From a virus (Duplodnaviria > Heunggongvirae > Uroviricota > Caudoviricetes): a stretch of 64,000 nt of DNA. The DNA lies in the IMG/VR virus record IMGVR_UViG_3300042564_004805, positions 64,001-128,000 of that record; one strand, given 5' to 3'. A model generated the notes under the pieces. It ran no database searches. It was not told where the DNA came from and saw only the letters and a list, made by a program, of their open reading frames with translations. Below, piece after piece: positions 1 through 64,000 of this stretch; position 1 is the first letter of the stretch; every line of letters starts with the position of its first letter. A program made the translations under genes and the position numbers.

Positions 1-1296
1 AATCAAACGATCATTACCCACAGGGCGGATTTGCCCCACTACTGTTTCCTTGCTCATGTTCAAACTTCGAATAGCACTGGGATATAGACTGTTGATGTCT
101 ACACCGCCAATCCATTTGTGCATGCCTTCAACTGGGTCAGCCACATATGCACCAGCAATACCATTGGGCTCAATGTCTTCACCCTGATCGTCTTTCATGA
201 TTTCAGGATTGTCTCTACGTCGAGTAGGAACACATAAGCCAAGATCATGTGCTTCGTTAGTAATGGCATTGTCAATAAGCTGTACTGACCCCATTGTTGT
301 TTGGATCAACACTCCGTTTGTGTGTGCTAGATCATTGCTTAGATCAATGAATTTCAGCTTGCGATCAATTTTCACCAACAGCATAACGTCTTGCCTGTTA
401 TAGGCAATGAACTTTTCAAAGTCTTCGTTATAGAGCTTGTCCAAGCTGCCTTCGTAAGCTATCTTCTTGTCGCCCACTTCATACTCGCCCACAAAGTCCA
501 GTCGATAACTGTGCATCTCGTGATAGGTATGCTTGCGGTACAGTTGCAGATAGTCAAGATGGACTCTGCCCACTAGATCAAAAGTAATAGTGGGCTTGCC
601 ATAGCTTTCATACTCCCTTTTCTTGGGAAATTTGTTCCAGAGACACAGCCTTTTAGTGTGCTCCTTACTCAAAATTTGAATGATACGATTGTGCAAATAG
701 GGAATATCATAACCCTCTGAATTCCAACCTGTGAGAACATCTGCATCCTCAATGAGGGTGAGAAACACATCCAATAGCTCAGTTTCATTGCTACACAGCA
801 CAGTGTCTTCAAATTTGTCCACAACTGCTGATGCTTGCTCTACTGTGAGTGTTTTGGGTTTGAGGACAAGAGTAAAGTTTTTGCCCAGCCAACTCAAATA
901 TACAGATACTGCTGTAATGGGATTGAACGCCTCGTCAGTTGACGAGAAGCCCCGATCAGGATCAAAATCAGTTTCCAAGTCAAAAAACGCCACATGCAAC
1001 TGTGGACTTGCTGTATTTTTGTAATGTTCATAAAAACAACGGAAAATGGGATTGCTATCACTTTCATATTGTTGTGTTTTTGGAACCAAGCGACACTCTC
1101 TTTGAAACTCTTCCCAACGATTGGTTTCAAATTTATCCAGCCGTTCACCATAAATGCTAGTGTATTTTCCACGCTCACTGGGAAAATACATTACGTATTT
1201 GCTGGGATATGTGTTGTAGACTCGTTTGTGGTTTACACGCTCCACAACTTGAATACAGTGTTTGTCTTTCTCCAAAATAGCATCAACATACGTCAT
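1..1296 (-). CDS. Family B DNA polymerase (T4 gp43-like), N-terminal part, runs off the window edge
   Basis: Absent from the ORF track; translated by hand from ATG at 1296: MTYVDAILEKDKHCIQVVER... It contains 3'-5' exonuclease motifs FFDLETD, LTGWNSEGYDIPY and HLDYLQLYRK, and the PolB region II motif GVDINSLYPSAI. The frame is open to base 1. Confidence 0.95.
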   Translation of the reverse strand, partial: MTYVDAILEKDKHCIQVVERVNHKRVYNTYPSKYVMYFPSERGKYTSIYGERLDKFETNRWEEFQRECRLVPKTQQYESDSNPIFRCFYEHYKNTASPQLHVAFFDLETDFDPDRGFSSTDEAFNPITAVSVYLSWLGKNFTLVLKPKTLTVEQASAVVDKFEDTVLCSNETELLDVFLTLIEDADVLTGWNSEGYDIPYLHNRIIQILSKEHTKRLCLWNKFPKKREYESYGKPTITFDLVGRVHLDYLQLYRKHTYHEMHSYRLDFVGEYEVGDKKIAYEGSLDKLYNEDFEKFIAYNRQDVMLLVKIDRKLKFIDLSNDLAHTNGVLIQTTMGSVQLIDNAITNEAHDLGLCVPTRRRDNPEIMKDDQGEDIEPNGIAGAYVADPVEGMHKWIGGVDINSLYPSAIRSLNMSKETVVGQIRPVGNDRLI

Positions 1297-1583
1297 CCAA
1301 AACTCCATAATCCATATAAATTCAACCCTGTATAAAACAACATCATTACAGCGAGTAATAGATTCTTACGCAAAATACTGCTGATGGTCAAGGCTACACT
1401 GCCAAACAACCAAAACAAATACAATGTGCTCAAAGGTAATATTTGAAAGGCTTAAACGGCGACAGCCAGCAGTATGCTGGCTGTACCTAAAATCTCCAAA
1501 AAAAACATTACAATCCATTTAGATCTTTGAGTCAAAGATCTATAAAAATGTATCCTTGCTTTGAGTGCAGCCTTAGGAAACAC
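1293..1583 (-). pseudogene. Small multi-pass membrane protein (about 96 aa) interrupted by one in-frame TAA at 1452-1454
   Basis: GTG at 1583 overlaps the end of the upstream gene, and TGA at 1293-1295 overlaps the polymerase ATG (ATGA). The hydrophobic frame continues across the stop: ...FFLEILGTASILLAVAV*AFQILPLSTLYLFWLFGSVALTISSILRKNLLLAVMMLFYTGLNLYGLWSFG. Confidence 0.6.
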
Positions 1584-1848
1584 CTGCTGCTTTTAGCACT
1601 TCTTCAACACTGTCCAGCTGTGTTTGAAGATCGTTCAAAGTGTCTTGATTCTGCTGGCTCATCTTGTAGGCGGTTCGGATAGCCATGTTTAGGATCTTTT
1701 TGTCAATATCCAGTTCCTCACTTACTGATCCCACTTGGTCTTTTAGTCCCTCTTTGAGGGTAGCAATCTCGCGCAACACATCAATACCTGAATTCACAAG
1801 GGCCATAATCTTTGAGCGATCATTTGGTCCTAGAGTGCCGATACCCAT
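1573..1848 (-). CDS. T4 DsbA-like dsDNA-binding / transcription regulator protein
   Basis: 91-aa helical protein (DRSKIMALVNSGIDVLREIATLKEGLKDQVGSVSEELDIDKKILNMAIRTAYK) resembling the DsbA/GapR-like family, next to the polymerase. Confidence 0.6.
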   Translation of the reverse strand: MGIGTLGPNDRSKIMALVNSGIDVLREIATLKEGLKDQVGSVSEELDIDKKILNMAIRTAYKMSQQNQDTLNDLQTQLDSVEEVLKAAGVS

Positions 1849-1904
1849 CTACTTTTGCTCCACGTTTGTTGTATGCCATGATTGTGTGGCAGACAGCACA
1901 TGTG

Positions 1905-2900
1905 TCAAACAACAATAAGGCTGCTGGCTTGGACTCCATTGTTATATCCAATGAGGGAGAATTCTTGTGTGCTCTGGGCTTGCCAAGGAGTTTTGAATCC
2001 AGTGTACTGGTTCAACATGCCTCCAACAGAAAAGTTAAATGACTCTTGGCTTGTTAAGGGGTTTTGGAAATTAGCTACGTCCTGGAATCTATAGCCCTCT
2101 TGTGTAGTGCTCCGCCAATTCAAAGCTGTGTCGTTGAACCAAACTGTAGATCCTGACAGTGCAACAATAGCTTCTTTGCCCAGTGTGGATCGGTATAATA
2201 ACCGCGTAAATGGTTTGGATTTGCCTTGATCTTTTAAATTATCAAACAATGTCCATTCTGTGCTTGTGGTTTGAAAATCGTTGGTATAGGCTATCCAGCC
2301 TTTGCCGCCCAGCCAAACTTTTACACTACTTCCTACGTGGGCTTCAATACTGTAAATACCGCCAGGGATAATATCTGGAAGTAGTATTCTTGTCCAAGAG
2401 TCAGTGTTGTCTTCACTATAGATTACCACAGGCTGTCGCAGATGATTTGTGCAGCCCACAGCAATCCATTTTCCTAGGCCCAAGTGTTTGATATCAAACA
2501 AAGTCATGGGTTCTTGATAACTGACAAATTTTCTGACCCAAGTTGCTGGACCACCATTTCCAGACACTGCGACAAATCCAGTTTCTGCAAGGTTACTGAA
2601 GTTTTTTTCATGTCCCACAACTGTGAACAATCCTTGTCCCCATGTGATTTTGTTAACAAGCCAACTTTTGTTTTCAGGAGTGTAGGAATACCAATTTACA
2701 CCATCACCACTTACTGTGAAGTCTCCAAAATTTGTAGCACCAACCCACGTATTGTTTCCATACGCCATGGATTGTATGCTGCCCAGTCCATTGACTGGAC
2801 TATTGCCTGTAGTCCAGCCTAATTCATTGGTAGAGAAGGCATATAATGCCCTGCTGTACCACCGTGTGGGATCCATACCAAAACTATACAAAGTTGCCAT
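1905..2900 (-). CDS. Beta-propeller-like (BNR/YCF48-type repeats) putative virion protein
   Basis: Recurring S-x-D-G/T-x-x-W turns (VSGDGVNW, YSEDNTDSW) and beta-rich composition. Confidence 0.5.
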   Translation of the reverse strand: MATLYSFGMDPTRWYSRALYAFSTNELGWTTGNSPVNGLGSIQSMAYGNNTWVGATNFGDFTVSGDGVNWYSYTPENKSWLVNKITWGQGLFTVVGHEKNFSNLAETGFVAVSGNGGPATWVRKFVSYQEPMTLFDIKHLGLGKWIAVGCTNHLRQPVVIYSEDNTDSWTRILLPDIIPGGIYSIEAHVGSSVKVWLGGKGWIAYTNDFQTTSTEWTLFDNLKDQGKSKPFTRLLYRSTLGKEAIVALSGSTVWFNDTALNWRSTTQEGYRFQDVANFQNPLTSQESFNFSVGGMLNQYTGFKTPWQAQSTQEFSLIGYNNGVQASSLIVV

Positions 2901-2906
2901 TTCAGC

Positions 2907-4022
2907 TTATTTAACCGAGGGAAATTTGCCATTGCTTTGAGTTTGAGGAGGAACTCCTCCTGCTGTGACTTTGTTGAGAAATTTCCGGGCTTGTTTTTGA
3001 ACAGCATCAGGTCCCACATCGGTGGTAGTGTTCACACCTTTAACTATCTTGCCCACACCAGCTGTTTCGCCAAGACTGGGTTTGAGAATCAAGTAGCCAT
3101 CTGTTCCTGGCGAGAGAGAGTAGGGAAAACTCTCTTGCTTGGTTACCCAAGTCCAACCCAGATGTCTTGCTAATTTTGGTGCCATACTCTTATAACGCTT
3201 TTTCCTGCTCGGGGCCCAAGCCTGGAACCAAAGTCCATTTACAGGTAAGGTTTTTTGATGATCAATAGCATACTTGAGAAGTTGAAACACAGCACTGAAG
3301 ACTTTAAAGGCTGAACCTGTGCCACTTATGTCCATGCCATACTCTGTGTGCCTAAATTCCACCTCGTAAATACCCCTCTTCTGAGGCTCTTGCAATCGAG
3401 ACATTCGAAGCTCGTATTCGTTGCCATCAATTTCAAACAAAAAATCAATATAGCTGTCGCCTTCTGTTTTTATCTTCCATTTATCCCGGGGAAGTTGGTA
3501 ATCAAAAGCCTCTTGCAATTTTGGTTGAACTATTGCACTGGGCTTATATACAACAAAGTCACTTGTGTCAAAATCAAAATATACTTTGGCACCAGCTCTC
3601 TGCGCCAACATTTGACCCAATGCGCTATAGAGCTTGTTCCTGCTGCCGCGTCCACCAATAAAAGTCAAGTAGTCCCATTCATGAGATCCAAGCCAACCAA
3701 AGAGGCGTCGCACCAATTCTTTCCACAAGGGTATGGCCTTAAGGCCCATTGTGCCAGTTTGTTCTATTTCCCCATCCACTGTCCATAACCAAACATAGCC
3801 CTTGGCTTGTGGATTGGGCTCTAAATCACTGGCAGCCAATGCATCCTGTAAGTCTTTTTGATTTTTATCTTGAGTAAGTCTTTGTTCGACTAAATGGTCA
3901 TCATACTCAAAGCTTGTAATATATCTTGAAACTGAGCCCACATTGTCTTGTTGCCATTTGGTTGTCAATGGCTGATAAGCTTCTAGCAACTTCTTTAAGG
4001 GCACTAAATGGTAAATTCTCAT
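2907..4022 (-). CDS. Modular putative internal head protein (two SRxxxY-type domains plus a C-terminal ETAGVG module)
   Basis: 371-aa ORF; modules delimited by LLE, LQE and LGE; the domains resemble those in the 969-aa neighbour. Confidence 0.6.
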   Translation of the reverse strand: MRIYHLVPLKKLLEAYQPLTTKWQQDNVGSVSRYITSFEYDDHLVEQRLTQDKNQKDLQDALAASDLEPNPQAKGYVWLWTVDGEIEQTGTMGLKAIPLWKELVRRLFGWLGSHEWDYLTFIGGRGSRNKLYSALGQMLAQRAGAKVYFDFDTSDFVVYKPSAIVQPKLQEAFDYQLPRDKWKIKTEGDSYIDFLFEIDGNEYELRMSRLQEPQKRGIYEVEFRHTEYGMDISGTGSAFKVFSAVFQLLKYAIDHQKTLPVNGLWFQAWAPSRKKRYKSMAPKLARHLGWTWVTKQESFPYSLSPGTDGYLILKPSLGETAGVGKIVKGVNTTTDVGPDAVQKQARKFLNKVTAGGVPPQTQSNGKFPSVK

Positions 4023-6928
4023 ACTTTTATAAGGTTTCCTTTGAGATCTGTGATAGTAATCCTATCAATACTTACAGGTGTTACCTGACAATTGGGCAGC
4101 AAATTATCTCTATCTGAAGGCTGCATGGTATCTACTGGCATATATGCTCGTGCAGTTTTATCCTCAGGTGTTATTTCCCAACTTAAGATGTATTTGCCAA
4201 ACCAATCATGCTCACCAACATCAAAAAATATAGCAATAACTGGAGTGAAAGGATATTCCACAGTGCTATATCGGCCAAATTCTCTAGCACCAGTCTCATC
4301 ATATTTTGGTTTCAGTCCGCCTGACTTTATTATACTTGTAAGCTTATTGGTCATATGGTATACTCGCTGGCCCACAATACTTTTGCCTGGATATAAATTA
4401 TATTGGGAATATTGCATGCCAGGCTCATACCAAATATTTGCTCCAGGACGCAAACCTTTGTAACTTAAACTTTCGTCCAAGTTAGTGAATGATGCAAGCT
4501 TGTCCTGCTTGACAATTGCAAAGCTTTTGTTAGTGTGCAACACTGTGCTATCAGCAGGTGCCAACTGTTTTGCCAGCCGGAGATAGAGCTTGTTGCGGCT
4601 GCGCTCATCCCCACTGAAGTTGATGTAGTCCCAGCTGTGGGTCTGGAAAAACCATTTGAGTTTTCGTATAATCAAATCAAATAATTGGGCACTTTTTTGG
4701 TCAAACATACCTGTTACAGAGATGCTGTGATCTACAGAGAAGGACACTTCATATCCAACCCAGTTTTCTGGCACTTGCTTTTGCAAGATAGTTTGAAGCT
4801 CATAAGAAGCGTCTTTTACGACTGCTATTTGCACTTCACTGCCAGCAAATTCAAATTCAGTGTAGTGGGTTGAACCGCCCTTTATTGATTGCCAATCTCC
4901 AGGAAGTGGCTTGCCTTTAAAAACTTCATCCAGCTCTTGAGATTTTGCTGCCAACAAATGGTTTTTGATCAGCAGGAACCAATCTCCAAATTGCATTGGC
5001 TCTGAATCAAGTCCTGGAGATATCTGACTCAATATTTTAGTATATACTCTTTGTCTACTGTCCCCAGCACCTGCGAAGACCAAATAGTCCCATTCTATAT
5101 TTTGTAGTAGTCCTATGATTTTTCCTACAACAATTGAAATTACATTCGCTGCACCTGTGCCTAGTAAGCCTGTTGGATCAGTTTCGCCATCTACCCTGAA
5201 TATTATTTCTCTGCCAACCAGGTTTGCTCCAGCCTCTATGTTTTTCTTCATCAACACATAGGCACCAGATTGGGCCCAATCCCGACTCACACTTATTGTG
5301 ATCTTATATCCTTGAAGATCAAACTCTGTTTCAAACATTTCTGCGTCGCCGCTTCCATATTTTTTCCAATCGCCTGGAATATGCTCACCACTTATGATTT
5401 CATCAACTCTAGTTGCTCCGCCGCAATGTTTGTTTTGAAACCAGTTGGCTTGGCGTTTGTCTAGAGTTGTAGCACCCTGGCGTGTTTTGAGTTTTTGTGT
5501 TTTGTCACATGTGACACCTCCGCCATACAGTCTGGTGATTTTGGATTTGAGAGTGCCAGGCGCACCTTTGCGCTCTGTTAACAATGTATCAACAGGCATT
5601 TTCTCCCAATGCAGCCATGCTGATGGTGCAACTTGGTTGTGCACACCAGGATCGTATTCTACAACCTTTCCTCGGTATATCTCCCTTATTTGATTCGCTG
5701 GTATAGAGCCTTTGACTCCCACTTCATGTGATCCTGTGCCTTGCACATGCACAATTTTTGATTCATCAGGTTTGGGCACTGCAATTACCCATGCTGGATT
5801 GTCCCAGTTGGCTTTTTGATTCCATGGTGCAAAACTATGAGCATAAGTTTCAGCTGACCTGGGTTCAGTTGAAAAATAGGTTAAGCCCTGTTGCCCAGCC
5901 AAGTTATACTCGCCTTTGCTTTGTATCACTCCTGTTTTTTTGATATTTTGAAATTCATGATTACTCATGCCCCTATACACTAGGTTGGGATTTGGAGTTA
6001 TGTTTAAATTGGCACGCAAATGAGATTTGGGAACAAGCTGATCTTTTACGGCGATGACTTTGCCATCATCGTCTTCAAGTGGGTCACTTTTGATGTCAAA
6101 ATAATTGGGATCATATTCGCCCAATCTACCTCTCCAGGTTACACGGTATGTGTCTCTTTTGTTTTCATTTTCTTCTGAGAGACTTTTTTGAGTCTTTAAC
6201 AGCAGTTCAAAAAACGGGCCAGATACACTAGTGTTTGCTCTCTGTGGTACAAGACGCAGGTTGAGTGCTTCAATCCATTCAGGTTTGATGTGCCTAGCAC
6301 GCAATCCACCGACAAAAAACAAATGAGTTTCAACAGGTGCATCGCCTTCAGTTTCTAGGACCGCATACATTCTGTTGCGGCCTTCGTGCCCAATTACTCT
6401 TGCGGATTTATTATAACGACCTTTTTCCCATTCTATTGGTATGTCTAAGACCAGCCAAGGACTGGCCATTCCCTGCCCTTGATCTAGTTGCTGTTTGATA
6501 TAATCCACACTCCCAGCATGTTCTCTTGACAAAGGGCTAGCCAATTTCAAAAATACACTGGGCTTCATCGCGACTCTCAAGCCAAGATAATCCACATTCT
6601 TATTGTCAGGCACTTCCCCAATGCCACTCACATTGTCGATTTTTACTTCATTTAGCAGGGCAAACAGCTCTATCAGAAGAGCTTCTTGAGCAGGCTTTTT
6701 CTCAAGTTTGCTCAATTTCTTGTAATAGTTAAGATCCTCACCCAAGTGATCCAAGGCTATTTCTCGCGCCACACTCCGCAACCGGGTGTGTTCCATCTCC
6801 ACTTTGATGCCCTGTGCCAGCTGTTTCTCCACAGAGTCTGTTGACACTTTGTATTTTTTAGCCAGCTCAGCTACGCTACTGGTAGGCTTGTTCAATAGGT
6901 CATTCAGTTTCATTAGGATCTTCTTCAA
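4019..6928 (-). CDS. 969-aa multi-domain polyprotein: DUF5661-like, ParB/Srx-like, R-S-E ADP-ribosyltransferase-like, basic peptide, two WDY..SRxxxY domains, H-x-T ART-like
   Basis: Motifs GIKVEMEH..EIALDHL.E..NYY.KL, GHEGRNR, VYRG..YFST..HEV and VYHMT..I.KSGGLKP. Junctions at LNE, LSE, LTE, VDE, LDE and LDE. Confidence 0.7.
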   Translation of the reverse strand: MKKILMKLNDLLNKPTSSVAELAKKYKVSTDSVEKQLAQGIKVEMEHTRLRSVAREIALDHLGEDLNYYKKLSKLEKKPAQEALLIELFALLNEVKIDNVSGIGEVPDNKNVDYLGLRVAMKPSVFLKLASPLSREHAGSVDYIKQQLDQGQGMASPWLVLDIPIEWEKGRYNKSARVIGHEGRNRMYAVLETEGDAPVETHLFFVGGLRARHIKPEWIEALNLRLVPQRANTSVSGPFFELLLKTQKSLSEENENKRDTYRVTWRGRLGEYDPNYFDIKSDPLEDDDGKVIAVKDQLVPKSHLRANLNITPNPNLVYRGMSNHEFQNIKKTGVIQSKGEYNLAGQQGLTYFSTEPRSAETYAHSFAPWNQKANWDNPAWVIAVPKPDESKIVHVQGTGSHEVGVKGSIPANQIREIYRGKVVEYDPGVHNQVAPSAWLHWEKMPVDTLLTERKGAPGTLKSKITRLYGGGVTCDKTQKLKTRQGATTLDKRQANWFQNKHCGGATRVDEIISGEHIPGDWKKYGSGDAEMFETEFDLQGYKITISVSRDWAQSGAYVLMKKNIEAGANLVGREIIFRVDGETDPTGLLGTGAANVISIVVGKIIGLLQNIEWDYLVFAGAGDSRQRVYTKILSQISPGLDSEPMQFGDWFLLIKNHLLAAKSQELDEVFKGKPLPGDWQSIKGGSTHYTEFEFAGSEVQIAVVKDASYELQTILQKQVPENWVGYEVSFSVDHSISVTGMFDQKSAQLFDLIIRKLKWFFQTHSWDYINFSGDERSRNKLYLRLAKQLAPADSTVLHTNKSFAIVKQDKLASFTNLDESLSYKGLRPGANIWYEPGMQYSQYNLYPGKSIVGQRVYHMTNKLTSIIKSGGLKPKYDETGAREFGRYSTVEYPFTPVIAIFFDVGEHDWFGKYILSWEITPEDKTARAYMPVDTMQPSDRDNLLPNCQVTPVSIDRITITDLKGNLIKV

Positions 6929-9900
6929 GGTTGCGGATTTTTTTCACCGTTGTAGTAGGCTTTCCCCAAGGTTCCGGCCAGCGTTGCGTAAATTTCAGCC
7001 TCACATTGGCTGCAGGAATTGGCTTGTAGATGACCCATGCATCGTAATCGTGCTGAATATCCAATGCTGGATCAGGAGTTAGATCATTGGGATCTTGAAC
7101 CTTGATTTCCCATATATCCATACTCTCGCCCTCATCTTGACTCCAATAGTAAGCCCAATCTTCAGCTTGTTCAAAAGTTTCAAACAGAAACACACCTGGT
7201 TGTCGCAATATATGATCATGTTCCTTTGTTTTGGGAACAAGTCCTCTCTGGCGTATGCTCAAACGGTTTCTTGTTCTTGTGACATGATAGAGTTTAGTGG
7301 GCAGTGGCTCATCTCCCTGCCCGAGCCACGGGGCAGCTTCTGAGACCTGGTCTTTGTTTAAATCTAGTAACATCACAGGATACCCAGTTGAACTGCGAGC
7401 TATTTCTTTGAAGTCATAAGACTTATACCATTTCTCAAGTTGTGATTGTCTTTTGGGATCATCTGAGACAGCAGTGAGAATGACAGCATGAGCCTGGTTG
7501 TCTATTGCATCCCCAATACCAGCCTCTAAAATCCAGCTACCTACTCCAGACCCTTGATGATCTTCCTCGACCCATATGTTTTTGAACACAGCTATTGTTT
7601 TGTATCTGCGTTGCAATTTTTCTGCAAGGTCGGCGGGTGCATTTTCACTTGCAAGATAATTGACCAATTGTGGGGTAGATGTATCAGTTATGTAGGCTTC
7701 GAGACCTCCATGTTCCTCTTGTTGATCAATGCTTATGCTTTCATTTGTCTTGCTCTTGCCCCAGTTTTTTGCACCCTTTTTCCTGCACTGCACTAATGCA
7801 CCGCTGGCATAGGCACTGGGCCAAACTTTGTAGCGACTCTTGACTTTGTAGTAGCAGGCATCTTGTTTTTCACTGAGCATAGAGTAGTTAACCATTTGGC
7901 CTCCGCAATGTGGACAACTGGAGTTTTCTTTCAGCTCATGCTCTGTCAAAGCCAGTTGTATGTTTTTCACATCTTCTGTGCGTATGTGCACAAGATTGCT
8001 CATGCCCATGCTTCGACTGTTCCAATAGCCTTGGTTGTGGAGATGCATCATCATATAGTAGAGATATTCTGGCATCAGCTGTTCAGTAGCTGTGACTTTG
8101 ATTCCAATATGATAGGGACTGAATTCTTTGGCTGGTGTGCCCACATTTGTTCTATCACTGCGTCGCACAAGCCAAAAGTCAGCATCAGGAAAATTAGTTT
8201 TGATAGTGCAGAGATCTCCCAATTTTGTAGAGCCAACACTTTCTTTTGTGGCTACGTTCCGGGCCTTGCCTTCACGTTCAGGATTGGGATCTTCTCTACG
8301 CTTGCGCCTAGCAGCAGTTGCACGTTTTTTCTTGCCCAGTGCCCAAGCCTTCCGCTGTGGCAGGCATTTGGGCTTGCCTTCGCCTTCACTGCCTCTAGCA
8401 CAGTCGCCTCTGATCTTGCCATCTGTCCCAAATCGCACCCATTTTTGTTTGAACCAATCACGCAAGCTTTCATCCAAATATTGCGCTTCCCAATCCATGA
8501 AGTTTTCAGCAAATTTTTGGCACCGTTCTCGTATGTTTGTATCAGCAGTAACCATAATATTGAAAGTGCGTTGACTTTGGGATTGAGTTGTATCAGAGTA
8601 GCCGCAATAGACTTTTTTGACAGGACTCTTGTTGATTAGGTCAGTACAACTTTCACCATATCTTGGCATCTGCTCGCTGCATGGACTGCATGTGGTTACA
8701 ATTATACAGCCATCAGGTATGCTTCCGTATTTTTTACGATAAGCCCTCATAGCCAATCGTTCAGCATGATACCATTTGTCATTGGCAAATGTGCTGAAAC
8801 CTATTACAAGACGGTTGCGGGGATCCAACAACCCTGCGGCTACCCATCCGTATTTGTCAGGGTTTTTCTTTCGTCTGGTGTCAACTAGGTTACACAATGC
8901 AACTAAGATGCGATCCAGCTTTTTATAGTTGTGTATTTCTACGTTATTGTTTTCATTCAAGGGCTTGCTAGTTGTCTTTCCGCCCTTTTGTCGTTTGCGT
9001 CTAGCAGCACAGTGAGCACGTTGGCTGAACCCTTGAGGATTAGAGCAGTTGATACTCTTCTTATACTTTTTGGTCCATTTTTCCTCAACAACAGAGGGAT
9101 TGCCATTCTCTATACCACTAGATTCCCACTTGCGGAAAAGAGGATGGTCAACACTTTTGGGACTGTAGACTTCCATGCTGCGATAGGCATAGTCGTTGCC
9201 ACCCAAGTATTGCACATACCCTCTCAAAGCCCAAGCGCCCATGGCAGGTGCAGCACTGTGGTGAGTATAATGTTCGCTATCCGCAGCCACAACACTGCCA
9301 TCTTTGTAGATCACAAATCTGGCACTGTGATACTTGTTGTTGCGTGCCAACCTTTTCAAATCTTGAATTGTGGGATTTTTGTGAACCATACGCTGGTCTT
9401 CATCAGTCCAAGCTTCTTCCAACTTCTTTCCCATTTGGACTAAACTGGTGCCTGTAAATGGGTTGTTTGATCCTCTGTTCTCCACATCGTAACCCAGCTT
9501 GTGATAAAAGCCTTCGCTTTCCCATTTGGCCTCTACGACGCTCTTGGTGGCCCCTTTGTTCTTTGCGATAGTCAAGGCTTGTAACATCAACGCTTTGCCA
9601 GCACCAGGTTTGTTGTCATAACTGCCCAACCATTTCACATGCGCCACTTGATTTTCAATCACCACATGTATTGCAGTTACACTGAACACGCCTAGATCTG
9701 GGGTATAGTTATAGAGGAAAATGCTATTTTTTCCCAAGTTGGGATTGTCAAGTGCTCGTAAGTTATTTTTAACCACATAAGCAACAGCCTCTAAGGCTTT
9801 GAAATCCTTGTCAAGTTTTTCATACTTTGGTCCCGCAGCATCATAGCTGGCGTCGTTAATCTCTTCTTGCTCATATGTGATTGCACCCAATAAGTCTTCT

Positions 9901-10628
9901 AGATCTGCGCGATCCAGTTGATTAGCTGATTCCTCAAGAGGTAAGTTCCAATAACCAGTTCCTTGATCTTGAAATCCCATCTTCTCATAAAATTTGTGGC
10001 TGTTCCAGATGGGTTTCACAACAGCGAGTAAGGCACCTTGTTTCTGGCTTTGTGCTAACCCCTGCTCCAAAAGTTGCCTACCAGTGCCATTCAAACTACC
10101 TAACCAAGTGATTTTTGCTGTCTTGTTGTCGAGCAGTATGTGCAATGCACTTTGGCAACCTTCAGTGTAGAGCCAAATGCTGTTGTTACCTAGTTGTGGA
10201 TCGTTTTCAAAAAGCTTCTGTGATTCCAAAACGTGACTGATGGCACGCAAGGCTCGATAGGCTTTGCTTTGCGTTCCCAGTTGACTGCTTGCCGTCGTTA
10301 GCTGGCGAGAAATTTGTTCGTTGTAGGTTTGCATCAGTGTCCCACAAGAAGTGAGAACAGCTATAGTTGGTGATGTATGGGGTGTTGTAGAGCGAGAATC
10401 AAACACTATATCCTTGGCTGGATCTTTGTAGATAGAGGTTGTTATATATCCTGATTGCAGGATATTAGGCGCATTGTCTAGTATAGTGCTATGATAGAGT
10501 TCACTGGGATTATTTTTTGACTCTTCCGGCTTGTCATTCTTTGGGTCAGTGTCTTCCCACTGGCTGAACACACTGGGTTTTTGATTCTGTTGGTCCTCCT
10601 TGTTTTCCAAAATATCAACCAGCTTCAT
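6900..10628 (-). CDS. 1242-aa multi-domain polyprotein: three GNAT-like domains, Zn-dependent deaminase, HsdS TRD-like, H-x-T ART-like and several basic Cys peptides
   Basis: GNAT motifs (GTGRQLL..FYEKMGF; GAGKALM..FYHKLGY; QGSGVGSWIL..WYKSYDF), deaminase HAE..SPC..C, KLGDLCTIK..PEYLYY..I..EDVKNI, and LYHVT..SIRQRGLVP. Junctions are [LVT]-x-E. Confidence 0.75.
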   Translation of the reverse strand: MKLVDILENKEDQQNQKPSVFSQWEDTDPKNDKPEESKNNPSELYHSTILDNAPNILQSGYITTSIYKDPAKDIVFDSRSTTPHTSPTIAVLTSCGTLMQTYNEQISRQLTTASSQLGTQSKAYRALRAISHVLESQKLFENDPQLGNNSIWLYTEGCQSALHILLDNKTAKITWLGSLNGTGRQLLEQGLAQSQKQGALLAVVKPIWNSHKFYEKMGFQDQGTGYWNLPLEESANQLDRADLEDLLGAITYEQEEINDASYDAAGPKYEKLDKDFKALEAVAYVVKNNLRALDNPNLGKNSIFLYNYTPDLGVFSVTAIHVVIENQVAHVKWLGSYDNKPGAGKALMLQALTIAKNKGATKSVVEAKWESEGFYHKLGYDVENRGSNNPFTGTSLVQMGKKLEEAWTDEDQRMVHKNPTIQDLKRLARNNKYHSARFVIYKDGSVVAADSEHYTHHSAAPAMGAWALRGYVQYLGGNDYAYRSMEVYSPKSVDHPLFRKWESSGIENGNPSVVEEKWTKKYKKSINCSNPQGFSQRAHCAARRKRQKGGKTTSKPLNENNNVEIHNYKKLDRILVALCNLVDTRRKKNPDKYGWVAAGLLDPRNRLVIGFSTFANDKWYHAERLAMRAYRKKYGSIPDGCIIVTTCSPCSEQMPRYGESCTDLINKSPVKKVYCGYSDTTQSQSQRTFNIMVTADTNIRERCQKFAENFMDWEAQYLDESLRDWFKQKWVRFGTDGKIRGDCARGSEGEGKPKCLPQRKAWALGKKKRATAARRKRREDPNPEREGKARNVATKESVGSTKLGDLCTIKTNFPDADFWLVRRSDRTNVGTPAKEFSPYHIGIKVTATEQLMPEYLYYMMMHLHNQGYWNSRSMGMSNLVHIRTEDVKNIQLALTEHELKENSSCPHCGGQMVNYSMLSEKQDACYYKVKSRYKVWPSAYASGALVQCRKKGAKNWGKSKTNESISIDQQEEHGGLEAYITDTSTPQLVNYLASENAPADLAEKLQRRYKTIAVFKNIWVEEDHQGSGVGSWILEAGIGDAIDNQAHAVILTAVSDDPKRQSQLEKWYKSYDFKEIARSSTGYPVMLLDLNKDQVSEAAPWLGQGDEPLPTKLYHVTRTRNRLSIRQRGLVPKTKEHDHILRQPGVFLFETFEQAEDWAYYWSQDEGESMDIWEIKVQDPNDLTPDPALDIQHDYDAWVIYKPIPAANVRLKFTQRWPEPWGKPTTTVKKIRNLEEDPNETE

Positions 10629-11253
10629 TTACAGGCTCCACATGTGTCATATAGCTGTCATCTGTATAAAAGTCCACAGCGTTCTCCACACTGTAGACTG
10701 TCATGTCTATTTGATACCCAGGATTACTGGTTATAGGATTTTTCACCCAAGCATTGTCATGCCAAATGATTCTATTGTTGGGATAAAGATAATAGTTTCC
10801 TTCATCCATTTTGAACAAATGCGCGCATTTGTGTTCAGGCGTTTCACTGAAATTGGTGTCAGTAAAAGCAGAGTTTTCCCAACCCCAGTCTAAAGTCATA
10901 CAGTATTGTCCTTGACGACGTTCCCCAGTGTAAACCAACAACGTAGCCCTTAACCCCGCCATGCGTTGCCGGACCTGCACATCAATATAATGACTGAAAC
11001 AGTCCCAATAAACATGTTCTGCAAGTGGTCTTACTGGTGCATCATTACGCCAACAAAAAGCAGTTATGGGTCGACGTGTCCAGTTCACTCCATTTTCCAA
11101 AAATGCTTCAAATAAAGGCGTGCGTTTCTCCATACTTGCGACACTGTGTACATCACAGGGAGTGAACTCGCCGTGGCCTTTGGTGTGATTGTAAAGGTAT
11201 TGGTTACGTATTAGGCATGTTAAAACGGGGATATTATGATTCAAATATGGCAT
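10615..11253 (-). CDS. Conserved hypothetical phage protein
   Basis: Likely start MPYLNHNIP at 11253, just downstream of an ATAAATA box. The ORF-track start at 11358 would overlap the divergent sirtuin. Confidence 0.6.
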   Translation of the reverse strand: MPYLNHNIPVLTCLIRNQYLYNHTKGHGEFTPCDVHSVASMEKRTPLFEAFLENGVNWTRRPITAFCWRNDAPVRPLAEHVYWDCFSHYIDVQVRQRMAGLRATLLVYTGERRQGQYCMTLDWGWENSAFTDTNFSETPEHKCAHLFKMDEGNYYLYPNNRIIWHDNAWVKNPITSNPGYQIDMTVYSVENAVDFYTDDSYMTHVEPVNEAG

Positions 11254-11349
11254 AGTATATTTATTGTCTGGACAGTGAGCACAATACAAAGGCAGTAAAC
11301 ATGAGAATTGGATTGCAACCCTCCAGAAATTTGTTGCATAATCAAAATT

Positions 11350-12081
11350 ATGACCCAATTATTGATTTTTAGCGGCGCTGGTTTGAGTGCTGAAAGCGGC
11401 ATCCCCACATTTAGAGAAGATAGCGAAGGTTTATGGAGCCGTTATGATCCATTGGTTTACAGTAATTACGCCACTTGGCGACAAAACTTTCAAATTGTAA
11501 ATGAATTTCACAGCGACTTACGGGAAATGCTTCTGAAGTTTCAGCCAAACGCCGCCCACAAACAGGTGGCAGAATGGCAGAGAAAATACAGTGCAACAGT
11601 GATAACTCAAAATGCAGACCTCTTGCTAGAGGAGGCTGGTTGCATCCCTGTTGTGCATGTTCACGGACAGCTGGATGAAATGCAATGCGAAAACTGTGGC
11701 CATGTTTGGAATATTGGCTACACTCGATACAACATCTCCCTAGGTTGTCCCAATTGCCAAAGCCTGACTGATGTCAAGCCTGCGGTAGTGTTGTTTGGTG
11801 AACCAGCACCCAAATACCAATATCTCTACAACACACTGGACAGCCTTACAGACAAAAGCCTGTTCCTGTGTATTGGAACATCAGGCTCAGTTGTTCCTGT
11901 TGATAACTTCGCAAAAGTGTTGGATTGTCCTAGTGTAATCAACGTGTTAAATTTAAATCGGGACATTGACGGCTACTTGCCTCCGATAGTTCCTTCTCAC
12001 TGGACTCACTGCCTATTAGGGCCTGTAACTCAACAACTGCACAAAATAGACAAGATCTTACAAGAGCATTTTGGTTTCTAA
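11350..12081 (+). CDS. cobB: Sir2/CobB-family NAD-dependent protein deacylase
   Basis: GAGLSAESGIPTFR, PNAAH, TQNADLL..AG, HVHG, CxxC..CxxC, KPAVVLFGE and IGTSGSV; start taken at MTQLLIFSG. Confidence 0.92.
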   Translation: MTQLLIFSGAGLSAESGIPTFREDSEGLWSRYDPLVYSNYATWRQNFQIVNEFHSDLREMLLKFQPNAAHKQVAEWQRKYSATVITQNADLLLEEAGCIPVVHVHGQLDEMQCENCGHVWNIGYTRYNISLGCPNCQSLTDVKPAVVLFGEPAPKYQYLYNTLDSLTDKSLFLCIGTSGSVVPVDNFAKVLDCPSVINVLNLNRDIDGYLPPIVPSHWTHCLLGPVTQQLHKIDKILQEHFGF

Positions 12082-12114
12082 ATAACACAAACGTTTCAAG
12101 ATCTGGGAAACCAA

Positions 12115-12693
12115 ATGAAAATTCAAGACCTTACGCAACCTTTGAATGAAAGTGTAAATCAAGCCATTCAATGGCACCAGGATAACAAAGTTCCGCTAGT
12201 TGATAACATATTCCGTATTCACAGCCCAGCTTGGTTTGAGTTTTTTTGTGAGATGCGACGTCGTGTTTCTTGTGGAGATATACTCTTGGAACACGCTCTT
12301 GACCAGGACATGATTGAGAGTGATTTAGGCACGTTTGGTGTGTATGAAGGCAGAATGGTTCCGTTGGATTGTATTTTTGAAACTCCAGAAAGTCTTGATG
12401 AGGCTGAGTATCAAGGAAAAGCTGTTGAGCTTAACAAGCCCAAGAGAGGCGGTCCTAAAAAGTATTACGTCTACGTCAAGAATCCCAAAACAGGCAGGGT
12501 CAAAAAAATTGCCTTTGGTGATGTGTCAGGTTTGAGTGTTAAAATCCGCGATCCCAAACGACGCAAAGCGTTTGCTTCTCGTCACAACTGTGAACAAAAA
12601 ACAGACAAAATGAAGGCTGGATACTGGGCGTGTAGAGTTCCCCGCTATACTAAATCCTTGGGATTGAGTCCAATTAGTGCCAAATGGTGGTAA
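12115..12693 (+). CDS. Conserved T4-like myophage protein with a basic C-terminal module
   Basis: LDEAEYQGKAVELNKPKRGGPKKYYVYVKNPKTGRVKKIAFGD...RRKAFASRHNC...AGYWAC; LNE/LDE junctions as in the polyproteins; TAAATA box upstream. Confidence 0.65.
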   Translation: MKIQDLTQPLNESVNQAIQWHQDNKVPLVDNIFRIHSPAWFEFFCEMRRRVSCGDILLEHALDQDMIESDLGTFGVYEGRMVPLDCIFETPESLDEAEYQGKAVELNKPKRGGPKKYYVYVKNPKTGRVKKIAFGDVSGLSVKIRDPKRRKAFASRHNCEQKTDKMKAGYWACRVPRYTKSLGLSPISAKWW

Positions 12694-12956
12694 TGAATCC
12701 CTACAGTGACAAGAAACAAATTCAAGGTTTGGAAAGAACATTCTTTCAATCTGTAGATTCTCATGAGCTAGTGTGGCATCGAGATCACTGTCACAGACTT
12801 ATTACAGTGGTTGAGGGTAATGGTTGGCAACTTCAAATGGACAACTGCATGCCCTGCAATCTCAAGCCCGGCGATGTCGTGAGAATCCCCCGAGACACCT
12901 TCCATAGACTATTGAAGGGCTCAGGGGATTTGAAATTGTTGATAGTTGAAGATTAG
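12693..12956 (+). CDS. Small cupin-fold protein
   Basis: ELVWHRD..R.I.V.EG.GWQLQ.D..P..LKPGD...IP...FHRLLKG cupin pattern; start taken at MNPYSD. Confidence 0.65.
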   Translation: MNPYSDKKQIQGLERTFFQSVDSHELVWHRDHCHRLITVVEGNGWQLQMDNCMPCNLKPGDVVRIPRDTFHRLLKGSGDLKLLIVED

Positions 12957-12975
12957 GTACCAGTGGCCATTATAC

Positions 12976-13563
12976 TTACTTACCTTGAACCAGTGGGCTG
13001 ATAACAGAGTTTGGTGCCAACACTCGATAAACGCTTGACCTATTGATCTTAAGCCGCCTTGCGATCTCACTTGCACCAACCCCTTGGGATTTTAGTGACT
13101 GAATCTCAGCCAGCTGCCTGCGTGCTGTTGGCGCCCTGCCCTTGTAGCGCCGCTCTGCCTTTGCCTTGGCGATGCCCTCTCGCTGCCGCTCAAGCATCAT
13201 TTGACGCTCAAACTCTGCTACTGCGCCTAAAACAGTCAGCATCAACTTGGATATTGCATTTCGTGTGTCTAATTCCATGCCGTTCATGCTCTGCACTATT
13301 AGGCCAATTTCTCGCTTTTCCAAATCTTCTACAATTTTGAGAAGATCTGATGTACTTCGAGCCAACCGGTCTACTCGTGTAACCATAAACACATCTTTTT
13401 CACGAATATATGACATCGCTGCGGTGAGCTGCGGTCTACTTCCAACAGCACTGGTTTGTTCTGCGAAGATTTTTTCACACCCAGCCTGTTGCAATGCTGC
13501 AATTTGAGATTCTAGACTTGCGGATTGTTCATGTGTGCTAGTCCTTGCATAACCTATAAGCAT
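12976..13563 (-). CDS. Serine recombinase (resolvase/invertase family) with C-terminal HTH
   Basis: MLIGYARTST (catalytic Ser), VTRVDRLARS, VAEFERQMMLERQREGIAKAK and HTH GASEIARRLKINRSSVYRVL; AAGGA RBS before ATG 13563. Confidence 0.95.
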   Translation of the reverse strand: MLIGYARTSTHEQSASLESQIAALQQAGCEKIFAEQTSAVGSRPQLTAAMSYIREKDVFMVTRVDRLARSTSDLLKIVEDLEKREIGLIVQSMNGMELDTRNAISKLMLTVLGAVAEFERQMMLERQREGIAKAKAERRYKGRAPTARRQLAEIQSLKSQGVGASEIARRLKINRSSVYRVLAPNSVISPLVQGK

Positions 13564-13585
13564 TACTTTTTCCTTATAATATAAT

Positions 13586-13966
13586 TCAGCTATTGAGGTC
13601 AGGAGCTTCGCGTTCAAACTCCTTGATATTCCAAGCTTTCACCCCAAAATATTCCTGCAACAGCTTGAGCACAATATTGGAATCAAAGTCCTTACAAGAA
13701 AACACGTCTAGGTGAAGTGTCCAAGTGTGAGGTACAAAATGACATACAATAGCCGATGTAGTAATAAGTTGCACAGCACTGATACCAGCTTTAGTAACAT
13801 CGTGGTCTGCGAACCAATGAATCTCTGGTCGACCAAATGCAATCATATCAATATCGTTAACCAGTTGGTCAACCCATTTGGTTACAGTCTCTTTGTCGTT
13901 GATGGCTTCATTGCACCCTGCTGCATCGACGACCAAATGTTTGCCCCAGCTTGGTAGGTTTTTCAT
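13586..13966 (-). CDS. speH: S-adenosylmethionine decarboxylase proenzyme family (class 1b, SpeD/SpeH-like)
   Basis: WGKHLVVDAAGC, GISAVQLITTSAIVCH and HLDVFSCKDFD; AAAGGAG RBS. Confidence 0.85.
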   Translation of the reverse strand: MKNLPSWGKHLVVDAAGCNEAINDKETVTKWVDQLVNDIDMIAFGRPEIHWFADHDVTKAGISAVQLITTSAIVCHFVPHTWTLHLDVFSCKDFDSNIVLKLLQEYFGVKAWNIKEFEREAPDLNS

Positions 13967-14006
13967 CTCATATGTGCTCCTTGGTATAAAAGATGGTTTA
14001 AGTGGT

Positions 14007-14014
14007 TATTTATA
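14007..14014 (-). promoter_or_regulatory. T4-type late promoter TATAAATA upstream of the SAM decarboxylase gene
   Basis: Exact consensus 40 nt before ATG 13966. Confidence 0.65.
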
Positions 14015-15086
14015 GTGTTTGAGAATAGTCATATAATTCTCTAGCAGCTAAATTCTTTTCCTTGGCTTCGCACATGAGATCCATCCTATCCCAAAACTCA
14101 AGACAGTAGCTGTTCAACGCCTTGTTCCAAGGTCGCTTGCTGTGGGCACGCAGCTTGCTTCGTTTGATACCACTTGACTCGAGCAACGCAATGTCTGGCC
14201 TGGTTGTGTTGCTGTGGGAGGGAAGTACATCTTCGTGCGGCCAAGCCACATGAATTTCTGGACGTGCACCACGCCAACTTTCAATCACCTGGGTCAGCCT
14301 TGGGTCATCTGGACTGAGATACGTTCCTTGATGAATCCAGTAGTGGTTGATGTCGAGACAGATCTTCACCTTGTCTTTCAAGGGCAAGAGATGATCGAGA
14401 CCGTAACTGTACTCATCATTCTCCACACTCAGCCATTGCTTTGTGTCACTGCTCAGCCGAGCAAAGCTGTGTTGAAAGTAATCAAGGAAATCGTCTCGAC
14501 GGGCACCACCATGGATGTTGATCTCCTGTCGCTGATCACTTCCATCAAAGCCCATGAGCCGGAAAATCTCCGAGTGGTACTCGAGGTCTTCAATAGCACG
14601 CTCCACCACCTCGGGCTCATGACTCACAAGCATAGTGAACTGTCCAGGATGCGTGCTGAGTCGAATGTCGAAGTCACGTGCTAGTTTGCCTACCTCCCCA
14701 AATCCGCGCAGTGCTTCAATCATCACAGATTCTTGATAGGCAGAGCTCCAATTGGCGTGTGTGCGAGCAGGGAGAATCTCACTGCCAATTCGCATCATTC
14801 GGAGTTCTTGTGGCCAACTGCCTACAAGCTGAAACTGCCTCATAAGTACCTCAGTGTTGTAGCGCACAATGCCACACAGCTTGTCAATGGCTTGTGTACG
14901 TGTGAGCTTTTCCAGTGAGGTTACAGTTGTGCCTTTTGTGTTGTAGAGGCTGTGCCACTCTGCTGCGCTCTTCTTGTCTTTGAACTCTGTTTCAGATACA
15001 AATTTACAGCAAAAACCAATTCGCTTGTCAGTCACCAGAGTCTCCTGTGTTACACACTTTTTTAACATAGTTTGCTGTTGCGTCAA
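14010..15086 (-). CDS. uvsE: UV-damage endonuclease UvsE/UvdE
   Basis: IGFCCK, RIGSEILP..TH, RLSTHPGQF..L, INIHGG, LSVENDE, LDINHYW and AHS. Confidence 0.92.
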   Translation of the reverse strand: MTQQQTMLKKCVTQETLVTDKRIGFCCKFVSETEFKDKKSAAEWHSLYNTKGTTVTSLEKLTRTQAIDKLCGIVRYNTEVLMRQFQLVGSWPQELRMMRIGSEILPARTHANWSSAYQESVMIEALRGFGEVGKLARDFDIRLSTHPGQFTMLVSHEPEVVERAIEDLEYHSEIFRLMGFDGSDQRQEINIHGGARRDDFLDYFQHSFARLSSDTKQWLSVENDEYSYGLDHLLPLKDKVKICLDINHYWIHQGTYLSPDDPRLTQVIESWRGARPEIHVAWPHEDVLPSHSNTTRPDIALLESSGIKRSKLRAHSKRPWNKALNSYCLEFWDRMDLMCEAKEKNLAARELYDYSQTL

Positions 15087-15089
15087 AAC

Positions 15090-15431
15090 TTATTGCCAGG
15101 TCAACCGAAACTCAGTTACTGCCTCTTGGCTATAAAATAGAACATAGAGTGGGAAGCGTTTCAGTAGGTCCGGATAGCTTCCCGCGTCCTCTTTGATGTC
15201 TTCAATTACCTTGCTGTTCATGTGTATCAAGCTGAAGCCACTGTCTCGCCAACTGTTGGTCCAACCACCGGGCTCACCAGCTGAGAACACTACCCTGAAC
15301 CACGTGTAGGCATTGGCGGGCACTTCTTTGCCCCAGCTTTCTAGGCACCACCTGTAGATGGGCAGCACTTTTTCAAACTCATGCACCTTCTCCACAAAGA
15401 TGTCTTGCCAGCGAATCTCGTTTATAGCCAT
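15090..15431 (-). CDS. Small hypothetical protein (F..E..A..F.L.W C-terminal family)
   Basis: Ends YSQEAVTEFRLTWQ; coupled to its neighbours. Confidence 0.6.
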   Translation of the reverse strand: MAINEIRWQDIFVEKVHEFEKVLPIYRWCLESWGKEVPANAYTWFRVVFSAGEPGGWTNSWRDSGFSLIHMNSKVIEDIKEDAGSYPDLLKRFPLYVLFYSQEAVTEFRLTWQ

Positions 15432-15730
15432 GTGAGTTGAAACCTAGTCATGTCGCTTTTGTTGGCGAACCAAAACACCCAGTCGCCATTGTCGTGGAGA
15501 TCATCGTAAATGAAACACCAATCTCCTTCAAAGTAGTCCAACCAGCCCCACATTGCCTCCTGGATGATGTTGCCTGCTCTTTCTTCACAGAGCTCTTTTT
15601 CACACCAGGCCTGCATTTCTTGCAATTTGGCGCTGTTGAGGATATCCTGTTCAATACTCACACAGTAAGCAAACACATATTGCAAGAGGTCTTTGCGCTC
15701 GTAGCCATCAATACTTCTTTGGATTTTCAT
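15422..15730 (-). CDS. Small hypothetical protein (same C-terminal family)
   Basis: WCEKEL...FWFANKSDMTRFQLTWL. Confidence 0.6.
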   Translation of the reverse strand: MKIQRSIDGYERKDLLQYVFAYCVSIEQDILNSAKLQEMQAWCEKELCEERAGNIIQEAMWGWLDYFEGDWCFIYDDLHDNGDWVFWFANKSDMTRFQLTWL

Positions 15731-15731
15731 G

Positions 15732-16058
15732 CTACCCCCATACCAATGAGAATTTCACAGCATCATCTTCCGTGAGAAACCAAAACACATCACCGGTCCA
15801 AGTGTATCTGTCAGCGCCAATCACAGTGTTGCACCATTGATGTATCTCCTGCCACTTGCCAAAATGTTCTTTTGACGTGTAGACAAAAGGATACTCGGCG
15901 TCCTGAAGATCTTTGCCGTACACAATTCTGTCTTTAGGAAGCCGAGTCCATTTTGTTATATCAAACATGGGCGTCTCTGCTGAAAGATAGGGCCATATGG
16001 TAACTCGAATATCAATGTCAACTAGGAAAACCAATGTTTTTTTCCATGTTAGCCCCAC
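15732..16058 (-). CDS. Small hypothetical protein (same family)
   Basis: EIHQWCNTVIGADRYTWTGDVFWFLTEDDAVKFSLVWG; the start may lie further downstream at MFDITKW. Confidence 0.6.
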   Translation of the reverse strand: MGLTWKKTLVFLVDIDIRVTIWPYLSAETPMFDITKWTRLPKDRIVYGKDLQDAEYPFVYTSKEHFGKWQEIHQWCNTVIGADRYTWTGDVFWFLTEDDAVKFSLVWG

Positions 16059-16309
16059 ACAAGTGAGAATTTTACTGCATCATCTTCTGTGAGGAACCAA
16101 AACACATCACCAGTCCAGGTGTAGTTGTCTTGTCCCAAAACATTTTGGCACCATGCGTGAATCTCACTCCATTTATTACTCTGTGAATTTTGAACCAGAA
16201 CATACGGATAACCAGCAGCCAATAGATTATTGCTAGAGACTCTTTGGTTCGGAGGCAGTTTCCGCCACTTGCTGATGTCTGTCCCAATTGGTGCAAACCA
16301 GTCCCTCAC
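16049..16309 (-). CDS. Small hypothetical protein, recent paralogue of 15732-16058
   Basis: GTG at 16309 overlaps the upstream TGA; the last 24 aa are identical to those of the downstream gene. Confidence 0.6.
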   Translation of the reverse strand: MRDWFAPIGTDISKWRKLPPNQRVSSNNLLAAGYPYVLVQNSQSNKWSEIHAWCQNVLGQDNYTWTGDVFWFLTEDDAVKFSLVWG

Positions 16310-17457
16310 AGAAACCAATGTGGCACCACGCGGCTGGTGTCCTGCACAATCTCTCGGGCACTGTCTCGAATGATGAGCCCAGCTGGCTTGTCTCCCACCA
16401 CCCAACTGCCAATCACAGCATGATGGCCATCTTGCTGGAACAGTCGCGCCCGCTGTTGGTAGATCCGGTGCCCGTGATACTTGCCCGCAGTGCTCGCTAC
16501 CTCGCGTCCATTGCTCACAATACTGATGTTGGCACCCTCACGGCTGAGCATGGGCTTAGCCACGTAGTCGCTGCCACCAGCTTCTGTTGAGGTCCAGTAG
16601 GCAGGCAGAATGTTGGGGTGATCCGGGAACATCTCGTGGAGCACAGGCAGAATGCCTTTGTTGCTCAGTATGCACTTCCAGATGGGTTCAATGATGCCGC
16701 TGACATCATTCCTTGTGTGCTGGCCAAACTCATCCGAGAACATCCACTCCCACGGATACAGCTTGAACCAATACTTGATGGGGCGATCTTCCAGGTCCAC
16801 AAACTGATTGTTGAGCCAGCCAATGTCGCCTAGGTTGATGAAGCGTGCATCAAGGCCAGCCTGTGTGGCCAGGTCCTGAAGATACACACAAGTCTGCCGC
16901 TCTTCCTCATTGTCCCCAAAGCCAGCAAAGTAAAAGGGCTCACCCGGTGGCATGAGCACGCGAATCTCAGTAAATCGCTCCACGAGGCGCTCATGTAGGC
17001 TGTTGAACTGATCTGCGCCACGGCGCTCGTCCTGTAGCCAAAACCACTGCATCATAGCCGACTCAATCACCATAGTGGGCGTGTCAGCGTTGTATTCCAG
17101 CATCTTGGGCGGACCCTTGCCGTCATAGGCGAAGTCAAATCGCCCATAGAGTGATGGGTCGTTCCGTGCCCAACTCCACTGGATGTAGTCGTGATAGTCA
17201 GCTGGGATGCCCATGCGCGTCATCAGCTCACGGTCATTGAACACTCGGTCCACAGCATCGAGGCAGCGAGCATGCACCTCTTCGGTAGCAGCTTCCAGCT
17301 CATCAATCTCGGCACTGGTGAACTCGTAGGCCACAGTCTCGTCCCAGTAGGTGCCATCTCCACCAGTGCTGGGGTTGCCACTTGTGTGAAACGTGAAGCC
17401 CACTTCCTCGGCACGCTCGCGCCAGTTGGGACGGGCCTGCATTGTGTGACGTCGCAT
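16306..17457 (-). CDS. ygiC: Glutathionylspermidine synthase-like ATP-grasp ligase (YgiC/YjfC family)
   Basis: YWDE..AYEF, LYGRFDFAYDG.GPPKMLEYNADTPT, FNSLHERL, FKLYPWEWM, EPIWKCILSNKGILP, KPMLSREGANI and IGSWVVGD...G..IR; AGGAG 7 nt before ATG 17457. Confidence 0.93.
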   Translation of the reverse strand: MRRHTMQARPNWRERAEEVGFTFHTSGNPSTGGDGTYWDETVAYEFTSAEIDELEAATEEVHARCLDAVDRVFNDRELMTRMGIPADYHDYIQWSWARNDPSLYGRFDFAYDGKGPPKMLEYNADTPTMVIESAMMQWFWLQDERRGADQFNSLHERLVERFTEIRVLMPPGEPFYFAGFGDNEEERQTCVYLQDLATQAGLDARFINLGDIGWLNNQFVDLEDRPIKYWFKLYPWEWMFSDEFGQHTRNDVSGIIEPIWKCILSNKGILPVLHEMFPDHPNILPAYWTSTEAGGSDYVAKPMLSREGANISIVSNGREVASTAGKYHGHRIYQQRARLFQQDGHHAVIGSWVVGDKPAGLIIRDSAREIVQDTSRVVPHWFL

Positions 17458-17503
17458 ATGATGTCTCCTTCTGAGCCTTACTGTAGCAGAATTTTTGGGT
17501 TTG

Positions 17504-18220
17504 TCAACCGCCGCCCGAGCTGCCCATACCAGCACCACTACCACCAAATCCACCGCGGCTAGCACTGCTGGTGCTCACAGCACTTGAGCCACTAGAGGGG
17601 ACACTCGCGCGGCTTACAGAGGTGGGCATAGTCCGGGCCACTGTGCCTGCACTGCTTGCAGCCGGAGCACCTGGAGAGGCGGGCTTTACATTCCATCCAG
17701 CGCGGGCTGCGCCCTGGTTCATGCCACTGCCCAAGCGCCCGCTGTCATAACTCGAGCCGCCTCCGTAGTAGTTTCCTACCATAACTGGTGTAGTGGCCCC
17801 ACCGCCGCCGTGGTAACCACCAGCCATCACTCGACGATCTTCGCGCTCTCGGGCATTTGTAGGGCTGTTGTAGCCTTGAAAGTAAACCGGCCGAGTATCT
17901 GCTGTCATGCGTCCTGCCATGAAGCCAACCATGGCTGGTAGCCAAATGTTGCCCGAATTTCCCGGTCCAGTTACCGACGTGCAACGCTCGTGTCCACGAG
18001 CAATACAGCTTTGCTCGTCATTGTATTTCGGCGCTGTAGACACATGATCGCTCATGGCCTTGTACCAGCGATCATCACAATTTGTGCCTCCCATGCTCTT
18101 GCATTGGTCAGCACTCTCGTAGATGGGATCACCATCCTTGGGCTTGTCATCACAAGCTGTGAGGCTGATGGCGCTTACTGAGCCCAACAGCACTAGAGCA
18201 ATTTTTTGACTGTGTCGCAT
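17504..18220 (-). CDS. ygiB: DUF1190 (YgiB/YjfM-like) lipoprotein with Gly/Ser-rich tail
   Basis: Lipobox LTAC, Y.S.DQC...C...A...H..TAPKY....C, WLPAMVGFMAG and terminal SRGGFGGSG. Confidence 0.85.
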   Translation of the reverse strand: MRHSQKIALVLLGSVSAISLTACDDKPKDGDPIYESADQCKSMGGTNCDDRWYKAMSDHVSTAPKYNDEQSCIARGHERCTSVTGPGNSGNIWLPAMVGFMAGRMTADTRPVYFQGYNSPTNAREREDRRVMAGGYHGGGGATTPVMVGNYYGGGSSYDSGRLGSGMNQGAARAGWNVKPASPGAPAASSAGTVARTMPTSVSRASVPSSGSSAVSTSSASRGGFGGSGAGMGSSGGG

Positions 18221-18237
18221 GTGTGTCTCCTGCGAGG

Positions 18238-18265
18238 ACTATAGCAGGTTTAAGGAAAGTGTCAA
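18238..18265 (-). promoter_or_regulatory. Sigma70-type promoter TTGACA-N16-TATAGT for the DUF1190 gene
   Basis: Read directly; followed by GCAGGAG RBS and ATG at 18220. Confidence 0.7.
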
Positions 18266-18267
18266 GC

Positions 18268-18666
18268 TTAGTAGGTGAAGCAGGCTGCCTGTAGGATACC
18301 AACAGCCAGGCTGCTGGTACCCAACATGATTGCATCAGCCATGCAGCGGTCAACTGCAATACTGCGCTGTAGGTTGCCAAACACCCAGTTCATGATCTCC
18401 CACATTAGGAGTTGCATAGCCAGTGCCACAGCACACCAAATGACCTTGTCAAGCCAACCAGTGCTGTAGATGATCACAGAGGCCATAGCTACTGTCATGC
18501 CCAGCAGGGTGCCAGCAAAACTCAGTGCTGCGGCTGTGTTCCCTTCTCGGATGAGTTGGATCTCATCATAGGGCGTGATCCGGATGTAGATGTAGAGGCT
18601 GATGACAATCATCACAAGGCTGCTGCCAAAATACAGCAGGAAGTTGGGCAGGGTAGCTAGTAGCAT
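18268..18666 (-). CDS. yjfL: DUF350 (YjfL-like) inner-membrane protein
   Basis: IY.RITPYDE.QLIREGNTAAALSFAGTLLG; four hydrophobic segments; ends A...G..SLAVGIL.AAC. Confidence 0.88.
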   Translation of the reverse strand: MLLATLPNFLLYFGSSLVMIVISLYIYIRITPYDEIQLIREGNTAAALSFAGTLLGMTVAMASVIIYSTGWLDKVIWCAVALAMQLLMWEIMNWVFGNLQRSIAVDRCMADAIMLGTSSLAVGILQAACFTY

Positions 18667-18682
18667 CTCTGGGTTTCCTTTT

Positions 18683-18943
18683 TCAGAAAAATGTCAAAAT
18701 AACCTGGGCAGCCACGCCAGGGTCCACGATCACCACACTGTCTCTATTGTTGAGCCAGCCGTTGGGACTGCGAGCATGGCAGTAATACCACCGACTGCCT
18801 TGATTGTGGGGTCCATGGCTGCGTCCCAGGGTACTCTTGCATAGCACCATAATGGGCTTGAGCTCAGCACGCCTTTCCTTGGCATTTGTTGCAGTGCTGA
18901 AAAATATCCAGCCTGGGCTCTTGGGCAGTTTCTCATACTTCAT
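18683..18943 (-). CDS. Hypothetical protein
   Basis: ATG at 18943 overlaps the ligase TAA; 86 aa. Confidence 0.5.
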   Translation of the reverse strand: MKYEKLPKSPGWIFFSTATNAKERRAELKPIMVLCKSTLGRSHGPHNQGSRWYYCHARSPNGWLNNRDSVVIVDPGVAAQVILTFF

Positions 18944-20292
18944 TAGATCTTCTCGCCTGGGGCCCAGCCACGCCAACGCTCAAAGCGAGGAAAGCGCAGG
19001 CTATACGTGTCACCGTTCTCACTCTTGGAGATGAGATCTGCTCGTATCTCACCAATACGCCCAACTGCCTTTTTCCGGTGCTTCCAGATCACATCACGAT
19101 CCTCGTCGCTCCAGCCGCTGCCTACACTAACCGAGATCACTCGTCCTTGATCCTCGCCACCAAACTCCACAGCACCCATGGTGTGTTCATACTTGGTGCC
19201 AGGTTTACCTGGAACAACAGCAGTTACCTCAAGGTCTACAAAAATAAATGGTTTTGTCTTCAACCAATTTGAGCTTCGCTTGCACTTGTAAGGAGCCCCG
19301 GGATCCTTCACCATGATTCCTTCTACGCCACTGTCAAGTGCCTCGCGGTTGAACTCGCTGAGGCGAGCCTGCCCCTCCTCTGTGTCTAGGTCAATTTCCA
19401 CCTTGGGCACAACACTGACCTGGTCCTTGGTAGCAGACTTCAGGAGCGGTTCCAGCTCACACAGTGCGAGGTGACGATCACGCTGCGAGACCTTGTATTC
19501 GCCCTTGAGAAATGCACTCAAGGGCACAATGTCAAACAGTGCAAGATGTGCATCAGAAGTGTCAACGTTCTTCTTGCGCTTGAACTGCTTCATCATAGCC
19601 TGAAAGCTGGCAGACACAACCTCCCCATCCAGCACAACGCTTTCAGTTAGTTGGGGCAAGAGTGTAGCCAGCGCCTCAGTTAGTTGAGGGAAGTTATTGT
19701 TGATGTGGCCATTCCGGCTGTATTGGATTACTTCGCCAGTAGCCTTGTTCAACACAGTGAGCAACCTTGCTCCATCCAGCTTGAAGTCGCACAGCTTCTT
19801 GCCCCGCATGTCATTGGGGTGATCGTCACTGTCCTTGGCCAGCTGGCAAGTGAACACTGGCACAGTGTAAGCTTTGGCGTCTTTGCCGAGCTTGCCTAGC
19901 ACCTTGTTGATGGTGGTCTCACTCAGGCCGCACTTGAAGTCCTTGAGTAGCACGCGCCTATACCAATTGTTCCACTCGTGCGTGTTGCAGCTTTCAGCAG
20001 CTTCCAACACAGCGTCACGAGCATCATGCCCGGTAAGCTTGCGATTCTTCAGTGCATCTGCGAGAGTTTTGAAGTGTGCAAACGTGTAGCTGCCCGCAGC
20101 TGGTCCCTGCTCAGTATCATCAATAAGCGGAACCTTCTTGATGCCAAAGGTCACGAGCGCATCAAACGCCAGCATTGCACCTTTAAAAAAGTCTGTGATG
20201 CCCAGCTTCCAAGCCTGCTCAACAATCGCTTCCTTGTCCAGCCGACTGTTGGTGGCTTCTAGTGCAACAATTACGTCAGCTGCGGTTTGCAT
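18943..20292 (-). CDS. ATP-dependent DNA ligase
   Basis: KLDGAR adenylation motif, YSRNG, VLDGE, LFDIV, EGIMVKD..Y..KRS.NWLK.K, and OB-fold GSGWSD..R / SLRFPRF. Confidence 0.95.
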   Translation of the reverse strand: MQTAADVIVALEATNSRLDKEAIVEQAWKLGITDFFKGAMLAFDALVTFGIKKVPLIDDTEQGPAAGSYTFAHFKTLADALKNRKLTGHDARDAVLEAAESCNTHEWNNWYRRVLLKDFKCGLSETTINKVLGKLGKDAKAYTVPVFTCQLAKDSDDHPNDMRGKKLCDFKLDGARLLTVLNKATGEVIQYSRNGHINNNFPQLTEALATLLPQLTESVVLDGEVVSASFQAMMKQFKRKKNVDTSDAHLALFDIVPLSAFLKGEYKVSQRDRHLALCELEPLLKSATKDQVSVVPKVEIDLDTEEGQARLSEFNREALDSGVEGIMVKDPGAPYKCKRSSNWLKTKPFIFVDLEVTAVVPGKPGTKYEHTMGAVEFGGEDQGRVISVSVGSGWSDEDRDVIWKHRKKAVGRIGEIRADLISKSENGDTYSLRFPRFERWRGWAPGEKI

Positions 20293-20318
20293 ACGCTCTC
20301 TTCCCTCTTTGTCAGCAC

Positions 20319-20346
20319 ACTATACAGCAGTGTGTGCGGGAGTCAA
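20319..20346 (-). promoter_or_regulatory. Sigma70-type promoter TTGACT-N16-TATAGT upstream of DNA ligase
   Basis: Read directly in the intergenic gap. Confidence 0.65.
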
Positions 20347-20373
20347 CACCAAATTGTGACTCCCGCACAAAAT

Positions 20374-20568
20374 TTAGGCTGCTAGGCGCAGGTAGCCATA
20401 TTTGCGAAGCAGTGTTTCCAGCGGCTGCTCATTTACCACCAGTCGACCCTTTTCGTTCACTGTCACTGAGCCCACACCGCGGAGGTTGTTTTCATCTTCG
20501 CCATACACAACTCGATCACCAATGTTGGCCACAAAGCCCCGACGAGGTTCAGCAGAATAAATTACCAT
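20374..20568 (-). CDS. Hypothetical protein (64 aa)
   Basis: Strong AAAGGAG RBS and its own promoter. Confidence 0.6.
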   Translation of the reverse strand: MVIYSAEPRRGFVANIGDRVVYGEDENNLRGVGSVTVNEKGRLVVNEQPLETLLRKYGYLRLAA

Positions 20569-20603
20569 TTGAGTCTCTCCTTTGTGTGTTTGTAGTGTAT
20601 CTG

Positions 20604-20632
20604 TATATAGCGCGTAGTTTTTGTGCTGTCAA
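20604..20632 (-). promoter_or_regulatory. Sigma70-type promoter TTGACA-N17-TATATA
   Basis: Read directly (GTTGAC-N17-CTATAT). Confidence 0.7.
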
Positions 20633-20665
20633 CACCCTGCCAGTCAAAAACGTTTCAAAGAGTTA

Positions 20666-21205
20666 TCAATTTTTGTTCAGTTTCCGATCACACTCCTTAT
20701 ATACACGAAGTGCCTCAGCATATAGACCTGGATCAGCATCCGCCAGCACCTCTAGGAGAGCACGCTTCTCTCGAAGCCATACTACAGCGAAACCTGGGTC
20801 ATTGTCAACAATACTCTCAGCATTATCAATAAGATCTGCAAGCTTGATGTTCCGAGCCTCTGTGCTAGCTAGCTTGGTGTGCTCCAGGTCTAGAGCTTTG
20901 CGTGCTCGCCGGTTCCCATCTTCAGGCCGACTAACATCAGTTAGCATCTCCACGAGGTGATACACATTGTTACCAAACAGGTCACGAATCAGTTCAAGGT
21001 CCACATTGGTGTCCTCAACTGCGTCGTGAAGCCAGGCGGCAGCACGCATCTCATCCGAGACAGGGGCCTGGCTGAACTTGTCCAAGGTAGCCACCACACG
21101 CTCGCAGTGTGTCCAGTAAGGTGCATCTGAATACTTGCGTCGCTGTCCCACAGCAGAGTGAGCAGCAATTGAGAAGATCTTTGCACTGTGAACTAGATCA
21201 CTCAT
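20666..21205 (-). CDS. HD-domain (p)ppGpp hydrolase-like protein (Mesh1/SAH type)
   Basis: AH...GQRRKY...PYWTH..RV, AAAWLHDAVEDT, V..LTD and IKLADLIDN; start taken at MSDLVHSA. Confidence 0.85.
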   Translation of the reverse strand: MSDLVHSAKIFSIAAHSAVGQRRKYSDAPYWTHCERVVATLDKFSQAPVSDEMRAAAWLHDAVEDTNVDLELIRDLFGNNVYHLVEMLTDVSRPEDGNRRARKALDLEHTKLASTEARNIKLADLIDNAESIVDNDPGFAVVWLREKRALLEVLADADPGLYAEALRVYKECDRKLNKN

Positions 21206-21557
21206 AGCCAAACCTTTCGTAATATCCGGCGCCTGTTTGACGCCAAAGTTGATCCACATATGCTTCAAGGGCTTCAACACTAGCGCAATGCGCGTCATTG
21301 AGCACAATGACCCGAATCAACGCTGCACAATCGCTGGTGTATAGATGCACTTCCGGCTCATAAGTGAGTTGCGCACCCGGATAGCCAGGCACATTCTTCC
21401 AGTTGTACTGGATCACATCGATGAAATAACGAATGCCCTTTTCATCTGACACACGCTTTTGATACCCGTATTGGTTGAACTCTGGATCAAGTCGGGAAGG
21501 AAGAGGATTAGGAAACCTCTTGTAGCCACTCTCAACCAAAGCTTCCTGAGTCAGCAT
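21198..21557 (-). CDS. Hypothetical protein
   Basis: AGGAGG RBS; 119 aa. Confidence 0.6.
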   Translation of the reverse strand: MLTQEALVESGYKRFPNPLPSRLDPEFNQYGYQKRVSDEKGIRYFIDVIQYNWKNVPGYPGAQLTYEPEVHLYTSDCAALIRVIVLNDAHCASVEALEAYVDQLWRQTGAGYYERFGYE

Positions 21558-21580
21558 ATGTGCCTCCTGTTATGGAGCTC

Positions 21581-21608
21581 ATAATAGCTGACTCAGGAAA
21601 AATGTCAA
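21581..21608 (-). promoter_or_regulatory. Sigma70-type promoter TTGACA-N16-TATTAT
   Basis: Read directly between rfbH and the ORF starting at 21557. Confidence 0.6.
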
Positions 21609-21616
21609 CAGGAGAT

Positions 21617-22921
21617 TTAGCTTGTGGCTCGCTGCACCACTGAAGCGATGTAGTCGCACATACCCTCTGTGATTGTGGGACTGCAACCCAGGAAAAACAC
21701 GCGGTCGAGCACCAAGTTGGCATTGGAATAATCTCGATAGTCACCGAGATGGCGATACCCAGGATGCACTAGGATATTGCCAGCAAAATAATTTCTGGTT
21801 TGAATCCTATTTCCCTCTAGGAAGCTCACAAGGTGCTCTTTCTGTTCTTTGCTTTCACAAATCACAGGCACACCGAACCAACTGGTCTCGGCTTCTCTTC
21901 GCTCATTCACCACACGCACCCCCGGCACAGTTTCTAAAATATCTTGGATGCGAGTTTTGTTGATACGGCGAAGAGCGTGTATCTTTTCCCATTTTTTCAG
22001 CTGAACTAAGCCAACTCCACCTTGCATGTCTAGTGGCTTGAGATTATAGCCCATGTTGCTGAACAAATATTTGTGGTCCATGACCGTGTCATACTCTTGG
22101 ATCCACTTTTTGAACCTCTCGCCACACATGCCACACTGAATGAGATTTTGTGCCCCCACACAATGGCAGTCGCGACCCCACCAGCTGATGCTCCGTGCCA
22201 GGGTGACGATCTCTTTACTCTTGCTGCTCACCATACCGCCTTCCATGGTGCAGAGATGGTGTGCTGGATAAAAGCTACAAGATGCTGCCACACTGAAGTC
22301 GGTGAGATACTGTCCTCGCCACTTGCTGCCTAGGCTGTCACAGTTGTCTGAGATGAGCTGGAGCTTGTGCCGGGCTGCAATCTCTTGAATCCTATCAAAG
22401 TCATAGGGATTGCCCAACACGGGACTGCTGAACACCGCAACCGTTTTTGATGTGATTTTTGACTCCAGTTGTGTCAAATCCCAGTTGAGATCAGAGAAGT
22501 CAATGTCCACAAAAACTGGCTTGAGATTGTTTTGTACAATGGGAGCAATAGTAGTGGGGAAGCCACACACACAAACCAAAATCTCGCTGTCGTCACTCCA
22601 CCCAAAACTCTTTTTCAGTGCTGCAATCATTGCGAGATTGGCCGAGCTCCCGCTGTTTACCATCACATTATGGGGTAGATTGAACTTTTCGCCAAAACCC
22701 TTTTCAAAGCGAGCAACCTTTTCACCACTGCTCAACCATTTGCCCTTCAATATGCTGTGCATCATTTCGGCAATTTCATCTTGATCCCAGTAGGGACCAG
22801 AATAATAAACAGTGGATTTACCAGGTTCAAAATCACCTGAGTTGGCCATGTAAGGAAACAAATTGGGTTCTTCATTACCAACTTGGTTAAGAAAATCTTG
22901 TATGTGGGCGCGAATGCTCAT
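21617..22921 (-). CDS. rfbH: CDP-4-keto-6-deoxyglucose 3-dehydrase (RfbH/AscC E1; DegT/DnrJ family)
   Basis: VNSGSSANL, SDNCDSLGS, SFYPAHH (His in place of the PLP Lys), WGRDCHC..C and DHKY..GYNLK..D.Q. Confidence 0.9.
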   Translation of the reverse strand: MSIRAHIQDFLNQVGNEEPNLFPYMANSGDFEPGKSTVYYSGPYWDQDEIAEMMHSILKGKWLSSGEKVARFEKGFGEKFNLPHNVMVNSGSSANLAMIAALKKSFGWSDDSEILVCVCGFPTTIAPIVQNNLKPVFVDIDFSDLNWDLTQLESKITSKTVAVFSSPVLGNPYDFDRIQEIAARHKLQLISDNCDSLGSKWRGQYLTDFSVAASCSFYPAHHLCTMEGGMVSSKSKEIVTLARSISWWGRDCHCVGAQNLIQCGMCGERFKKWIQEYDTVMDHKYLFSNMGYNLKPLDMQGGVGLVQLKKWEKIHALRRINKTRIQDILETVPGVRVVNERREAETSWFGVPVICESKEQKEHLVSFLEGNRIQTRNYFAGNILVHPGYRHLGDYRDYSNANLVLDRVFFLGCSPTITEGMCDYIASVVQRATS

Positions 22922-22942
22922 GAAAAACTCAAGGCCTTTTTG

Positions 22943-23788
22943 TTAAGAGTGTGTGGAAATGCTGCGGATAAGATCAGTTAAGCCTTGTGTCAAACACACT
23001 TGAGGCGCAAACCCCAAACTTTGAAGCAGGGTCGTATCAAGCCAAAAATCTCGACTTTGTATTTTTTGATGAAATTCAGGTGTTGGTATGCCATTGATCT
23101 GAGATCTACTATTTGTTAGATGGGCAGATATGTCAATCACATCACGCAATAGCGTGGCATGCCCTGAGCCAATGTTGTAGATAGTGTTGAGCTCACCTTT
23201 TTCAAGCACCAAGCTGATGGCTCTTACTGCGTCGTCAATATAGAGTAAGTCTCTGTAAACCATACCATTCTCATACAAGTCAATGGGTTTGTTATGATAC
23301 AATTGTGAGACCATGTGTTGGATAGCGTTTTTCTTTGTGCTTGCTCCAGCGTCTCCTGGCCCATAAATGTTAGACAAACGCAGGATACGATACTTGACGC
23401 CAAAGGTGTTGCACCAGCTCATCAAGAGCTGCTCTGCTGTTCTCTTGGTAATGCTGTAAAATCCCCGAGGATCACAATGCGCAGTTTCAGGAACAGGTAA
23501 TTGTGTATGACTTCCATACACAAACCAAGATGACACAAAATTGAAAACAACATCTGGTTGATTGCAGTGTTGTAGGGTCTCCATCAATACATTTAAATTT
23601 GTATTGATGTCCTTGTGCAGGTCACTGAATACATTATAATTGTCAGTTGTAGAGATGAGATACAGTATGTTGTTTGTGGGAGGAGTTCGGGAATTTCGAG
23701 GAACACCTATGCATTTGTGTTGGGTTTTTTGAACAAATGCACTGCCCACAAATCCTGTGGCCCCAAAAACTGAAATTGCTGTTTCCAT
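22943..23788 (-). CDS. NAD-dependent epimerase/dehydratase (extended SDR)
   Basis: GATGFVG, FVSSWFVYG, YSITK, RLSNIYGPGD, RDLLYIDD and YNIGSG. Confidence 0.9.
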   Translation of the reverse strand: METAISVFGATGFVGSAFVQKTQHKCIGVPRNSRTPPTNNILYLISTTDNYNVFSDLHKDINTNLNVLMETLQHCNQPDVVFNFVSSWFVYGSHTQLPVPETAHCDPRGFYSITKRTAEQLLMSWCNTFGVKYRILRLSNIYGPGDAGASTKKNAIQHMVSQLYHNKPIDLYENGMVYRDLLYIDDAVRAISLVLEKGELNTIYNIGSGHATLLRDVIDISAHLTNSRSQINGIPTPEFHQKIQSRDFWLDTTLLQSLGFAPQVCLTQGLTDLIRSISTHS

Positions 23789-23826
23789 GCATTATATTTG
23801 TGCACAGAAACAGCAATGTCAATTTG

Positions 23827-24564
23827 TCATTGAGTTTTTCGTACCCAACTGGGTGGAGGCTTGCAGAAGCCAGGCTCGCTACCTGGGAAGGCGACTCGAG
23901 TCTGATAACTGTTTCTTTCCTTGAGACGGATACCCATTTTTTGAAGGTTGTCAGCACTGTCATAAAAGATGGTTTGAACAACCTGCGGTTGATTGCTGTT
24001 TCGTTCAAATCTCACATGAGTGGTATTGAAGGACGTTTCTTGACCAAATCCAGTACCAACACTGCCTATACTCATTGAACTAGCAGCTATTGACCCAGAG
24101 GCTCGCAGCACACTCTTGCCAAGTTGATGAATGTCAACGGCTCCATAAAATGGAAAGGGTTGCCCAGTGTAGCTGGGCTCTTTTTGGAGAAACCAAGCTA
24201 CACCAATCACCCCAACATTGCTGGTGTCTGAACCAGATTCTGCTGCATAACTATGCTTCTTGCTGCCAAATACAAACTCAGCTGCCTGTTCCCTATTCAA
24301 CATCCAGCCAGGAACGCTTGTGGTTCCCTGTGCTGGAATCAAAAACCCATTGCTTTCATAACTGGCGGGCTTGCCATCAATTACGCAGATGCCGTCAACA
24401 GACACTACAGCCATCACTGGGCTTAAGGTGTGGTTTTGAAGTTCAATAACATAGTTACTGCCCGCTCGACCCTCAATCCAGGTTTGGCCACGATGAGGGT
24501 ATTCATCAGCTGGAGAGCGACCTTTGGGCCGAATAATAAAATCCAACCCATAGCCGTTACGCAT
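23827..24564 (-). CDS. Conserved uncharacterised beta-rich protein adjacent to a vWA gene
   Basis: Y.I.L.N.T...VMAVVSVDG..V.DG, VPGW and F.F...SYA....NVGVIGVAWF pattern. Confidence 0.6.
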   Translation of the reverse strand: MRNGYGLDFIIRPKGRSPADEYPHRGQTWIEGRAGSNYVIELQNHTLSPVMAVVSVDGICVIDGKPASYESNGFLIPAQGTTSVPGWMLNREQAAEFVFGSKKHSYAAESGSDTSNVGVIGVAWFLQKEPSYTGQPFPFYGAVDIHQLGKSVLRASGSIAASSMSIGSVGTGFGQETSFNTTHVRFERNSNQPQVVQTIFYDSADNLQKMGIRLKERNSYQTRVAFPGSEPGFCKPPPSWVRKTQ

Positions 24565-25309
24565 TTTTGTTGCCCATTACCGTGTTGCGATCAACTGCGC
24601 TATACATAGTCTCGCTTGCATAGAGATCAGCGGTAGATACTCCAGCACTTTTGGCCATGCGAACACGAGTAGTGGTCTTGCTTAGCACATCCATGGTGTC
24701 TGCCATGCTGTTGGTTGAGTAGGTTACTGTGTTACTTTGTTGCATACCAAATGTGTGACCCATTGCAAATGCATCTACATTGGCACCAAGGAAGGTGAAA
24801 GTCCAGTCAGAGGCTTCACTCAGCTTGACCATTTCCTTGATTTGAGCTGTGTTGTAGCTGCGGCTTGAGTTTTCCTCGCCGTCAGTTACAATCACAACCA
24901 GCACACCTGGCCGTTCGGCCTGAGGCACTGAGTTAAGAACCTTGTTGATCTTTTCCAAAGTGTGCCCAATAGCATCCATTAGGTTGGTGCCACCACCAGG
25001 CTGATAGTCAGCTGATGTAAGTGCCTTAACAGACTTCACATGTTGATTTTCAAACAATGTAGTGATTTGTGGGGCGTCAAATTTAACAATAGTGAGATAG
25101 GCATCACCAGCGCCTTCGGCAGTCTTTTGTCCTTCAACAAACTCATTCAATCCAGAAATTGTAGCATCGCGCACACGGCCCATGCTTCCACTTTCATCAA
25201 GAACCACTGCAATAAGAGTTCCATTGCGACCAGCTGCGGCTGGTGTCCAATTCACTAGTGATTGTGCAGGAAAAGGATTTGCCCAGACTGGGTTATTATT
25301 TTGTTGCAT
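24557..25309 (-). CDS. von Willebrand factor A (vWA/TerY-like) domain protein
   Basis: MIDAS DESGS, GGTNLMDAIG, VIVTDGEENSS and FTFLGAN. Confidence 0.88.
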   Translation of the reverse strand: MQQNNNPVWANPFPAQSLVNWTPAAAGRNGTLIAVVLDESGSMGRVRDATISGLNEFVEGQKTAEGAGDAYLTIVKFDAPQITTLFENQHVKSVKALTSADYQPGGGTNLMDAIGHTLEKINKVLNSVPQAERPGVLVVIVTDGEENSSRSYNTAQIKEMVKLSEASDWTFTFLGANVDAFAMGHTFGMQQSNTVTYSTNSMADTMDVLSKTTTRVRMAKSAGVSTADLYASETMYSAVDRNTVMGNKNA

Positions 25310-25417
25310 TACTTGCCTTCTTTCACGTCCAGGTCTAAACTGCCTGGAGATACAAACATGCTGAACACTGTATCCAGCATGTTTATTTAACGGTGATAAT
25401 TTTAAGGGTGCAAGTTT

Positions 25418-25996
25418 TTAGGCGGTAGTTTTTTGACTGATCTGGTAACCAAAATTGTCTAGGATACTCAATAAGTCTTTTACAGCCTCTATGTTTTGTT
25501 CTCTAGCTGTAGAGGGCAATTGTTCCCAAGGTTGTATAAGTGGGTGTGTTTTCTGGGCTGTGCTCATTTTGATACCAAATTTCCATCCCTTGTCAACTGC
25601 TTCTTTCATCCAGCGAGTGTGCTGGTGTTTTGCCCAAAGATTTAAGATTTCGTCAATAGCAGTGTCTTGTATGCGTGTAGCTCCAGGAGAGGCTGTAACA
25701 GTATTTTGGCTACTGTCAATGAGGAAGTCGCCTTTGGGGAAAGTTTTGTTCCATTCTTGAACCAGGAAGTACAATTCACTATCAGTTATGTCGCGAACCA
25801 AAGGAATTGTATAACAAAATTTGCCTGAACGGGTTTTTTTGGCATAAAAATTACTTTCTCGTGTGATATCGTGACTGTATAAAGTGGTCTTTCCAATAAG
25901 ACCACTAGGTAGTTGTGTTTCAACACAGGTAAACCACTGCAATACAACAGATTTAGACAGTTTTTGTGGCACAATCAACGATATATAATTACTCAT
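25418..25996 (-). CDS. RyR (ryanodine receptor repeat) domain protein
   Basis: AKHQHTRWMKEAVDKGWKFG...KTHPLIQPWEQLP...REQN. Confidence 0.8.
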   Translation of the reverse strand: MSNYISLIVPQKLSKSVVLQWFTCVETQLPSGLIGKTTLYSHDITRESNFYAKKTRSGKFCYTIPLVRDITDSELYFLVQEWNKTFPKGDFLIDSSQNTVTASPGATRIQDTAIDEILNLWAKHQHTRWMKEAVDKGWKFGIKMSTAQKTHPLIQPWEQLPSTAREQNIEAVKDLLSILDNFGYQISQKTTA

Positions 25997-26024
25997 GCAG
26001 CTATTTATTCAAATTGGTTTGAGG

Positions 26025-26348
26025 TCACAAATAGCATGCATCCATACACAACTGAACTCCTGCAATTTTGTCACTACCCAACATCAAACTGTTGCGTAGA
26101 GTCATCACGCATATGCTTTGTTTTTCAACCATAAGTCGGTTATAGAGATCTACAAATTTACCGTGCAAATTGTTGTCACCCCCATTCCATACAAACTGGT
26201 CTTGATTCACCAACATTGTGATAGGTTCCTGGTCAATATTGAACACATAATGCCTACCTGTGGCATCAATAAGATGCAGGCACCAACAAATAACAGGCTC
26301 CACTACTGGTTCTTCAAGAGCTTCTTCCAGAGCGACGGTTGTATCCAT
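26025..26348 (-). CDS. Hypothetical protein
   Basis: AAGGAG RBS; 107 aa. Confidence 0.55.
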   Translation of the reverse strand: MDTTVALEEALEEPVVEPVICWCLHLIDATGRHYVFNIDQEPITMLVNQDQFVWNGGDNNLHGKFVDLYNRLMVEKQSICVMTLRNSLMLGSDKIAGVQLCMDACYL

Positions 26349-26377
26349 ATAATTTACTCCTTGAGGTTTTTGGTTAT

Positions 26378-27307
26378 TTAGAGTGTGATTTTTTTGGTTT
26401 CAATCTTTTTGATTATTTTGTCCACAGACTCGTCATCCGCTGTGAGCAGCTCAAAATCATAATATTGTGGTGGCTCAAGCTCAGCTTCATCACCGCTGCG
26501 CATCCACACCAACACATCAGGATTGATGACTTGCCGTTGATCGTCAAGAGGACATGCATGATCTAAAATCACACAACTGCTTCGATCGTTACGTGCCATA
26601 GTTAGCATGCGATAGCTTTGTCTCATTCTGCCATCAATGCTAAAATCAATGTCTTTGTCACGCACTCTCACGTCCCAACTGCGCATCAAAGCACTGCTTG
26701 GCAATTTCTCATGCAGCTTTCGAGACATCTCTGCACGATTGCTGCCAGGTGCACCCATCACCAACACTCTAAACTTGCGATCAGTACACAGACGATAATA
26801 CTGCACCATACCCTGATCAAGGCTGTGAAATACCCACGGCCTGAAAAACACACCTTGGCTGGGTTCCAACAAAATGTTGGTGTGCAAATTCCACTCAAAC
26901 AAATTCATGTAGTTGAAGTTGTAGCCGTCAAGTGCTGTTTCTGCATCAACTTCGCCAGAGGAGTTAATATGATGATAGAGGTTGAGAGTTGTTCTCTCCA
27001 GTGCACAGACAAAGGCCCACTCATTGGGTGAGTCAAACTCTTCAAAATGAATCACGTTGTTCAAGGGACGGCGAAACACTCCGCTGCGCTTGTGATCAAT
27101 AACCACACGCTCGCCCAATACCTTGCTCATTACCGGCTCAAGTCGATCCAGCACCATGTTGAAGTTTTCCAACTCCATTCCATAACTGTTGGGCGTGAAT
27201 CTCAGCCCCTGCACCACTTGTGCGGCTCGTTGTGCATCCTGTGGATTTAAAAAATTGTCAGCATGGATCAATTTCACCATGCCTCTCACCATTGGTGTGC
27301 TAGTCAT
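26378..27307 (-). CDS. Fusion of a 2OG-Fe(II) oxygenase-like (DUF6445-like) domain and a degenerate adenylylsulfate-kinase-like P-loop domain
   Basis: N-term IHADNF, IHFEEF and VFFRPWVFHS; C-term VLVMGAPGSNRA, DFSIDGRMRQ..RM and CP....RQVINPDVLVWM. Confidence 0.6.
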   Translation of the reverse strand: MTSTPMVRGMVKLIHADNFLNPQDAQRAAQVVQGLRFTPNSYGMELENFNMVLDRLEPVMSKVLGERVVIDHKRSGVFRRPLNNVIHFEEFDSPNEWAFVCALERTTLNLYHHINSSGEVDAETALDGYNFNYMNLFEWNLHTNILLEPSQGVFFRPWVFHSLDQGMVQYYRLCTDRKFRVLVMGAPGSNRAEMSRKLHEKLPSSALMRSWDVRVRDKDIDFSIDGRMRQSYRMLTMARNDRSSCVILDHACPLDDQRQVINPDVLVWMRSGDEAELEPPQYYDFELLTADDESVDKIIKKIETKKITL

Positions 27308-28085
27308 TCAAAAGTCTCCAAATCTCACTGGCTGTATCTAGGAACAAGGCACTCAAAATATGTGAGGGGTCAGCTACCACCAGTGGAGCGCCTTCATCTC
27401 CTTGCCATCGCAACTCAGCATTCAAGGGCAAACTGCACAAAATTTTGGTATCAAATTCTTGGCACAACGTGGCTGCACCAGAGTGACCAAAAACATGATT
27501 AGTATGTCCGCAATTCTCACAAACATGTGTGCTCATGTTTTCCACGACGCCCAACAACCGTAATCCTCTGTTTTGATACATTTGCATGCCTCGTCTTGTA
27601 TCAGCAACAGCCACCCGTTGCGGGGTTGTCACAGTCACTACTCCTGCAGAGGGTAATTTGTCACAAATGCTGGTGTGAACATCTCCAGTGCCTGGAGGCA
27701 TGTCCACTACTAAACAGTCTAGTTCTCCCCAATCAGTGTGGCACAACAAATTGATTACACCCATACTCATCATTGGACCTCGCCAACTAACAGCTTGACT
27801 TTCACTTATTCTCGTGGCCAACGTGGTTATTTTTACACCATATTGAACAAAAGGCAAGCTCAGCTGGGGGTCAGTGCTGACTTTTACACTGGTGTTTTCT
27901 GGTAATGCCCACATCACTGCTTGACTGGGACCAGAAATATCAGCATCCAATAGTCCTATACGCAAGCCTTGATGAGCTAAGCTGGCTGCCAAGTTTGCAG
28001 CTACAGTGCTTTTGCCTACACCGCCTTTGCCACTGCTGACCAGCAAATGGTGCTTCACACCTGTCAATCCACTTGACCCTGTCAT
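27300..28085 (-). CDS. mrp: Mrp/ApbC/NBP35 Fe-S cluster carrier ATPase
   Basis: SGKGGVGKST, LLDADISGPS, WRGPM, WGELDCLVVDMPPGTGD and VENMS..VCENCG...VFG. Confidence 0.93.
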   Translation of the reverse strand: MTGSSGLTGVKHHLLVSSGKGGVGKSTVAANLAASLAHQGLRIGLLDADISGPSQAVMWALPENTSVKVSTDPQLSLPFVQYGVKITTLATRISESQAVSWRGPMMSMGVINLLCHTDWGELDCLVVDMPPGTGDVHTSICDKLPSAGVVTVTTPQRVAVADTRRGMQMYQNRGLRLLGVVENMSTHVCENCGHTNHVFGHSGAATLCQEFDTKILCSLPLNAELRWQGDEGAPLVVADPSHILSALFLDTASEIWRLLND

Positions 28086-29014
28086 CAGTTTTTAAACACT
28101 TCAAAATTTACAATTTGTGCGATTTCGTCAATTTGTTTGTTGCTGAACCGCATTATGCCATCATTCATCCGGTCCGCAAATTCACAATCTGTGCCAGTAA
28201 GTCTGATAGGGCTATATACTGGCTTTTGCCCATTACGGTAGATTTTGAAATGGTTGGGATAGCTGACATTGATTTCATCTGTACTGCCCATCATCACCAA
28301 ACCAGGCTTCGCCATAGAGCGCGCCATGTGTTGCCCTACGCTGTCGCACCCAACAAAATAGTCACACTCTGCTATAAAACTCAAATACATTCTGAGATCT
28401 GGATTCATGGTGTCAAGATCAATACTGGTTTTGTCTCCAGGGTGCTTAAGCTCACGCAAGCCAAAATACACTACCAAAATGTCTTTGTTGAATTTTTGAA
28501 CCAGGCTGAGATAGTCATCAGGATCCATGCTGCGATGGCTGCTGTCATAGGGTTTTCCATTCATCATGCCAATGCCGCTGCCGTAGGGTTGGATTACAAC
28601 AAGTCGACGTTTGTTGGTTTCGGCTAGCTTTTCCTTGATAAGTCGTCTCACAGTGTCTCTTTCCAGATTGCTGATGTAGAGATGTGGATGTTCCAAATCA
28701 CAGTGATCATCAGTTTTGTTGATTTCCTCATCAAAGGCCTCAGCTAAGCTCAAACGCTGATTGTAGTAGCCGTGAATATAATAAGGCTCTGGACACACCA
28801 CACGATTGTTTCGGATGAACAAGTCAAACGCACCTTTTTGGCTAATACTAAAACTGCGATTTTGCAGTAATGGGTGGCTCCAGAACAGCAACTCCCAGCC
28901 ATGTATCAGCACCTTGAAGTCGTCTGTTGGGTTCAATCGTGCATATTTCTCCAGTGCTGGTATGGCTGCAATCACACGGCCGGCGCCACCGTTAATGATG
29001 AATGTCGTGTTCAT
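28085..29014 (-). CDS. Glycosyltransferase-like protein (GT9/ADP-heptose-transferase-like GT-B)
   Basis: GGAGRVIAAIPAL, VIQPYGS, I..CDYFVGCDSVGQHMA..KPG.V.MGST; start taken at MNTTFIING. Confidence 0.65.
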   Translation of the reverse strand: MNTTFIINGGAGRVIAAIPALEKYARLNPTDDFKVLIHGWELLFWSHPLLQNRSFSISQKGAFDLFIRNNRVVCPEPYYIHGYYNQRLSLAEAFDEEINKTDDHCDLEHPHLYISNLERDTVRRLIKEKLAETNKRRLVVIQPYGSGIGMMNGKPYDSSHRSMDPDDYLSLVQKFNKDILVVYFGLRELKHPGDKTSIDLDTMNPDLRMYLSFIAECDYFVGCDSVGQHMARSMAKPGLVMMGSTDEINVSYPNHFKIYRNGQKPVYSPIRLTGTDCEFADRMNDGIMRFSNKQIDEIAQIVNFEVFKN

Positions 29015-29657
29015 TGAGGATCCTTTTGTTGGGTTTGGTGAGCAATCGCCACCAGCTGTTTTTGTGAACTCTTGGTGTGGTAACGTGGGAAGGGATGAGC
29101 CCTTGTGCTTGTGTTTCAAATCCTGTTTTCTCCAAAACTGTAGTGGTGGGAACCCCATCATCATAAAAACTTGTTTGATTGGGAATGGCTTTAGTGATGT
29201 TTTCCACCACAAAAATTGTTCCCCCTGGCTGCAAAAGGTGCCACAGAAGGGGAATTTCCTGCTCTATATAAGGACTATGTTGCAAAACCCAAACACACAT
29301 CACATGAGTGAAAGTTCCTGATTTCAACAAGCCAGGCGCATCACTCAATGCCACAGAAGAGAAGTTTTTGTGATTCACATAATCATTTGCCAATTCCAGC
29401 ATCTCTGGTTGCAGATCCACACCCACTACACTACAGCTATGCGCTTGAATCAATGCCTGGCTTAATCGACCCACACCACACCCCCAATCCAGCACTCTAC
29501 TGTTTTCATCAACAGGGGAGAATGTGGTCAACATATTGAGTGCCCATTGGGTTTCTTTTTCCCATCTGCCAGCAGTGGTGCCACCTTCAGGAGTTAAGAT
29601 CAAGCTTTGTGCATGTTCAAAACTTTCGGGTTTGAAAAAATCAGGATTGTAGCTCAT
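28992..29657 (-). CDS. Class I SAM-dependent methyltransferase
   Basis: VLDWGCGVGRLS, VVGVD...EML and WVLQH. Confidence 0.88.
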   Translation of the reverse strand: MSYNPDFFKPESFEHAQSLILTPEGGTTAGRWEKETQWALNMLTTFSPVDENSRVLDWGCGVGRLSQALIQAHSCSVVGVDLQPEMLELANDYVNHKNFSSVALSDAPGLLKSGTFTHVMCVWVLQHSPYIEQEIPLLWHLLQPGGTIFVVENITKAIPNQTSFYDDGVPTTTVLEKTGFETQAQGLIPSHVTTPRVHKNSWWRLLTKPNKRILNEHDIHH

Positions 29658-30018
29658 GGTACTTTCGCAATTCCCAGGTGGTGTCTAAGTCTTTGGCCCA
29701 TTTTGCCAAGTTTTGATAGCTGCTGAGAGGCACTTGCGGCCAAACTTCTGTCGCATGCAACCTTTGTGTTTTGTCTGCCATTCTTTCAACAGTGACCAAG
29801 AGCCCGCACTCACTGGGACGCATGCTGTCGTCCAACAGCCCTTGTAGCCAAAGGCATTGAAACCGAGTGCAGAATTCAGGTTTAGTGATGTAAATGGTGC
29901 AACCTGTGGTGTGCAAAAATCTGCAGGGGGTGCCGCGAGTTTGAATGTTTCCATAGGCATTGCCATAGAGATGGCCTTCACAACAGGCAGTGCAACTCCC
30001 GCAACTTCTATTGGGCAT
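29641..30018 (-). CDS. YkgJ-family Cys-cluster (CxxCxxCC) protein
   Basis: CGSCTACC, PCRFL..GCTIY..KP..C..F.C.W and RPSECG. Confidence 0.8.
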   Translation of the reverse strand: MPNRSCGSCTACCEGHLYGNAYGNIQTRGTPCRFLHTTGCTIYITKPEFCTRFQCLWLQGLLDDSMRPSECGLLVTVERMADKTQRLHATEVWPQVPLSSYQNLAKWAKDLDTTWELRKYHELQS

Positions 30019-30823
30019 AATTTTGCCACCACTGTTTCCAGTCTAAGAATGGATCCATTTGCGCATCAAATTGCATGTGCAGAGCCAAGCTGGGAATAGG
30101 ATTGAATCTAATGGCTGGTCCGTTCCGCCAAATATTCCAGATAGTGTTGTCTTCTGTGTAGCGAAACTCATTTTCCTTGCCCTTGCGCAAATACATGCCG
30201 CTGTAGTTCAAACTCAAGGCCTCAAACAAACCCCAATTTTGTTCTATCAAGCTTGGCACAGTCAACATCACAAAAGTTGTGTAGATGCCGCTTCTCCAGT
30301 GGCGAGCTGTGCCATGCACTAGCCAACAGGGTGGGGTAGGTGGATCATAGCATTCAGGCGCGTCGAATGGATATAATACTATCTGATCATTGTTCAATTT
30401 TTGTTTGAAGAGGAAATAGCTGTCCACCATCTCTTGTAGAGAGGATGGCGCATGTAAGTAGTCATCTTCCACACAATACACTAAGTCACTACTGCTGTTT
30501 TTGGCACGCAAAAACACCTCATGTCCTGAGTTTTGATAGCCTTGCGTTTCCAATTGAACCAGTTCAAAATTTGGTAAGAGAGATCCCTTTTCCTTAAGAA
30601 ATTCCACTAACGCCGGGCTGCTGCTGTCGTCCAACACAGTGAGTTTTACGTGAAACCAAGTGCAGTGTAGGATGGCAGCCACAAGGCTGTTGAAACAGCC
30701 CTTTACCAAGTCAATTTTTTCCATGTCACAATAGCGCACCCGCCAATCATTGTGTACATTGGCTCGATCACAAGTGCGCAAAATCACATGCAACTCAAGA
30801 GGATTGGTATTTTGAATACTCAT
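30008..30823 (-). CDS. GT-A fold (GT2-like) glycosyltransferase
   Basis: LTVLDDSS, VYCVEDDYLH and P.PSLALH. Confidence 0.7.
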   Translation of the reverse strand: MSIQNTNPLELHVILRTCDRANVHNDWRVRYCDMEKIDLVKGCFNSLVAAILHCTWFHVKLTVLDDSSSPALVEFLKEKGSLLPNFELVQLETQGYQNSGHEVFLRAKNSSSDLVYCVEDDYLHAPSSLQEMVDSYFLFKQKLNNDQIVLYPFDAPECYDPPTPPCWLVHGTARHWRSGIYTTFVMLTVPSLIEQNWGLFEALSLNYSGMYLRKGKENEFRYTEDNTIWNIWRNGPAIRFNPIPSLALHMQFDAQMDPFLDWKQWWQNYAQ

Positions 30824-30825
30824 GC

Positions 30826-31605
30826 TCAATATCTCCAAACTTCCATATTGGAGTATTGGCTTAAGATATCTGGAGGCAAAATAGTTTCTCTAGGCCGCCA
30901 TTCTACTCTGCTGTGTATTTTATGTAATTGCATACCAATCTCTGCATCATACTCGTCCCAACTGGCCTCTACCGCGTCAAAATCATGAGGGTAGTAGGGT
31001 TCTCCGATGAAATTATACACTGCCTGGAGCACGCCTTGGGGATTTCGACACAACTGTTCGTATTCGATCAACATCAACATATGTTTTTCTGCACTAGTAA
31101 TAGCTTGTTTCACTCCAGTATAGGCAAATTCCACTATGCCATTCTTCTCCATCAACAAGTTCATCCGATCATACACACTGTCGCCAATCCCACCAAAAAT
31201 GGTGTTTTTGTCAAAAGGGTGTCGTCGATGTGCAGTTTCAAAACTGTCCAAAACCCATTTGAGGTCACGCACACAAACCAACACTCGTGAGCTGGGATAA
31301 ACCTCCTGGATTTGTGGCAAGAGTCGGGTCCAGGCTCGGTTGGTGTTCCAACAAATACTTTTGTCTACATCTTGGTAGTAGCCGTCAAACAATGCTCGCA
31401 CAAGATTTTTTCTGCGACTCACTGGTACTTCTGTTCGCATACCAGGACTGTCTACACTAGTTTCAATCACTCCTCGAACCATAGTGGCCAGTGGATCAGT
31501 AATGCTGGCATGCATCACTGGATTCTGCCGCAAAATGCTGCTTAGCAAGGTGCTTCCGCTCCGTGGTAGCCCGCTTATCATGTGATAGTGTTTTTCAGTT
31601 GTCAT
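30826..31605 (-). CDS. Sulfotransferase (PAPS-dependent)
   Basis: 5'-PSB loop SGLPRSGSTLL, 3'-PB CVRD..VLDS and IEYEQL...PQ..L..VYNFIG. Confidence 0.88.
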   Translation of the reverse strand: MTTEKHYHMISGLPRSGSTLLSSILRQNPVMHASITDPLATMVRGVIETSVDSPGMRTEVPVSRRKNLVRALFDGYYQDVDKSICWNTNRAWTRLLPQIQEVYPSSRVLVCVRDLKWVLDSFETAHRRHPFDKNTIFGGIGDSVYDRMNLLMEKNGIVEFAYTGVKQAITSAEKHMLMLIEYEQLCRNPQGVLQAVYNFIGEPYYPHDFDAVEASWDEYDAEIGMQLHKIHSRVEWRPRETILPPDILSQYSNMEVWRY

Positions 31606-32950
31606 TTTGTTGTTTTTCTCGTAGAGTTGTTTTAATAATTTCACCTGCTCTCTGCAATGGTGTAGACCAACACCCTGGAGTCTGTTGCTTCAGTACACGT
31701 AAGCTTTTTGAATACCATGGCGTGCTCTCGTCAGTATGTGTGCTGGTCCAAACATAATATTCCAAAATAGGCACACACACAATCCCAGGCACTCCCATAC
31801 TGGCGGCTGCATGTATTATACTAGTACAACTGCTGAGCACAATATCCATTTGACTGAGATAGTCCAGTGTGTCGTCCCAGGAGTTGATCCTGGCTCGAAG
31901 ATTATGGCATCTCTCGTGCGTGTGCTGTAGATCAAAATTGTAGATTTCAACATCCGAGGGTATCACACTCAGCATCTGCTCCAAAGGAATACAGCGATAA
32001 ATGTCCTGCTCAAAATAAGGGTTGCCTTGACATTTTACCCCAACACGTAGTTTTTTTGACGCAGGCAGTTTGGTATGAGGTTGGCCAGACGCTGTGAGAT
32101 AAGGCCCTTTCCAAAGGTCTTGTTCGCCAACACCCAAATCAATAGGCAAGTTCATGAGATAAGTCCAGGGCTGATGAACATCAATCTCCTCCTCATTCAC
32201 CAACACTTCAAATCCATGTCGGCGGAACACTTGGGCTAATCCAGGGCGGTCTAATATGCTGAAAAGTTTTGGTTGCATACCCAAGTTTTTGAGATGGTTG
32301 AAGAACCTGATGTTGATGAGCTCGTCACCAGCTCCTCCGCAGGCATTCACATAGAGAGTTTGGCCTGGCACCTTCACTCCATTCCAAATTCTCATTCCTT
32401 TGATGTCAAAAACAGTTGTGCGATCTCTGTCCGTGTGTAGGAACCACCGAATTCCTTCAGCAGTTTGTCCAGCTCGGAGCAGTGGATGAGTGTCAGTTAT
32501 GCGCAGATTCTCGCACTGGTCAGCTGTGACCCAAGGCTGACACTTCAAATCATTTATTACTCTTTCGCTCTCGCCACGCTCACCATTTAACTTCAAACTG
32601 GCAGCATAACTCACTATAGCGTCAAAGTCATTTGGGCGCATTTCCAAATTTATCTTATTGTAAAATAATGCTTTTTCTGGCTGATTTGCACGATAATAGG
32701 CTTTGCCTAAGTTCACTCTTGCTACATAAGATTCTTCAGGTGTAGTGCACATACCTGCAACAGTTTCAGCACACTTGACAGCCAAGTCTGTATGACCAAT
32801 CTTTAGGCTCACTGTGCCCAAAGTTTCCAGCTCTAGCAGTGTTTGCGCTCTGGGCCAATAATGGTCCAAGAGTTGAAATGCCAGTGGATGATTTTCCTGT
32901 TTGGCCAACTCCAGTGCTGTGGTTTTCACATGCTCAAATGTTGAGCTCAT
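31595..32950 (-). CDS. TPR-domain protein with C-terminal GT9-like glycosyltransferase domain
   Basis: TPR-like NLGKAYYRANQPEKALFY; GGAGDELINIRF, LMNLP..L and D.VLSSCTSIIHAAASMGVP. Confidence 0.75.
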   Translation of the reverse strand: MSSTFEHVKTTALELAKQENHPLAFQLLDHYWPRAQTLLELETLGTVSLKIGHTDLAVKCAETVAGMCTTPEESYVARVNLGKAYYRANQPEKALFYNKINLEMRPNDFDAIVSYAASLKLNGERGESERVINDLKCQPWVTADQCENLRITDTHPLLRAGQTAEGIRWFLHTDRDRTTVFDIKGMRIWNGVKVPGQTLYVNACGGAGDELINIRFFNHLKNLGMQPKLFSILDRPGLAQVFRRHGFEVLVNEEEIDVHQPWTYLMNLPIDLGVGEQDLWKGPYLTASGQPHTKLPASKKLRVGVKCQGNPYFEQDIYRCIPLEQMLSVIPSDVEIYNFDLQHTHERCHNLRARINSWDDTLDYLSQMDIVLSSCTSIIHAAASMGVPGIVCVPILEYYVWTSTHTDESTPWYSKSLRVLKQQTPGCWSTPLQRAGEIIKTTLREKQQNDN

Positions 32951-32953
32951 GGG

Positions 32954-33496
32954 TTACTTTACTACCACTAACTGAATGTAGACTTCGTCGATTATGTTAC
33001 AGTGCTGTTCAAGATACTGCTCTACCTGTTCTTTAGGTTGCCCCACAAATTGATCTTTGTATTTTTCCATGGGTCGCAAGCTGTAGTCCACCACCTCAAA
33101 ATCCACATTGTAGCGTTCGGCAAGCCTACTGGCATGTGCACCTTGCTTGCGTGCCAATTGGTTGTATTTGCAGCCAAACAAGCGCAAGCCATCTACAGTG
33201 ACTGGGCGTTTGTGCGTGGGGTCGCTGAAGAAGTCATCACTGCGGTGATGAGGTACATGAATATGTACTCTTGCCCCAGGTTTGCACACTCGATAAATTT
33301 CCTGCAGACAGTGAAAATACCCCTCGCCCAAGTGCTCTAACACATGAGTGGCTCTCAACACATCTACACTGTTGGTGGGAAATGGGAAAATGTCTTTTTC
33401 AAGGTCAAAACAAAAATCAGGATTGCAGTTGGGATCGTAGTCACAGTGCACATATCCATCAATCCTGTCTTCACCTGCGCCAATATAGATTTTCAT
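32954..33496 (-). CDS. Methyltransferase type 11-like protein
   Basis: IYIGAG...DGYVHCD, DLEK..FPF..NSVD...ATHVLEHL and EIYRVCKPGA....VPH. Confidence 0.85.
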   Translation of the reverse strand: MKIYIGAGEDRIDGYVHCDYDPNCNPDFCFDLEKDIFPFPTNSVDVLRATHVLEHLGEGYFHCLQEIYRVCKPGARVHIHVPHHRSDDFFSDPTHKRPVTVDGLRLFGCKYNQLARKQGAHASRLAERYNVDFEVVDYSLRPMEKYKDQFVGQPKEQVEQYLEQHCNIIDEVYIQLVVVK

Positions 33497-35097
33497 TGTG
33501 ATTTCTCCAAAAGCTGTCCATTCAACATCAGTGCGGCAACGCTGTCATTGGTTTCAAAAAATCTCAAACTCTGTTCAGGAGTTTCCATAATGGGCTCTCC
33601 AGCGCCATTCAAGCTGGTGTTGCACAGCACAGGAACGCCTGTCAATTGATGGTAACAAGTGAGCAGTTGGTGCAACTGGGGATTTTGTTCAGCTGTAACA
33701 GTTTGCGGGCGTGCACTGTTGTCCACATGACACACTGCTGGAATCAGTTGCGGCTTCAGCACTTGTGCAGTGTAAAGCATGTAGGGGCTCGAGGGTATTG
33801 GCAAGGAGAACCAATCGTGGGCGTGTTCCTGCAACACCACAGGCGCAATAGGTCGAAACCATTCTCTGTTTTTCACTGCGAAATTTATTTTCTCACGCAT
33901 GTGATAGCTTTGTGCATCAGCCAAAAGACTTCTGTGGCCCAGTGCTCGAGGCCCATATTCGCTTCTGCCCCAGTGCCAGGCCACTATAGCTCCTTGAGCC
34001 AGTAGCTCACAAACTCTAGTGTAGTCCACAATGGAGGTAGTGTTTTGAGAAGGTCCCAAATAACATAAATTCTGCGGTTGATAATTTTGCCTTGGTAAGT
34101 CAAACAAATGGTGCGCTACCCAAAGAGCGGCGCCCACCGCATTGCCGTCATCGCCACATGCAGGAAAGTGATGAATGCCCTCCCAAAGCTTGCTTTCAGC
34201 TATCCGGCTGTTCAAGATGCAGTTCAGCATGCTGCCACCACTGAGGCATAACTGTCGTTGCGGATAAATTTGGTGCAGTGTAGCTAGTGTTTCCAGAACA
34301 CTCTTCTCCAGTAGCTCTTGAATAGTAGCAGCCAAATCACTGCTTTCCTTGTGTGTGAGCTCATGTGGGTGCTTGGCAATGAGTTTTTCCCACACATTGC
34401 TCCAGAACTTCCTGTATTCCAACTCAGCGTGTTCTTGAACACTGAACCATTGTTTTTTCAAAATCTCATCAAAAATAGGGCCAGTGAGTGATTTACCATA
34501 ACTGCTGAGTCCCATGGTGGTGCCTGCCTTGCTGTAGGCTGGGGAGAAACCCAACAGCTCGGTGAAGATGGCATACCCAATACCTGAGATGAGTGTTGGG
34601 CACATTTGAGCTTGAAGCTTAGTGCCTTCACCAAAAAACACCATGTTGTTGTCGCCAAGTTCGCCAAAACTGCTGTCTAAGCTGAAACAAATGGCCTTAT
34701 CAAAATTGCTAGTGTAGTAGGCACTGCTGGCATGCGCCAAATGATGTGGCAGCACATACACTGGTATTTTGTGGCTGCCGAGGAAAACACCTGTAAGCGT
34801 TCGCACGTCGTTGTTGTAGAGTGAGTAGGCAGTTCTCTCCACAGTGTTGCCATCACTGTCATATAGTGCCAAGACACCGTTGCTGTGGTTGGCCTTGTAG
34901 TCAGCCAATGCTATGCAACTGATGTCCTCAGGTTTAAGTGAAGCTTCCTGAAGTATAGCCTCAATTGTTTTGTTGGTTACACCAAAAGCCTTTTTTTCTC
35001 TAGTAACACGTTCTGTTCCCAAAGCTGCTGTTAATCTGCCATTTTTCACAACTGCCACAGCACCGTCGTGAGAAAAATTCATTCCCAATATGTTCAT
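33493..35097 (-). CDS. O-carbamoyltransferase (NodU/CmcH family)
   Basis: HDGAVAVV..G, ERVTREK, HHLAHASSAYY.S.F, AGTTMGLSSYG, SGGSMLNCILN, GDDGNAVGAA, EYGPRALGHRSLL, KNREWFRPIAP and NTSLN..GEPI. Confidence 0.95.
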   Translation of the reverse strand: MNILGMNFSHDGAVAVVKNGRLTAALGTERVTREKKAFGVTNKTIEAILQEASLKPEDISCIALADYKANHSNGVLALYDSDGNTVERTAYSLYNNDVRTLTGVFLGSHKIPVYVLPHHLAHASSAYYTSNFDKAICFSLDSSFGELGDNNMVFFGEGTKLQAQMCPTLISGIGYAIFTELLGFSPAYSKAGTTMGLSSYGKSLTGPIFDEILKKQWFSVQEHAELEYRKFWSNVWEKLIAKHPHELTHKESSDLAATIQELLEKSVLETLATLHQIYPQRQLCLSGGSMLNCILNSRIAESKLWEGIHHFPACGDDGNAVGAALWVAHHLFDLPRQNYQPQNLCYLGPSQNTTSIVDYTRVCELLAQGAIVAWHWGRSEYGPRALGHRSLLADAQSYHMREKINFAVKNREWFRPIAPVVLQEHAHDWFSLPIPSSPYMLYTAQVLKPQLIPAVCHVDNSARPQTVTAEQNPQLHQLLTCYHQLTGVPVLCNTSLNGAGEPIMETPEQSLRFFETNDSVAALMLNGQLLEKSQ

Positions 35098-35100
35098 AAC

Positions 35101-35931
35101 TTAGTATAATAGCCATTTGTCCTGAGAAATCAAATAATCACGTAAATGTAAATATCCCTTCATCATGGTGTGAAATTTCAATAATTGCCCTTGCATGGTG
35201 TTTTTGTTGTAGTCAATTTTTTCCAAATGTTCAAAGTAGAAGAGGCATTCTTGTTCGCTGAGATACAAAGGTGCGTTGTACCAACCATGAAATCCCAATG
35301 CTGAGGTGTAACCAGTGAGCACTTCTGCACAGAATTTTAAGCTGATATGTGCTGGAGCGAATCGAATGTTGTAGGCAGTTTCAAGGTAATTCTGGTTGAG
35401 CAGTGTAATCACAGCATCCTCACTGATGAAGGGCGTGTTGTGATTGGGGGTGTAGTTCCGGGTTTTGATCTGGGGATCTTCAGCTAGGATTTTGAGGAGG
35501 CGACGGCTTCGCAAGCTTAATCCTCCGCCACAGGTGAACCAATCTGCGTTTTTAAATTCTTGGTAGTGGCCACTGGCTTGCAGGCTGCCTTTCATTGGCG
35601 GAAATTCAGGATGCGAGAGGCTGCCCACGTAATCATATTCAAAATATTCATCAGTCCAGGCTTTGGGGTTTGTGGCTATGCCATCATAGTGTGCTATCAA
35701 CACAAAATCAGTGTTGATGTAGCTGTGCATGCTCTTGAGGCAGAAATCACAGTATTCCAGCATGCCAAAGTTTTCTGGAATTGGATATTGTGTATGGGGT
35801 TGTGCAAGAGTTAATGGTTGATCTGACACCACAATTGTGGTGGTGATCGGTGTAGAGGCAAGGGTTTTTTGAAGTGAGAAACTAGTGAGTTCGTGCTGGA
35901 TGTTTGTGATGGTGAATAGAGTAAGGGTCAT
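35101..35931 (-). CDS. DUF5672-like (GT-A-like) protein
   Basis: VLI...DG...NP.AW.DEY..YDYVG, GGGLSLRS, EDAVI and ALGFHG. Confidence 0.7.
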   Translation of the reverse strand: MTLTLFTITNIQHELTSFSLQKTLASTPITTTIVVSDQPLTLAQPHTQYPIPENFGMLEYCDFCLKSMHSYINTDFVLIAHYDGIATNPKAWTDEYFEYDYVGSLSHPEFPPMKGSLQASGHYQEFKNADWFTCGGGLSLRSRRLLKILAEDPQIKTRNYTPNHNTPFISEDAVITLLNQNYLETAYNIRFAPAHISLKFCAEVLTGYTSALGFHGWYNAPLYLSEQECLFYFEHLEKIDYNKNTMQGQLLKFHTMMKGYLHLRDYLISQDKWLLY

Positions 35932-35963
35932 CCAGTAAGCTTAGTTGGCGATTTGACTGTGTG

Positions 35964-37313
35964 CTAGTTATAGCACTGGAGAATTGCAGCCGTCATGGAA
36001 CCGGCCGAAGTTTGACACCACGCGGTGCTGCTGCTTATTTCTCTCACCGGACTTGAGCGATTGGTAACAGTGTTATCTCCTAACACACCGCAATCGTTAA
36101 ATCCCCAAGTCCAAAGTGTGCCATCTGTCTTTATTGCAGTGTTGTGATTACTACCAGCTGAAGTTTGACACCAAGTGGTGGAATTGGTGATTTCTCTCCC
36201 TGGACTTGATAGTAGACCTGTGTTGTTGATTCCTAACTGCCCACACTGGTTAAATCCCCAACTCCAAAGTGTGCCATCTGTTTTTATTGCACTAGTCCAG
36301 GCGCTTGCCGAAGTTTGACACCAAGTGGTGCTGCTGCTTATTTCTCTCACCGGACTTGAGCGATTGGTAACAGTGTTATCTCCCAACTGCCCACACCTAT
36401 TACACCCCCAACTCCAAAGTGTGCCATCTGTCTTTACTGCACTGATGGTAATACCTTTACCAGCTGATGTTTGACGCCAAGTGGTGGAACTGGTGATTTC
36501 CCTTACAGGACTTGAGCGATTGGTAACAGTGGTGTCTCCTAACATACCGCAATAGTTATTTCCCCAACTCCAAAGTGTACCATCTGTTTTTAATGCACTG
36601 GTGTGAAAACTACCACTTGATGTTTGACACCAAGTGGTTGAACTGGTGATTTCTCTCACTGGACTTGAGCGACTTGTAACAGTGTTATCTCCCAATCTGC
36701 CACACCCGTTATATCCCCAAGTCCAAAGTGTACCATCTGTTTTTAATGCACTGTTGTGAGAATTACCAGCTGAAGTTTGACACCAAGTAGTTGAACTGGT
36801 GATTTCCCTTACAGGACTTGAGCGACTTGTAACAGTGTTGACTCCCAACTGACCCTGGACATTGTATCCCCAAGTCCACAGTGTGCTATCTGTTTTTATT
36901 GCACTAGTGAAGGCGCTGCCTGCCGAAGTTTGACACCAAGTGACAGAACTGGTGATTTCTCTCACTGGACTTGAGCGACTTGTAACAGTGTTGTCTCCTA
37001 ACGGACCGCATATATTACGACCCCAAGTCCACATCTGTCTAAGAGGCCAATCTCGACGTAAAACCCTACCATCCAATCCCACCCATGAAGTACAAGTGGA
37101 TATTACAGGTACACAAATACTTTTGACAAAAACTGTTTGACCAAAACCTATGCACTTTGTAGCTAGGTCAGGTAAGTCTGATACTGTGTTAACAACAAAA
37201 CTAATGCCAACTCCAGCAGCACTGGTTTGGGCTGCTAACAAAGGAAAACAAACACTGTCGCAAGCAGTTATTAATGAGTCAATACTAGTTTGGATTTCAG
37301 AGGGTGTTGGCAT
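35964..37313 (-). CDS. RCC1-repeat beta-propeller protein, N-terminus type A
   Basis: About seven 52-aa repeats: W[ST]WG.N..G.LGDNT...RSSPVREI.SSTTWCQTSAG..H..A.KTDG. Confidence 0.9.
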   Translation of the reverse strand: MPTPSEIQTSIDSLITACDSVCFPLLAAQTSAAGVGISFVVNTVSDLPDLATKCIGFGQTVFVKSICVPVISTCTSWVGLDGRVLRRDWPLRQMWTWGRNICGPLGDNTVTSRSSPVREITSSVTWCQTSAGSAFTSAIKTDSTLWTWGYNVQGQLGVNTVTSRSSPVREITSSTTWCQTSAGNSHNSALKTDGTLWTWGYNGCGRLGDNTVTSRSSPVREITSSTTWCQTSSGSFHTSALKTDGTLWSWGNNYCGMLGDTTVTNRSSPVREITSSTTWRQTSAGKGITISAVKTDGTLWSWGCNRCGQLGDNTVTNRSSPVREISSSTTWCQTSASAWTSAIKTDGTLWSWGFNQCGQLGINNTGLLSSPGREITNSTTWCQTSAGSNHNTAIKTDGTLWTWGFNDCGVLGDNTVTNRSSPVREISSSTAWCQTSAGSMTAAILQCYN

Positions 37314-37326
37314 GTTCTGTCTCCAT

Positions 37327-38667
37327 TTACTTCAAGGCACTGGTGTGAAAACCACCAGCTGATGTTTGACGCCAAGTGGTGGAACTGGTGATTTCCCTTA
37401 CAGGACTTGAGCGATTGGTAACAGTGGTGTCTCCCAACTGACCAGAGCCATTGCCGCCCCAAGTCCAAAGTGTGCCATATATTTTTAATGCACTGGTATG
37501 TATCCACCCGACAGAAGTTTGACACCAAGTGGTGGAACTGGTGATTTCCCTTACAGGACTTGAGCGATTGGTAACAGTGGTGTCTCCCAACTGACCAGAG
37601 CCATTGTATCCCCAAGTCCACAGGGAGCCATCTGTTTTTATTGCAGCGGTATGGATACCAGCTGAAGTTCGACACCAATTGGTGCTGTTGGTAATTTCTA
37701 TGTTTGGATTTGAACTATTAGTGATGGTGTTGTTTCCCAGCTGGCCCGACCCGTTTTCTCCCCAAGTCCAAAGTGTGCCATTTGTTTTTATTGCAGCAGT
37801 ATTCGTAGGGCCTGCTGAAGTTTGACACCAAGTGGTTGAACTGCTACTTTCTCTCACTGGACTTGACTTAGCCGTAACAGTGTTGTCTCCCAACTGACCC
37901 CAACCGTTCCAGCCCCAAGTCCAAAGTGTGCCATCTGTTTTTAATGCACTGGTATGGCTGCCGCTGTTAAACCCGCCTGACGAAGTTTGACACCAAGTAG
38001 TTGAGCTGGTGATTTCTCTCACTGGGCTTGAGCGACTAGTGACAGTGTTGTTTCCCAGCGTACCACAGGATGCATTTCCCCAACTCCAAAGTGTGCTATC
38101 TGTTTTCAATGCGCTTGTGTGGGCATTACCAGCTGAAGTTTGACACCAAGTGGTTGAGCTTGTGATTTCCCTTACAGGACTTGAGCGACTTGTAACAGTG
38201 TTATCTCCCAACTGACCAGAGACATTGTAGCCCCAAGTCCACAGTGTGCTATCTGTTTTTATTGCACTAGTCCTACCACCGTTGGCAGCGGCGGCTGAAG
38301 TTTGACACCAAGTGGTGGAACTGGTGATTTCTCTCACTGGACTTGAGCGACTAGTGACAGTGTTGTCTCCTAACCGACCACACCCGTTAAAGCCCCAACT
38401 CCAAATTTGGTTTAGGGGAGTAGTACCTATAACACCCCATCCCGTAACTGTGGCCACATACAGTGAGGTATTCAACACAACATAATACAATTCACCCACA
38501 TTTGCGGCGGCTGTTGGTAAATCAGTCACTGCGTTCACCACATACACCTTGCCGCTTCTCAACTGCTGCAATACCTTGCTGTAGTAAAACAAATCCTGCT
38601 CATTAGTAGTGCTGGATATTTTTTGCTGCATTGTGAACACTAGATTAGCTACATTGATGGTAGACAT
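37327..38667 (-). CDS. RCC1-repeat beta-propeller protein, N-terminus type B
   Basis: Same repeat; N-term QQKI..DLFYYSKVLQQLRSG..LPTAAANVGELYYV. Confidence 0.9.
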   Translation of the reverse strand: MSTINVANLVFTMQQKISSTTNEQDLFYYSKVLQQLRSGKVYVVNAVTDLPTAAANVGELYYVVLNTSLYVATVTGWGVIGTTPLNQIWSWGFNGCGRLGDNTVTSRSSPVREITSSTTWCQTSAAAANGGRTSAIKTDSTLWTWGYNVSGQLGDNTVTSRSSPVREITSSTTWCQTSAGNAHTSALKTDSTLWSWGNASCGTLGNNTVTSRSSPVREITSSTTWCQTSSGGFNSGSHTSALKTDGTLWTWGWNGWGQLGDNTVTAKSSPVRESSSSTTWCQTSAGPTNTAAIKTNGTLWTWGENGSGQLGNNTITNSSNPNIEITNSTNWCRTSAGIHTAAIKTDGSLWTWGYNGSGQLGDTTVTNRSSPVREITSSTTWCQTSVGWIHTSALKIYGTLWTWGGNGSGQLGDTTVTNRSSPVREITSSTTWRQTSAGGFHTSALK

Positions 38668-40028
38668 CAAAGGAATCCTTTGCAGGTTAGGATTTTTAAG
38701 GCACTAATATGGGCAGATGCCGAAGTTTGAAACCAAGTAGTAAAACTGCTGATTTCTCTTACTGGACTTGAGCGACCAGTTGTTGTGTTGTCTCCCAACT
38801 GACCATACTGGTTCCGGCCCCAATTCCAAAGTGAACCATCGGTTTTCAATGCACTGACTGTCTGATTTCTGGAAGTTGAGGTTCGACACCAATTATTGCT
38901 GCTGGTGATTTCTCGCCCTGGTACTCCAGTACATGCGGTGGTGTTGTTTCCCAACACACCACAACTGCCGTACCCCCAGGTCCAAAGTGTGCCATCTGTT
39001 TTTACTGCGGTGCCGGCATTGGAACCTGAGGCAGTTTGACACCAAGAAGTACTAGAGAGGGCTTCTCTCACTGGACTTGATCTATTGGTTGAGGTTCCGT
39101 CTCCCAATGTACCGCAGAAATTGCGTCCCCAAACCCACAATGTGGAGTCTGTTTTCACTGCACTGGATACTTGACTTCCAGGGGAAGTTTGGCACCAATT
39201 GGTGGAACTGGTGATTTCTCTCACTGGACTTGACCGCGTATTGGTGGAGTTGTCTCCTAACTGACCCCAAATACCACATCCCCAAGTCCATAGTGAACCA
39301 TCTGTTTTAACTGCACTAGCTATGCTCGCACCAAAGGCAATTTGGCACCAATTGCTGCTGCTGCTGATTTCTCTTACCGGACTTGAGCGACTTGTTGTTG
39401 TGTTATCGCCCAACTGCCCACAGAGATTGAGTCCCCACACCCAAAGTGTGCCATCAGTTTTTATTGCACTAGTGGGACTATTACTACCAGCCGCAGTTTG
39501 GCACCAATTACTGCTGCTGCTGATTTCTCTTACGGGACTTGAGCGACTTGTTGTTGTGTTGTCTCCTAACGAACCACCCGTGTTATAGCCCCAACTCCAA
39601 AGCGAGCCATCTGTTTTTATTGCACTGGTGTGACCACCACCAGCCGAAGTTTGACACCAATTGCCGCTGTTGCTGATTTCTCTCACCGGACTTGACCGAC
39701 AAGTAACAGTGTTGTCTCCCAACTGACCAAACCCATTGGCTCCCCAAGAAAAAACGCTGGGTTCAACACGCTGCACGATGCTTCGAAAGTCTGTTGTCCA
39801 ACAAATGCCATCACTGACGCGATACTGGCAAGTGTCTTGTAGATACACCATCCTTCCTTGATTCAAGGTCGCAGTGGGCAAAGCAGCGAGATTGGAAAAA
39901 GAAACCACTGCTTGAGTGTCGAGAATACATTGTGCACCCTGCAACTGACAACAGCTTAATGGAGTAAGCCCACCTGCTGCCAAACGTGAAGTAATTTGTG
40001 TTTGTAGTGTTTTTGCTGATGTGGTCAT
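38667..40028 (-). CDS. RCC1-repeat beta-propeller protein, N-terminus type C
   Basis: Same repeat; N-term ..LPTATLNQGRMVYLQDTCQYRVSDGICWTTDF. Confidence 0.9.
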   Translation of the reverse strand: MTTSAKTLQTQITSRLAAGGLTPLSCCQLQGAQCILDTQAVVSFSNLAALPTATLNQGRMVYLQDTCQYRVSDGICWTTDFRSIVQRVEPSVFSWGANGFGQLGDNTVTCRSSPVREISNSGNWCQTSAGGGHTSAIKTDGSLWSWGYNTGGSLGDNTTTSRSSPVREISSSSNWCQTAAGSNSPTSAIKTDGTLWVWGLNLCGQLGDNTTTSRSSPVREISSSSNWCQIAFGASIASAVKTDGSLWTWGCGIWGQLGDNSTNTRSSPVREITSSTNWCQTSPGSQVSSAVKTDSTLWVWGRNFCGTLGDGTSTNRSSPVREALSSTSWCQTASGSNAGTAVKTDGTLWTWGYGSCGVLGNNTTACTGVPGREITSSNNWCRTSTSRNQTVSALKTDGSLWNWGRNQYGQLGDNTTTGRSSPVREISSFTTWFQTSASAHISALKILTCKGFL

Positions 40029-40029
40029 G

Positions 40030-41403
40030 TTATTGCGGAACAACTAATATAGTTTTAATAGCACTAGTATCCACTTTACCAGCCGAAGTTTGACACCAAG
40101 TGGTGCTGCTGGTGATTTCTCTCACTGGACTTGATCGATTGGTAATAGTGTTGTCTCCCAACTGACCACACAAATTGCCTCCCCAAGTCCAAAGTGTACC
40201 ATCTGTTTTTAATGCACTGTTATTGACACAACCAGCCGAAGTTTGACACCAAGTGGTGCTGCTGGTGATTTCTCTCACTGGACTTGAGCGACCAGTTGTT
40301 GTGTTGTCTCCCAACTGACCACACCCGTTAGAGCCCCAACTCCAAAGAGCGCCATCTGTTTTTATTGCAGACGCGTGCCGATATCCAACTGATGTTTGAC
40401 ACCAAGTAGTGCTGCTGCTGGCTTCTCTCACTGGACTTGACCGGTTTGTTGTTGTGTTGTCTCCCAACTGCAAACCTCCTCCCCAACTCCAAAGTGTGCC
40501 GTCTTTTTTTATAGCACTAGTGCTTATACCACCAGCTGAAGTTTGACACCAAGTGGTGCTGCTGGTGATTTCTCTTACAGGACTTGACTTACTTGTAGCA
40601 GTGTTGTCTCCCAATCGACCATAGCCGCCGGAGCCCCAACTCCAAAGTGTGCCATCTGTTTTTACTGCACTGGCAGTATAATTACTGGATGCTGTTTGAC
40701 ACCAAGTGGTGCTGCTGGTGATTTCTCTTACTGGGCTTGAGCGATTGGTAATAGTGTTGTCTCCCAACTGACCAGAGGCATTGCTGCCCCAACTCCAAAG
40801 TGAACCATCTGTTTTTATTGCATGTGTACTTCTGTTATCAGACGTAGTTTGACACCAAGTGGTGCTGCTGGTGATTTCTCTTACAGGACTTGACTTACTT
40901 GTAGCAGTGTTGTCTCCCAATCGACCGTAGTTGCCTCTGCCCCAACTCCAAAGTGTGCCATCTGTTTTTAATGCACTGGTATGATAAAAGCCAGCTGAAG
41001 TTTGACACCAAGTGGTGCTGCTGGTGATTTCTCTTACTGGGCTTGAGCGATTGGTAATAGTGTTGTCTCCCAATCGACCGTTGTTGTTGCCGCCCCAACT
41101 CCAAAGAGCTCCTCCCACTGTAGGAGTGAAATTCCTGCCATCAAAACCAATCCAACAGCCATTGAGGCTCACTACGGGCACAAGTGCATCGCACAAAAAA
41201 ACAACATGCCCATTTGGTAACCCAGTTGAACAACTGCAACCAAATAAGGTATCTATGCTGATGAAACTACTCCGATTACTGTCAACAGCGTCTTGTGATG
41301 CTGCTGCTAACACCACATCCATACTGCATGTGAGTGTGCCACTTGAGCATATTTCGCTCACCACAGAGTTGAGAAGTGTTGCACAGCAGAGGTTATTGGC
41401 CAT
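40030..41403 (-). CDS. RCC1-repeat beta-propeller protein, N-terminus type A
   Basis: Same repeat; N-term ..GHVVFLCDALVPVVSLNGCWIGFDGR. Confidence 0.9.
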   Translation of the reverse strand: MANNLCCATLLNSVVSEICSSGTLTCSMDVVLAAASQDAVDSNRSSFISIDTLFGCSCSTGLPNGHVVFLCDALVPVVSLNGCWIGFDGRNFTPTVGGALWSWGGNNNGRLGDNTITNRSSPVREITSSTTWCQTSAGFYHTSALKTDGTLWSWGRGNYGRLGDNTATSKSSPVREITSSTTWCQTTSDNRSTHAIKTDGSLWSWGSNASGQLGDNTITNRSSPVREITSSTTWCQTASSNYTASAVKTDGTLWSWGSGGYGRLGDNTATSKSSPVREITSSTTWCQTSAGGISTSAIKKDGTLWSWGGGLQLGDNTTTNRSSPVREASSSTTWCQTSVGYRHASAIKTDGALWSWGSNGCGQLGDNTTTGRSSPVREITSSTTWCQTSAGCVNNSALKTDGTLWTWGGNLCGQLGDNTITNRSSPVREITSSTTWCQTSAGKVDTSAIKTILVVPQ

Positions 41404-41414
41404 CTTGCGCTTCC

Positions 41415-42065
41415 TTAACCACCACTCACTAGATTGGGCACGTTGCCTACCACTAACACTTCCAACTCCTCTATAGTGGTTGAGGCAGTGATTTCATCAT
41501 CTTTGAGTTTTTCCCAGTCAAATGTGGCTTGAATATGCGCTGCACCAGCAGCGACGCATTGGCCTAATTCATCTTTTGTGAGAGTGAGCCAAGTTTCCGG
41601 AAACTTCCAATTCACTGTTTCATCAGTTGCCATAAGAGAGTATTTTTGCACAAAAATGTTCCTACCTTCTCTGCTAGTGTCAATAGTAACTTTTTTACCT
41701 TGTATCACAGTGTGTGTGCCACCCACTTCAGCAGTGTAGCGATTGGCTTGTGCCTCGTCTCGCAACTGAGCTTGTATCTCCCAAATTTGCTTGTATTTGA
41801 TCTCAAATGTACCAACGGCAATTGCAGGATTAGTGAAATCCCAGAACGGACCATAATAGGTTTGTGTTCGAGAGTTATGATCGGGTATCACCAGCTGTGC
41901 TGTGGTCAAATAGGTGGCATCGTCTATCACAATAGGAACGGTTTCAGGGTCATTGCGCGGCAGCAATGCTGAAATCTTAAGGCGGTCCAGACCGCCTTCA
42001 AACATTGGCCTATTCCAACTCATTGGACCTACCAACACTCTTTCGTTATGTACTAACACATACAT
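41415..42065 (-). CDS. DUF4376-like tail-fibre assembly/adaptor protein
   Basis: RYTAEVGG..I.G..V.IDTSRE.R, VNWKF..W..LT..EL......HIQATFDWE. Confidence 0.65.
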   Translation of the reverse strand: MYVLVHNERVLVGPMSWNRPMFEGGLDRLKISALLPRNDPETVPIVIDDATYLTTAQLVIPDHNSRTQTYYGPFWDFTNPAIAVGTFEIKYKQIWEIQAQLRDEAQANRYTAEVGGTHTVIQGKKVTIDTSREGRNIFVQKYSLMATDETVNWKFPETWLTLTKDELGQCVAAGAAHIQATFDWEKLKDDEITASTTIEELEVLVVGNVPNLVSGG

Positions 42066-42082
42066 ATTTTATTCCTTTTATC

Positions 42083-43402
42083 TTAAATTGTTTGCCGGGC
42101 TACAGTAAACAGGCCCTGTCCTATGCTAACTTCACTCCAGGAGCTTGAACTGGATATTTCACGTATAGGCAATAAACTTCTGATTGTAGAGTTGTTACCA
42201 AGTTGGCCACAATTGTTATTACCCCACATCCATAAAGTGCTTGCGGTTGTTAAAGCGCCACTTCTGCCAAAGCCGGCAGTGACTTGGCACCAATTGGTTG
42301 CACTTGTTGCTTCCTGAATTGGTGAGCTCCTGGATACAGTAGAGTTGTCTCCTAAAGCACCACAAGCGTTGCAACCCCATGCCCATAGTGTGTTAGTTGT
42401 TTTTAAGGCAATAGAGTGAGCAAACCCAGCGGAAGTTTGACACCAAGTGGTGGAGCTACTTATCTCTTGAACGGGACTTGATACATTGCTAGTGCTATTA
42501 TTGCCAAATTTGCCACACTCGTTTGACCCCCATCCCCATAAAGTACCACTTGTTTTGAGTGCTAGGGTACCGTAGAGGCCGGCAGAAACTTGACACCAAT
42601 TGGTTGAACTGGAAATTTCTCGCACAGGACTAGACCTATTAGACAGATTGCATGTGCCCAGTTGCCCAGTCCCATTATTTCCCCAACCCCAAAGGGTTCC
42701 ATCTGTTTTTAGTGCAGCAGTATGCGAATATCCAGGTGAGGTTTGGCACCAAGTGGCACTGCTGCTGATTTCACGCACTGGGCTAGATTTGTTAACTATA
42801 GTGTTATCACCCACTTGGCCATATGTGTTCTTTCCCCATGCCCACAAACTGCCATCACTTTTAACACCAGACATTGTGTAAAAAGACGTACCTATTTGAC
42901 ACCAAGTTGTGCTGCTGGTGATTTCTCTTACAGGACTTGACTTACTGGTAACAGTGTTGTCTCCCAACTGACCACATACGTTATTGCCCCAAAGCCATAA
43001 GGAACTATCCTGTTTTAACCCCATTGAATTTACCGAACCAGCTCTGAGTTGCAGCCAGTTGCAGGAGCTTGTAATCTCTCTGACAGGACTTGATTGATTG
43101 GTTGTATTACTTGTGCCCAATTGTCCACAACTGTTTGACCCCCACGCCCAACCTGTGTTAGACTGTGATACAATAGGAATCCAAAATACAGAATTACTGA
43201 AAACTACTCTTTGAGCGTCTTCAACCAAATACAATTTACCATTGCTGGCTGATGCAGTAGGTAATAATTGAGAACAGGCTACAACAAACATAGCGCCTGT
43301 TCTCAGTTGTTGAATAGCCCGTGTATATGTGAGCAAATCTAGATTGTCGTTGCCTGCTGCGATTTTTTGGCTAAGGGCAAATTCAATTTGATTTAAGTTC
43401 AT
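42083..43402 (-). CDS. RCC1-repeat beta-propeller protein, N-terminus type B
   Basis: Same repeat, more diverged; N-term SQKI..DLLTYTRAIQQLRTG..LPTASASNGKLYLV. Confidence 0.9.
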   Translation of the reverse strand: MNLNQIEFALSQKIAAGNDNLDLLTYTRAIQQLRTGAMFVVACSQLLPTASASNGKLYLVEDAQRVVFSNSVFWIPIVSQSNTGWAWGSNSCGQLGTSNTTNQSSPVREITSSCNWLQLRAGSVNSMGLKQDSSLWLWGNNVCGQLGDNTVTSKSSPVREITSSTTWCQIGTSFYTMSGVKSDGSLWAWGKNTYGQVGDNTIVNKSSPVREISSSATWCQTSPGYSHTAALKTDGTLWGWGNNGTGQLGTCNLSNRSSPVREISSSTNWCQVSAGLYGTLALKTSGTLWGWGSNECGKFGNNSTSNVSSPVQEISSSTTWCQTSAGFAHSIALKTTNTLWAWGCNACGALGDNSTVSRSSPIQEATSATNWCQVTAGFGRSGALTTASTLWMWGNNNCGQLGNNSTIRSLLPIREISSSSSWSEVSIGQGLFTVARQTI

Positions 43403-44748
43403 AGTGCTACAAATCCTGAAATTTTACCTTGAATGGCCATTGTTTGCCTTGTACTGCTAGTTACACAACTCCACGACGTGGCTGATGTTATCTCTCTCAC
43501 AGGACTGGAAACTGATGTAACTGTGTTGTTCCCCAACGCGCCACATGATGCATTTCCCCAGGTCCACAATGTGCCATCTGTTTTTAACGCCGCGGTATGC
43601 GCGCATCCACCAGATACTTGACACCAAGTTGTTGATGATGAAATTTCTTGTATAGGACTGCTCCGGCTGGTTGCAGTATTATTTCCCAGCTCTCCACATG
43701 TATTTAAACCCCATGCCCACAGAGTGCCATCGGTTTTTATAGCATTTGAATGATACTTGCCAGGCCCAAATGTGCACCAATTTGTAGAGCTGGAAACTTC
43801 TCGAACTGGGCTGCTGGCATTTGAGGTAGAGTTGTTACCGAGAACGCCATATCCACCTGAGCCCCAGCTCCAAAGTGTATTGTCTTTTTTCAACGCAACT
43901 GCTAGGTTGTAACCGTTTTGTATTCTGCACCAGGAGGTTCCGCTTGTTATTTCTCGCACTGGTGAACTGAAGTTAGTTGTGTTGTTGGTTCCCAGTACTC
44001 CACATGTGTTGACTCCCCAGGTCCACAGACTGCCATCAGACTTGACAGCAGCAGAGTGTCGCAGCCCTCCACTGCTGATTGAACACCAATTTGTACTTGA
44101 TGATACCTCGCGGATTGGAGAACTGCGGGTTGTTTTGGTGCCATCGCCCAAATTACCGCAAAAGTTGTCGCCCCATGCCCACAGTGTGCTATCACATTTT
44201 AAAGCCAAAAGATGGAACGCAAATGACCCTACACTTGTCCAGGTTGAAGAACTACTTATTTCACGAACTGGACTACTTTGGTTAGCTGTTGCATTATTGC
44301 CCAGTGCACCACAATTGTTGTAACCCCAAGTCCATAGTGAAAGGTCTGATTTTATTCCTGCTGATGTTGTATTGCTAGTGACAGTAACCCAATTGCAGCT
44401 TGAGCTTATTTCTCGAACAGGTGAACTCTGGGAAGTTGTTGTATTATTGCCCAAACCTCCACAGAGGTTCCAACCCCACCCAAACACACATGCGCCTGTC
44501 CAATTTGTATTGAAGTCATTGGTCCATTGGGTGCCATCACTGTAGCGATAGTCGCCAATGTCCGTTATCCAAATAAACCTGCCTGTATTGTCACATGCTG
44601 TTGGCAATGCTGCACAATTTGCTACACAATAGATCCCATTCAAAGCCGCTTGAATACCTGCCAACTGAGCAGTTTGCAGAACATCTTGATTGGCCAAGAC
44701 AATGCATGCGTTGGCTTGTGTGATGAGTTTGCCAGCAGCCACAGACAT
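43399..44748 (-). CDS. RCC1-repeat beta-propeller protein, N-terminus type C
   Basis: Same repeat, more diverged; N-term ..LPTACDNTGRFIWITDIGDYRYSDGTQWTNDF. Confidence 0.9.
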   Translation of the reverse strand: MSVAAGKLITQANACIVLANQDVLQTAQLAGIQAALNGIYCVANCAALPTACDNTGRFIWITDIGDYRYSDGTQWTNDFNTNWTGACVFGWGWNLCGGLGNNTTTSQSSPVREISSSCNWVTVTSNTTSAGIKSDLSLWTWGYNNCGALGNNATANQSSPVREISSSSTWTSVGSFAFHLLALKCDSTLWAWGDNFCGNLGDGTKTTRSSPIREVSSSTNWCSISSGGLRHSAAVKSDGSLWTWGVNTCGVLGTNNTTNFSSPVREITSGTSWCRIQNGYNLAVALKKDNTLWSWGSGGYGVLGNNSTSNASSPVREVSSSTNWCTFGPGKYHSNAIKTDGTLWAWGLNTCGELGNNTATSRSSPIQEISSSTTWCQVSGGCAHTAALKTDGTLWTWGNASCGALGNNTVTSVSSPVREITSATSWSCVTSSTRQTMAIQGKISGFVAL

Positions 44749-44752
44749 GTGA

Positions 44753-45010
44753 TTAAGTCAGTGCCAACAAAGCTAGTGTTCGAGCAGTGTTGTCTTGGCC
44801 ACCAAAACTGCCCCAAACTGTGCCGTCGTAGCCTTCAAAACTGGCTTGCGTAGTATTGTAACGGATTTGTCCTGTTGCTGCTGTTGGTCTTTCACCATCT
44901 GTGCCCACAGGCAATTTTAGTGCAGATGTGCCGCTGAAATTGGCATACCCAGTAATAGTCAAATTTTGGTTATCGGCGATGACTGTAACGCCTGATATTT
45001 TTATGGCCAT
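44753..45010 (-). CDS. Small fibre-associated structural protein
   Basis: ALKLPVGT..ERP...GQIRYNTT..SFEGYDG..WGS motif typical of T4-like fibre modules; TATAAATA and GGAG upstream. Confidence 0.65.
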   Translation of the reverse strand: MAIKISGVTVIADNQNLTITGYANFSGTSALKLPVGTDGERPTAATGQIRYNTTQASFEGYDGTVWGSFGGQDNTARTLALLALT

Positions 45011-45043
45011 CTTCGCGCTCCTTTTAGAGTACTCGGTTGCACT

Positions 45044-45051
45044 TATTTATA
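45044..45051 (-). promoter_or_regulatory. T4-type late promoter TATAAATA
   Basis: Exact consensus heading the RCC1 gene array. Confidence 0.7.
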
Positions 45052-45069
45052 GAGACGTGAGAACATTAC

Positions 45070-45609
45070 TTAACTTTGATTTAGTCCCAAGTGTTTTTTC
45101 AATACTTCAATACTTTCGGCCTGCTCTTGCAATGCCTTCAACAACAGCGGTATCAACTGAATATATGCCACAGTTTTCCCTGACGCGGTTGTACTCACAA
45201 GAGATGGTATAACTTGCTCTACTTCTTGAGCCAATAAACCAAAACTGTGTTTGCTGGCATGCTTCCAGTCAAAACTAACGGGATTGAGTTCCTTGAGAAT
45301 AGCCCAACTGTCGGTAATTGTTGAGATGTTTGTTTTGAACGCAGCATCACTGATGCTGTTGAAGTCAACAGCAGCCACTTCACCAGTGCCAGGATTATAG
45401 GTGAATGCTGTTGCAGTGCTGCGTATCCTAGGAGTAGTGCTAGAGCCAGCAGTGTCCACAAAAACCGGATAAAATGTTGAATTTGTTGTGGTATTTGTAG
45501 CAGTAATTGAGGTTGAGCTGCCGGCTGTTCCGCTCCATCCACTAGTGCCAGAAAATCCACTTGTGCCCGCACCGCTAAATCCGCTCCATCCACTTGTTCC
45601 GCTCCAGCT
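45070..45609 (-). pseudogene. 5'-truncated fibre gene remnant: Ser-Gly-X triplets plus intramolecular chaperone (peptidase S74) domain
   Basis: In frame: WSGTSGWSGFSGAGTSG...FYPVFV...SDAAFKTNI...LKELNPVSFDWK...GLLAQEVEQVIPSLV...VAYIQLIPLLLKALQE. No ATG start; GTG at 45459 is possible. Confidence 0.7.
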
Positions 45610-46002
45610 TTTGAATACACAGCTTATTCCTGCTCGGGGGTTGATTTCAAATGGTTGATTGAGAGCTCAAATTCAAAAATTTCTCTCTTGAGGCAGAAAC
45701 ACAACATCATTGTTGAGCAAAATTATGCGTTGACCTTTGGCTAGCTTGATAGCTAGATTGTTGGCACCACTTTATCCCAAGGGTTGATCACTCCATACAA
45801 TTTGACAGTGATCAGCCATGCCAACACTGACAAATTGCTGTTGTAGATCTTGTAGATAGTCACATTTGTTGTCTGTGCAACCATTGGCGCTGACTATCAA
45901 TTCAACGTCAGTCATTTTGTTATGAGAGCAAAGGCTTGTAGTGCAAGGTTCTAACAAGTCATTGCAGTGGTTGTAGGTTGGTATGATAATAGAGTATTTG
46001 AA
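45610..46002 (-). pseudogene. GT2 glycosyltransferase pseudogene
   Basis: KYSIIIPTYNHCNDLLEPC...VSANGCTDN...PLG*SGANN...IILLNNDVVFLPQERNF*I*ALNQPF...ISCVFK. Stops at 45772-45774 (TAA), 45673-45675 and 45667-45669 (TGA); TTC sits where Met is expected. Confidence 0.75.
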
Positions 46003-46063
46003 TTGTAGAGTCACAACAAAATTATACAAACTTTTTGATAGCACTACAATTTAGAGATTGAAA

Positions 46064-46567
46064 CTACACGTTCATCTCCGGAAGGAATCCCGGAGGATAA
46101 GGATTCACTGATTCCACAGGAACAATGTGTAAACTAGGCCAAATAATATTGAAAGGATCTTGTTGTGTTTGAGGTATATCAGCTAGTTCTTGAATATAGC
46201 GTTCGAGAGTGAGGATATCATCAATTGGAGTGAGACCCAATCTTAAGTATCGATTACAGCGTTCAACTCTCCATGCAACCGACTGAATAAGTATATCTCT
46301 CTGTTGTCGCACATCTTTCCATTTTGTCTGCTTCAGCATTTCAAGTTCTTCCAGGGTATATTCGGTCACTATCCACGCACCTGTGATATCATTCCACAAC
46401 AATTTCTCATTGTCCTGTAGTTGAGGAGGATCACTTACAGGCACATATCCAGCATCATCAATTTCTTCTGGAGTGAAAGTGCTAGGATCAGTTCGTGTTC
46501 TACCATCTAATAGTCTTATCCTGAATGGCAACGACTGAGGCCATTGGTTTTTATAGGAATACAGCAT
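46064..46567 (-). CDS. Phage tail fibre assembly chaperone
   Basis: W..VRQQRDILI....W and Y.QELADIPQTQQDPFNIIWP; AAGGAG before ATG 46567. Confidence 0.8.
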   Translation of the reverse strand: MLYSYKNQWPQSLPFRIRLLDGRTRTDPSTFTPEEIDDAGYVPVSDPPQLQDNEKLLWNDITGAWIVTEYTLEELEMLKQTKWKDVRQQRDILIQSVAWRVERCNRYLRLGLTPIDDILTLERYIQELADIPQTQQDPFNIIWPSLHIVPVESVNPYPPGFLPEMNV

Positions 46568-46747
46568 ATTATGTCTCCTTAAGTTCCTGAGAATCTTGGC
46601 ATAGTAGTATTGATGAGACCTCCGAGATAGAGTTTTTGTTGTTGTTATCAAGTGAGATACTATAAGCACTATTTTGCAATAGTGAATGATTGCAATAGTA
46701 ATTGACTGCGACAGTAGTGATTGTCTTGACAAATATCATCTTGTAAT

Positions 46748-46921
46748 CTACCACTTGCCCAATGGGCATTTGGCGAAATGGAACTTCCATTTCGCTAGCA
46801 TGATGCATCCGCATTCCTGGCAAGTCTTCATTATAGTAAATCTCGAACATGATTGGCATGAATCCTTCCGTTCATGGTATTTTGAAGGGTCATCCAGCAG
46901 CTTGAGGTTTGTCAACAACAT
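46748..46921 (-). CDS. Small Cys-rich zinc-binding protein (57 aa), absent from the ORF track
   Basis: MLLTNLKLLDDPSKYHERKDSCQSCSRFTIMKTCQECGCIMLAKWKFHFAKCPLGKW; pattern R..C..C...C..CGC.M..K...CPL.KW. Confidence 0.7.
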   Translation of the reverse strand: MLLTNLKLLDDPSKYHERKDSCQSCSRFTIMKTCQECGCIMLAKWKFHFAKCPLGKW

Positions 46922-46922
46922 C

Positions 46923-47798
46923 TTATAGATTCCCAGTCTGGGTTGTCGGGAACAGTCTAGTGGTTCCTGGCCATATTATGCGAACGGCCCCATTCCCGCC
47001 ACTAACGCTACCGCCGCCGTCACTCTGAAGCCCACCGCCGCCATACAATGCACCCACACCTGTACCTGTGTAACCCTTGCCATTTTCGCCACCACTGCCG
47101 CCGCCGCCGCCTGCACTGCTACTCGCTCCCCCATTACCCCCTGCTGTTCCATTTGCTCCTTGTCCCAGTATTCCTACGCCGCCCCCAGCTGTTGCATAAT
47201 AAGAGCTACCTCCACCGCCGCCACCGCCGGAACCAGCGTTGCCAGGTCCTGATGCGCCACTTGTAACGCCCGCAGCACCACCATTACCTGTGTAGCCACC
47301 TGCGCCACCACCACCAGAATACGCGCCAGTATTTGAAGCACCACCATTACCTCCGCCGTCTCCAACATAAGTTCCACCTGCACCTGCATAAGTTCCACCT
47401 CCACCTTGTACGGTTAAAGCGGATATGAAATAGCTAGCAGCACCATTTGCACCAGCACCGCCACCTGCACCAACAACCACAGTATATAATGTGCCTGGCG
47501 TAACACTGATGTTATTTTTATAACCCAAACCACCGCCACCGCCACCTAGATATGTGGTCGCTGTGGCACCTTTTCCGCCCCCTCCCCCAACGCATACTAC
47601 ACTCACGCTATTTACTCCCGCAGGGCATGTCCATGTGTATGTACCGGGAGTGGTATATGCCTGTTGTCCAAGGGAAAGAATTACGGGTGGCCAACGATTA
47701 TGCTTTACTGCCAAAAAATTTTCTCTCAAAGACCATACTCCTGAAGCTACTGAAGTAGTTGGATCATTTGGTTTGCCTATGATATTGCCTTTGCCCAT
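46923..47798 (-). CDS. Glycine-rich putative fibre/adhesin protein
   Basis: ASGVWSL N-term, YTTPGTYTWTCPAGV.SVSVVCVGGGGG, polyglycine runs and GAVRIIW. Confidence 0.75.
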   Translation of the reverse strand: MGKGNIIGKPNDPTTSVASGVWSLRENFLAVKHNRWPPVILSLGQQAYTTPGTYTWTCPAGVNSVSVVCVGGGGGKGATATTYLGGGGGGLGYKNNISVTPGTLYTVVVGAGGGAGANGAASYFISALTVQGGGGTYAGAGGTYVGDGGGNGGASNTGAYSGGGGAGGYTGNGGAAGVTSGASGPGNAGSGGGGGGGSSYYATAGGGVGILGQGANGTAGGNGGASSSAGGGGGSGGENGKGYTGTGVGALYGGGGLQSDGGGSVSGGNGAVRIIWPGTTRLFPTTQTGNL

Positions 47799-47817
47799 TT
47801 ATACGGTCTTTTATCTG

Positions 47818-48849
47818 CTAGAGTTTTTCAATGAGTACGCTGCCATTTCCGGTGGTGTTTACCCCGGCTGTGTTGGATTGGTTGCTGCCGTTGTTGATGC
47901 TGCCACCGCCACCTCCTGGTCCCAAGGCAGGACAGGTACACGCCCCCACACCGCCAGCACCGCCGCCACTGTAGCCACCACCACCACCACCTAGGTAGCT
48001 GCTGGCACCGCCTCCACCGCCAAACCCGCCGTTAGCCGCCGTGCCACCGTATTGCACACCTCCGGTCCCCCCCGTGCCGCCATTGAGAAAACTGTTACCG
48101 CCGCTTGAAGCGCCTTCACCGCCGCCGCCAGCTGCGCCGTTGCCGCTATAGCCACCACCGCCACCACCAACTGAAACACATCCATTGGTGGCACCACCGC
48201 CAGAACCAAGTGTGCCTCCACCTCCTCCGGTATCTCCCCCGGCATTGCCAGAGGTGAGTATGCTGGCATCCTTGTTGGCCCATGTGCCTGCCGAACCTCC
48301 GCCGCCTCCGCCAGCTATGATCAGTATGGTGTTGTCCTGTTTAGTCACGAAGCTGCTGCCGCCGCCGCCGCCCTTGCTACCACCGCACGCATTATTACCG
48401 GTGACACCCTGTTGTCCTACCAATATCTTGAGTTTTTCGCCCTGGGTAAGGGAGAAGGTGCCTATCATGCGTGCACCGGCACCAACACCGGTAGCACCGC
48501 TGCCTCCCCTAGCACCTATTGCTGTTATCCGGTATGACGCTGTCAAAGGAACCGTCCATAGCTGTATCCCGGATGTTACGCTGAAATATGCTGTGTTGGT
48601 GTTCCATCCTGACGGTGTAGGCGTGCCGGTCATCCCACCCTGTGCCTGTGCCAGTGTTGGTCCTGAACTGCCGCTAGCAGTGCCAGGTGTAAATGTAGCT
48701 GACGTAAATCCGTAGAGTGCTTGCCCAGGCCAGGTATTCCCGTATTTTGCATCAGCTTGTGCTTCTGAGCTCCAGACTCCTTTGGCCGTAGTTGATGTAG
48801 GATTATTTTCAATCCCAATAACACCGCCGTTATCAAAGTTAGTATTCAC
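47818..48849 (-). CDS. Glycine-rich protein with an ALK/LTK-type glycine-rich (polyGly II) domain
   Basis: WTVP..SYRITAIGARGG, GARMIGTFSLTQGEKLKILVGQQG, GGGGGSSFV, IIAGGGGG and GGFGGGGG...GGGGGYSGG. Confidence 0.75.
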   Translation of the reverse strand: MNTNFDNGGVIGIENNPTSTTAKGVWSSEAQADAKYGNTWPGQALYGFTSATFTPGTASGSSGPTLAQAQGGMTGTPTPSGWNTNTAYFSVTSGIQLWTVPLTASYRITAIGARGGSGATGVGAGARMIGTFSLTQGEKLKILVGQQGVTGNNACGGSKGGGGGSSFVTKQDNTILIIAGGGGGGSAGTWANKDASILTSGNAGGDTGGGGGTLGSGGGATNGCVSVGGGGGGYSGNGAAGGGGEGASSGGNSFLNGGTGGTGGVQYGGTAANGGFGGGGGASSYLGGGGGGYSGGGAGGVGACTCPALGPGGGGGSINNGSNQSNTAGVNTTGNGSVLIEKL

Positions 48850-49208
48850 TAACTGATTTCCTCATAGCTACACACAGCTTCCAGATCACTTACAGCACTA
48901 GCAGTCAAACGTATGCTGTCGCCTTCTTCAAGATAAATTGAAGTATCTTTGCTGATAACAACTAGCGATGCGTCTGCTGGTACGGAAATGGTATTCGCTA
49001 GTCTATACGCTACAGAACTTCTGAACAAATCCACAGTAATGTCTGCATTGTTGGTCCCGTCAACATTTGAAATTACTAGACTGTTGATTTTAAAGACTTT
49101 GTTACTTGCTGCTGAATTGGTAACTATTGCTGTAGCACTTGTACCAACTGCTTGTACCGCAGTTTTACCAATAATTGTTGTGACATTTACTATATTAGGG
49201 GCTGACAT
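48849..49208 (-). CDS. Conserved small phage structural protein
   Basis: APNIVNVTTI.GKT...ANTISVPADASLVVI.K..SIYLEEGDSI. Confidence 0.65.
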   Translation of the reverse strand: MSAPNIVNVTTIIGKTAVQAVGTSATAIVTNSAASNKVFKINSLVISNVDGTNNADITVDLFRSSVAYRLANTISVPADASLVVISKDTSIYLEEGDSIRLTASAVSDLEAVCSYEEIS

Positions 49209-49222
49209 AACTTTTTAAATCC

Positions 49223-51235
49223 TTATCCAAAAACAATTGCCATCGCAATAGCTTTGCCTGTAGTAACACCTGCTCCGCCACTGAATCCACTAGTTCCGCT
49301 AAAGCCGCTGACACCACTACAGCCGCTTGCTCCGCTGAAGCCGCTTGTGCCACTAGTTCCGCTGACACCACTAAAGCCGCTTGTTCCACTGAATCCACTT
49401 GTGCCACTGAATCCACTTGTGCCACTGAATCCACTGAACCCAGAGGTGCCACTCCAGCCACTTGTGCCACTCCATCCACTTACGCCACTAGTTCCGCTAG
49501 CGCCTGTAGGTCCTGTTACTCCATCAGCGCCATATGCAATTAAATGTGCTGAAAGCCAAGTTCCTGGACCGTCAGCAGTGCCATATTGCACTGTAACATT
49601 ACTTCCGGTACCGTTAAAGGCAGTAACTTGAGCAGAGTCAGTAGATCCATTGAAGTAAACAACTTTGCTGCCACCAAGTGAAATTCCCGTAGACGTTACA
49701 GTTTGAACTTGGGCAATTAATATAGTTCCAGAGTTTTTAAGTATCTGGCCGTTATATTGATTAGTTGCCACAGACGCTGCACTGACCCAAACACCGAAAC
49801 TTAAATTATAATAACCTGCAACAGTTGGTTTGAATGTATATGTGCTGGCGTTCCACCAGTTTTGTGGATCATAATAATCAGCTAAGGGTAAAACTAACGT
49901 ACTTGCGCTAGCAACTGTTTGATCACTTGTTAAGATAGCAGTTAAAATGTAAGAACTAGCTGCTAATGTAGACGCAGGACCAACAGGACCTGTTGGTCCT
50001 GTTACACCTGTTACACCTGGGGTGCCAGTTGCACCAGTTGCGCCACTACCAGTAGGTCCTATTAAGCCAGTTGCTCCACTGAATCCGCTGACACCACTAA
50101 AGCCGCTTGCTCCGCTGACACCACTAAAGCCGCTTGCTCCGCTAGTTCCGCTGAACCCACTAGTTCCGCTGACACCACTAAAGCCGCTTGTTCCGCTCCA
50201 TCCACTAGTTCCACTTGTGCCACTCCAGCCGCTTGTGCCACTTGTTCCACTAGTTCCACTTGTGCCGCTCCATCCACTGGTTCCACTTGTGCCGCTCCAT
50301 CCACTAGTTCCACTTGTGCCGCTCCATCCACTAGTTCCACTTGTGCCGCTCCATCCACTTACACCACTAGTTCCACTAGTTCCGCTGCCTCCAGAATATC
50401 CGCTCTCTCCTGAATAGCCAGACTCACCTGATGCCCCTGAATAACCACTCTCTCCAGAGTATCCTGAATAGGCAGAATATCCAGAGACACCTGACTCTCC
50501 AGAATAGCCTGACTCACCTGATATCCCAGAATAACCACTCTCTCCAGAATAACCTGAATAACCACTCTCTCCAGAATAACCTGAATAACCAGAGTAACCT
50601 GAATAACCAGAGTAACCTGAATAACCTGAATAACCACTCTCTCCAGAGTACCCACTCTCTCCAGAGTACCCACTCTCTCCAGAGTACCCACTCTCTCCAG
50701 AGTAGCCTGATACTCCACTGCCAGAATAACCACTTTCACCAGAGTAACCTGACCGGCCAGACTCACTTGAATACCCACTGGCACCAGAATACCCACTGGC
50801 ACCAGAATACCCACTGGCACCAGAATACCCAGATTCTCCAGATTTTCCTGAAGTTCCTGAATAACCACCTTGACCAGAGTAGCCTGATACTCCGCTGCCA
50901 GAGTAGCCGCTTGTTCCAGACTCGCCTGAGTAACCTGATATCCCAGAATAACCACTAGCACTGTTGGGCCCAGTTGGTCCAGTTGAGCCAAGGGTGCTTA
51001 CCCCAGAATAACCACTAATGCCTCTTGCCCCTGTTGGCCCAGTGGGTCCTTGTGCGCCAGTTGTGCCAGTACCCCCTCCACCGCCAGGGGTAAATGGTAA
51101 CCCACCAGGAGTTACGCCGTCAGAAAAACGTAACTCAACTTCCCCGCTTGCGTAGAATATCTCCCCATCGCGACCAACATACTCATTTATATCATTTGTG
51201 AACTTGCTGGTCCAAATTTTACGAATTTGAGTCAC
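49223..51235 (-). CDS. Collagen-like fibre protein with long (Ser-Gly-X)n tracts and an internal C1q/TNF-like beta domain
   Basis: On the order of 100 SG[YETFWVA] triplets flanked by GPTG(P/A) segments; FKPTVAGYYNLSFGV; C-term TTGKAIAMAIVFG; GTG start. Confidence 0.8.
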   Translation of the reverse strand: MTQIRKIWTSKFTNDINEYVGRDGEIFYASGEVELRFSDGVTPGGLPFTPGGGGGTGTTGAQGPTGPTGARGISGYSGVSTLGSTGPTGPNSASGYSGISGYSGESGTSGYSGSGVSGYSGQGGYSGTSGKSGESGYSGASGYSGASGYSGASGYSSESGRSGYSGESGYSGSGVSGYSGESGYSGESGYSGESGYSGESGYSGYSGYSGYSGYSGYSGYSGESGYSGYSGESGYSGISGESGYSGESGVSGYSAYSGYSGESGYSGASGESGYSGESGYSGGSGTSGTSGVSGWSGTSGTSGWSGTSGTSGWSGTSGTSGWSGTSGTSGTSGTSGWSGTSGTSGWSGTSGFSGVSGTSGFSGTSGASGFSGVSGASGFSGVSGFSGATGLIGPTGSGATGATGTPGVTGVTGPTGPVGPASTLAASSYILTAILTSDQTVASASTLVLPLADYYDPQNWWNASTYTFKPTVAGYYNLSFGVWVSAASVATNQYNGQILKNSGTILIAQVQTVTSTGISLGGSKVVYFNGSTDSAQVTAFNGTGSNVTVQYGTADGPGTWLSAHLIAYGADGVTGPTGASGTSGVSGWSGTSGWSGTSGFSGFSGTSGFSGTSGFSGTSGFSGVSGTSGTSGFSGASGCSGVSGFSGTSGFSGGAGVTTGKAIAMAIVFG

Positions 51236-51242
51236 AAGAGCT

Positions 51243-51572
51243 TCAACCCAAAATAGAGGGTTTGATACTTACAGTTGGTATGAAATCTTTTTTTGCTGTA
51301 ATTTTTGAGATATTGGACTGTTGAGGTGTATGAAAATCATCCTCTGGGTTTATCACAGTGGGATCTTCAGTTGTGGGCCCCACGCTGTCTTTTACAGTGT
51401 CAAGGTGTTGTTGGAGTGGTGGACTCCACTTGGCATCGCCCTCTTCACCATAACGCACTCCAGGATTTATCACATCACTGTCAGCTTGCGCTTTCAACAC
51501 ATCGCCCAAGGGGATGTTGATTGTAACAGGCACATTTACAGTAAATTCTCGAATAAATTCTTTAGCTCTCAT
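51243..51572 (-). CDS. Hypothetical putative head protein (MRAKEF-type start)
   Basis: MRAKEFIRE leader and WSPPLQQHL motif. Confidence 0.55.
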   Translation of the reverse strand: MRAKEFIREFTVNVPVTINIPLGDVLKAQADSDVINPGVRYGEEGDAKWSPPLQQHLDTVKDSVGPTTEDPTVINPEDDFHTPQQSNISKITAKKDFIPTVSIKPSILG

Positions 51573-51593
51573 ATTTTACACCACATATGTTTG

Positions 51594-52301
51594 TCATTTA
51601 GACACCAAAACATACCAAACTCCAGAAATAGGCACTTGCCCAGATAAATTCAATTGGCAAGTCATCTCATCAATTAAGGTTATTGTTGTGGGATTTACCA
51701 GTTGGTAGTTGGTGTCATATACTTGAACAAACACAAGTCTCTGTGCAAGGCCATGAACAACGGTCAACACATCGGTCACAATATTTTGAGATGAAAACGG
51801 CATTTGGAAGCTGGTGACTGGGGCAGACCCAGGAGGGCCAGCAGGACCGGTGGGACCTTGTATGGGGCCTTTGGGGATAAATCCAGGACTCAGGGCACCA
51901 AAGTTCAAAAGTATTTCAGAAACACTGCCAACCGTGCTGTCGTCAATAGGTGCTGGAGTCAAATAATCTCTGCTTACAACAGCTCTTACCCAAACATAAT
52001 TGCCTACAAATGTATATGCAAAGCTGCCGGTGTCCCCACCAAATAGGCCACTGGGATTGAACAAATCTCTAGGGAATTGTACATAAGGCAGGTCTGACTG
52101 TAGATAAACAGGAAACCAGTCTTGTTCAACTGGATTATCTGCCAACGAGGCTTGAATTAAAATCCGGCCTGTAAAATTTGTTAACGTTAGGGCTACTGTA
52201 TGACTACCGCCAAGAAAATTGGTGTAGCCTGCGCCTTTTTGCTTTTCGCCAGTTACATTGACCTTACCGCTAGTAGTTGGTAATAAGACAAGACTTTCCA
52301 T
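51594..52301 (-). CDS. Putative virion structural protein
   Basis: GEKQKGAGY...HTVAL.L.NFTGRI.IQASLA.NP...DWF; short GPTG collagen stretch; ATAAATA upstream. Confidence 0.6.
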   Translation of the reverse strand: MESLVLLPTTSGKVNVTGEKQKGAGYTNFLGGSHTVALTLTNFTGRILIQASLADNPVEQDWFPVYLQSDLPYVQFPRDLFNPSGLFGGDTGSFAYTFVGNYVWVRAVVSRDYLTPAPIDDSTVGSVSEILLNFGALSPGFIPKGPIQGPTGPAGPPGSAPVTSFQMPFSSQNIVTDVLTVVHGLAQRLVFVQVYDTNYQLVNPTTITLIDEMTCQLNLSGQVPISGVWYVLVSK

Positions 52302-52340
52302 AATTTCTCAACAATTGATTTGTCGATATTTATGGAAAGG

Positions 52341-52517
52341 TCAAATAGAGACTTCAATAACCAGTTTACTGTCTTCAAGTAGCTGCTCTACAACACTGGG
52401 CAAGCTTTCAAACAATGCCAAAAGCTGCTCAGAAGAGAGCACACTAGCCAGTTGTTCATCATCCTTGATAAGTTTGCTGATGGAAATTGAAATAGTTTGA
52501 CAGGCTATTTGTGCCAT
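52341..52517 (-). CDS. Small hypothetical protein (58 aa), absent from the ORF track
   Basis: MAQIACQTISISISKLIKDDEQLASVLSSEQLLALFESLPSVVEQLLEDSKLVIEVSI; AAGGA RBS and ATAAATA at 52539-52545. Confidence 0.6.
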   Translation of the reverse strand: MAQIACQTISISISKLIKDDEQLASVLSSEQLLALFESLPSVVEQLLEDSKLVIEVSI

Positions 52518-52541
52518 TTATAAGGTCCTTGATTAGAGTAT

Positions 52542-52859
52542 TTATCCTCTGTTTTTTGGCCTTCTGCCACGCTTTTTTCCACGATTGATTTGTAGGCCAT
52601 TGGCGTCAAGATCTGCATGTTGCAGATAGCGATCTAGCCCCATGCCATCCACTTCCACAATCTTGTTGATATCCAAGTCAAGACTGCTGTTGTTTTGTGT
52701 ATGCACTCCTGTAATTTTTACACAGGGCGCAAGTATAGCATGTGCAACTACAAATCTATGATAGACTCTAGAGGATGCTGACTCAGCAACCCCTATGACT
52801 GTGCCTTTGCTTATCAATCCTTTTTGGCACAAGCTTTGAATAGCTGATGTTTTGTTCAT
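52542..52859 (-). CDS. Hypothetical protein with basic C-terminal tail
   Basis: I..IDGM...R...L...G....GKKRGRRPK; coupled to the clpA stop. Confidence 0.6.
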   Translation of the reverse strand: MNKTSAIQSLCQKGLISKGTVIGVAESASSRVYHRFVVAHAILAPCVKITGVHTQNNSSLDLDINKIVEVDGMGLDRYLQHADLDANGLQINRGKKRGRRPKNRG

Positions 52860-55162
52860 TGCGCAGACACCTCTGAGTTGTTTTCATTAAAGGCCTCATT
52901 TGGGCCTGTGGGGAGACTACATACTGTGCCTAAAAATTCCAATTTCAGCTTATGTGCTGCTGCATCAAGTGTAACTAACACTCTTCCTCCTGACTTCAAC
53001 TTTCCAAATAACATCTGGCGGCTCATGGGCTTTTTGATATGGTTGTCAATTACCCGACTCAAAGGCCTAGCTCCCATCGAAGGGTCAAAACCATTCTTCA
53101 CCAACCATTCTTGCGCATCAGGATCAACTACTACACACACATTTTTGCTTTGTGAAGCTTGATTCAGTTGTTGAATGAATTTGATAACAACTTTCTGCAT
53201 GGTTTCTTTGTTCAACGCACCAAATGGCACTACTGCATCCAATCGATTCCTGAACTCTGGACGGAAAAATTGTTTTACAGCTTCTTTGTCTGCATCACTG
53301 TTTTTGGTAGCACCAAAGCCAATACTATGCTTTTCCATTTCCACAGCACCAAGATTACTGGTAAAAATCAAGATTGCATTTTTCAAACTCACTGTTTTTT
53401 GATTTTGGCTTGTGATGCTGCCTTGATCCATCGCTTGCAGAAAAACATTCAATACATCAGGATGAGCTTTTTCCACTTCGTCACACAGCAGCACACAACT
53501 GGGTGTTTGCTCTAGTGCGTTGATAAGAGCACCACTGCCAGCACTGCCGTCGCTGTAACCCACATATCCAGGGGGACTGCCAATAAATCTAGCAACAGAA
53601 TGTTTTTCTTGAAACTCGCTCATGTCAAAGCGAACAAAACTATAACCCAGTTTGTCTGCTAACATCTTGGCCAGTTCAGTCTTGCCCACACCACTTGGCC
53701 CTGTGAACAAGAAGCTTCCCAGTGTTTTGTTTTGTTCTCGTAGTCCACTATAAGCCAAATACACTGCATCAACAAGAGTGTCTACTGCTGTGTCTTGGCC
53801 GTAAATTACTTTTTTGAGATCATTATCTAGAGTAGATAATTTATTACTCTCAGATGTTTCCAAGTTTTCAAGGCTGACTTTGGCAATCCTACAAACTTGT
53901 TGTTCAATATTCTCTACTTGAACAACCTTTTTGGTTTTTCCTTTGATTTTCACTGTTGCACCAGCTGCATCAATCAAATCAATTGCCTTATCTGGCAGAT
54001 ACTTGTTGAAAATATATTTTACACTGAGATCAACTGCTGCCTCTGCACATCCTGGTGCATAAGTTACATTGTGAAACTTTTCAAAAGTTTTGATCAATCC
54101 TTGAATTACTTTTTTAGCATCACTTACACTGGGCTCAACTACATCTTGTTTCTCAAAACGCCGAAGTAGTGCTCGATCCTTTTCAAAATACTTCCGATAT
54201 TCGTCATATGTTGTGGAACCAATAGTGCGAATTTCTCCCCGACCCAACGCTGGCTTGAGAATATTGGCTGCATCCATTGCATTGCTGCTGTTGCCGCCAG
54301 CACCCATAATCATATGAATTTCATCAATGAAAATAATAACATTGGGCAAACTTTTTAACGCCGTAATAATGTTTTTCATTCTGTCTTCAAAGTCGCCACG
54401 ATATTTGGTCCCAGCAACAATGCTATTGATATCCAAGCTCCAGATTTCTTGATTCAAAAGAACTTTTGGCACGGTTTGTTCCACTATTCTCTTGGCAAGT
54501 CCTTCCACAAGTTGTGTTTTGCCTACCCCTGGATGGCCCACAAGTATAACATTGTTCTTGAGTTTTCGGGCCAGCGTTTCAACTAGTTGATCAACATCAG
54601 TGTCTCTACCAATAAGTGCAGTGATCTTGCCCTGTTTGGCACGTTGATTTAAATTGGTGGCAAATTGAAACAACACCATTCTTGCATCGTCTTCACTCAT
54701 GCCCATCTCATCCGTTTCTTGACTATTTTGTGTAAGATACGAGGTGATATTGCTTTTGTTGATGTTGTGTTTTTGTAAAAAATACACAGCCCAACTTTGT
54801 TCTGCATTGTAAAGTGCCAGCAACATGTCCACACTGTTCATAACAGTTTTGCCCATGAACAAGCTTTGCGCTTTGGCTTGCTTGATTACACTCATCAGTG
54901 TGGAGGTGTATTTGGGTTGATACACTCCGTCAGGCACAATACTATGATATTTGGAATCTTTGAGATAACTGACTACATCAGCTTTGAGCTTTTTTGGAGA
55001 ACAACCCAAGGCTGTTAACATGGTGTCAATGTCTTGAAATTCCAATAGTGCTATCAGCACATGCTCTACCACCACATATTCGTGATGATGTTTTATTGCA
55101 ATAGAGTAACTTCGATTTATTACTTGCTCAAAATCATTTTTTGAATTAAAGGGCTCTTTCAT
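52856..55162 (-). CDS. clpA: ClpA-type Hsp100 AAA+ ATPase
   Basis: Clp N-domain (HHEYVVVEHVLIALL); Walker A GHPGVGKT and GPSGVGKT; FIDEIHMIMGAG, RFDMSEFQEKHSVARFIGSPPGYVG, RPEFRNRLD and GARPL. Confidence 0.93.
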   Translation of the reverse strand: MKEPFNSKNDFEQVINRSYSIAIKHHHEYVVVEHVLIALLEFQDIDTMLTALGCSPKKLKADVVSYLKDSKYHSIVPDGVYQPKYTSTLMSVIKQAKAQSLFMGKTVMNSVDMLLALYNAEQSWAVYFLQKHNINKSNITSYLTQNSQETDEMGMSEDDARMVLFQFATNLNQRAKQGKITALIGRDTDVDQLVETLARKLKNNVILVGHPGVGKTQLVEGLAKRIVEQTVPKVLLNQEIWSLDINSIVAGTKYRGDFEDRMKNIITALKSLPNVIIFIDEIHMIMGAGGNSSNAMDAANILKPALGRGEIRTIGSTTYDEYRKYFEKDRALLRRFEKQDVVEPSVSDAKKVIQGLIKTFEKFHNVTYAPGCAEAAVDLSVKYIFNKYLPDKAIDLIDAAGATVKIKGKTKKVVQVENIEQQVCRIAKVSLENLETSESNKLSTLDNDLKKVIYGQDTAVDTLVDAVYLAYSGLREQNKTLGSFLFTGPSGVGKTELAKMLADKLGYSFVRFDMSEFQEKHSVARFIGSPPGYVGYSDGSAGSGALINALEQTPSCVLLCDEVEKAHPDVLNVFLQAMDQGSITSQNQKTVSLKNAILIFTSNLGAVEMEKHSIGFGATKNSDADKEAVKQFFRPEFRNRLDAVVPFGALNKETMQKVVIKFIQQLNQASQSKNVCVVVDPDAQEWLVKNGFDPSMGARPLSRVIDNHIKKPMSRQMLFGKLKSGGRVLVTLDAAAHKLKLEFLGTVCSLPTGPNEAFNENNSEVSAQ

Positions 55163-55184
55163 ATGTGCTGTCCTGGTGAAAGAT

Positions 55185-56042
55185 TTAAGATGTTTGGGGG
55201 TGTGCCCATTTTGAAATGGCATCAAGCTGATCTTGATCCAGCTTTTGTGGCAGCTCTACATGGAGTCTGACCATGAGGTCACCACGTGAAGAACTATTAC
55301 TACTGAGCGGCATGCCCTTGCCTTTGACGTTAAGTAGAGTTTGATCTTTGGACAAAGGCGGGACTTTCATGGAAACTGCACCGCCTTCAATCACACTAAC
55401 AAGCTTGTCAACCCCCACTAATGTTTCCCAAATGTTGGCCTTCAGTGTAGTCAACAAATGAGGCCCACTCCTCTCGAACACAGAGTGCGGCGTAACAAAC
55501 ACAGTAATATACAAATCTCCAGGTGCTAAATTGGCATGTGTTCGGCTACCGTTGCCAGCATATCGTAACCTATACCCACTATCAATACCTGCAGGTATGT
55601 TCACAACTAAATTGATGTTTTGGCCAGCACTATCAGTAAATTGAATTGGTACACTTTTTCCTGTGAACGCTTCTTCCAAGGTTATATTCAACTGAACTTG
55701 CGTGTCAGGATTACGACTTGGTCGTTGGCTAAAGTGGTCAAATCCTTGACCTCGGAAGATTTGTTCAAAAATATCACCAAAGGGTGATCCTCCTCCACGG
55801 AATTCAAAATGGAATCCACCTGGCTGACTTCCACCAAACTTGCGTTGCTGATCGTAAGCTTGACGCTTGTCTTCGTTACCTAGAGTATCATAAGCCTCAT
55901 TGATCTCTTTGAATTTACTCTCAGATTCACTGCTTTTGTTACGGTCTGGATGATACTGCATTGCAAGTGTGCGATAAGCCTTTTTCAACTCATCTTGAGT
56001 TGCATTTTCTTGCACGGCAAGGATACTATAATAATCTTTCAT
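55185..56042 (-). CDS. dnaJ: DnaJ/CbpA-type co-chaperone (J domain plus C-terminal domain, no Zn finger)
   Basis: DYYSIL.V..AT..E.KKAYR.LA..YHPDRN, ITLEEAFTG and GDL. Confidence 0.9.
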   Translation of the reverse strand: MKDYYSILAVQENATQDELKKAYRTLAMQYHPDRNKSSESESKFKEINEAYDTLGNEDKRQAYDQQRKFGGSQPGGFHFEFRGGGSPFGDIFEQIFRGQGFDHFSQRPSRNPDTQVQLNITLEEAFTGKSVPIQFTDSAGQNINLVVNIPAGIDSGYRLRYAGNGSRTHANLAPGDLYITVFVTPHSVFERSGPHLLTTLKANIWETLVGVDKLVSVIEGGAVSMKVPPLSKDQTLLNVKGKGMPLSSNSSSRGDLMVRLHVELPQKLDQDQLDAISKWAHPQTS

Positions 56043-56048
56043 ATGTAT

Positions 56049-56077
56049 ATTATATTTTTATATTGCTGCCTTGTCAA
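56049..56077 (-). promoter_or_regulatory. Perfect sigma70 promoter TTGACA-N17-TATAAT, 6 nt before the dnaJ ATG
   Basis: Read directly; no room for an SD sequence. Confidence 0.8.
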
Positions 56078-56142
56078 TGCAGGAAAAACTAGCAACTTAT
56101 TGAACACACAAAACTTTGTAAATATGTTGATGGGAAAATTAC

Positions 56143-56814
56143 ATGTCTGATATTGCTCGCGTCCTAATATCATATTTTCGAACGGTTCATCCCTTGAAGA
56201 TGCTGTGGCATTTGTTTGTGATTTTCTGCCTGCTGTGCATGATAAGCACCAGCTACATTGTTGCTTTTCATTTTCAACCTGTGATTGATCTTTGGCAACG
56301 CAGTAACAGCATGAACAACTTTGCAAGAGAATTACAAGTCAGCGTTGCAGTGGATACAGCAGCCAATCAATCACTAAATCAAATACTTACAACTACCAAT
56401 TCCAACCGTGCATATATTTTCCGATTTCACAATGGTATTCCTAGCCCCAATAATGTGCCATTTATTTTCCACACAAATACTCACGAAGTAATTAAACCTG
56501 GTACCAATAGGATCATGAACTTTGGGCAAAGGCTGCCCAGCAGTTTGATCACCAACATGAGTACTGAATTTCTCAAGAGAAAATGCGTGAGTTTGACCAA
56601 TATCAATGCTCGACCAGATAGTGCACTCTATTGGTATTATGAATCCAGAGCAGCATTGCACATAACCCGTTGTGCATTTTTCTCAAATAATGGTGACCTT
56701 TTGGGCTTTGTTGGTGTTGACTATACAGAGCCCACTCCTGCTGCTCAAGTACGTAATAACGAAGACATTGTGAAACAAACGGCAGATCAACTGGGCCGAA
56801 TATTTGATAGATAG
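56143..56814 (+). CDS. T4 T-like holin candidate (N-terminal TMD plus GAF-like domain)
   Basis: Single TM segment (LWHLFVIFCLLCMISTSYIVAF), then RAYIFRFHNG...HEV.KPG...LLGFVGVDY; TAAATA at 56119-56124. Confidence 0.6.
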   Translation: MSDIARVLISYFRTVHPLKMLWHLFVIFCLLCMISTSYIVAFHFQPVIDLWQRSNSMNNFARELQVSVAVDTAANQSLNQILTTTNSNRAYIFRFHNGIPSPNNVPFIFHTNTHEVIKPGTNRIMNFGQRLPSSLITNMSTEFLKRKCVSLTNINARPDSALYWYYESRAALHITRCAFFSNNGDLLGFVGVDYTEPTPAAQVRNNEDIVKQTADQLGRIFDR

Positions 56815-56855
56815 CTGACATCCACTACAATTTATTTTGTAGATAAGGATCAGTC

Positions 56856-57956
56856 ATGAATATTCTCATACCAATGGCAGGGTTGGGCTCTAGATTTTCC
56901 AACATTGGGATACAAGAGCCTAAACCGCTTATTGAGGTTAACTCTCGCACACTGATTGAGCATAGCATCAAAAGCTTTGATGTTGATGGAAAATTTATTT
57001 TTGTAACACGCAAATATGAGAACCCAGCATATTCACACCAGCTGAACAGTCTATTGAAGCAACTACGCCCTGAATGTGAGATAATTGAAATAGATCGTGT
57101 CACAAATGGTGCCAGCCAAACAGCATTGTGTGCTCGAGAGTTTATCAACAACAATGAGCCGCTAGTGATTTATAATTGCGATCAAATCATCAATTGGGAT
57201 CCTCGAGAGTTTTTAAAATTTACAAGCGATACCGGAGTTGATGGGGCAGTTGTGCTTCACAAAGAAAGGGATCCCAAGAACAGCTTTGCTGAGATCAAAA
57301 ACAGTCGAGTAGTACAGGTTGTGGAGAAAAATCCCATCTCAGATGATGCACTAATTGGTTTTCACTATTGGAAACGCGGCTGTGATTTTGTAGAAAGTGC
57401 AGAAAAACTCCTGTCAGAATTTACATTTCACGGCCGGCCTGAGTGTTACATAAGCGAAACTTACAACTATCTCATTCAACAAGGCTCAAGCATTTTCCCA
57501 TATTTTGTTGCTCCAAACATTTATATTCCGTTGGGCACTCCAGAAGATGTGGCACGGTATTTGGGTAAGGTGAAGGAGTTTTACAGCAGCAAGCCCAAAA
57601 CAATTTTTTGCGACATTGACGGCACCCTTATTCAACATCAGCATTCCATAAGTGAGGCATTGCGAGTTGAGCCAAAAATACTACACGGTGTACGAGAAAA
57701 GTTCAACCAATGGGATAGCCAAGGGCACACTATTATACTTGTTACAGCCAGAAAAGAAAGTACTAGAGCTGCCACAGTTGCACAGCTTGAGAGTATTGGT
57801 ATAGCGTATGATCAACTGTTGATGGGTGTTACAAGTGGTACAAGAGTAATTGTAAATGACAAGCTTAGTGAAGCTGACAGTAATAGAGCACTGGCTGTAA
57901 ATGTATTAACTGATCAAGGGTTTGGAATTGTGAACTGGGAGTCATTTGGTCTATGA
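56856..57956 (+). CDS. Nucleotidyltransferase (NTP_transf) fused to a HAD-family phosphatase
   Basis: IPMAGLGSRF...PKPLI, IYNCDQ, LGTPED; C-term TIFCDIDGTL and LVTAR. Confidence 0.88.
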   Translation: MNILIPMAGLGSRFSNIGIQEPKPLIEVNSRTLIEHSIKSFDVDGKFIFVTRKYENPAYSHQLNSLLKQLRPECEIIEIDRVTNGASQTALCAREFINNNEPLVIYNCDQIINWDPREFLKFTSDTGVDGAVVLHKERDPKNSFAEIKNSRVVQVVEKNPISDDALIGFHYWKRGCDFVESAEKLLSEFTFHGRPECYISETYNYLIQQGSSIFPYFVAPNIYIPLGTPEDVARYLGKVKEFYSSKPKTIFCDIDGTLIQHQHSISEALRVEPKILHGVREKFNQWDSQGHTIILVTARKESTRAATVAQLESIGIAYDQLLMGVTSGTRVIVNDKLSEADSNRALAVNVLTDQGFGIVNWESFGL

Positions 57957-58282
57957 AGTTGTTGAAACACAACAATATGCTACGAGGATGGTTTGTGGGC
58001 GATTTTGAGCCCACTGCTTGGCCCACAAAAGACTTTGAAGTTGGTTTTCGCACACACAAATCCAGTGATCCTCCTGATCCGCACTTTCACACAAAAGTTA
58101 CTGAGATCAATCTCATTACCAGCGGGAGAATGAGAATTCAAGACACTGAGCTCAGCTCTGGAGATATTTTTATTCTGTATCCTTGGGAAATCACCAATCC
58201 TGAGTTTCTTGAGGACACAAGTATTATTTGTGTCAAGGTTCCCAGTATGAATGACAAACAACTCTTGACCTTGGGTGACTAG
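57953..58282 (+). CDS. Cupin-fold protein of polysaccharide loci
   Basis: GWFVGDFEPT..T.DFEV..H...H.H.K.TEI..I.SG and VKVPS..DK. Confidence 0.75.
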   Translation: MKLLKHNNMLRGWFVGDFEPTAWPTKDFEVGFRTHKSSDPPDPHFHTKVTEINLITSGRMRIQDTELSSGDIFILYPWEITNPEFLEDTSIICVKVPSMNDKQLLTLGD

Positions 58283-58951
58283 GTGCGTGTGGCACTTTGT
58301 TTTTCAGGTTTACCAAGATTTGTAAGGGAAACGCATCGTTACTGGAAACGATGTCTATTAGACGTATATCAACCTGACGTATTCATTCACACTTGGCAAA
58401 ATCTAGATTTTGACCCCAATAATTTTTGGAGCTTATATCAACCCAAAATCCTGTCCTGGGAACAACCTAAAAAATATGATGTAAGCCTGTACACAGACCG
58501 CATTTGGGCATACCGTACTATACCACAAAATCAACTTGCACAATATACTGGAATTCAAAAAGCCATTGGCTTGGCGCTTGACTATCAAACTAATTTTGGG
58601 TTTGAGTATGACGTGATTATCCGTGCAAGATTTGATTGGTTCCTTCAAACTGTGGAGCTGGAATTGAACAACGCAGTAAATGTAGCCCATACACCGGGAT
58701 TATCTGGGCATCGATTCCAGTTCTTGGACCAAGAGTATCTGGGCATAAGTGACCAATTTGCATATGGCAGCAGTACAACTATGAAAACTTACGCACAACT
58801 AGTGGATTGGCTTCCTACACTCTATCAAGACTACAAGGTGGATTTTTGTGGCGAGTTGTTTTTGAAAAGCCATCTTTTGTTACACAACATACCAGTCAAA
58901 GAACACAACTGGCATAACGGAATAGTAAGACCAACAGGAATTATACCATGA
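58283..58951 (+). CDS. Putative glycosyltransferase (MRVALCFSGxPR family)
   Basis: ALCFSGLPR, DVFIHTW, YDVIIRARFD and SDQFAYGS. Confidence 0.6.
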   Translation: MRVALCFSGLPRFVRETHRYWKRCLLDVYQPDVFIHTWQNLDFDPNNFWSLYQPKILSWEQPKKYDVSLYTDRIWAYRTIPQNQLAQYTGIQKAIGLALDYQTNFGFEYDVIIRARFDWFLQTVELELNNAVNVAHTPGLSGHRFQFLDQEYLGISDQFAYGSSTTMKTYAQLVDWLPTLYQDYKVDFCGELFLKSHLLLHNIPVKEHNWHNGIVRPTGIIP

Positions 58952-59421
58952 GATTGATTGCACATCGAGGACTTTTGTATGGTCCTGATCCCAAAGCTGA
59001 AAACACTCCCCAATCAATCCACACTTGTTTGGAGTTGGGAATTGACGTGGAAATTGATGTTTGGTACACAGACGGCTGGATGTTGGGGCATGATGCTCCA
59101 TCAATTAGAGTAACAACTGATTTCCTAACACAGCAAAACTTATGGATTCACGCTAAGAATGCAAAAGCTTGCCAAGAGTTGAGCCAGTTACACCACTTGC
59201 ACCCAATGTTGAACTATTTTTGGCATGAAAATGATGAGCGTGTATTAACAAGCCAAAATTACTGGTGGACATCACCAAACAAACCATTGTTCTCAAATAG
59301 TATAGCAGTAATGCCTGAATGGCACACCCCACTTGATAAATTAGCTGAATGCTTGAGCTGGGATGCGTTTGGAATATGCTCTGACTGGATAAGCCTGTTG
59401 CATCCTGTAGGTGCACAATGA
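58948..59421 (+). CDS. Glycerophosphodiester phosphodiesterase-like (PLC-like TIM barrel) protein
   Basis: LIAHRG, ENT, DVEIDVW, LGHD, LWIHAKN and GICSD. Confidence 0.8.
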   Translation: MRLIAHRGLLYGPDPKAENTPQSIHTCLELGIDVEIDVWYTDGWMLGHDAPSIRVTTDFLTQQNLWIHAKNAKACQELSQLHHLHPMLNYFWHENDERVLTSQNYWWTSPNKPLFSNSIAVMPEWHTPLDKLAECLSWDAFGICSDWISLLHPVGAQ

Positions 59422-60125
59422 AAGAAGTAATAGTAGCACACCAACTGGGATTGGGTGATTATTTCATTTGTAATGGCTTAGTCAACTATTTCTCAGAAAT
59501 ATACGATCAGGTATTTGTGCCTGTGAAACCTCACAACTGGCCCACAGTTTCCTGTTTATATCAAGACAATCCCAAAGTAAAACTACTAAAAATAGACGGT
59601 ATTAGTGAGACTGTTGAAAACAGCTTAGATTGTTTTGGCATACCTATAATCGAAGCTGATGTGTATATGCATCGACCCACAAGTGCACGGTGGTACAGGT
59701 GGTACTATGAGCAATTTGGCTTACCTTATGAATACCGATTCTCCCAATTCAAATTACCACAATGTATTCCTGATGTTGACGCAGTGTATGATATGGTTGT
59801 GGGAGACTCTACCCCGTATAGATTAGTCCATGACGAGCCCAGCATTGGTGGAAGGGTGCCTTTGAAATGGGTAGATGAAAGTGCTCACGATGTACGTATT
59901 GTAAAAGTCTCACATAATGTTACATCAAATCTTCTTTCCTGGATACGTGTAATTGAAAATGCACAAGAGATACACCTCATTGATAGCAGTGTTTTCAACT
60001 TCATTCACAGCGTTGGCGAACTGCTAACTCATAAAAAAATCTACTATCACACTACTCGAAACAGTCAGTTCACTTATGAGCAACATGATATTCAAAAATA
60101 CACTCCTTGGATCAAGGTAGTATAA
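59418..60125 (+). CDS. Glycosyltransferase-like protein
   Basis: HQLGLGDYFICNGLV...IENAQEIHLIDSS. Confidence 0.6.
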   Translation: MKEVIVAHQLGLGDYFICNGLVNYFSEIYDQVFVPVKPHNWPTVSCLYQDNPKVKLLKIDGISETVENSLDCFGIPIIEADVYMHRPTSARWYRWYYEQFGLPYEYRFSQFKLPQCIPDVDAVYDMVVGDSTPYRLVHDEPSIGGRVPLKWVDESAHDVRIVKVSHNVTSNLLSWIRVIENAQEIHLIDSSVFNFIHSVGELLTHKKIYYHTTRNSQFTYEQHDIQKYTPWIKVV

Positions 60126-60868
60126 TGAAACTAGCACTGTGCCTGTATGGCCCTTATCGACATTTCAACAATGTTGCAGCTAGCTTGCGAACTCATTTGT
60201 TTAGCTGTTTGAACATAGACCTGTTTGCCTGTGTTTACGATGCATCGTCCTTGGGAATGTATCCTGCAGATTCAAACCATCCACGATACACACATAAAAA
60301 TCCTGGTGGTTTTCCAACACACCAGGATTTTTCAATGTTATCAAGCTTATGTCCTTTACAATCTGAGACATTTAGCTTGGATTCCCAGTGTTTTTCAAAC
60401 TCACTTGCACAGTTGAAATCAAATATTGGCTCTGTTGAAGATTATCCTCTAGCAATGTGGGCCAATTTATGGGCACAAGAAAGAGTTGTTGAGATGGCAA
60501 GCTGTTTTTCTCAAAAATACGATTTTGTCATTGTAAGCCGAGCTGATGTCATCTATCAAAACTCCTTGCCTCAGTGGTGTTTTGATTACAACCAACTTCT
60601 GGTTCAACGTAAATTTGGGTGTGGCAGTCCTTGCGATTTTTGGTTTATAGGCAACAGCAGCACAGCAAATCAAGCAGGCAAAAGATTTTCCTGCTTCTCA
60701 GACAAAGACTTTCATCCTCACAAAGCGTTTGATACCCATTTAAAACACCATAATATTGAAGTCTGTTTTGCAGATTTGCCGTTAAATGTGGTACAACGTA
60801 GATATACAGGATGGTGGTATACTCCATATATTTCTGATCCTGATTCTTTGCCAAAGGTGATTACATGA
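60125..60868 (+). CDS. Putative glycosyltransferase (MKLALCLYG family; paralogue-like to 58283)
   Basis: ALCLYG..R, YDFVIVSRADV and DFWFIG.S. Confidence 0.55.
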   Translation: MKLALCLYGPYRHFNNVAASLRTHLFSCLNIDLFACVYDASSLGMYPADSNHPRYTHKNPGGFPTHQDFSMLSSLCPLQSETFSLDSQCFSNSLAQLKSNIGSVEDYPLAMWANLWAQERVVEMASCFSQKYDFVIVSRADVIYQNSLPQWCFDYNQLLVQRKFGCGSPCDFWFIGNSSTANQAGKRFSCFSDKDFHPHKAFDTHLKHHNIEVCFADLPLNVVQRRYTGWWYTPYISDPDSLPKVIT

Positions 60869-61929
60869 AACTAGCTGTATATACTATCTCCCTTAACGAA
60901 AGACATTTTGTAGAGCGTTGGTGTGACAGTGTCAAAGAAGCTGACTATCTAGTCGTAGCTGACACTGGCAGCACAGATGGCACTGTGGAGGCATTGCGAG
61001 AACGTGGTGTACAAGTAAGTGTTATTAAAATCAAACCTTGGAGGTTTGATGATGCACGCAACATGGCACTAGCATTGGTTCCAGAAGATGTTGATGTCTG
61101 TATCTCTATGGACATGGATGAGATGATGGCCCCCGGTTGGCGAGAAGAGCTGGAAAAACATTGGTTACCTGGCACAACAAGACTGCGCTATCATTATGTT
61201 CACAACTTTGATGCCAATGACCAACCACTTAGTCAATTCCTTGCAGACAAGCTGCATAGTAGATTTGGTTATCGATGGAAGCGTGCAGTGCATGAAACTA
61301 TTTTTCCCATTGGTGATGAAAAAACCGTCGTAGCCCCCAGTGTTGTTATGTGGCACAAACAAGATCCTAGCAAAAGTCGTGGCCAATATCTACCCTTGCT
61401 GGAAACAAGCTACAAAGAGATGCCACGTGACAGTCAATTGTGCTATTGGTTGGCAAGAGAGTATGCTTGGTATAATCAGCCTGAAAATGCTGCTGAACAT
61501 TTCCAAAAGTATCTTGCCATGCCTGAAAGTGGTTGGGCTGATGAACGGAGCGAGGCTATGAAGTGGTTAGCCAAATGTCTACCCCATGAAGAATTGAAGT
61601 GGCTGAGACTAAGTTCTGTTGAAAGTCCCACACGACGAGAAGTTTGGTTAAATCTAGCCGAATATTACTACAACAATGCTGATTGGCCCAATCTCTATGC
61701 GGCTGCTAAAGAAGGTTTGAAATGTGCTCACAAGAGCAACAGCTATCTTGATTATTCGCACGCTTGGGGAGGAAGAATGTATGATCTATGCGGATTAGGT
61801 GCTTGGAACCTCGGCCTAAAGGACGAAAGCCTCAGAATGTTTGAAGAAGCTGCACGTCTTGAGCCAGAAGATGGCCGCATCAAATCCAATTATGAGTTTG
61901 TGAAATCTGTCCTGGAGAACAAAGGATGA
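60865..61929 (+). CDS. GT2 glycosyltransferase with C-terminal TPR repeats
   Basis: AVYTISLNE, VADTGSTDGT, WRFDDARN, SMDMDE and VHE; TPR C-terminus. Confidence 0.88.
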   Translation: MKLAVYTISLNERHFVERWCDSVKEADYLVVADTGSTDGTVEALRERGVQVSVIKIKPWRFDDARNMALALVPEDVDVCISMDMDEMMAPGWREELEKHWLPGTTRLRYHYVHNFDANDQPLSQFLADKLHSRFGYRWKRAVHETIFPIGDEKTVVAPSVVMWHKQDPSKSRGQYLPLLETSYKEMPRDSQLCYWLAREYAWYNQPENAAEHFQKYLAMPESGWADERSEAMKWLAKCLPHEELKWLRLSSVESPTRREVWLNLAEYYYNNADWPNLYAAAKEGLKCAHKSNSYLDYSHAWGGRMYDLCGLGAWNLGLKDESLRMFEEAARLEPEDGRIKSNYEFVKSVLENKG

Positions 61930-63104
61930 CAAAATTGAAAATAGGCGTCTATGCTCCGGCATTGAACGAGAACAAAAATGCTGCTGCTTGGGCCCTGTCA
62001 TGTGCAGATGCTGATTACCGAGTAGTAATAGATACAGGCAGCACAGATGATACAAAACAAATTTTACAAGAGAATAAAGTTTCTGTATATGATACATTGA
62101 TCAGTCCTTGGCGTTTTGATGATGCATATAATATCGCAATGAGTTTGTTACCAGCTGATTGTGATGTATGCATTTGTCTTCATATGGATGAACGTCTTGA
62201 TAACGGCTGGCGAGAACTGTTGGAAAAGTCATGGACACCAGAAACCACTAGACTTAGATATACATATATTTGGAATTGGTTGTCACCTGGTGTGCCTGGC
62301 CGCATCTGGAATGGAGATCGCATCCATGCGCGACGAGGTTTTCGATGGGTAGGTGCGACTCACGAAGGGTTATGCAGCCGTGTGCCTGAAGTTCAAACCA
62401 GTTGCCCCGAGCTGCGTATCCTCCACTACCCTGAATTCAAAAACAAAAACGGCGATCTACCATTGCTTCAGGAAGCAGTGAGAGAATATCCTCACGATGC
62501 ACGCATGCGAGCTTATCTGGGCAGAGAATATATGTATCGAGGTATGAAGGAAGATTGCATCAAAACTTACAAAGAGTTCTTGACAATGCCTTGCTGGAAT
62601 GTAGAGCGAGGATTTGCAATGCAAAACTTGGCATCAGTGGATGATGAAAACAAAGAGTTCTGGTTGAAGATGGCTACTATGGAAACTCCAAATCATAGAG
62701 AGCCATTGGTTGAGCTAGCTCGATATTATTATACAAAAGCCAATTGGGGTGAATGCTACAAACATGCTGTAAAAGCCCTAGAGATCACTCAACATCCAAT
62801 GGACTACACTTGTAACGAAGACTCATGGAGTTGGTTACCACATGATCTTGCCAGCATAAGTGCTTGGAATTTGGGGTTAAGAACAGAAAGCTTAGATTAC
62901 GCTTCCAAGGCGGTTGAACACAATTCAAATGATGGCAGACTAAAAAACAACCTTAAGATTATCCAAGATTGGTTTGACAGCAATGTGGAAAAATCAACAG
63001 AAACTGTTGTCTTAGTGCCCAACCTTCAAAATACAGACAATGATGTGGCAGTAGTCCTGAACGATAATGAGGCTACACTGGACTCAACTGAGGTCAATGA
63101 GTAG
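61926..63104 (+). CDS. GT2 glycosyltransferase with TPR repeats (tandem paralogue)
   Basis: [30 protein letters not shown] and THE. Confidence 0.88.
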
Positions 63105-63342
63105 CGTTGGAATTCCGAGGAGGGCGCTTTTGTCGGTAGACAATGCGTCCTTTCGTCAAATCATATGCGCTTAGCTCTACGGTCACATGATCAAGATGAT
63201 GGACATTGATGTTGTTGATTCTCAATTTGCCAGCCAAGTGAGCTAGTATTGTAAGTCCGTTTTCCAATTGTACTCTGAACAGACTGTTGGGACAAACTTC
63301 AATAACTGTGCCGTTGACTGTGATGTAATCTTCTTTGCTCAT
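63094..63342 (-). CDS. infA: Translation initiation factor IF-1
   Basis: MSKEDYI.V.G.V.E..PN..FRV.LENG..ILAH.AGK.R...I....[17 protein letters not shown]. Confidence 0.93.
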
Positions 63343-63433
63343 ATAAGGTATTTAGGCAAGTCGTTATGTACCATCCTGATAGCCTTTTTCCTCAACACCA
63401 TTAAGTGTAATATGAAAGCATTGACAGTTATTT

Positions 63434-63883
63434 TTGCATAGCTCCAGGGAGTCCAGTAGACTCATCTCAGAAGATGATTTAAGGCTTCAACCTATTATGA
63501 ACAGCATCCACTACATAAGTTGGCGAACATGGCAAGAAGAGGAAGTTACTACTCCTTGGGTCTGGTATCCCTTACAACAGGGCCACATGTATAAAAAAAG
63601 AACATCCTGCAAGAGCTCATTGACTGTAACTGAGGAATTGGTAGCTGATGCGTTTCAAACCAAGAACCAATCACTGCTAGATGAAATCAACCAAAATTAT
63701 ATTCAAGATGTGGAGTTGGCTTCGTTTATTGTTGCCGAGTCAGAAAATCAAGCTGTGACTGAAATCTTGCAGTATTTTCCTGATGCGGAAATCACCCGTT
63801 GCCAGCAAATTGAACCTCAAACAAAACAACAGATACTAGAGCTGTTTGATCAAGCCATCAGAAAAAAAGAGCTGGGAAAATAA
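63434..63883 (+). CDS. Hypothetical protein (start uncertain)
   Basis: 149-aa open frame; the TTG start is doubtful. Confidence 0.45.
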   Translation: MHSSRESSRLISEDDLRLQPIMNSIHYISWRTWQEEEVTTPWVWYPLQQGHMYKKRTSCKSSLTVTEELVADAFQTKNQSLLDEINQNYIQDVELASFIVAESENQAVTEILQYFPDAEITRCQQIEPQTKQQILELFDQAIRKKELGK

Positions 63884-63893
63884 TTCCCAGCTC
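63862..63893 (-). terminator. Intrinsic terminator (10-bp stem GAGCTGGGAA/TTCCCAGCTC followed by a T run on the minus strand)
   Basis: Read directly between convergent reading frames at the window end. Confidence 0.6.
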
Positions 63894-64000
63894 AGGTAGT
63901 ATCCAAGTTTTTTGTTTTTGAGGTTAAATCTTAACCTGTTTGGTGGCGCGGATAGCAGCCTCCTTGGTATGAGTAACAGCTACAGCCACCCACTGCTGGG

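Follow-up and report, generated by a model that had tools for sequence, protein, structure and literature searches.

Three effector polyproteins of an uncultured giant T4-related phage with hydrophobic-x-Glu motifs at their module joints: candidates for T4-type capsid addressing and processing

The window analysed here, a stretch of 64,000 nucleotides, derives from an uncultured giant T4-related phage and contains three adjacent long minus-strand ORFs (P0001, P0002 and P0003). Their 180-kb contig, about 44% complete (about 220 kb missing) and without head genes, is recorded as viral in IMG/VR, has relatives at 95% identity and possesses a T4-type DNA polymerase as well as tail-fibre genes. The DNA polymerase is nearest to those of Atu_ph07, Phosso and Rak2-like phages, and by sequence the phage groups with the Atu_ph07/Rak2-like lineage among T4-type jumbo phages. 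The P0001-P0003 genes adjoin the DNA polymerase gene and lie outside any head module. Megablast of the polyprotein locus against phage records returned no match, and the T4 late promoter TATAAATA was found in two copies in the window, which is chance level, none of them near the polyprotein genes. A first-pass annotation had described the three ORFs (1242, 969 and 371 aa) as tandem polyproteins whose domains are cut out at hydrophobic-x-Glu (h-x-E) sites, and both the ORFs and all site residues listed by it were found exactly as stated. P0001 and P0002 overlap by 14 nt (29 nt if the TTG start of P0002 is used instead of its likely start, the ATG at 6913, MKLNDLL), and P0002 and P0003 overlap by 4 nt. 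The features are given below in window coordinates, with a slash within a sequence marking a joint.

6900..10628, minus strand: P0001, 1242-aa polyprotein of about 11 modules
10605..10628, minus strand: P0001 1-8, leader MKLVDILE, CTS-like, ends I-L-E and fits the family consensus M-K-L-x-D-L-F-E
9930..10604, minus strand: P0001 9-233, disordered acidic stretch, short ART-like remnant (41-62) and GNAT 1; ends PLEE233
9414..9929, minus strand: P0001 234-405, GNAT 2, Pfam Acetyltransf_10 at 342-402; ends KLEE405
9081..9413, minus strand: P0001 406-516, alpha/beta module, no Pfam match, confident AF2 domain 408-511; ends VVEE516
8952..9080, minus strand: P0001 517-559, small basic two-Cys module A (KWTKKYKKSINCS...); ends PLNE559
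8469..8951, minus strand: P0001 560-720, cytidine/dCMP-type zinc deaminase, PF00383, E=9.5e-10, residues 586-676; ends YLDE720
8241..8468, minus strand: P0001 721-796, basic Cys module B (SLRDWFKQKWVRFG...), phrog_23735; ends ATKE796
7941..8240, minus strand: P0001 797-896, weak DUF6943 only, poorly modelled, HSP breakpoints 900-905; ends ALTE896 or ELKE901
7740..7940, minus strand: P0001 897-963, CxxC knuckle and DUF5872-like basic module (KQDACYYKVKSRYKVWPSAYASG...), internal MLSE920; ends KTNE963
7338..7739, minus strand: P0001 964-1097, GNAT 3, Pfam Acetyltransf_7, E=9.8e-14; ends QVSE1097
6903..7337, minus strand: P0001 1098-1242, Tpt1/KptA-like ADP-ribosyltransferase-fold (ART-fold) module; NLEE1236 near the C-terminus
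4019..6928, minus strand: P0002, 969-aa polyprotein (from TTG) of about 7 modules
6647..6928, minus strand: P0002 1-94, leader MKLNDLL...SVAE21, DUF5661 (Pfam E=2.5e-11), internal leader-like LIELFALLNE94
6173..6646, minus strand: P0002 95-252, motif GHEGRNRM, confident AF2 domain, linker 245-256, no Pfam match; ends SLSE252
5573..6172, minus strand: P0002 253-452, ART-fold module; ends LLTE452
5399..5572, minus strand: P0002 453-510, small basic helical module (RKGAPGTLKSK...HC), AF2 linkers 451-458 and 504-508; ends RVDE510
4925..5398, minus strand: P0002 511-668, GNAT-fold repeat 1 (DUF6934-like); ends ELDE668
4472..4924, minus strand: P0002 669-819, GNAT-fold repeat 2, weak DUF6934, VIA 676-810, internal repeats; ends NLDE819
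4022..4471, minus strand: P0002 820-969, C-terminal module, pLDDT <50
2907..4022, minus strand: P0003, 371 aa, leader MRIYHLVPLKKLLE14, GNAT-fold repeats 3 and 4 (ending at LQE171 and LGE319), conserved 52-aa tail
12115..12693, plus strand: 192-aa ORF, leader MKIQDLTQPLNE, internal SLDE/AEYQGK joint followed by a basic module
51243..51572, minus strand: 109-aa ORF, starts MRAKEFIRE, the window's closest match to the T4 CTS

The module set thus comprises three canonical GNATs, four GNAT-fold repeats, two ART-fold modules and a zinc deaminase, next to several 40-75-aa basic Cys modules and modules without family match. The modules had been called unrelated, which does not apply to the three GNATs of P0001 or to the four GNAT-fold repeats of P0002 and P0003, which are paralogous. 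Within P0001, GNAT 1 was assigned by Pfam (FR47/GNAT, 187-230) and by a confidently modelled AF2 domain followed by a dip at 234-236, the preceding ART-like remnant by similarity at E=0.002, and the edge of GNAT 2 coincides with an AF2 linker (370-407) and with HSP breakpoints at 402-407. The 897-963 module matches phrog_3477/38880 and, weakly, DUF5872, while the C-terminal module combines a weak Pfam match (PTS_2-RNA) with a confident AF2 domain (1106-1219) and a Foldseek match to Tpt1 (8tg4). At the deaminase and at 797-1100 the P0001 model is too poor for linker definition, and Pfam searches with single P0001 segments (module A, module B, 406-516 and 797-901) revealed nothing significant. 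An HsdS-TRD-like reading of 797-896 found no confirmation; weak DUF6943 was the sole Pfam result for this module.

Foldseek with the whole P0002 model yielded no match at E<=0.001, and the ART and GNAT-like folds of this protein could be placed only with VIA: residues 313-450 gave Z=9.2 to Tpt1/KptA and about 7.5 to LT/cholera toxin A1, and residues 518-657 gave Z=8.2 to Elp3 KAT and about 7 to TacT/AtaT. By tblastn, the ART-fold module of P0002 matches a protein that is annotated in Planktothrix phage Pag-Yong1 as 'large polyvalent protein'. Single P0002 segments (95-252, 453-668 and 820-969) gave nothing significant with Pfam, and an ART reading of 820-969 was rejected because this module lacks BLAST similarity to the Tpt1-like module. 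Further upstream, LIELFALLNE94 is a fossil leader; an AF2 linker spans residues 76-93, and relatives begin here with MKLIDLLNE or MRLIDLFE.

With respect to number, [LIVMT]-x-E occurs 30 times in P0001, 19 times in P0002 and 7 times in P0003, as compared to composition expectations of 20.6, 18.2 and 5.2; the total is near chance and the signal is the position of the sites. Linkers were defined as low-pLDDT stretches and a site was counted when located inside or at most 3 residues away. On this basis [LIVM]-x-E was identified in six of the seven AF2 linkers of P0002 (p=3e-4 for randomly placed sites) and in seven of the ten of P0001 (p=0.008), so that the enrichment at domain boundaries anticipated by the first-pass annotation was recovered and the positions lie in linkers, not within predicted folds. 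The 19 control motifs h-x-Z reached at most 2/7 (P0002) and 4/10 (P0001) linkers, with h-x-D in none of the former and one of the latter. The VIA fold limits (ART 313-450, GNAT-like 518-657 and 676-810) abut the P0002 sites 452, 510, 668 and 819, and among 152 related polyproteins, all metagenomic, 25% of the homology breakpoints at HSP starts carry h-x-E at offset +2 and 16% of those at HSP ends carry it at offset 0, where 2% would be expected. P3 is L, V or I at most of the about 25 listed junctions and in >90% of family-wide contexts; at ATKE796 and KTNE963, Thr at P3 falls outside the T4 (I/L)-x-E rule invoked beforehand. A per-site column-conservation test on fragment alignments was set aside, being confounded by fragments that end at the joints.

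Comparison with the relatives further defined the joint. P1 is Glu in all 79 distinct contexts upstream of module A, in all 77 upstream of module B, in all 52 upstream of modules of the P0001 897-963 type and in 36 of 41 for a fourth module family; these four families possess unrelated upstream neighbours, and P3 is almost always L, V, I or M. One relative family carries Asp at P1 of a junction. The orthologue comparison proposed beforehand located module gain, loss and reordering precisely at h-x-E joints: GNAT 3 is absent from the close relatives P0005 and P0006, its loss falling exactly at 964/1092 of P0001, and the P0002 ART-fold module (253-452) is missing in P0125, P0126 and P0129. Moreover, one and the same module occurs in relatives either behind an N-terminal leader or behind the h-x-E of another module. 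The P0001 406-516 module follows directly after leaders such as MRLVDLFE, P0003 is fused in P0129 to a P0002-like protein with a ...KLDE/S joint in place of its leader, and the basic module of the 192-aa ORF follows INE/AEYQGK in the complete 518,643-bp relative G005. The conserved h-x-E could in part represent the N-terminal edge of each module family.

Leaders of about 10 residues ending in L/I-x-E (MKLVDILE, MRIYHLVPLKKLLE, MKIQDLTQPLNE and MRAKEFIRE) were identified at the locus and in the two further ORFs, which, as claimed earlier, carry the same sites (in the 192-aa ORF within its leader and at SLDE). Among the relatives, 72 of 115 distinct N-termini possess h-x-E within the first 16 residues, as compared to 18% of this genome's ORFs, and 26 of 115 conform to the tight leader consensus, as compared to 3 of 219. 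The family consensus resembles the T4 capsid-targeting sequence (CTS). The short N-terminal leaders assigned earlier to the three proteins match this family-wide, CTS-like leader; the P0002 N-terminus, though leader-like, lacks an early Glu, its first h-x-E being SVAE21.

These data bear on a reading in which P0001-P0003 are intact multi-domain polyvalent proteins, packaged or not, whose h-x-E is a linker or helix-end signature or a recombination footprint and is never cut. Such proteins are known to transfer uncut in some characterised cases (N4 vRNAP, ArdC and TraC1; PMC5512222), and both the near-chance h-x-E total and the location of some junction motifs within the conserved N-terminal edge of a module would fit. 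Nevertheless this reading appears unlikely, since strict P1 Glu and the near absence of Asp are unexpected for a generic linker and since the same motif ends unrelated short CTS-like leaders. The footprint version is further opposed by the DNA, as no junction cassette was found at the locus but only chance-level short repeats, apart from 20 nt that the KKLLEA and KKLEEA joints share.

Those checks proposed by the first-pass annotation that were run all favoured its reading, which is thereby supported in part. P0001-P0003, encoded by a jumbo phage of the T4 superfamily, are suggested to be effector polyproteins of the polyvalent class which apparently use the T4 addressing and processing system, a reading to which we assign a probability of roughly 0.6. 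Module linkers are short and flexible and contain (L/V/I)-x-Glu, and the leaders of P0001 and P0003 (8-14 residues) end in the same motif; judged from these sequences, the chains probably enter the capsid as cargo, are severed there and reach the host along with the DNA. Initially, the leader would act as a capsid-targeting sequence and bring the precursor to the prohead, into its scaffolding core. Next, a gp21-type (Peptidase_S77) prohead protease would remove the leader and cut every exposed joint, whereby about 20 separate enzymes and basic peptides would be formed inside the head. The released pieces would accompany the exiting DNA and affect the host ahead of any phage gene expression, probably as enzymes that acetylate, ADP-ribosylate or deaminate host or defence targets; the basic Cys modules possibly bind DNA. 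As the joint is not specific to particular modules, whatever is inserted between two joints would be carried along, which in turn would explain the rapid module shuffling.

Searches of the own contig for S77 protease and head genes (PF03420, PF07068) revealed no protease and a sub-threshold MCP-like match only, which is uninformative and not negative because the contig is only about 44% complete. An S77 prohead protease is expected for this jumbo-phage group (PMC7824862). In G005, whose DNA polymerase is 62% identical, S77 (L087 9490-10134, minus strand) adjoins portal, scaffold and MCP, and the polyprotein cluster of this phage includes the starts MKLNDLFE, MKLDDIFE and MKANEFINE; S77 is also present in the relatives G001 and G002. 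In the T4-like cyanophage S-RIM2 (a cultured Synechococcus phage; genes SWTG_00073 and SWTG_00074), a polyprotein homologue resides within the structural gene block, beside a gene starting MKSYKQFMSE. When the G005 MCP was aligned to T4 gp23, ILFE/S was located near, not exactly at, the T4 LTE/A site, a placement that is at most suggestive.

The joints might instead be cut by another protease, i.e., by a zincin-like metallopeptidase module acting in trans or by a host protease, and this could happen in the cytoplasm or once the chains have been injected. Iyer et al. (PMC5512222) proposed that embedded MPTase domains bring about release. Zincin-like MPTases are frequent but not obligatory in polyvalent proteins (about 36% of members), and an HExxH module is present in about 25 of the 152 homologous polyproteins and in one G005 polyprotein. 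However, no HExxH signature was found in P0001-P0003 or in all six frames of the 180-kb contig, and most relatives sharing the joints lack it. It is gp21, and not the zincins, for which a rule of cleavage after Glu with a hydrophobic residue at P3 is documented (PMC9026906), and the CTS-like leaders would be left unexplained, which renders a different protease quite improbable.

The same addressing and cutting could also apply to proteins that serve mainly as scaffold, core or DNA-condensing material and are degraded or retained in place of being injected. In T4, numerous L/I-x-E positions are cleaved in the core proteins gp22, gp67 and gp68, and most of this material exits the head (PMC9026906, PMC5694885), and many of the modules described here are small, basic and Cys-containing. 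We regard this role as very improbable, given that the apparently intact enzyme folds (GNAT, ART-fold and deaminase with its zinc motif) are typical of host-modifying effectors and that rapid module turnover suits a conflict role better than a structural one.

If the joints are head-protease sites, the one-leader-one-protein mechanism of T4 would extend to whole effector chains, and polyvalent-protein release would gain a concrete explanation beyond embedded peptidases. The leader-and-joints rule would then also predict virion cargo in uncultured phages and flag candidate early-acting anti-defence enzymes, here GNATs, ART-fold enzymes and a deaminase. In a wider and more tentative proposal, for which the odds are somewhat against, leader and h-x-E joint would constitute a general cargo grammar common to T4-superfamily phages from aquatic and other environments: modules would be loaded via one address peptide and freed by the head protease. 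Such phages would thereby possess dozens of ready-made enzymes for injection that could be exchanged at will, and the basic Cys modules might tether pieces to the DNA for exit.

Among known systems, T4 provides the closest reference. Its gp21 cuts after Glu at L/I-X-E, Asp at P1 blocks processing, and its 10-residue CTS is sufficient for packaging (PMC9026906). Like IPI, IPII, IPIII and Alt of T4, the proteins described here carry a short N-terminal leader ending in hydrophobic-x-Glu within a lineage that possesses the S77 protease; like Alt, their cargo includes an ART-fold enzyme, and like the T4 internal proteins their gene content is hypervariable and their genes lie outside the head block. 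In contrast, T4 cargo consists of single proteins losing the leader only (Alt also a C-terminal piece), whereas up to 11 modules per chain with a site at every joint are found here, and one leader would therefore deliver many products. The leader (8-9 residues, M-K-L-x-D-L-F-E) is also shorter than that of T4, MKTYQEFIAE (PMC8442874).

Polyvalent proteins are chains of 2-15 unrelated effector domains in phages and conjugative elements that undergo extreme domain shuffling (PMC5512222). The first-pass annotation was silent on this known class and on the proteolytic release via an embedded peptidase that has been proposed for it. P0001-P0003 resemble it as phage-encoded multi-domain chains with ART, GNAT, deaminase-type and possibly DNA-binding modules for which delivery with the DNA is predicted, and relatives carry the hallmark zincin MPTase module. 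They differ in that release was ascribed in that work to embedded peptidases, no junction motif or CTS-like leader being described, and in that they are devoid of a peptidase module such as the zincin-like MPTase hub domain. The combination of polyvalent proteins with T4-style addressing and processing was found in no searchable paper.

In phiKZ, 201phi2-1 and SPN3US, packaged proteins are cut after Glu at several sites by a gp21-related S80 protease (PMC5694885, PMC9026906). There, however, P3 is small (S/A/G; A in SPN3US) instead of L/V/I, the cuts mostly remove propeptides whereas the joints here separate unrelated enzymes, and these phages form a different, nucleus-forming group with multi-subunit RNAPs. 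Finally, eukaryotic RNA virus polyproteins likewise constitute one product with short consensus sites between functional units, which is an analogy only, as their protease resides within the chain and their processing serves gene expression and not virion cargo.

The three adjacent polyprotein ORFs P0001, P0002 and P0003 are best read, with a probability of roughly 0.6, as polyvalent proteins which are addressed to the prohead by their leaders, cut at their joints by a gp21-type protease and delivered with the DNA. They lie on a viral IMG/VR contig of 180,697 bp (44% complete according to CheckV), whose family-B DNA polymerase is nearest (39-47% identity) to those of Agrobacterium phage Atu_ph07, Sinorhizobium phage Phosso, the Rak2-like phages GAP32 and CBB and Salicola phage SCTP-2, so that its source is an uncultured T4-superfamily jumbo phage. 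The three ORFs overlap in the same orientation directly upstream of the polymerase gene and are given here together with ORFs possessing leader-like starts:

6900-10628, minus strand: P0001, 1242 aa, start MKLVDILE
4019-6928, minus strand: P0002, 969 aa from TTG, likely ATG start at 6913
2907-4022, minus strand: P0003, 371 aa, start MRIYHLVPLKKLLE
12115: ORF, start MKIQDLTQPLNE
51243: ORF, start MRAKEFIRE
131289-132254 of the genome, minus strand: 321-aa ORF outside the window, start MLIRELLSE

Just past the locus, a serine recombinase (Resolvase and HTH_7) and an S-adenosylmethionine decarboxylase gene (12976-13617 and 13586-13966, both minus strand) are followed by a glutathionylspermidine-synthase-like gene (16306-17565), where GC is raised to 0.52-0.55. 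Six neighbouring ORFs of 439-458 aa each (35964-44748, minus strand) may form a tandem paralogue array, the one tested (43399-44748) matching RCC1-repeat PHROGs, and at 52856-55225 (minus strand) a ClpA/ClpB-like double AAA+ protein of 789 aa is encoded (phrog_4871, E=1e-249).

In P0001, Pfam identified three GNAT domains and a cytidine/dCMP-type zinc deaminase next to weak Tpt1/KptA and DUF5872 matches, and in P0002 DUF5661 and, weakly, DUF6934; several segments of both received no family in Pfam runs on single segments. AlphaFold2 models, resting on fragment alignments of metagenomic homologues and subsequently compared by fold, revealed a Tpt1-like ADP-ribosyltransferase (ART) fold at P0001 1106-1219 and an ART fold at P0002 313-450, the latter with VIA Z=9.2 against Tpt1/KptA and about 7.5 against the A1 chains of heat-labile enterotoxin and cholera toxin. 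GNAT-like folds were modelled for P0002 518-657 and 676-810, of which two further repeats in P0003 are paralogues. The other modules are small, basic, Cys-containing units and the several segments that received no family. The tblastn match of P0002 253-445 in Planktothrix phage Pag-Yong1 is annotated 'large polyvalent protein'. In all, the operon comprises seven GNAT-fold modules and ART folds, and the adjoining, divergent Sir2-family gene (11308-12081, plus strand; Pfam E=2.8e-37) may be its NAD-linked partner or antagonist. Within the disordered N-terminal stretch of P0001, PSELYHSTILDNAPNILQSGYI (residues 41-62, region of window positions 10495-10509) is similar to strand 1 of the Tpt1-like module at the C-terminus (E=0.002 in one comparison) and may, judged from sequence, be what is left of an ART-fold module since lost. 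P0003 ends in a conserved tail (residues 320-371, window 2910-3065; GGVG-x-IVKGVNTT-x-DV-x-P...KQA-x-KF...PP), which closes nine related polyproteins, always after the last joint, and may serve as second signal or anchor. A less probable alternative to the effector role is a scaffold-like role of the polyproteins.

The first-pass annotation had listed hydrophobic-x-Glu sites (h-x-E; P1 = Glu, P3 = hydrophobic) at the module boundaries, and every one was found at the residue reported. Total [LIVMT]-x-E counts in P0001, P0002 and P0003 are close to those expected from composition (30 vs 20.6, 19 vs 18.2 and 7 vs 5.2), thus a global excess is absent. The proposed enrichment at domain boundaries was borne out when linkers were taken from the models alone, as short stretches of pLDDT<50 flanked by confident domains: [LIVM]-x-E lies inside or within 3 residues of 6/7 linkers in P0002 (p=3e-4) and 7/10 in P0001 (p=0.008), as compared to the same number of sites placed at random. 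Nineteen control motifs h-x-Z reached at best 2/7 and 4/10 linkers respectively, the conservative control h-x-Asp 0/7 and 1/10, and the fold edges of P0002 (450, 518-657, 676-810) adjoin sites 452, 510, 668 and 819. A rival, less probable explanation is that the proteins work as intact multi-domain proteins, h-x-E being a structural linker motif only. At the DNA level, joints of the window share nothing beyond one 20-nt match (3977-3996 vs 9410-9429, 18/20 identical), which underlies KKLLE/A of the P0003 leader and KKLEE/A at P0001 405 (slash, putative cut).

About 150 large mosaic metagenomic proteins, retrieved by two database searches and each sharing single modules with P0001-P0003, extend this picture. 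When BLAST alignment breakpoints (all against all) were counted where homology is truly lost, h-x-E was found at fixed offset at 25% of alignment starts and 16% of ends (expected 2%), and in 140/362 junction clusters vs 19% of random windows. Across four unrelated module families, counting cases with differing upstream sequence, P1 is Glu in 79/79, 77/77, 52/52 and 36/41 contexts, with L, V, I or M at P3 in about 95%. The anticipated module gain and loss indeed maps to joints: GNAT3 (P0001 964-1097) is absent from relatives 83-90% identical in common modules, the break falling exactly between KTNE/S and the joint preceding the Tpt1-like module; both N-terminal GNATs are missing from some relatives, which open with MSSVNQLSE/AWTDE; others carry the Tpt1-like module immediately behind the 406-516 module or lack the P0002 ART module; and in one, P0003 is fused to a P0002-like protein, a ...KLDE/S joint replacing its leader. 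As a consequence, not only leaders and joints but also gene boundaries are interchangeable. The same modules also occur at protein starts, after short leaders closing in h-x-E (MRLVDLFE/ARFQE, MKLIDLLNE/VKIDN, MKIRDLLTE/KWS). Among the relatives, 72/115 distinct N-termini contain h-x-E within the first 16 residues as compared to 18% of this genome's ORFs, and 26/115 vs 3/219 match the tight consensus M-[KRN]-[LI]-x-D-[LI]-[FL]-E. By its sequence, P0002 86-94 (IELFALLNE) appears to be a fossil leader, relatives starting at the same point, and the 321-aa ORF is a further candidate capsid-addressed protein. A further, less probable explanation is cutting of the joints by a different protease, for instance the zincin (HExxH) module present in about 25/152 relatives, but this module was found neither in P0001-P0003 nor in six frames of the contig.

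For the gp21-type protease favoured here, neither Peptidase_S77 (S77) nor head genes were found on the contig, which covers less than half of the genome. S77 was reported for every jumbo phage of groups 1 and 2, Atu_ph07 included (Iyer et al. 2021, PMC7824862). In a complete, terminally redundant relative of 518,643 bp (G005; DNA polymerase 62% identical), the S77 gene adjoins those for portal, scaffold and major capsid protein, and a homologous polyprotein cluster (starts MKLNDLFE, MKLDDIFE, MKANEFINE, MQIQSLME) lies near the polymerase gene; two further relatives with a module in common also encode S77. The G005 polyproteins (G005:198000-217999, ORFs from 5379 to 19534 of this segment) contain dozens of helical repeats of about 60 aa ending G-[IV]-[DN]-W-P-E-L, among which enzyme modules and one zincin module (HExxH) are scattered. 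T4 gp21 cleaves after Glu of L/I-X-E and is blocked by Asp at P1 (PMC9026906), and the first 10 residues of IPIII, MKTYQEFIAE, are enough for capsid targeting (PMC8442874). The known maturation site of T4 gp23 reads FLTE/AEIGG, and ILFE/S shortly upstream of the conserved core of the G005 capsid protein is suggestive of such a site. In the T4-like cyanophage S-RIM2 a basic-module homologue lies within the structural gene block, adjoining a small gene starting MKSYKQFMSE.

The suggested mechanism assumes polyvalent proteins as defined by Iyer et al. (2017), which a leader resembling the T4 capsid-targeting sequence would address to the prohead. There, a gp21-type protease would cut each exposed joint, yielding about 20 enzymes and peptides, which would be retained in the head and travel with the DNA into the host. 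Both polyvalent proteins and the processing of internal proteins in T4 are established; full-text searches of the literature on polyvalent proteins and on cyanophages, in conjunction with the prohead protease or with capsid targeting, turned up no description of the present arrangement. Iyer et al. (2017, PMC5512222) proposed release via embedded peptidases and mention neither junction motif nor leader. In phiKZ-like phages, packaged proteins are likewise cut after Glu at multiple sites, but P3 is a small residue there, whereas it is L, V or I in most joints of P0001-P0003.

Follow-up and report, generated by a model that had tools for sequence, protein, structure and literature searches.

Does an array of RCC1 propeller genes, in which three types of N-terminal domain recur in order, encode receptor-binding tips built of three different chains? 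To our knowledge, almost all solved phage fibres are homotrimers, and the homotrimer assumption for phage receptor-binding fibres underlies host-range engineering and prediction. The window analysed here, a stretch of 64,000 nucleotides, contains six adjacent RCC1 propeller genes on the minus strand, between positions 35964 and 44748. A first-pass annotation had read them as two ordered C-B-A triplets forming obligate heterotrimeric fibre tips.

The RCC1 array and the head of its operon

The six genes stand as first described: ORF coordinates, the minus strand and RCC1 profile matches all agree, and the transcription order C-B-[DUF4376]-A-C-B-A is borne out by gene positions and N-domain comparison. 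No seventh RCC1 gene was found by tblastn in the whole 180.7-kb genome. In each gene, the N-domain is followed by a seven-blade RCC1 propeller, and all coordinates given below refer to the minus strand. The first gene, g1 (class C, 43399..44748), has its N-domain at residues 1-85 (44494-44748). Its orthologue in the related locus L078 (6807-8159) is 66% identical in the N-domain and 67% in the propeller. The start of g2 (class B, 42083..43402; N-domain residues 1-81, 43160-43402) overlaps the g1 stop (ATGA). The 216-residue DUF4376 gene, hereafter named x (41415..42065), and g3 (class A, 40030..41403; N-domain residues 1-97, 41113-41403) come next. They are followed by g4 (class C, 38667..40028; N-domain 39762-40028), g5 (class B, 37327..38667; N-domain 38413-38667) and the last gene of the array, g6 (class A, 35964..37313; N-domain residues 1-91, 37041-37313). 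Comparison with the L078 orthologues indicates that g4 probably starts at ATG 40028, not at TTG 40043, up to which the reading frame is open, and that g5 probably starts at ATG 38667, not at TTG 38670. This g5 ATG overlaps the g4 stop by 1 nt.

The operon is headed by p85 (44753..45010), a mini-fibre-like gene of 85 residues that ends with a stop codon 4 nt ahead of the g1 ATG. Translational coupling is observed from p85 to C, from C to B and from A to C. The p85 protein carries the motif LKLPVGT..ERP....GQIRYN....FEGYDG..W and a conserved ARTLALLAL tail, and is 87% and 51% identical to its orthologues in L078 and L082, respectively. In L035, a small gene with a p85-like C-terminal tail immediately precedes the first class-C gene. 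About 34 nt upstream of p85, we found the T4-type late-promoter consensus TATAAATA (45044..45051), with an AAGGAG ribosome-binding site downstream of it. The window contains only two matches to it, versus ~1.1 expected by chance. In addition, TATAAATA precedes the orthologous small genes of L078 and L082 at an equivalent position and is thus kept in three genomes; we infer that it acts as a late promoter. Fibre genes lie upstream of the array, and a collagen-like fibre with an S74 end directly precedes it in L078 and S-SRM01. The array also adjoins glycan-tailoring genes (DUF5672, carbamoyltransferase, methyltransferases).

All six proteins match the RCC1-like-domain profile PF25390 (1e-57 to 1e-87) and PF00415 (4e-41 to 4e-50). 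Each has 5-7 RCC1 repeat matches and seven W-x-W-G blade starts spaced by ~51 residues; 29 of the 42 extracted blades are exactly 51 residues long. AlphaFold2 modelled the g4 propeller with a pLDDT >95 from residue 87 on, and a Foldseek search with this model retrieved UVR8 and the HERC2 RCC1-like domain (E 1e-33; TM 0.83-0.91, normalised to target length). By their profile matches and blade counts, the six proteins are RCC1-like seven-blade beta-propellers. Variable propeller loops are found just after W-x-W-G and around blade positions 39-42.

Three classes of a fibre-like N-terminal module

Among the N-domains, C pairs with C, B with B and, more weakly, A with A. When each pair was scored by local alignment against 300 shuffles, same-class z values were 20.6 (C-C), 17.7 (B-B) and 6.2 (A-A), and 0 of 300 shuffles reached any of these. 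Cross-class pairs were mostly at chance, apart from B/C pairs (z 3.0-6.1) and the g5 (B)/g6 (A) pair (z 7.0). In tblastn searches against the 180.7-kb genome, C-C and B-B N-domains matched at 1e-11 to 1e-13, and A-A at 0.003-0.009 over 26 residues. The six N-termini form three classes of 81-97 residues, not one short tag common to all.

A tree built from the 27 N-domains of four genomes also recovers the three types proposed at first pass, with nine A (clade, 100/98), nine C (clade, 99/97) and nine B sequences. The most diverged N-domain, that of g3, lies on a long branch within the A clade (100/98), and that of g6 groups with those of the g6 genes of L035 and L073 (support 95/92). Every gene is assigned to its class by HMMs with a margin of 33-134 bits; g1 scores 116 bits with the class-C HMM, 101 bits above the next class, and g3 scores 103 bits with the class-A HMM. 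The motifs by which the types had been recognised are present, but several of their spacings were miscounted (9 residues, not 6, from GR to Y; 7, not 2, from QKI to DL). All six N-domains co-align, with L-P, G and W invariant, so that the three types are diverged classes of one domain. Overall, as judged from their sequences, the N-domains are three ancient, non-interchangeable classes of a homologous module. No charge complementarity was found between the classes.

The chains had been supposed to join through complementary N-terminal helices. Instead, the N-domain combines a helical hairpin with a small beta unit after it (H6-18, H23-38, E42-44, E60-63 and E68-72 in the AlphaFold2 model of g4; pLDDT 62-83). 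It is homologous to a long-fibre repeat and to the N-terminal part of a solitary fibre protein. It is present in 4-15 tandem copies within the long fibre-like proteins P0009, P0054 and P0085, and it heads the solitary fibre gene P0084 of L088, which has a canonical fibre sequence. This distribution implies that homotrimers are presumably possible too. The family is not rare, a profile search with the N-domain yielding 625 representative proteins (clusters at 50% identity). No Pfam or PHROG family matched the module, and Pfam gave no gp10-like match in the N-domains even at E<=10; one Atlas row, T4_gp9_10_N, matched with a TM of 0.42 over 48 residues. Weak structural matches were obtained with Mtd residues 6-48 (Z 3.6), the collagen XV trimerisation domain (Z 3.4), CBA120 TSP3 (Z 4.0) and tail-fibre models in BFVD. 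From its repetition in long fibres and its place in a solitary fibre, the module looks like a trimer-type fibre module.

In separate trees, the propellers cluster by genome and the N-domains by class. All six propellers of L073 group in a single clade (SH-aLRT 100), and those of g3-g6 of the present phage in a second (98). Between genes, blade DNA reaches 92% identity.

Class balance and the DUF4376 partner in related arrays

Related RCC1 arrays are common among viral contigs, at least 581 stretches being confirmed. Arrays were recovered whole or nearly so in eight lineages, namely the present phage, L078, L035, L043, L073, L097, L100 and the L105 group. Three gene orders are observed in relatives: C-B-x-A-C-B-A, C-B-B-x-A-C-A and C-B-x-C-B-A-A-C-B-A. 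Each of these complete or almost complete arrays has an A:B:C ratio of 2:2:2 or 3:3:3, and none lacks a class. The third set of L043 is a lineage-specific C-B-A duplication, with g3/g7 and g5/g9 as sisters. Conservation of the triplet order, as the first-pass annotation would have it, holds in part: C-B-x-A-C-B-A recurs in L078 and L035, but the widespread C-B-B-x-A-C-A breaks the contiguous C-B-A. Hence, contiguous triplets are not required, and the equal composition is still kept.

Gene x matches PF14301 (1.3e-11; 45.3 bits versus a cutoff of 25) and PHROG tail-fibre families. Its Atlas neighbours are DUF4376 clusters, one of them with Caudo_TAP_N on 26% of its members. Orthologues of x are found in every related RCC1 array, including S-SRM01-type arrays, which lack the N-domain. 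The gene had been described as an adaptor inserted in the first set. Because it accompanies every such array, even those without N-domains, it is not an insertion, but the orthologous partner of all of them. It is probably a tail-fibre assembly (Tfa-like) chaperone of the array.

Possible heterotrimeric tips, rival readings and known systems

In the reading that we favour, the array (p85, C, B, x, A, C, B, A) would be a virion operon that an uncultured freshwater phage related to T4 transcribes late. A single chain of each class would co-assemble with the other two via the N-modules, giving a pseudo-threefold heterotrimer with three different propellers, each of them a probable receptor- or glycan-binding head. 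The DUF4376 protein would serve as assembly chaperone for these tips, and p85, together with the neighbouring collagen-like fibre, would provide their attachment. The present genome would give two such tips and some relatives three. Three classes in equal numbers fit, but do not prove, tips of three different chains; virion location, trimer formation and 1:1:1 co-assembly are what we infer. Some fixed-ratio A/B/C hetero-complex is, in our judgement, slightly favoured. The narrower arrangement, one C, one B and one A chain per heterotrimeric tip, is our leading reading and is put forward tentatively. Obligate ABC heterotrimers in which chains of two or three sets mix freely seem quite unlikely. 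Were the sets to mix freely, six genes would give up to 8 three-propeller tips and nine genes up to 27, a combinatorial widening of the phage receptor repertoire that is not described for any virus.

The N-domains of g4 (C), g5 (B) and g6 (A) were folded together from alignments of our own making, with g6 as the scored partner and three controls. The ipSAE was 0.82 versus 0.41 for the best of the three controls, a comparison made for ABC only. The ipSAE mark is reached by 58 of 80 solved complexes and by 2 of 110 mismatched pairs, counts that are only rough here because of these alignments and the three chains. Partner pLDDT did not fall below 83, and 90% or more of the contacts recurred between runs. 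The contacts look asymmetric, A helices touching B helices and not C helices. As the three classes are homologous, the predictor may place any three of them together, and the fold cannot separate ABC from AAA, BBB or CCC.

Each RCC1 protein may instead form its own homotrimer via the N-module. The classes would then define how these homotrimers dock in a branched multi-receptor-binding complex resembling the tailspike clusters of CBA120-type phages, either at three different positions or in a C-to-B-to-A hierarchy. This is possible, if somewhat unlikely. A full class complement per complex would explain the equal numbers, and the strong prior that fibres are homotrimers points the same way, as does the presence of the N-module in a solitary fibre gene and its repetition within single long fibres. 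N-domains that keep their class across genomes while heads cluster by genome are also the pattern expected of branched receptor-binding complexes; in CBA120 and G7C, the N-terminal parts are conserved and the heads exchanged. On the other hand, the classes are homologous copies of one trimer-type module and not distinct adaptor folds such as T4 gp10-like domains, no gp10-like family being detected by sequence and the Atlas row (TM 0.42) being the sole hint. In the C+B+A fold, the A-B pair still reaches 0.41 with C replaced, so that the contacts could be between trimers; however, nearly the whole A domain is buried between B and C, which resembles an oligomer core more than a docking surface.

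The periodicity and equal numbers could also be the footprint of block duplication, the six proteins being independent, largely redundant modules that share one attachment site and whose classes diverged neutrally. Virion arrays of tandem RCC1 genes with variable copy number exist elsewhere (13 copies in 121Q, 6 in PBECO4; PMC5259590), repetitive blade DNA favours unequal recombination, and the eight lineages represent only three independent arrangements. Yet none of the eight diverged lineages (0/8) has lost a gene or become unbalanced, with N-domain identity down to ~25-45%. Cross-class propeller recombination would give unbalanced or chimeric arrays, and none was seen. The classes are sharply separate though propellers cluster by genome, and the A and C clades arose long before the arrays were rearranged. 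We therefore regard such a footprint as unlikely. A non-virion role in or on the host, for instance as effectors or partners of the glycan-modifying enzymes whose genes the array abuts, is very improbable given the late-promoter motif conserved upstream, the fibre-like N-module, the position directly after a collagen-like S74 fibre in L078 and S-SRM01, the ever-present Tfa-like DUF4376 partner and the RCC1 proteins in virions of other phages (PMC11370258, PMC5259590).

The class balance is kept strictly through rearrangements and duplications, while the heads cluster by genome. Co-assembly of the chains, if it occurs, would make this the first heterotrimeric receptor-binding tip, each tip presenting three different binding surfaces. 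Even if each protein were a homotrimer, the locus would define an undescribed docking-module family for RCC1 virion proteins.

Among known systems, the branched complexes of CBA120 (TSP1-4) and G7C (gp63.1/gp66) consist of homotrimeric beta-helix spikes connected via T4 gp10-like domains, every member being needed for the complete complex. They resemble the present array in their adjacent paralogous receptor-binding genes, with orthologous N-terminal assembly parts and exchanged heads, but the present array has RCC1 propellers as heads, and its three N-modules are mutually homologous. Staphylococcus phage phi11 Gp45 and the 80alpha RBP are homotrimeric, with three identical chains from a single gene. 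They likewise have a trimeric stem and one beta-propeller per chain as binding module; however, their five-blade propellers belong to another family. Heterotrimers evolved from homotrimers are exemplified by heterotrimeric collagens and by the A, B and C chains of complement C1q, which is eukaryotic and collagen-based. The contractile-tail wedge heterotriplex, of (gp6)2-gp7 type, is a 2:1 baseplate core and not a receptor-binding tip (PMC13450770, PMC10966104). In all of these, side-by-side paralogous chains are joined by N-terminal trimer or helical-bundle parts and show different globular domains; no sequence relationship of the array proteins to C1q or the wedge heterotriplex was found.

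The best database relatives (48% identity) are gp335, gp337 and gp344 of Synechococcus phage S-SRM01 (a Kyanoviridae-type cyanophage), encoded with gp336. The neighbourhood is also alike, with a collagen-like S74 fibre, RCC1, the DUF4376 orthologue, more RCC1 and a TPR-protein homologue. In contrast, the S-SRM01 propellers have an N-terminal extension of only 20-45 residues, without the A/B/C module. Exactly three RCC1 genes are found in 19 of the 75 related loci, and L082 has both kinds of array. As three RCC1 genes and DUF4376 occur in S-SRM01-type arrays without the N-domain, the number three need not reflect N-domain heterotrimerisation. In E. coli phage W70, three adjacent RCC1 genes (gp237-239, phrog_4219) are represented in mass spectrometry of purified virions (PMC11370258), and the RCC1 protein GAP_001 of GAP32 was detected in the same way (PMC5259590); g3 (P0004) matches phrog_4219 at 2e-37. 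Like W70, GAP32, 121Q and PBECO4, which are large myophages, the present phage has tandem paralogous RCC1 genes. Unlike theirs, its array combines three classes of a folded module of 81-97 residues, in fixed equal numbers.

A propeller operon next to fibre genes

The minus-strand region 35964-44748 contains six long ORFs (g1 to g6) of 439-458 residues each and one ORF of 216 residues (41415-42065). All six long ORFs are RCC1-like propellers in Pfam, with seven blade starts in each, and the short one is DUF4376. Each propeller follows an N-terminal domain of class A, B or C (81-97 residues). The gene order is C-B-x-A-C-B-A, with x standing for DUF4376. The AlphaFold2 model of the g4 propeller has a pLDDT >95 from residue 87 on and matches UVR8 and the RCC1-like domains of HERC2 (E 1e-33). 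Comparison of the 42 blades showed a nearly invariant scaffold, with variable positions just after W-x-W-G and around positions 39-42. Judging from the orthologues of the related locus L078, ATG 40028 is the most likely start of g4 and ATG 38667 that of g5. No further RCC1 gene was found by tblastn across the whole 180,697-bp genome, and the 17-kb region had no megablast match among phage records. The window, which covers bases 31196-95195 of this single contig, also carries phage tail-fibre genes.

The operon is headed by p85, a gene of 85 residues (44753-45010, minus strand) whose product has a motif of fibre type and ends in a conserved tail. In four genomes, the first class-C gene is preceded by p85 or by a small protein sharing this tail. 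Coupling of p85 to C, of C to B and of A to C is through stop and start codons that overlap or nearly touch. The element TATAAATA sits about 34 nt upstream of p85, and is conserved in this position in both L078 and L082. Scans for sigma-70 promoters and terminators scored no better than shuffles. The DUF4376 protein resembles tail-fibre assembly proteins. Its gene had been taken in the first-pass annotation for an insertion into the first set of propeller genes; instead, it is a constant partner, orthologous across all arrays, that of cyanophage S-SRM01 included. A second, longer DUF4376-like protein (349 aa) is encoded upstream of the L043 array (1715-2764).

The operon of L078 comes immediately after a collagen-like fibre with a Peptidase_S74 chaperone domain at its end. 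In the window, an orphan 3' piece of such a fibre is found at 45070-45666 (minus strand). This 198-residue open frame has G-x-y repeats, a tip region and Peptidase_S74. It shares 74% identity with the intact L078 fibre over residues 511-683 of the latter, and its earliest start codon is GTG 45459. It appears to be what remained when a block of about 3.6 kb took the place of the fibre's end. A minus-strand cassette at 45772-49208 has no counterpart in L078, which is otherwise syntenic. The cassette comprises genes for a 119-aa protein (48849-49208), a 343-aa protein (47818-48849, phrog_22713), a Gly_rich_2 protein (46923-47798) and a Phage_tail_APC chaperone (46064-46732), as well as a 90-aa ORF. 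It was probably imported, as an alternative fibre tip accompanied by a chaperone of its own. On the other side of the array (28085-35931), genes for DUF5672, a carbamoyltransferase, a methyltransferase and a TPR protein follow the RCC1 genes in all relatives; this linkage to glycan-tailoring genes is kept as far as S-SRM01.

N-terminal classes and their balance

The six N-domains pair C-C, B-B and A-A (z = 20.6, 17.7 and 6.2 against shuffles), exactly as had been stated from the sequence, and most cross-class pairs are at chance level. The A-A pair is weak by tblastn. The motifs first described for each class are present, with some spacings miscounted. All six N-domains are mutually alignable, with L-P, G and W invariant; A, B and C are three diverged classes of one domain. 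A tree of 27 N-domains contains a clade A (100/98), a clade C (99/97) and nine B rows. Cys residues per domain of about 90 residues average 4.4 in class C, 3.7 in class A and 0.6 in class B (alignments A8, A9 and A10); conserved Cys is present in each propeller blade as well, and disulfide stabilisation is conceivable. Net charge showed no complementarity between classes.

IMG/VR contains at least 581 confirmed stretches with RCC1 genes of this kind, and the nearest isolates are cyanophages S-SRM01 and BUCT-ZZ01. In most relatives, the propellers have no more than a short extension at the N-terminus; 19 of 75 loci hold exactly three such genes, arranged R-[DUF4376]-R-R. The A/B/C module is carried by a smaller group, sought with subsets of the class-C and class-A alignments; a metagenome scan added four loci and no more. 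Its members are found on viral contigs derived from metagenomes and on metagenome contigs. In L082 (3510-12138), a short-N array R-x-R-R is followed, two genes later, by a p85-like gene and then by class C and class B genes, up to the contig end. Since this viral contig has both array kinds, they can coexist in one genome.

Genes were assigned with class HMMs and the balance was read from arrays recovered whole or nearly so. The order C-B-x-A-C-B-A (window, L078, L035/L055) and the order C-B-B-x-A-C-A (L073 group, L097, L100, L105-L111 group) both give A:B:C of 2:2:2. The order C-B-x-C-B-A-A-C-B-A (L043/L099; L087 and L091 in part) gives 3:3:3. These counts are of the genes recovered, further ones being possible in L097 and L073 (<800 bases before the first gene) and in L043/L099 (array stopping 347 bases short of the contig end). 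A:B:C is balanced in every such array, and arrays cut by contig ends (L082, L083, L085, L093, L094) are compatible with balance. Further class-A representatives lie mostly on short contigs ending in B-A. The ordered triplets initially proposed are therefore not universal, given C-B-B-x-A-C-A, but equal composition is, among the arrays recovered.

The N-domain tree shows sub-orthology of g1-type C, g4-type C, g5-type B and g6-type A, which indicates that the two sets predate the split between the two 2:2:2 arrangements. L043 owes its third set to a C-B-A duplication specific to its lineage. On the other hand, the propeller tree does not follow the N-domain classes. All six L073 propellers fall in one clade (SH-aLRT 100), as do those of g3-g6 of the window (SH-aLRT 98), with identities of 64-74% among g3-g6 and of 50-58% for pairs with g1 or g2. 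Blade DNA is up to 92% identical between genes. Between the window and L078, three N-domains are better conserved than the propellers they precede (69 vs 57% for g2, 56 vs 43% for g5 and 69 vs 48% for g6). Propeller heads are therefore homogenised within each genome and diverge fast between genomes, and the three stalk classes are kept apart. This argues that the stalk classes are functionally non-equivalent.

The N-terminal module in fibres

The N-domain is predicted to fold as a helical hairpin (residues ~5-18 and 23-38) and, after it, a beta unit of three strands, with moderate confidence when modelled alone (mean pLDDT 76). The six N-domains gave nothing usable from Pfam (E<=10) or PHROGs (E<=1), and Foldseek of the model against the PDB gave no match at E<=0.001. 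With the profile, the best PDB sequence was a tailspike N-terminus, at E 0.43 only. Fold searches gave weak matches, all pointing towards fibre-type or trimer units: CBA120 TSP3 (Z 4.0), residues 6-48 of Mtd (Z 3.6, with 40 residues at rmsd 2.5), the trimerisation domain of collagen XV (Z 3.4), numerous BFVD models of tail fibres, and tail-fibre, DUF2793/PTL_trimer and T4_gp9_10_N rows in the Atlas.

A profile built from 46 N-domains was searched against 1.84 billion proteins (E<=0.001) and matched 625 representative proteins. Most among the best 150 of these are 440-475-residue members of the same RCC1 family. Class counts in those 150 (C above A or B) were rejected as a stoichiometry test, because the list is ranked by score and the query profile is richer in C rows. 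Long proteins among the hits carry 4-15 tandem copies of the module; in the fibre-like P0009, P0054, P0085 and P0124, there are 5-15. Their repeat unit of about 95 residues, a helical segment plus an LP...G..VFL..D.KLY.S.G.SW hairpin, is homologous to the N-domain; judged from the scans of the six homologous N-domains, this shaft repeat is without a Pfam model. Others (P0033, P0036, P0084) have no propeller, and a B-like module stands in front of canonical fibre sequence. P0084 is a solitary fibre gene; on its small phage-like contig it has neither an A nor a C partner close to it. We infer that the N-module is a trimer-type fibre module whose ancestral state was homotrimeric. A class-B gene of 768 residues in L087 (2023-4329), also found in L090 and L091, has Gly_rich_2 inserted between N-terminus and propeller, which suggests a stalk module able to carry additional head domains.

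A predicted complex of classes A, B and C

One N-domain per class, from g4 (C), g5 (B) and g6 (A), was folded together with the other two, and each had its own class alignment. The complex had a median ipSAE of 0.82, whereas the best of three controls scored 0.41. Among reference cases, 58 of 80 solved complexes attained this mark, as did 2 of 110 mismatched pairs; these counts apply only roughly here (own alignments, three chains). Partner pLDDT was >=83 and >=90% of contacts were common to the runs. Almost all of the A domain makes contacts, through its helices with those of B and through its beta part with the beta parts of B and C. The model supports association of the three classes. As C+B+A was the sole composition folded, its score would fit a true heterotrimer and a generic trimer of homologous chains alike.

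The first-pass observation itself holds and is extended here. The heterotrimer proposed with it gains partial support, as to association of the classes, and the fold does not separate it from a generic trimer. An ABC heterotrimer is our preferred reading, held tentatively and at a little short of an even chance. Homotrimers with class-specific docking are somewhat less likely. A footprint of duplication only, without stoichiometric meaning, is improbable. A function outside the virion is very improbable, since virions of two other phages contain RCC1 proteins: E. coli phage W70, with the products of three neighbouring genes (PMC11370258), and GAP32 (PMC5259590).

Our literature searches turned up no work on RCC1 proteins in the role of phage receptor-binding proteins, and in the literature on phage tails "heterotrimer" denotes the wedge heterotriplex. 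Compared with known systems, RCC1 arrays in virions are of a known kind, as is the modular docking of receptor-binding proteins by their N-termini; a stalk system with three classes in equal numbers, on RCC1 heads, is undescribed as far as our searches show.
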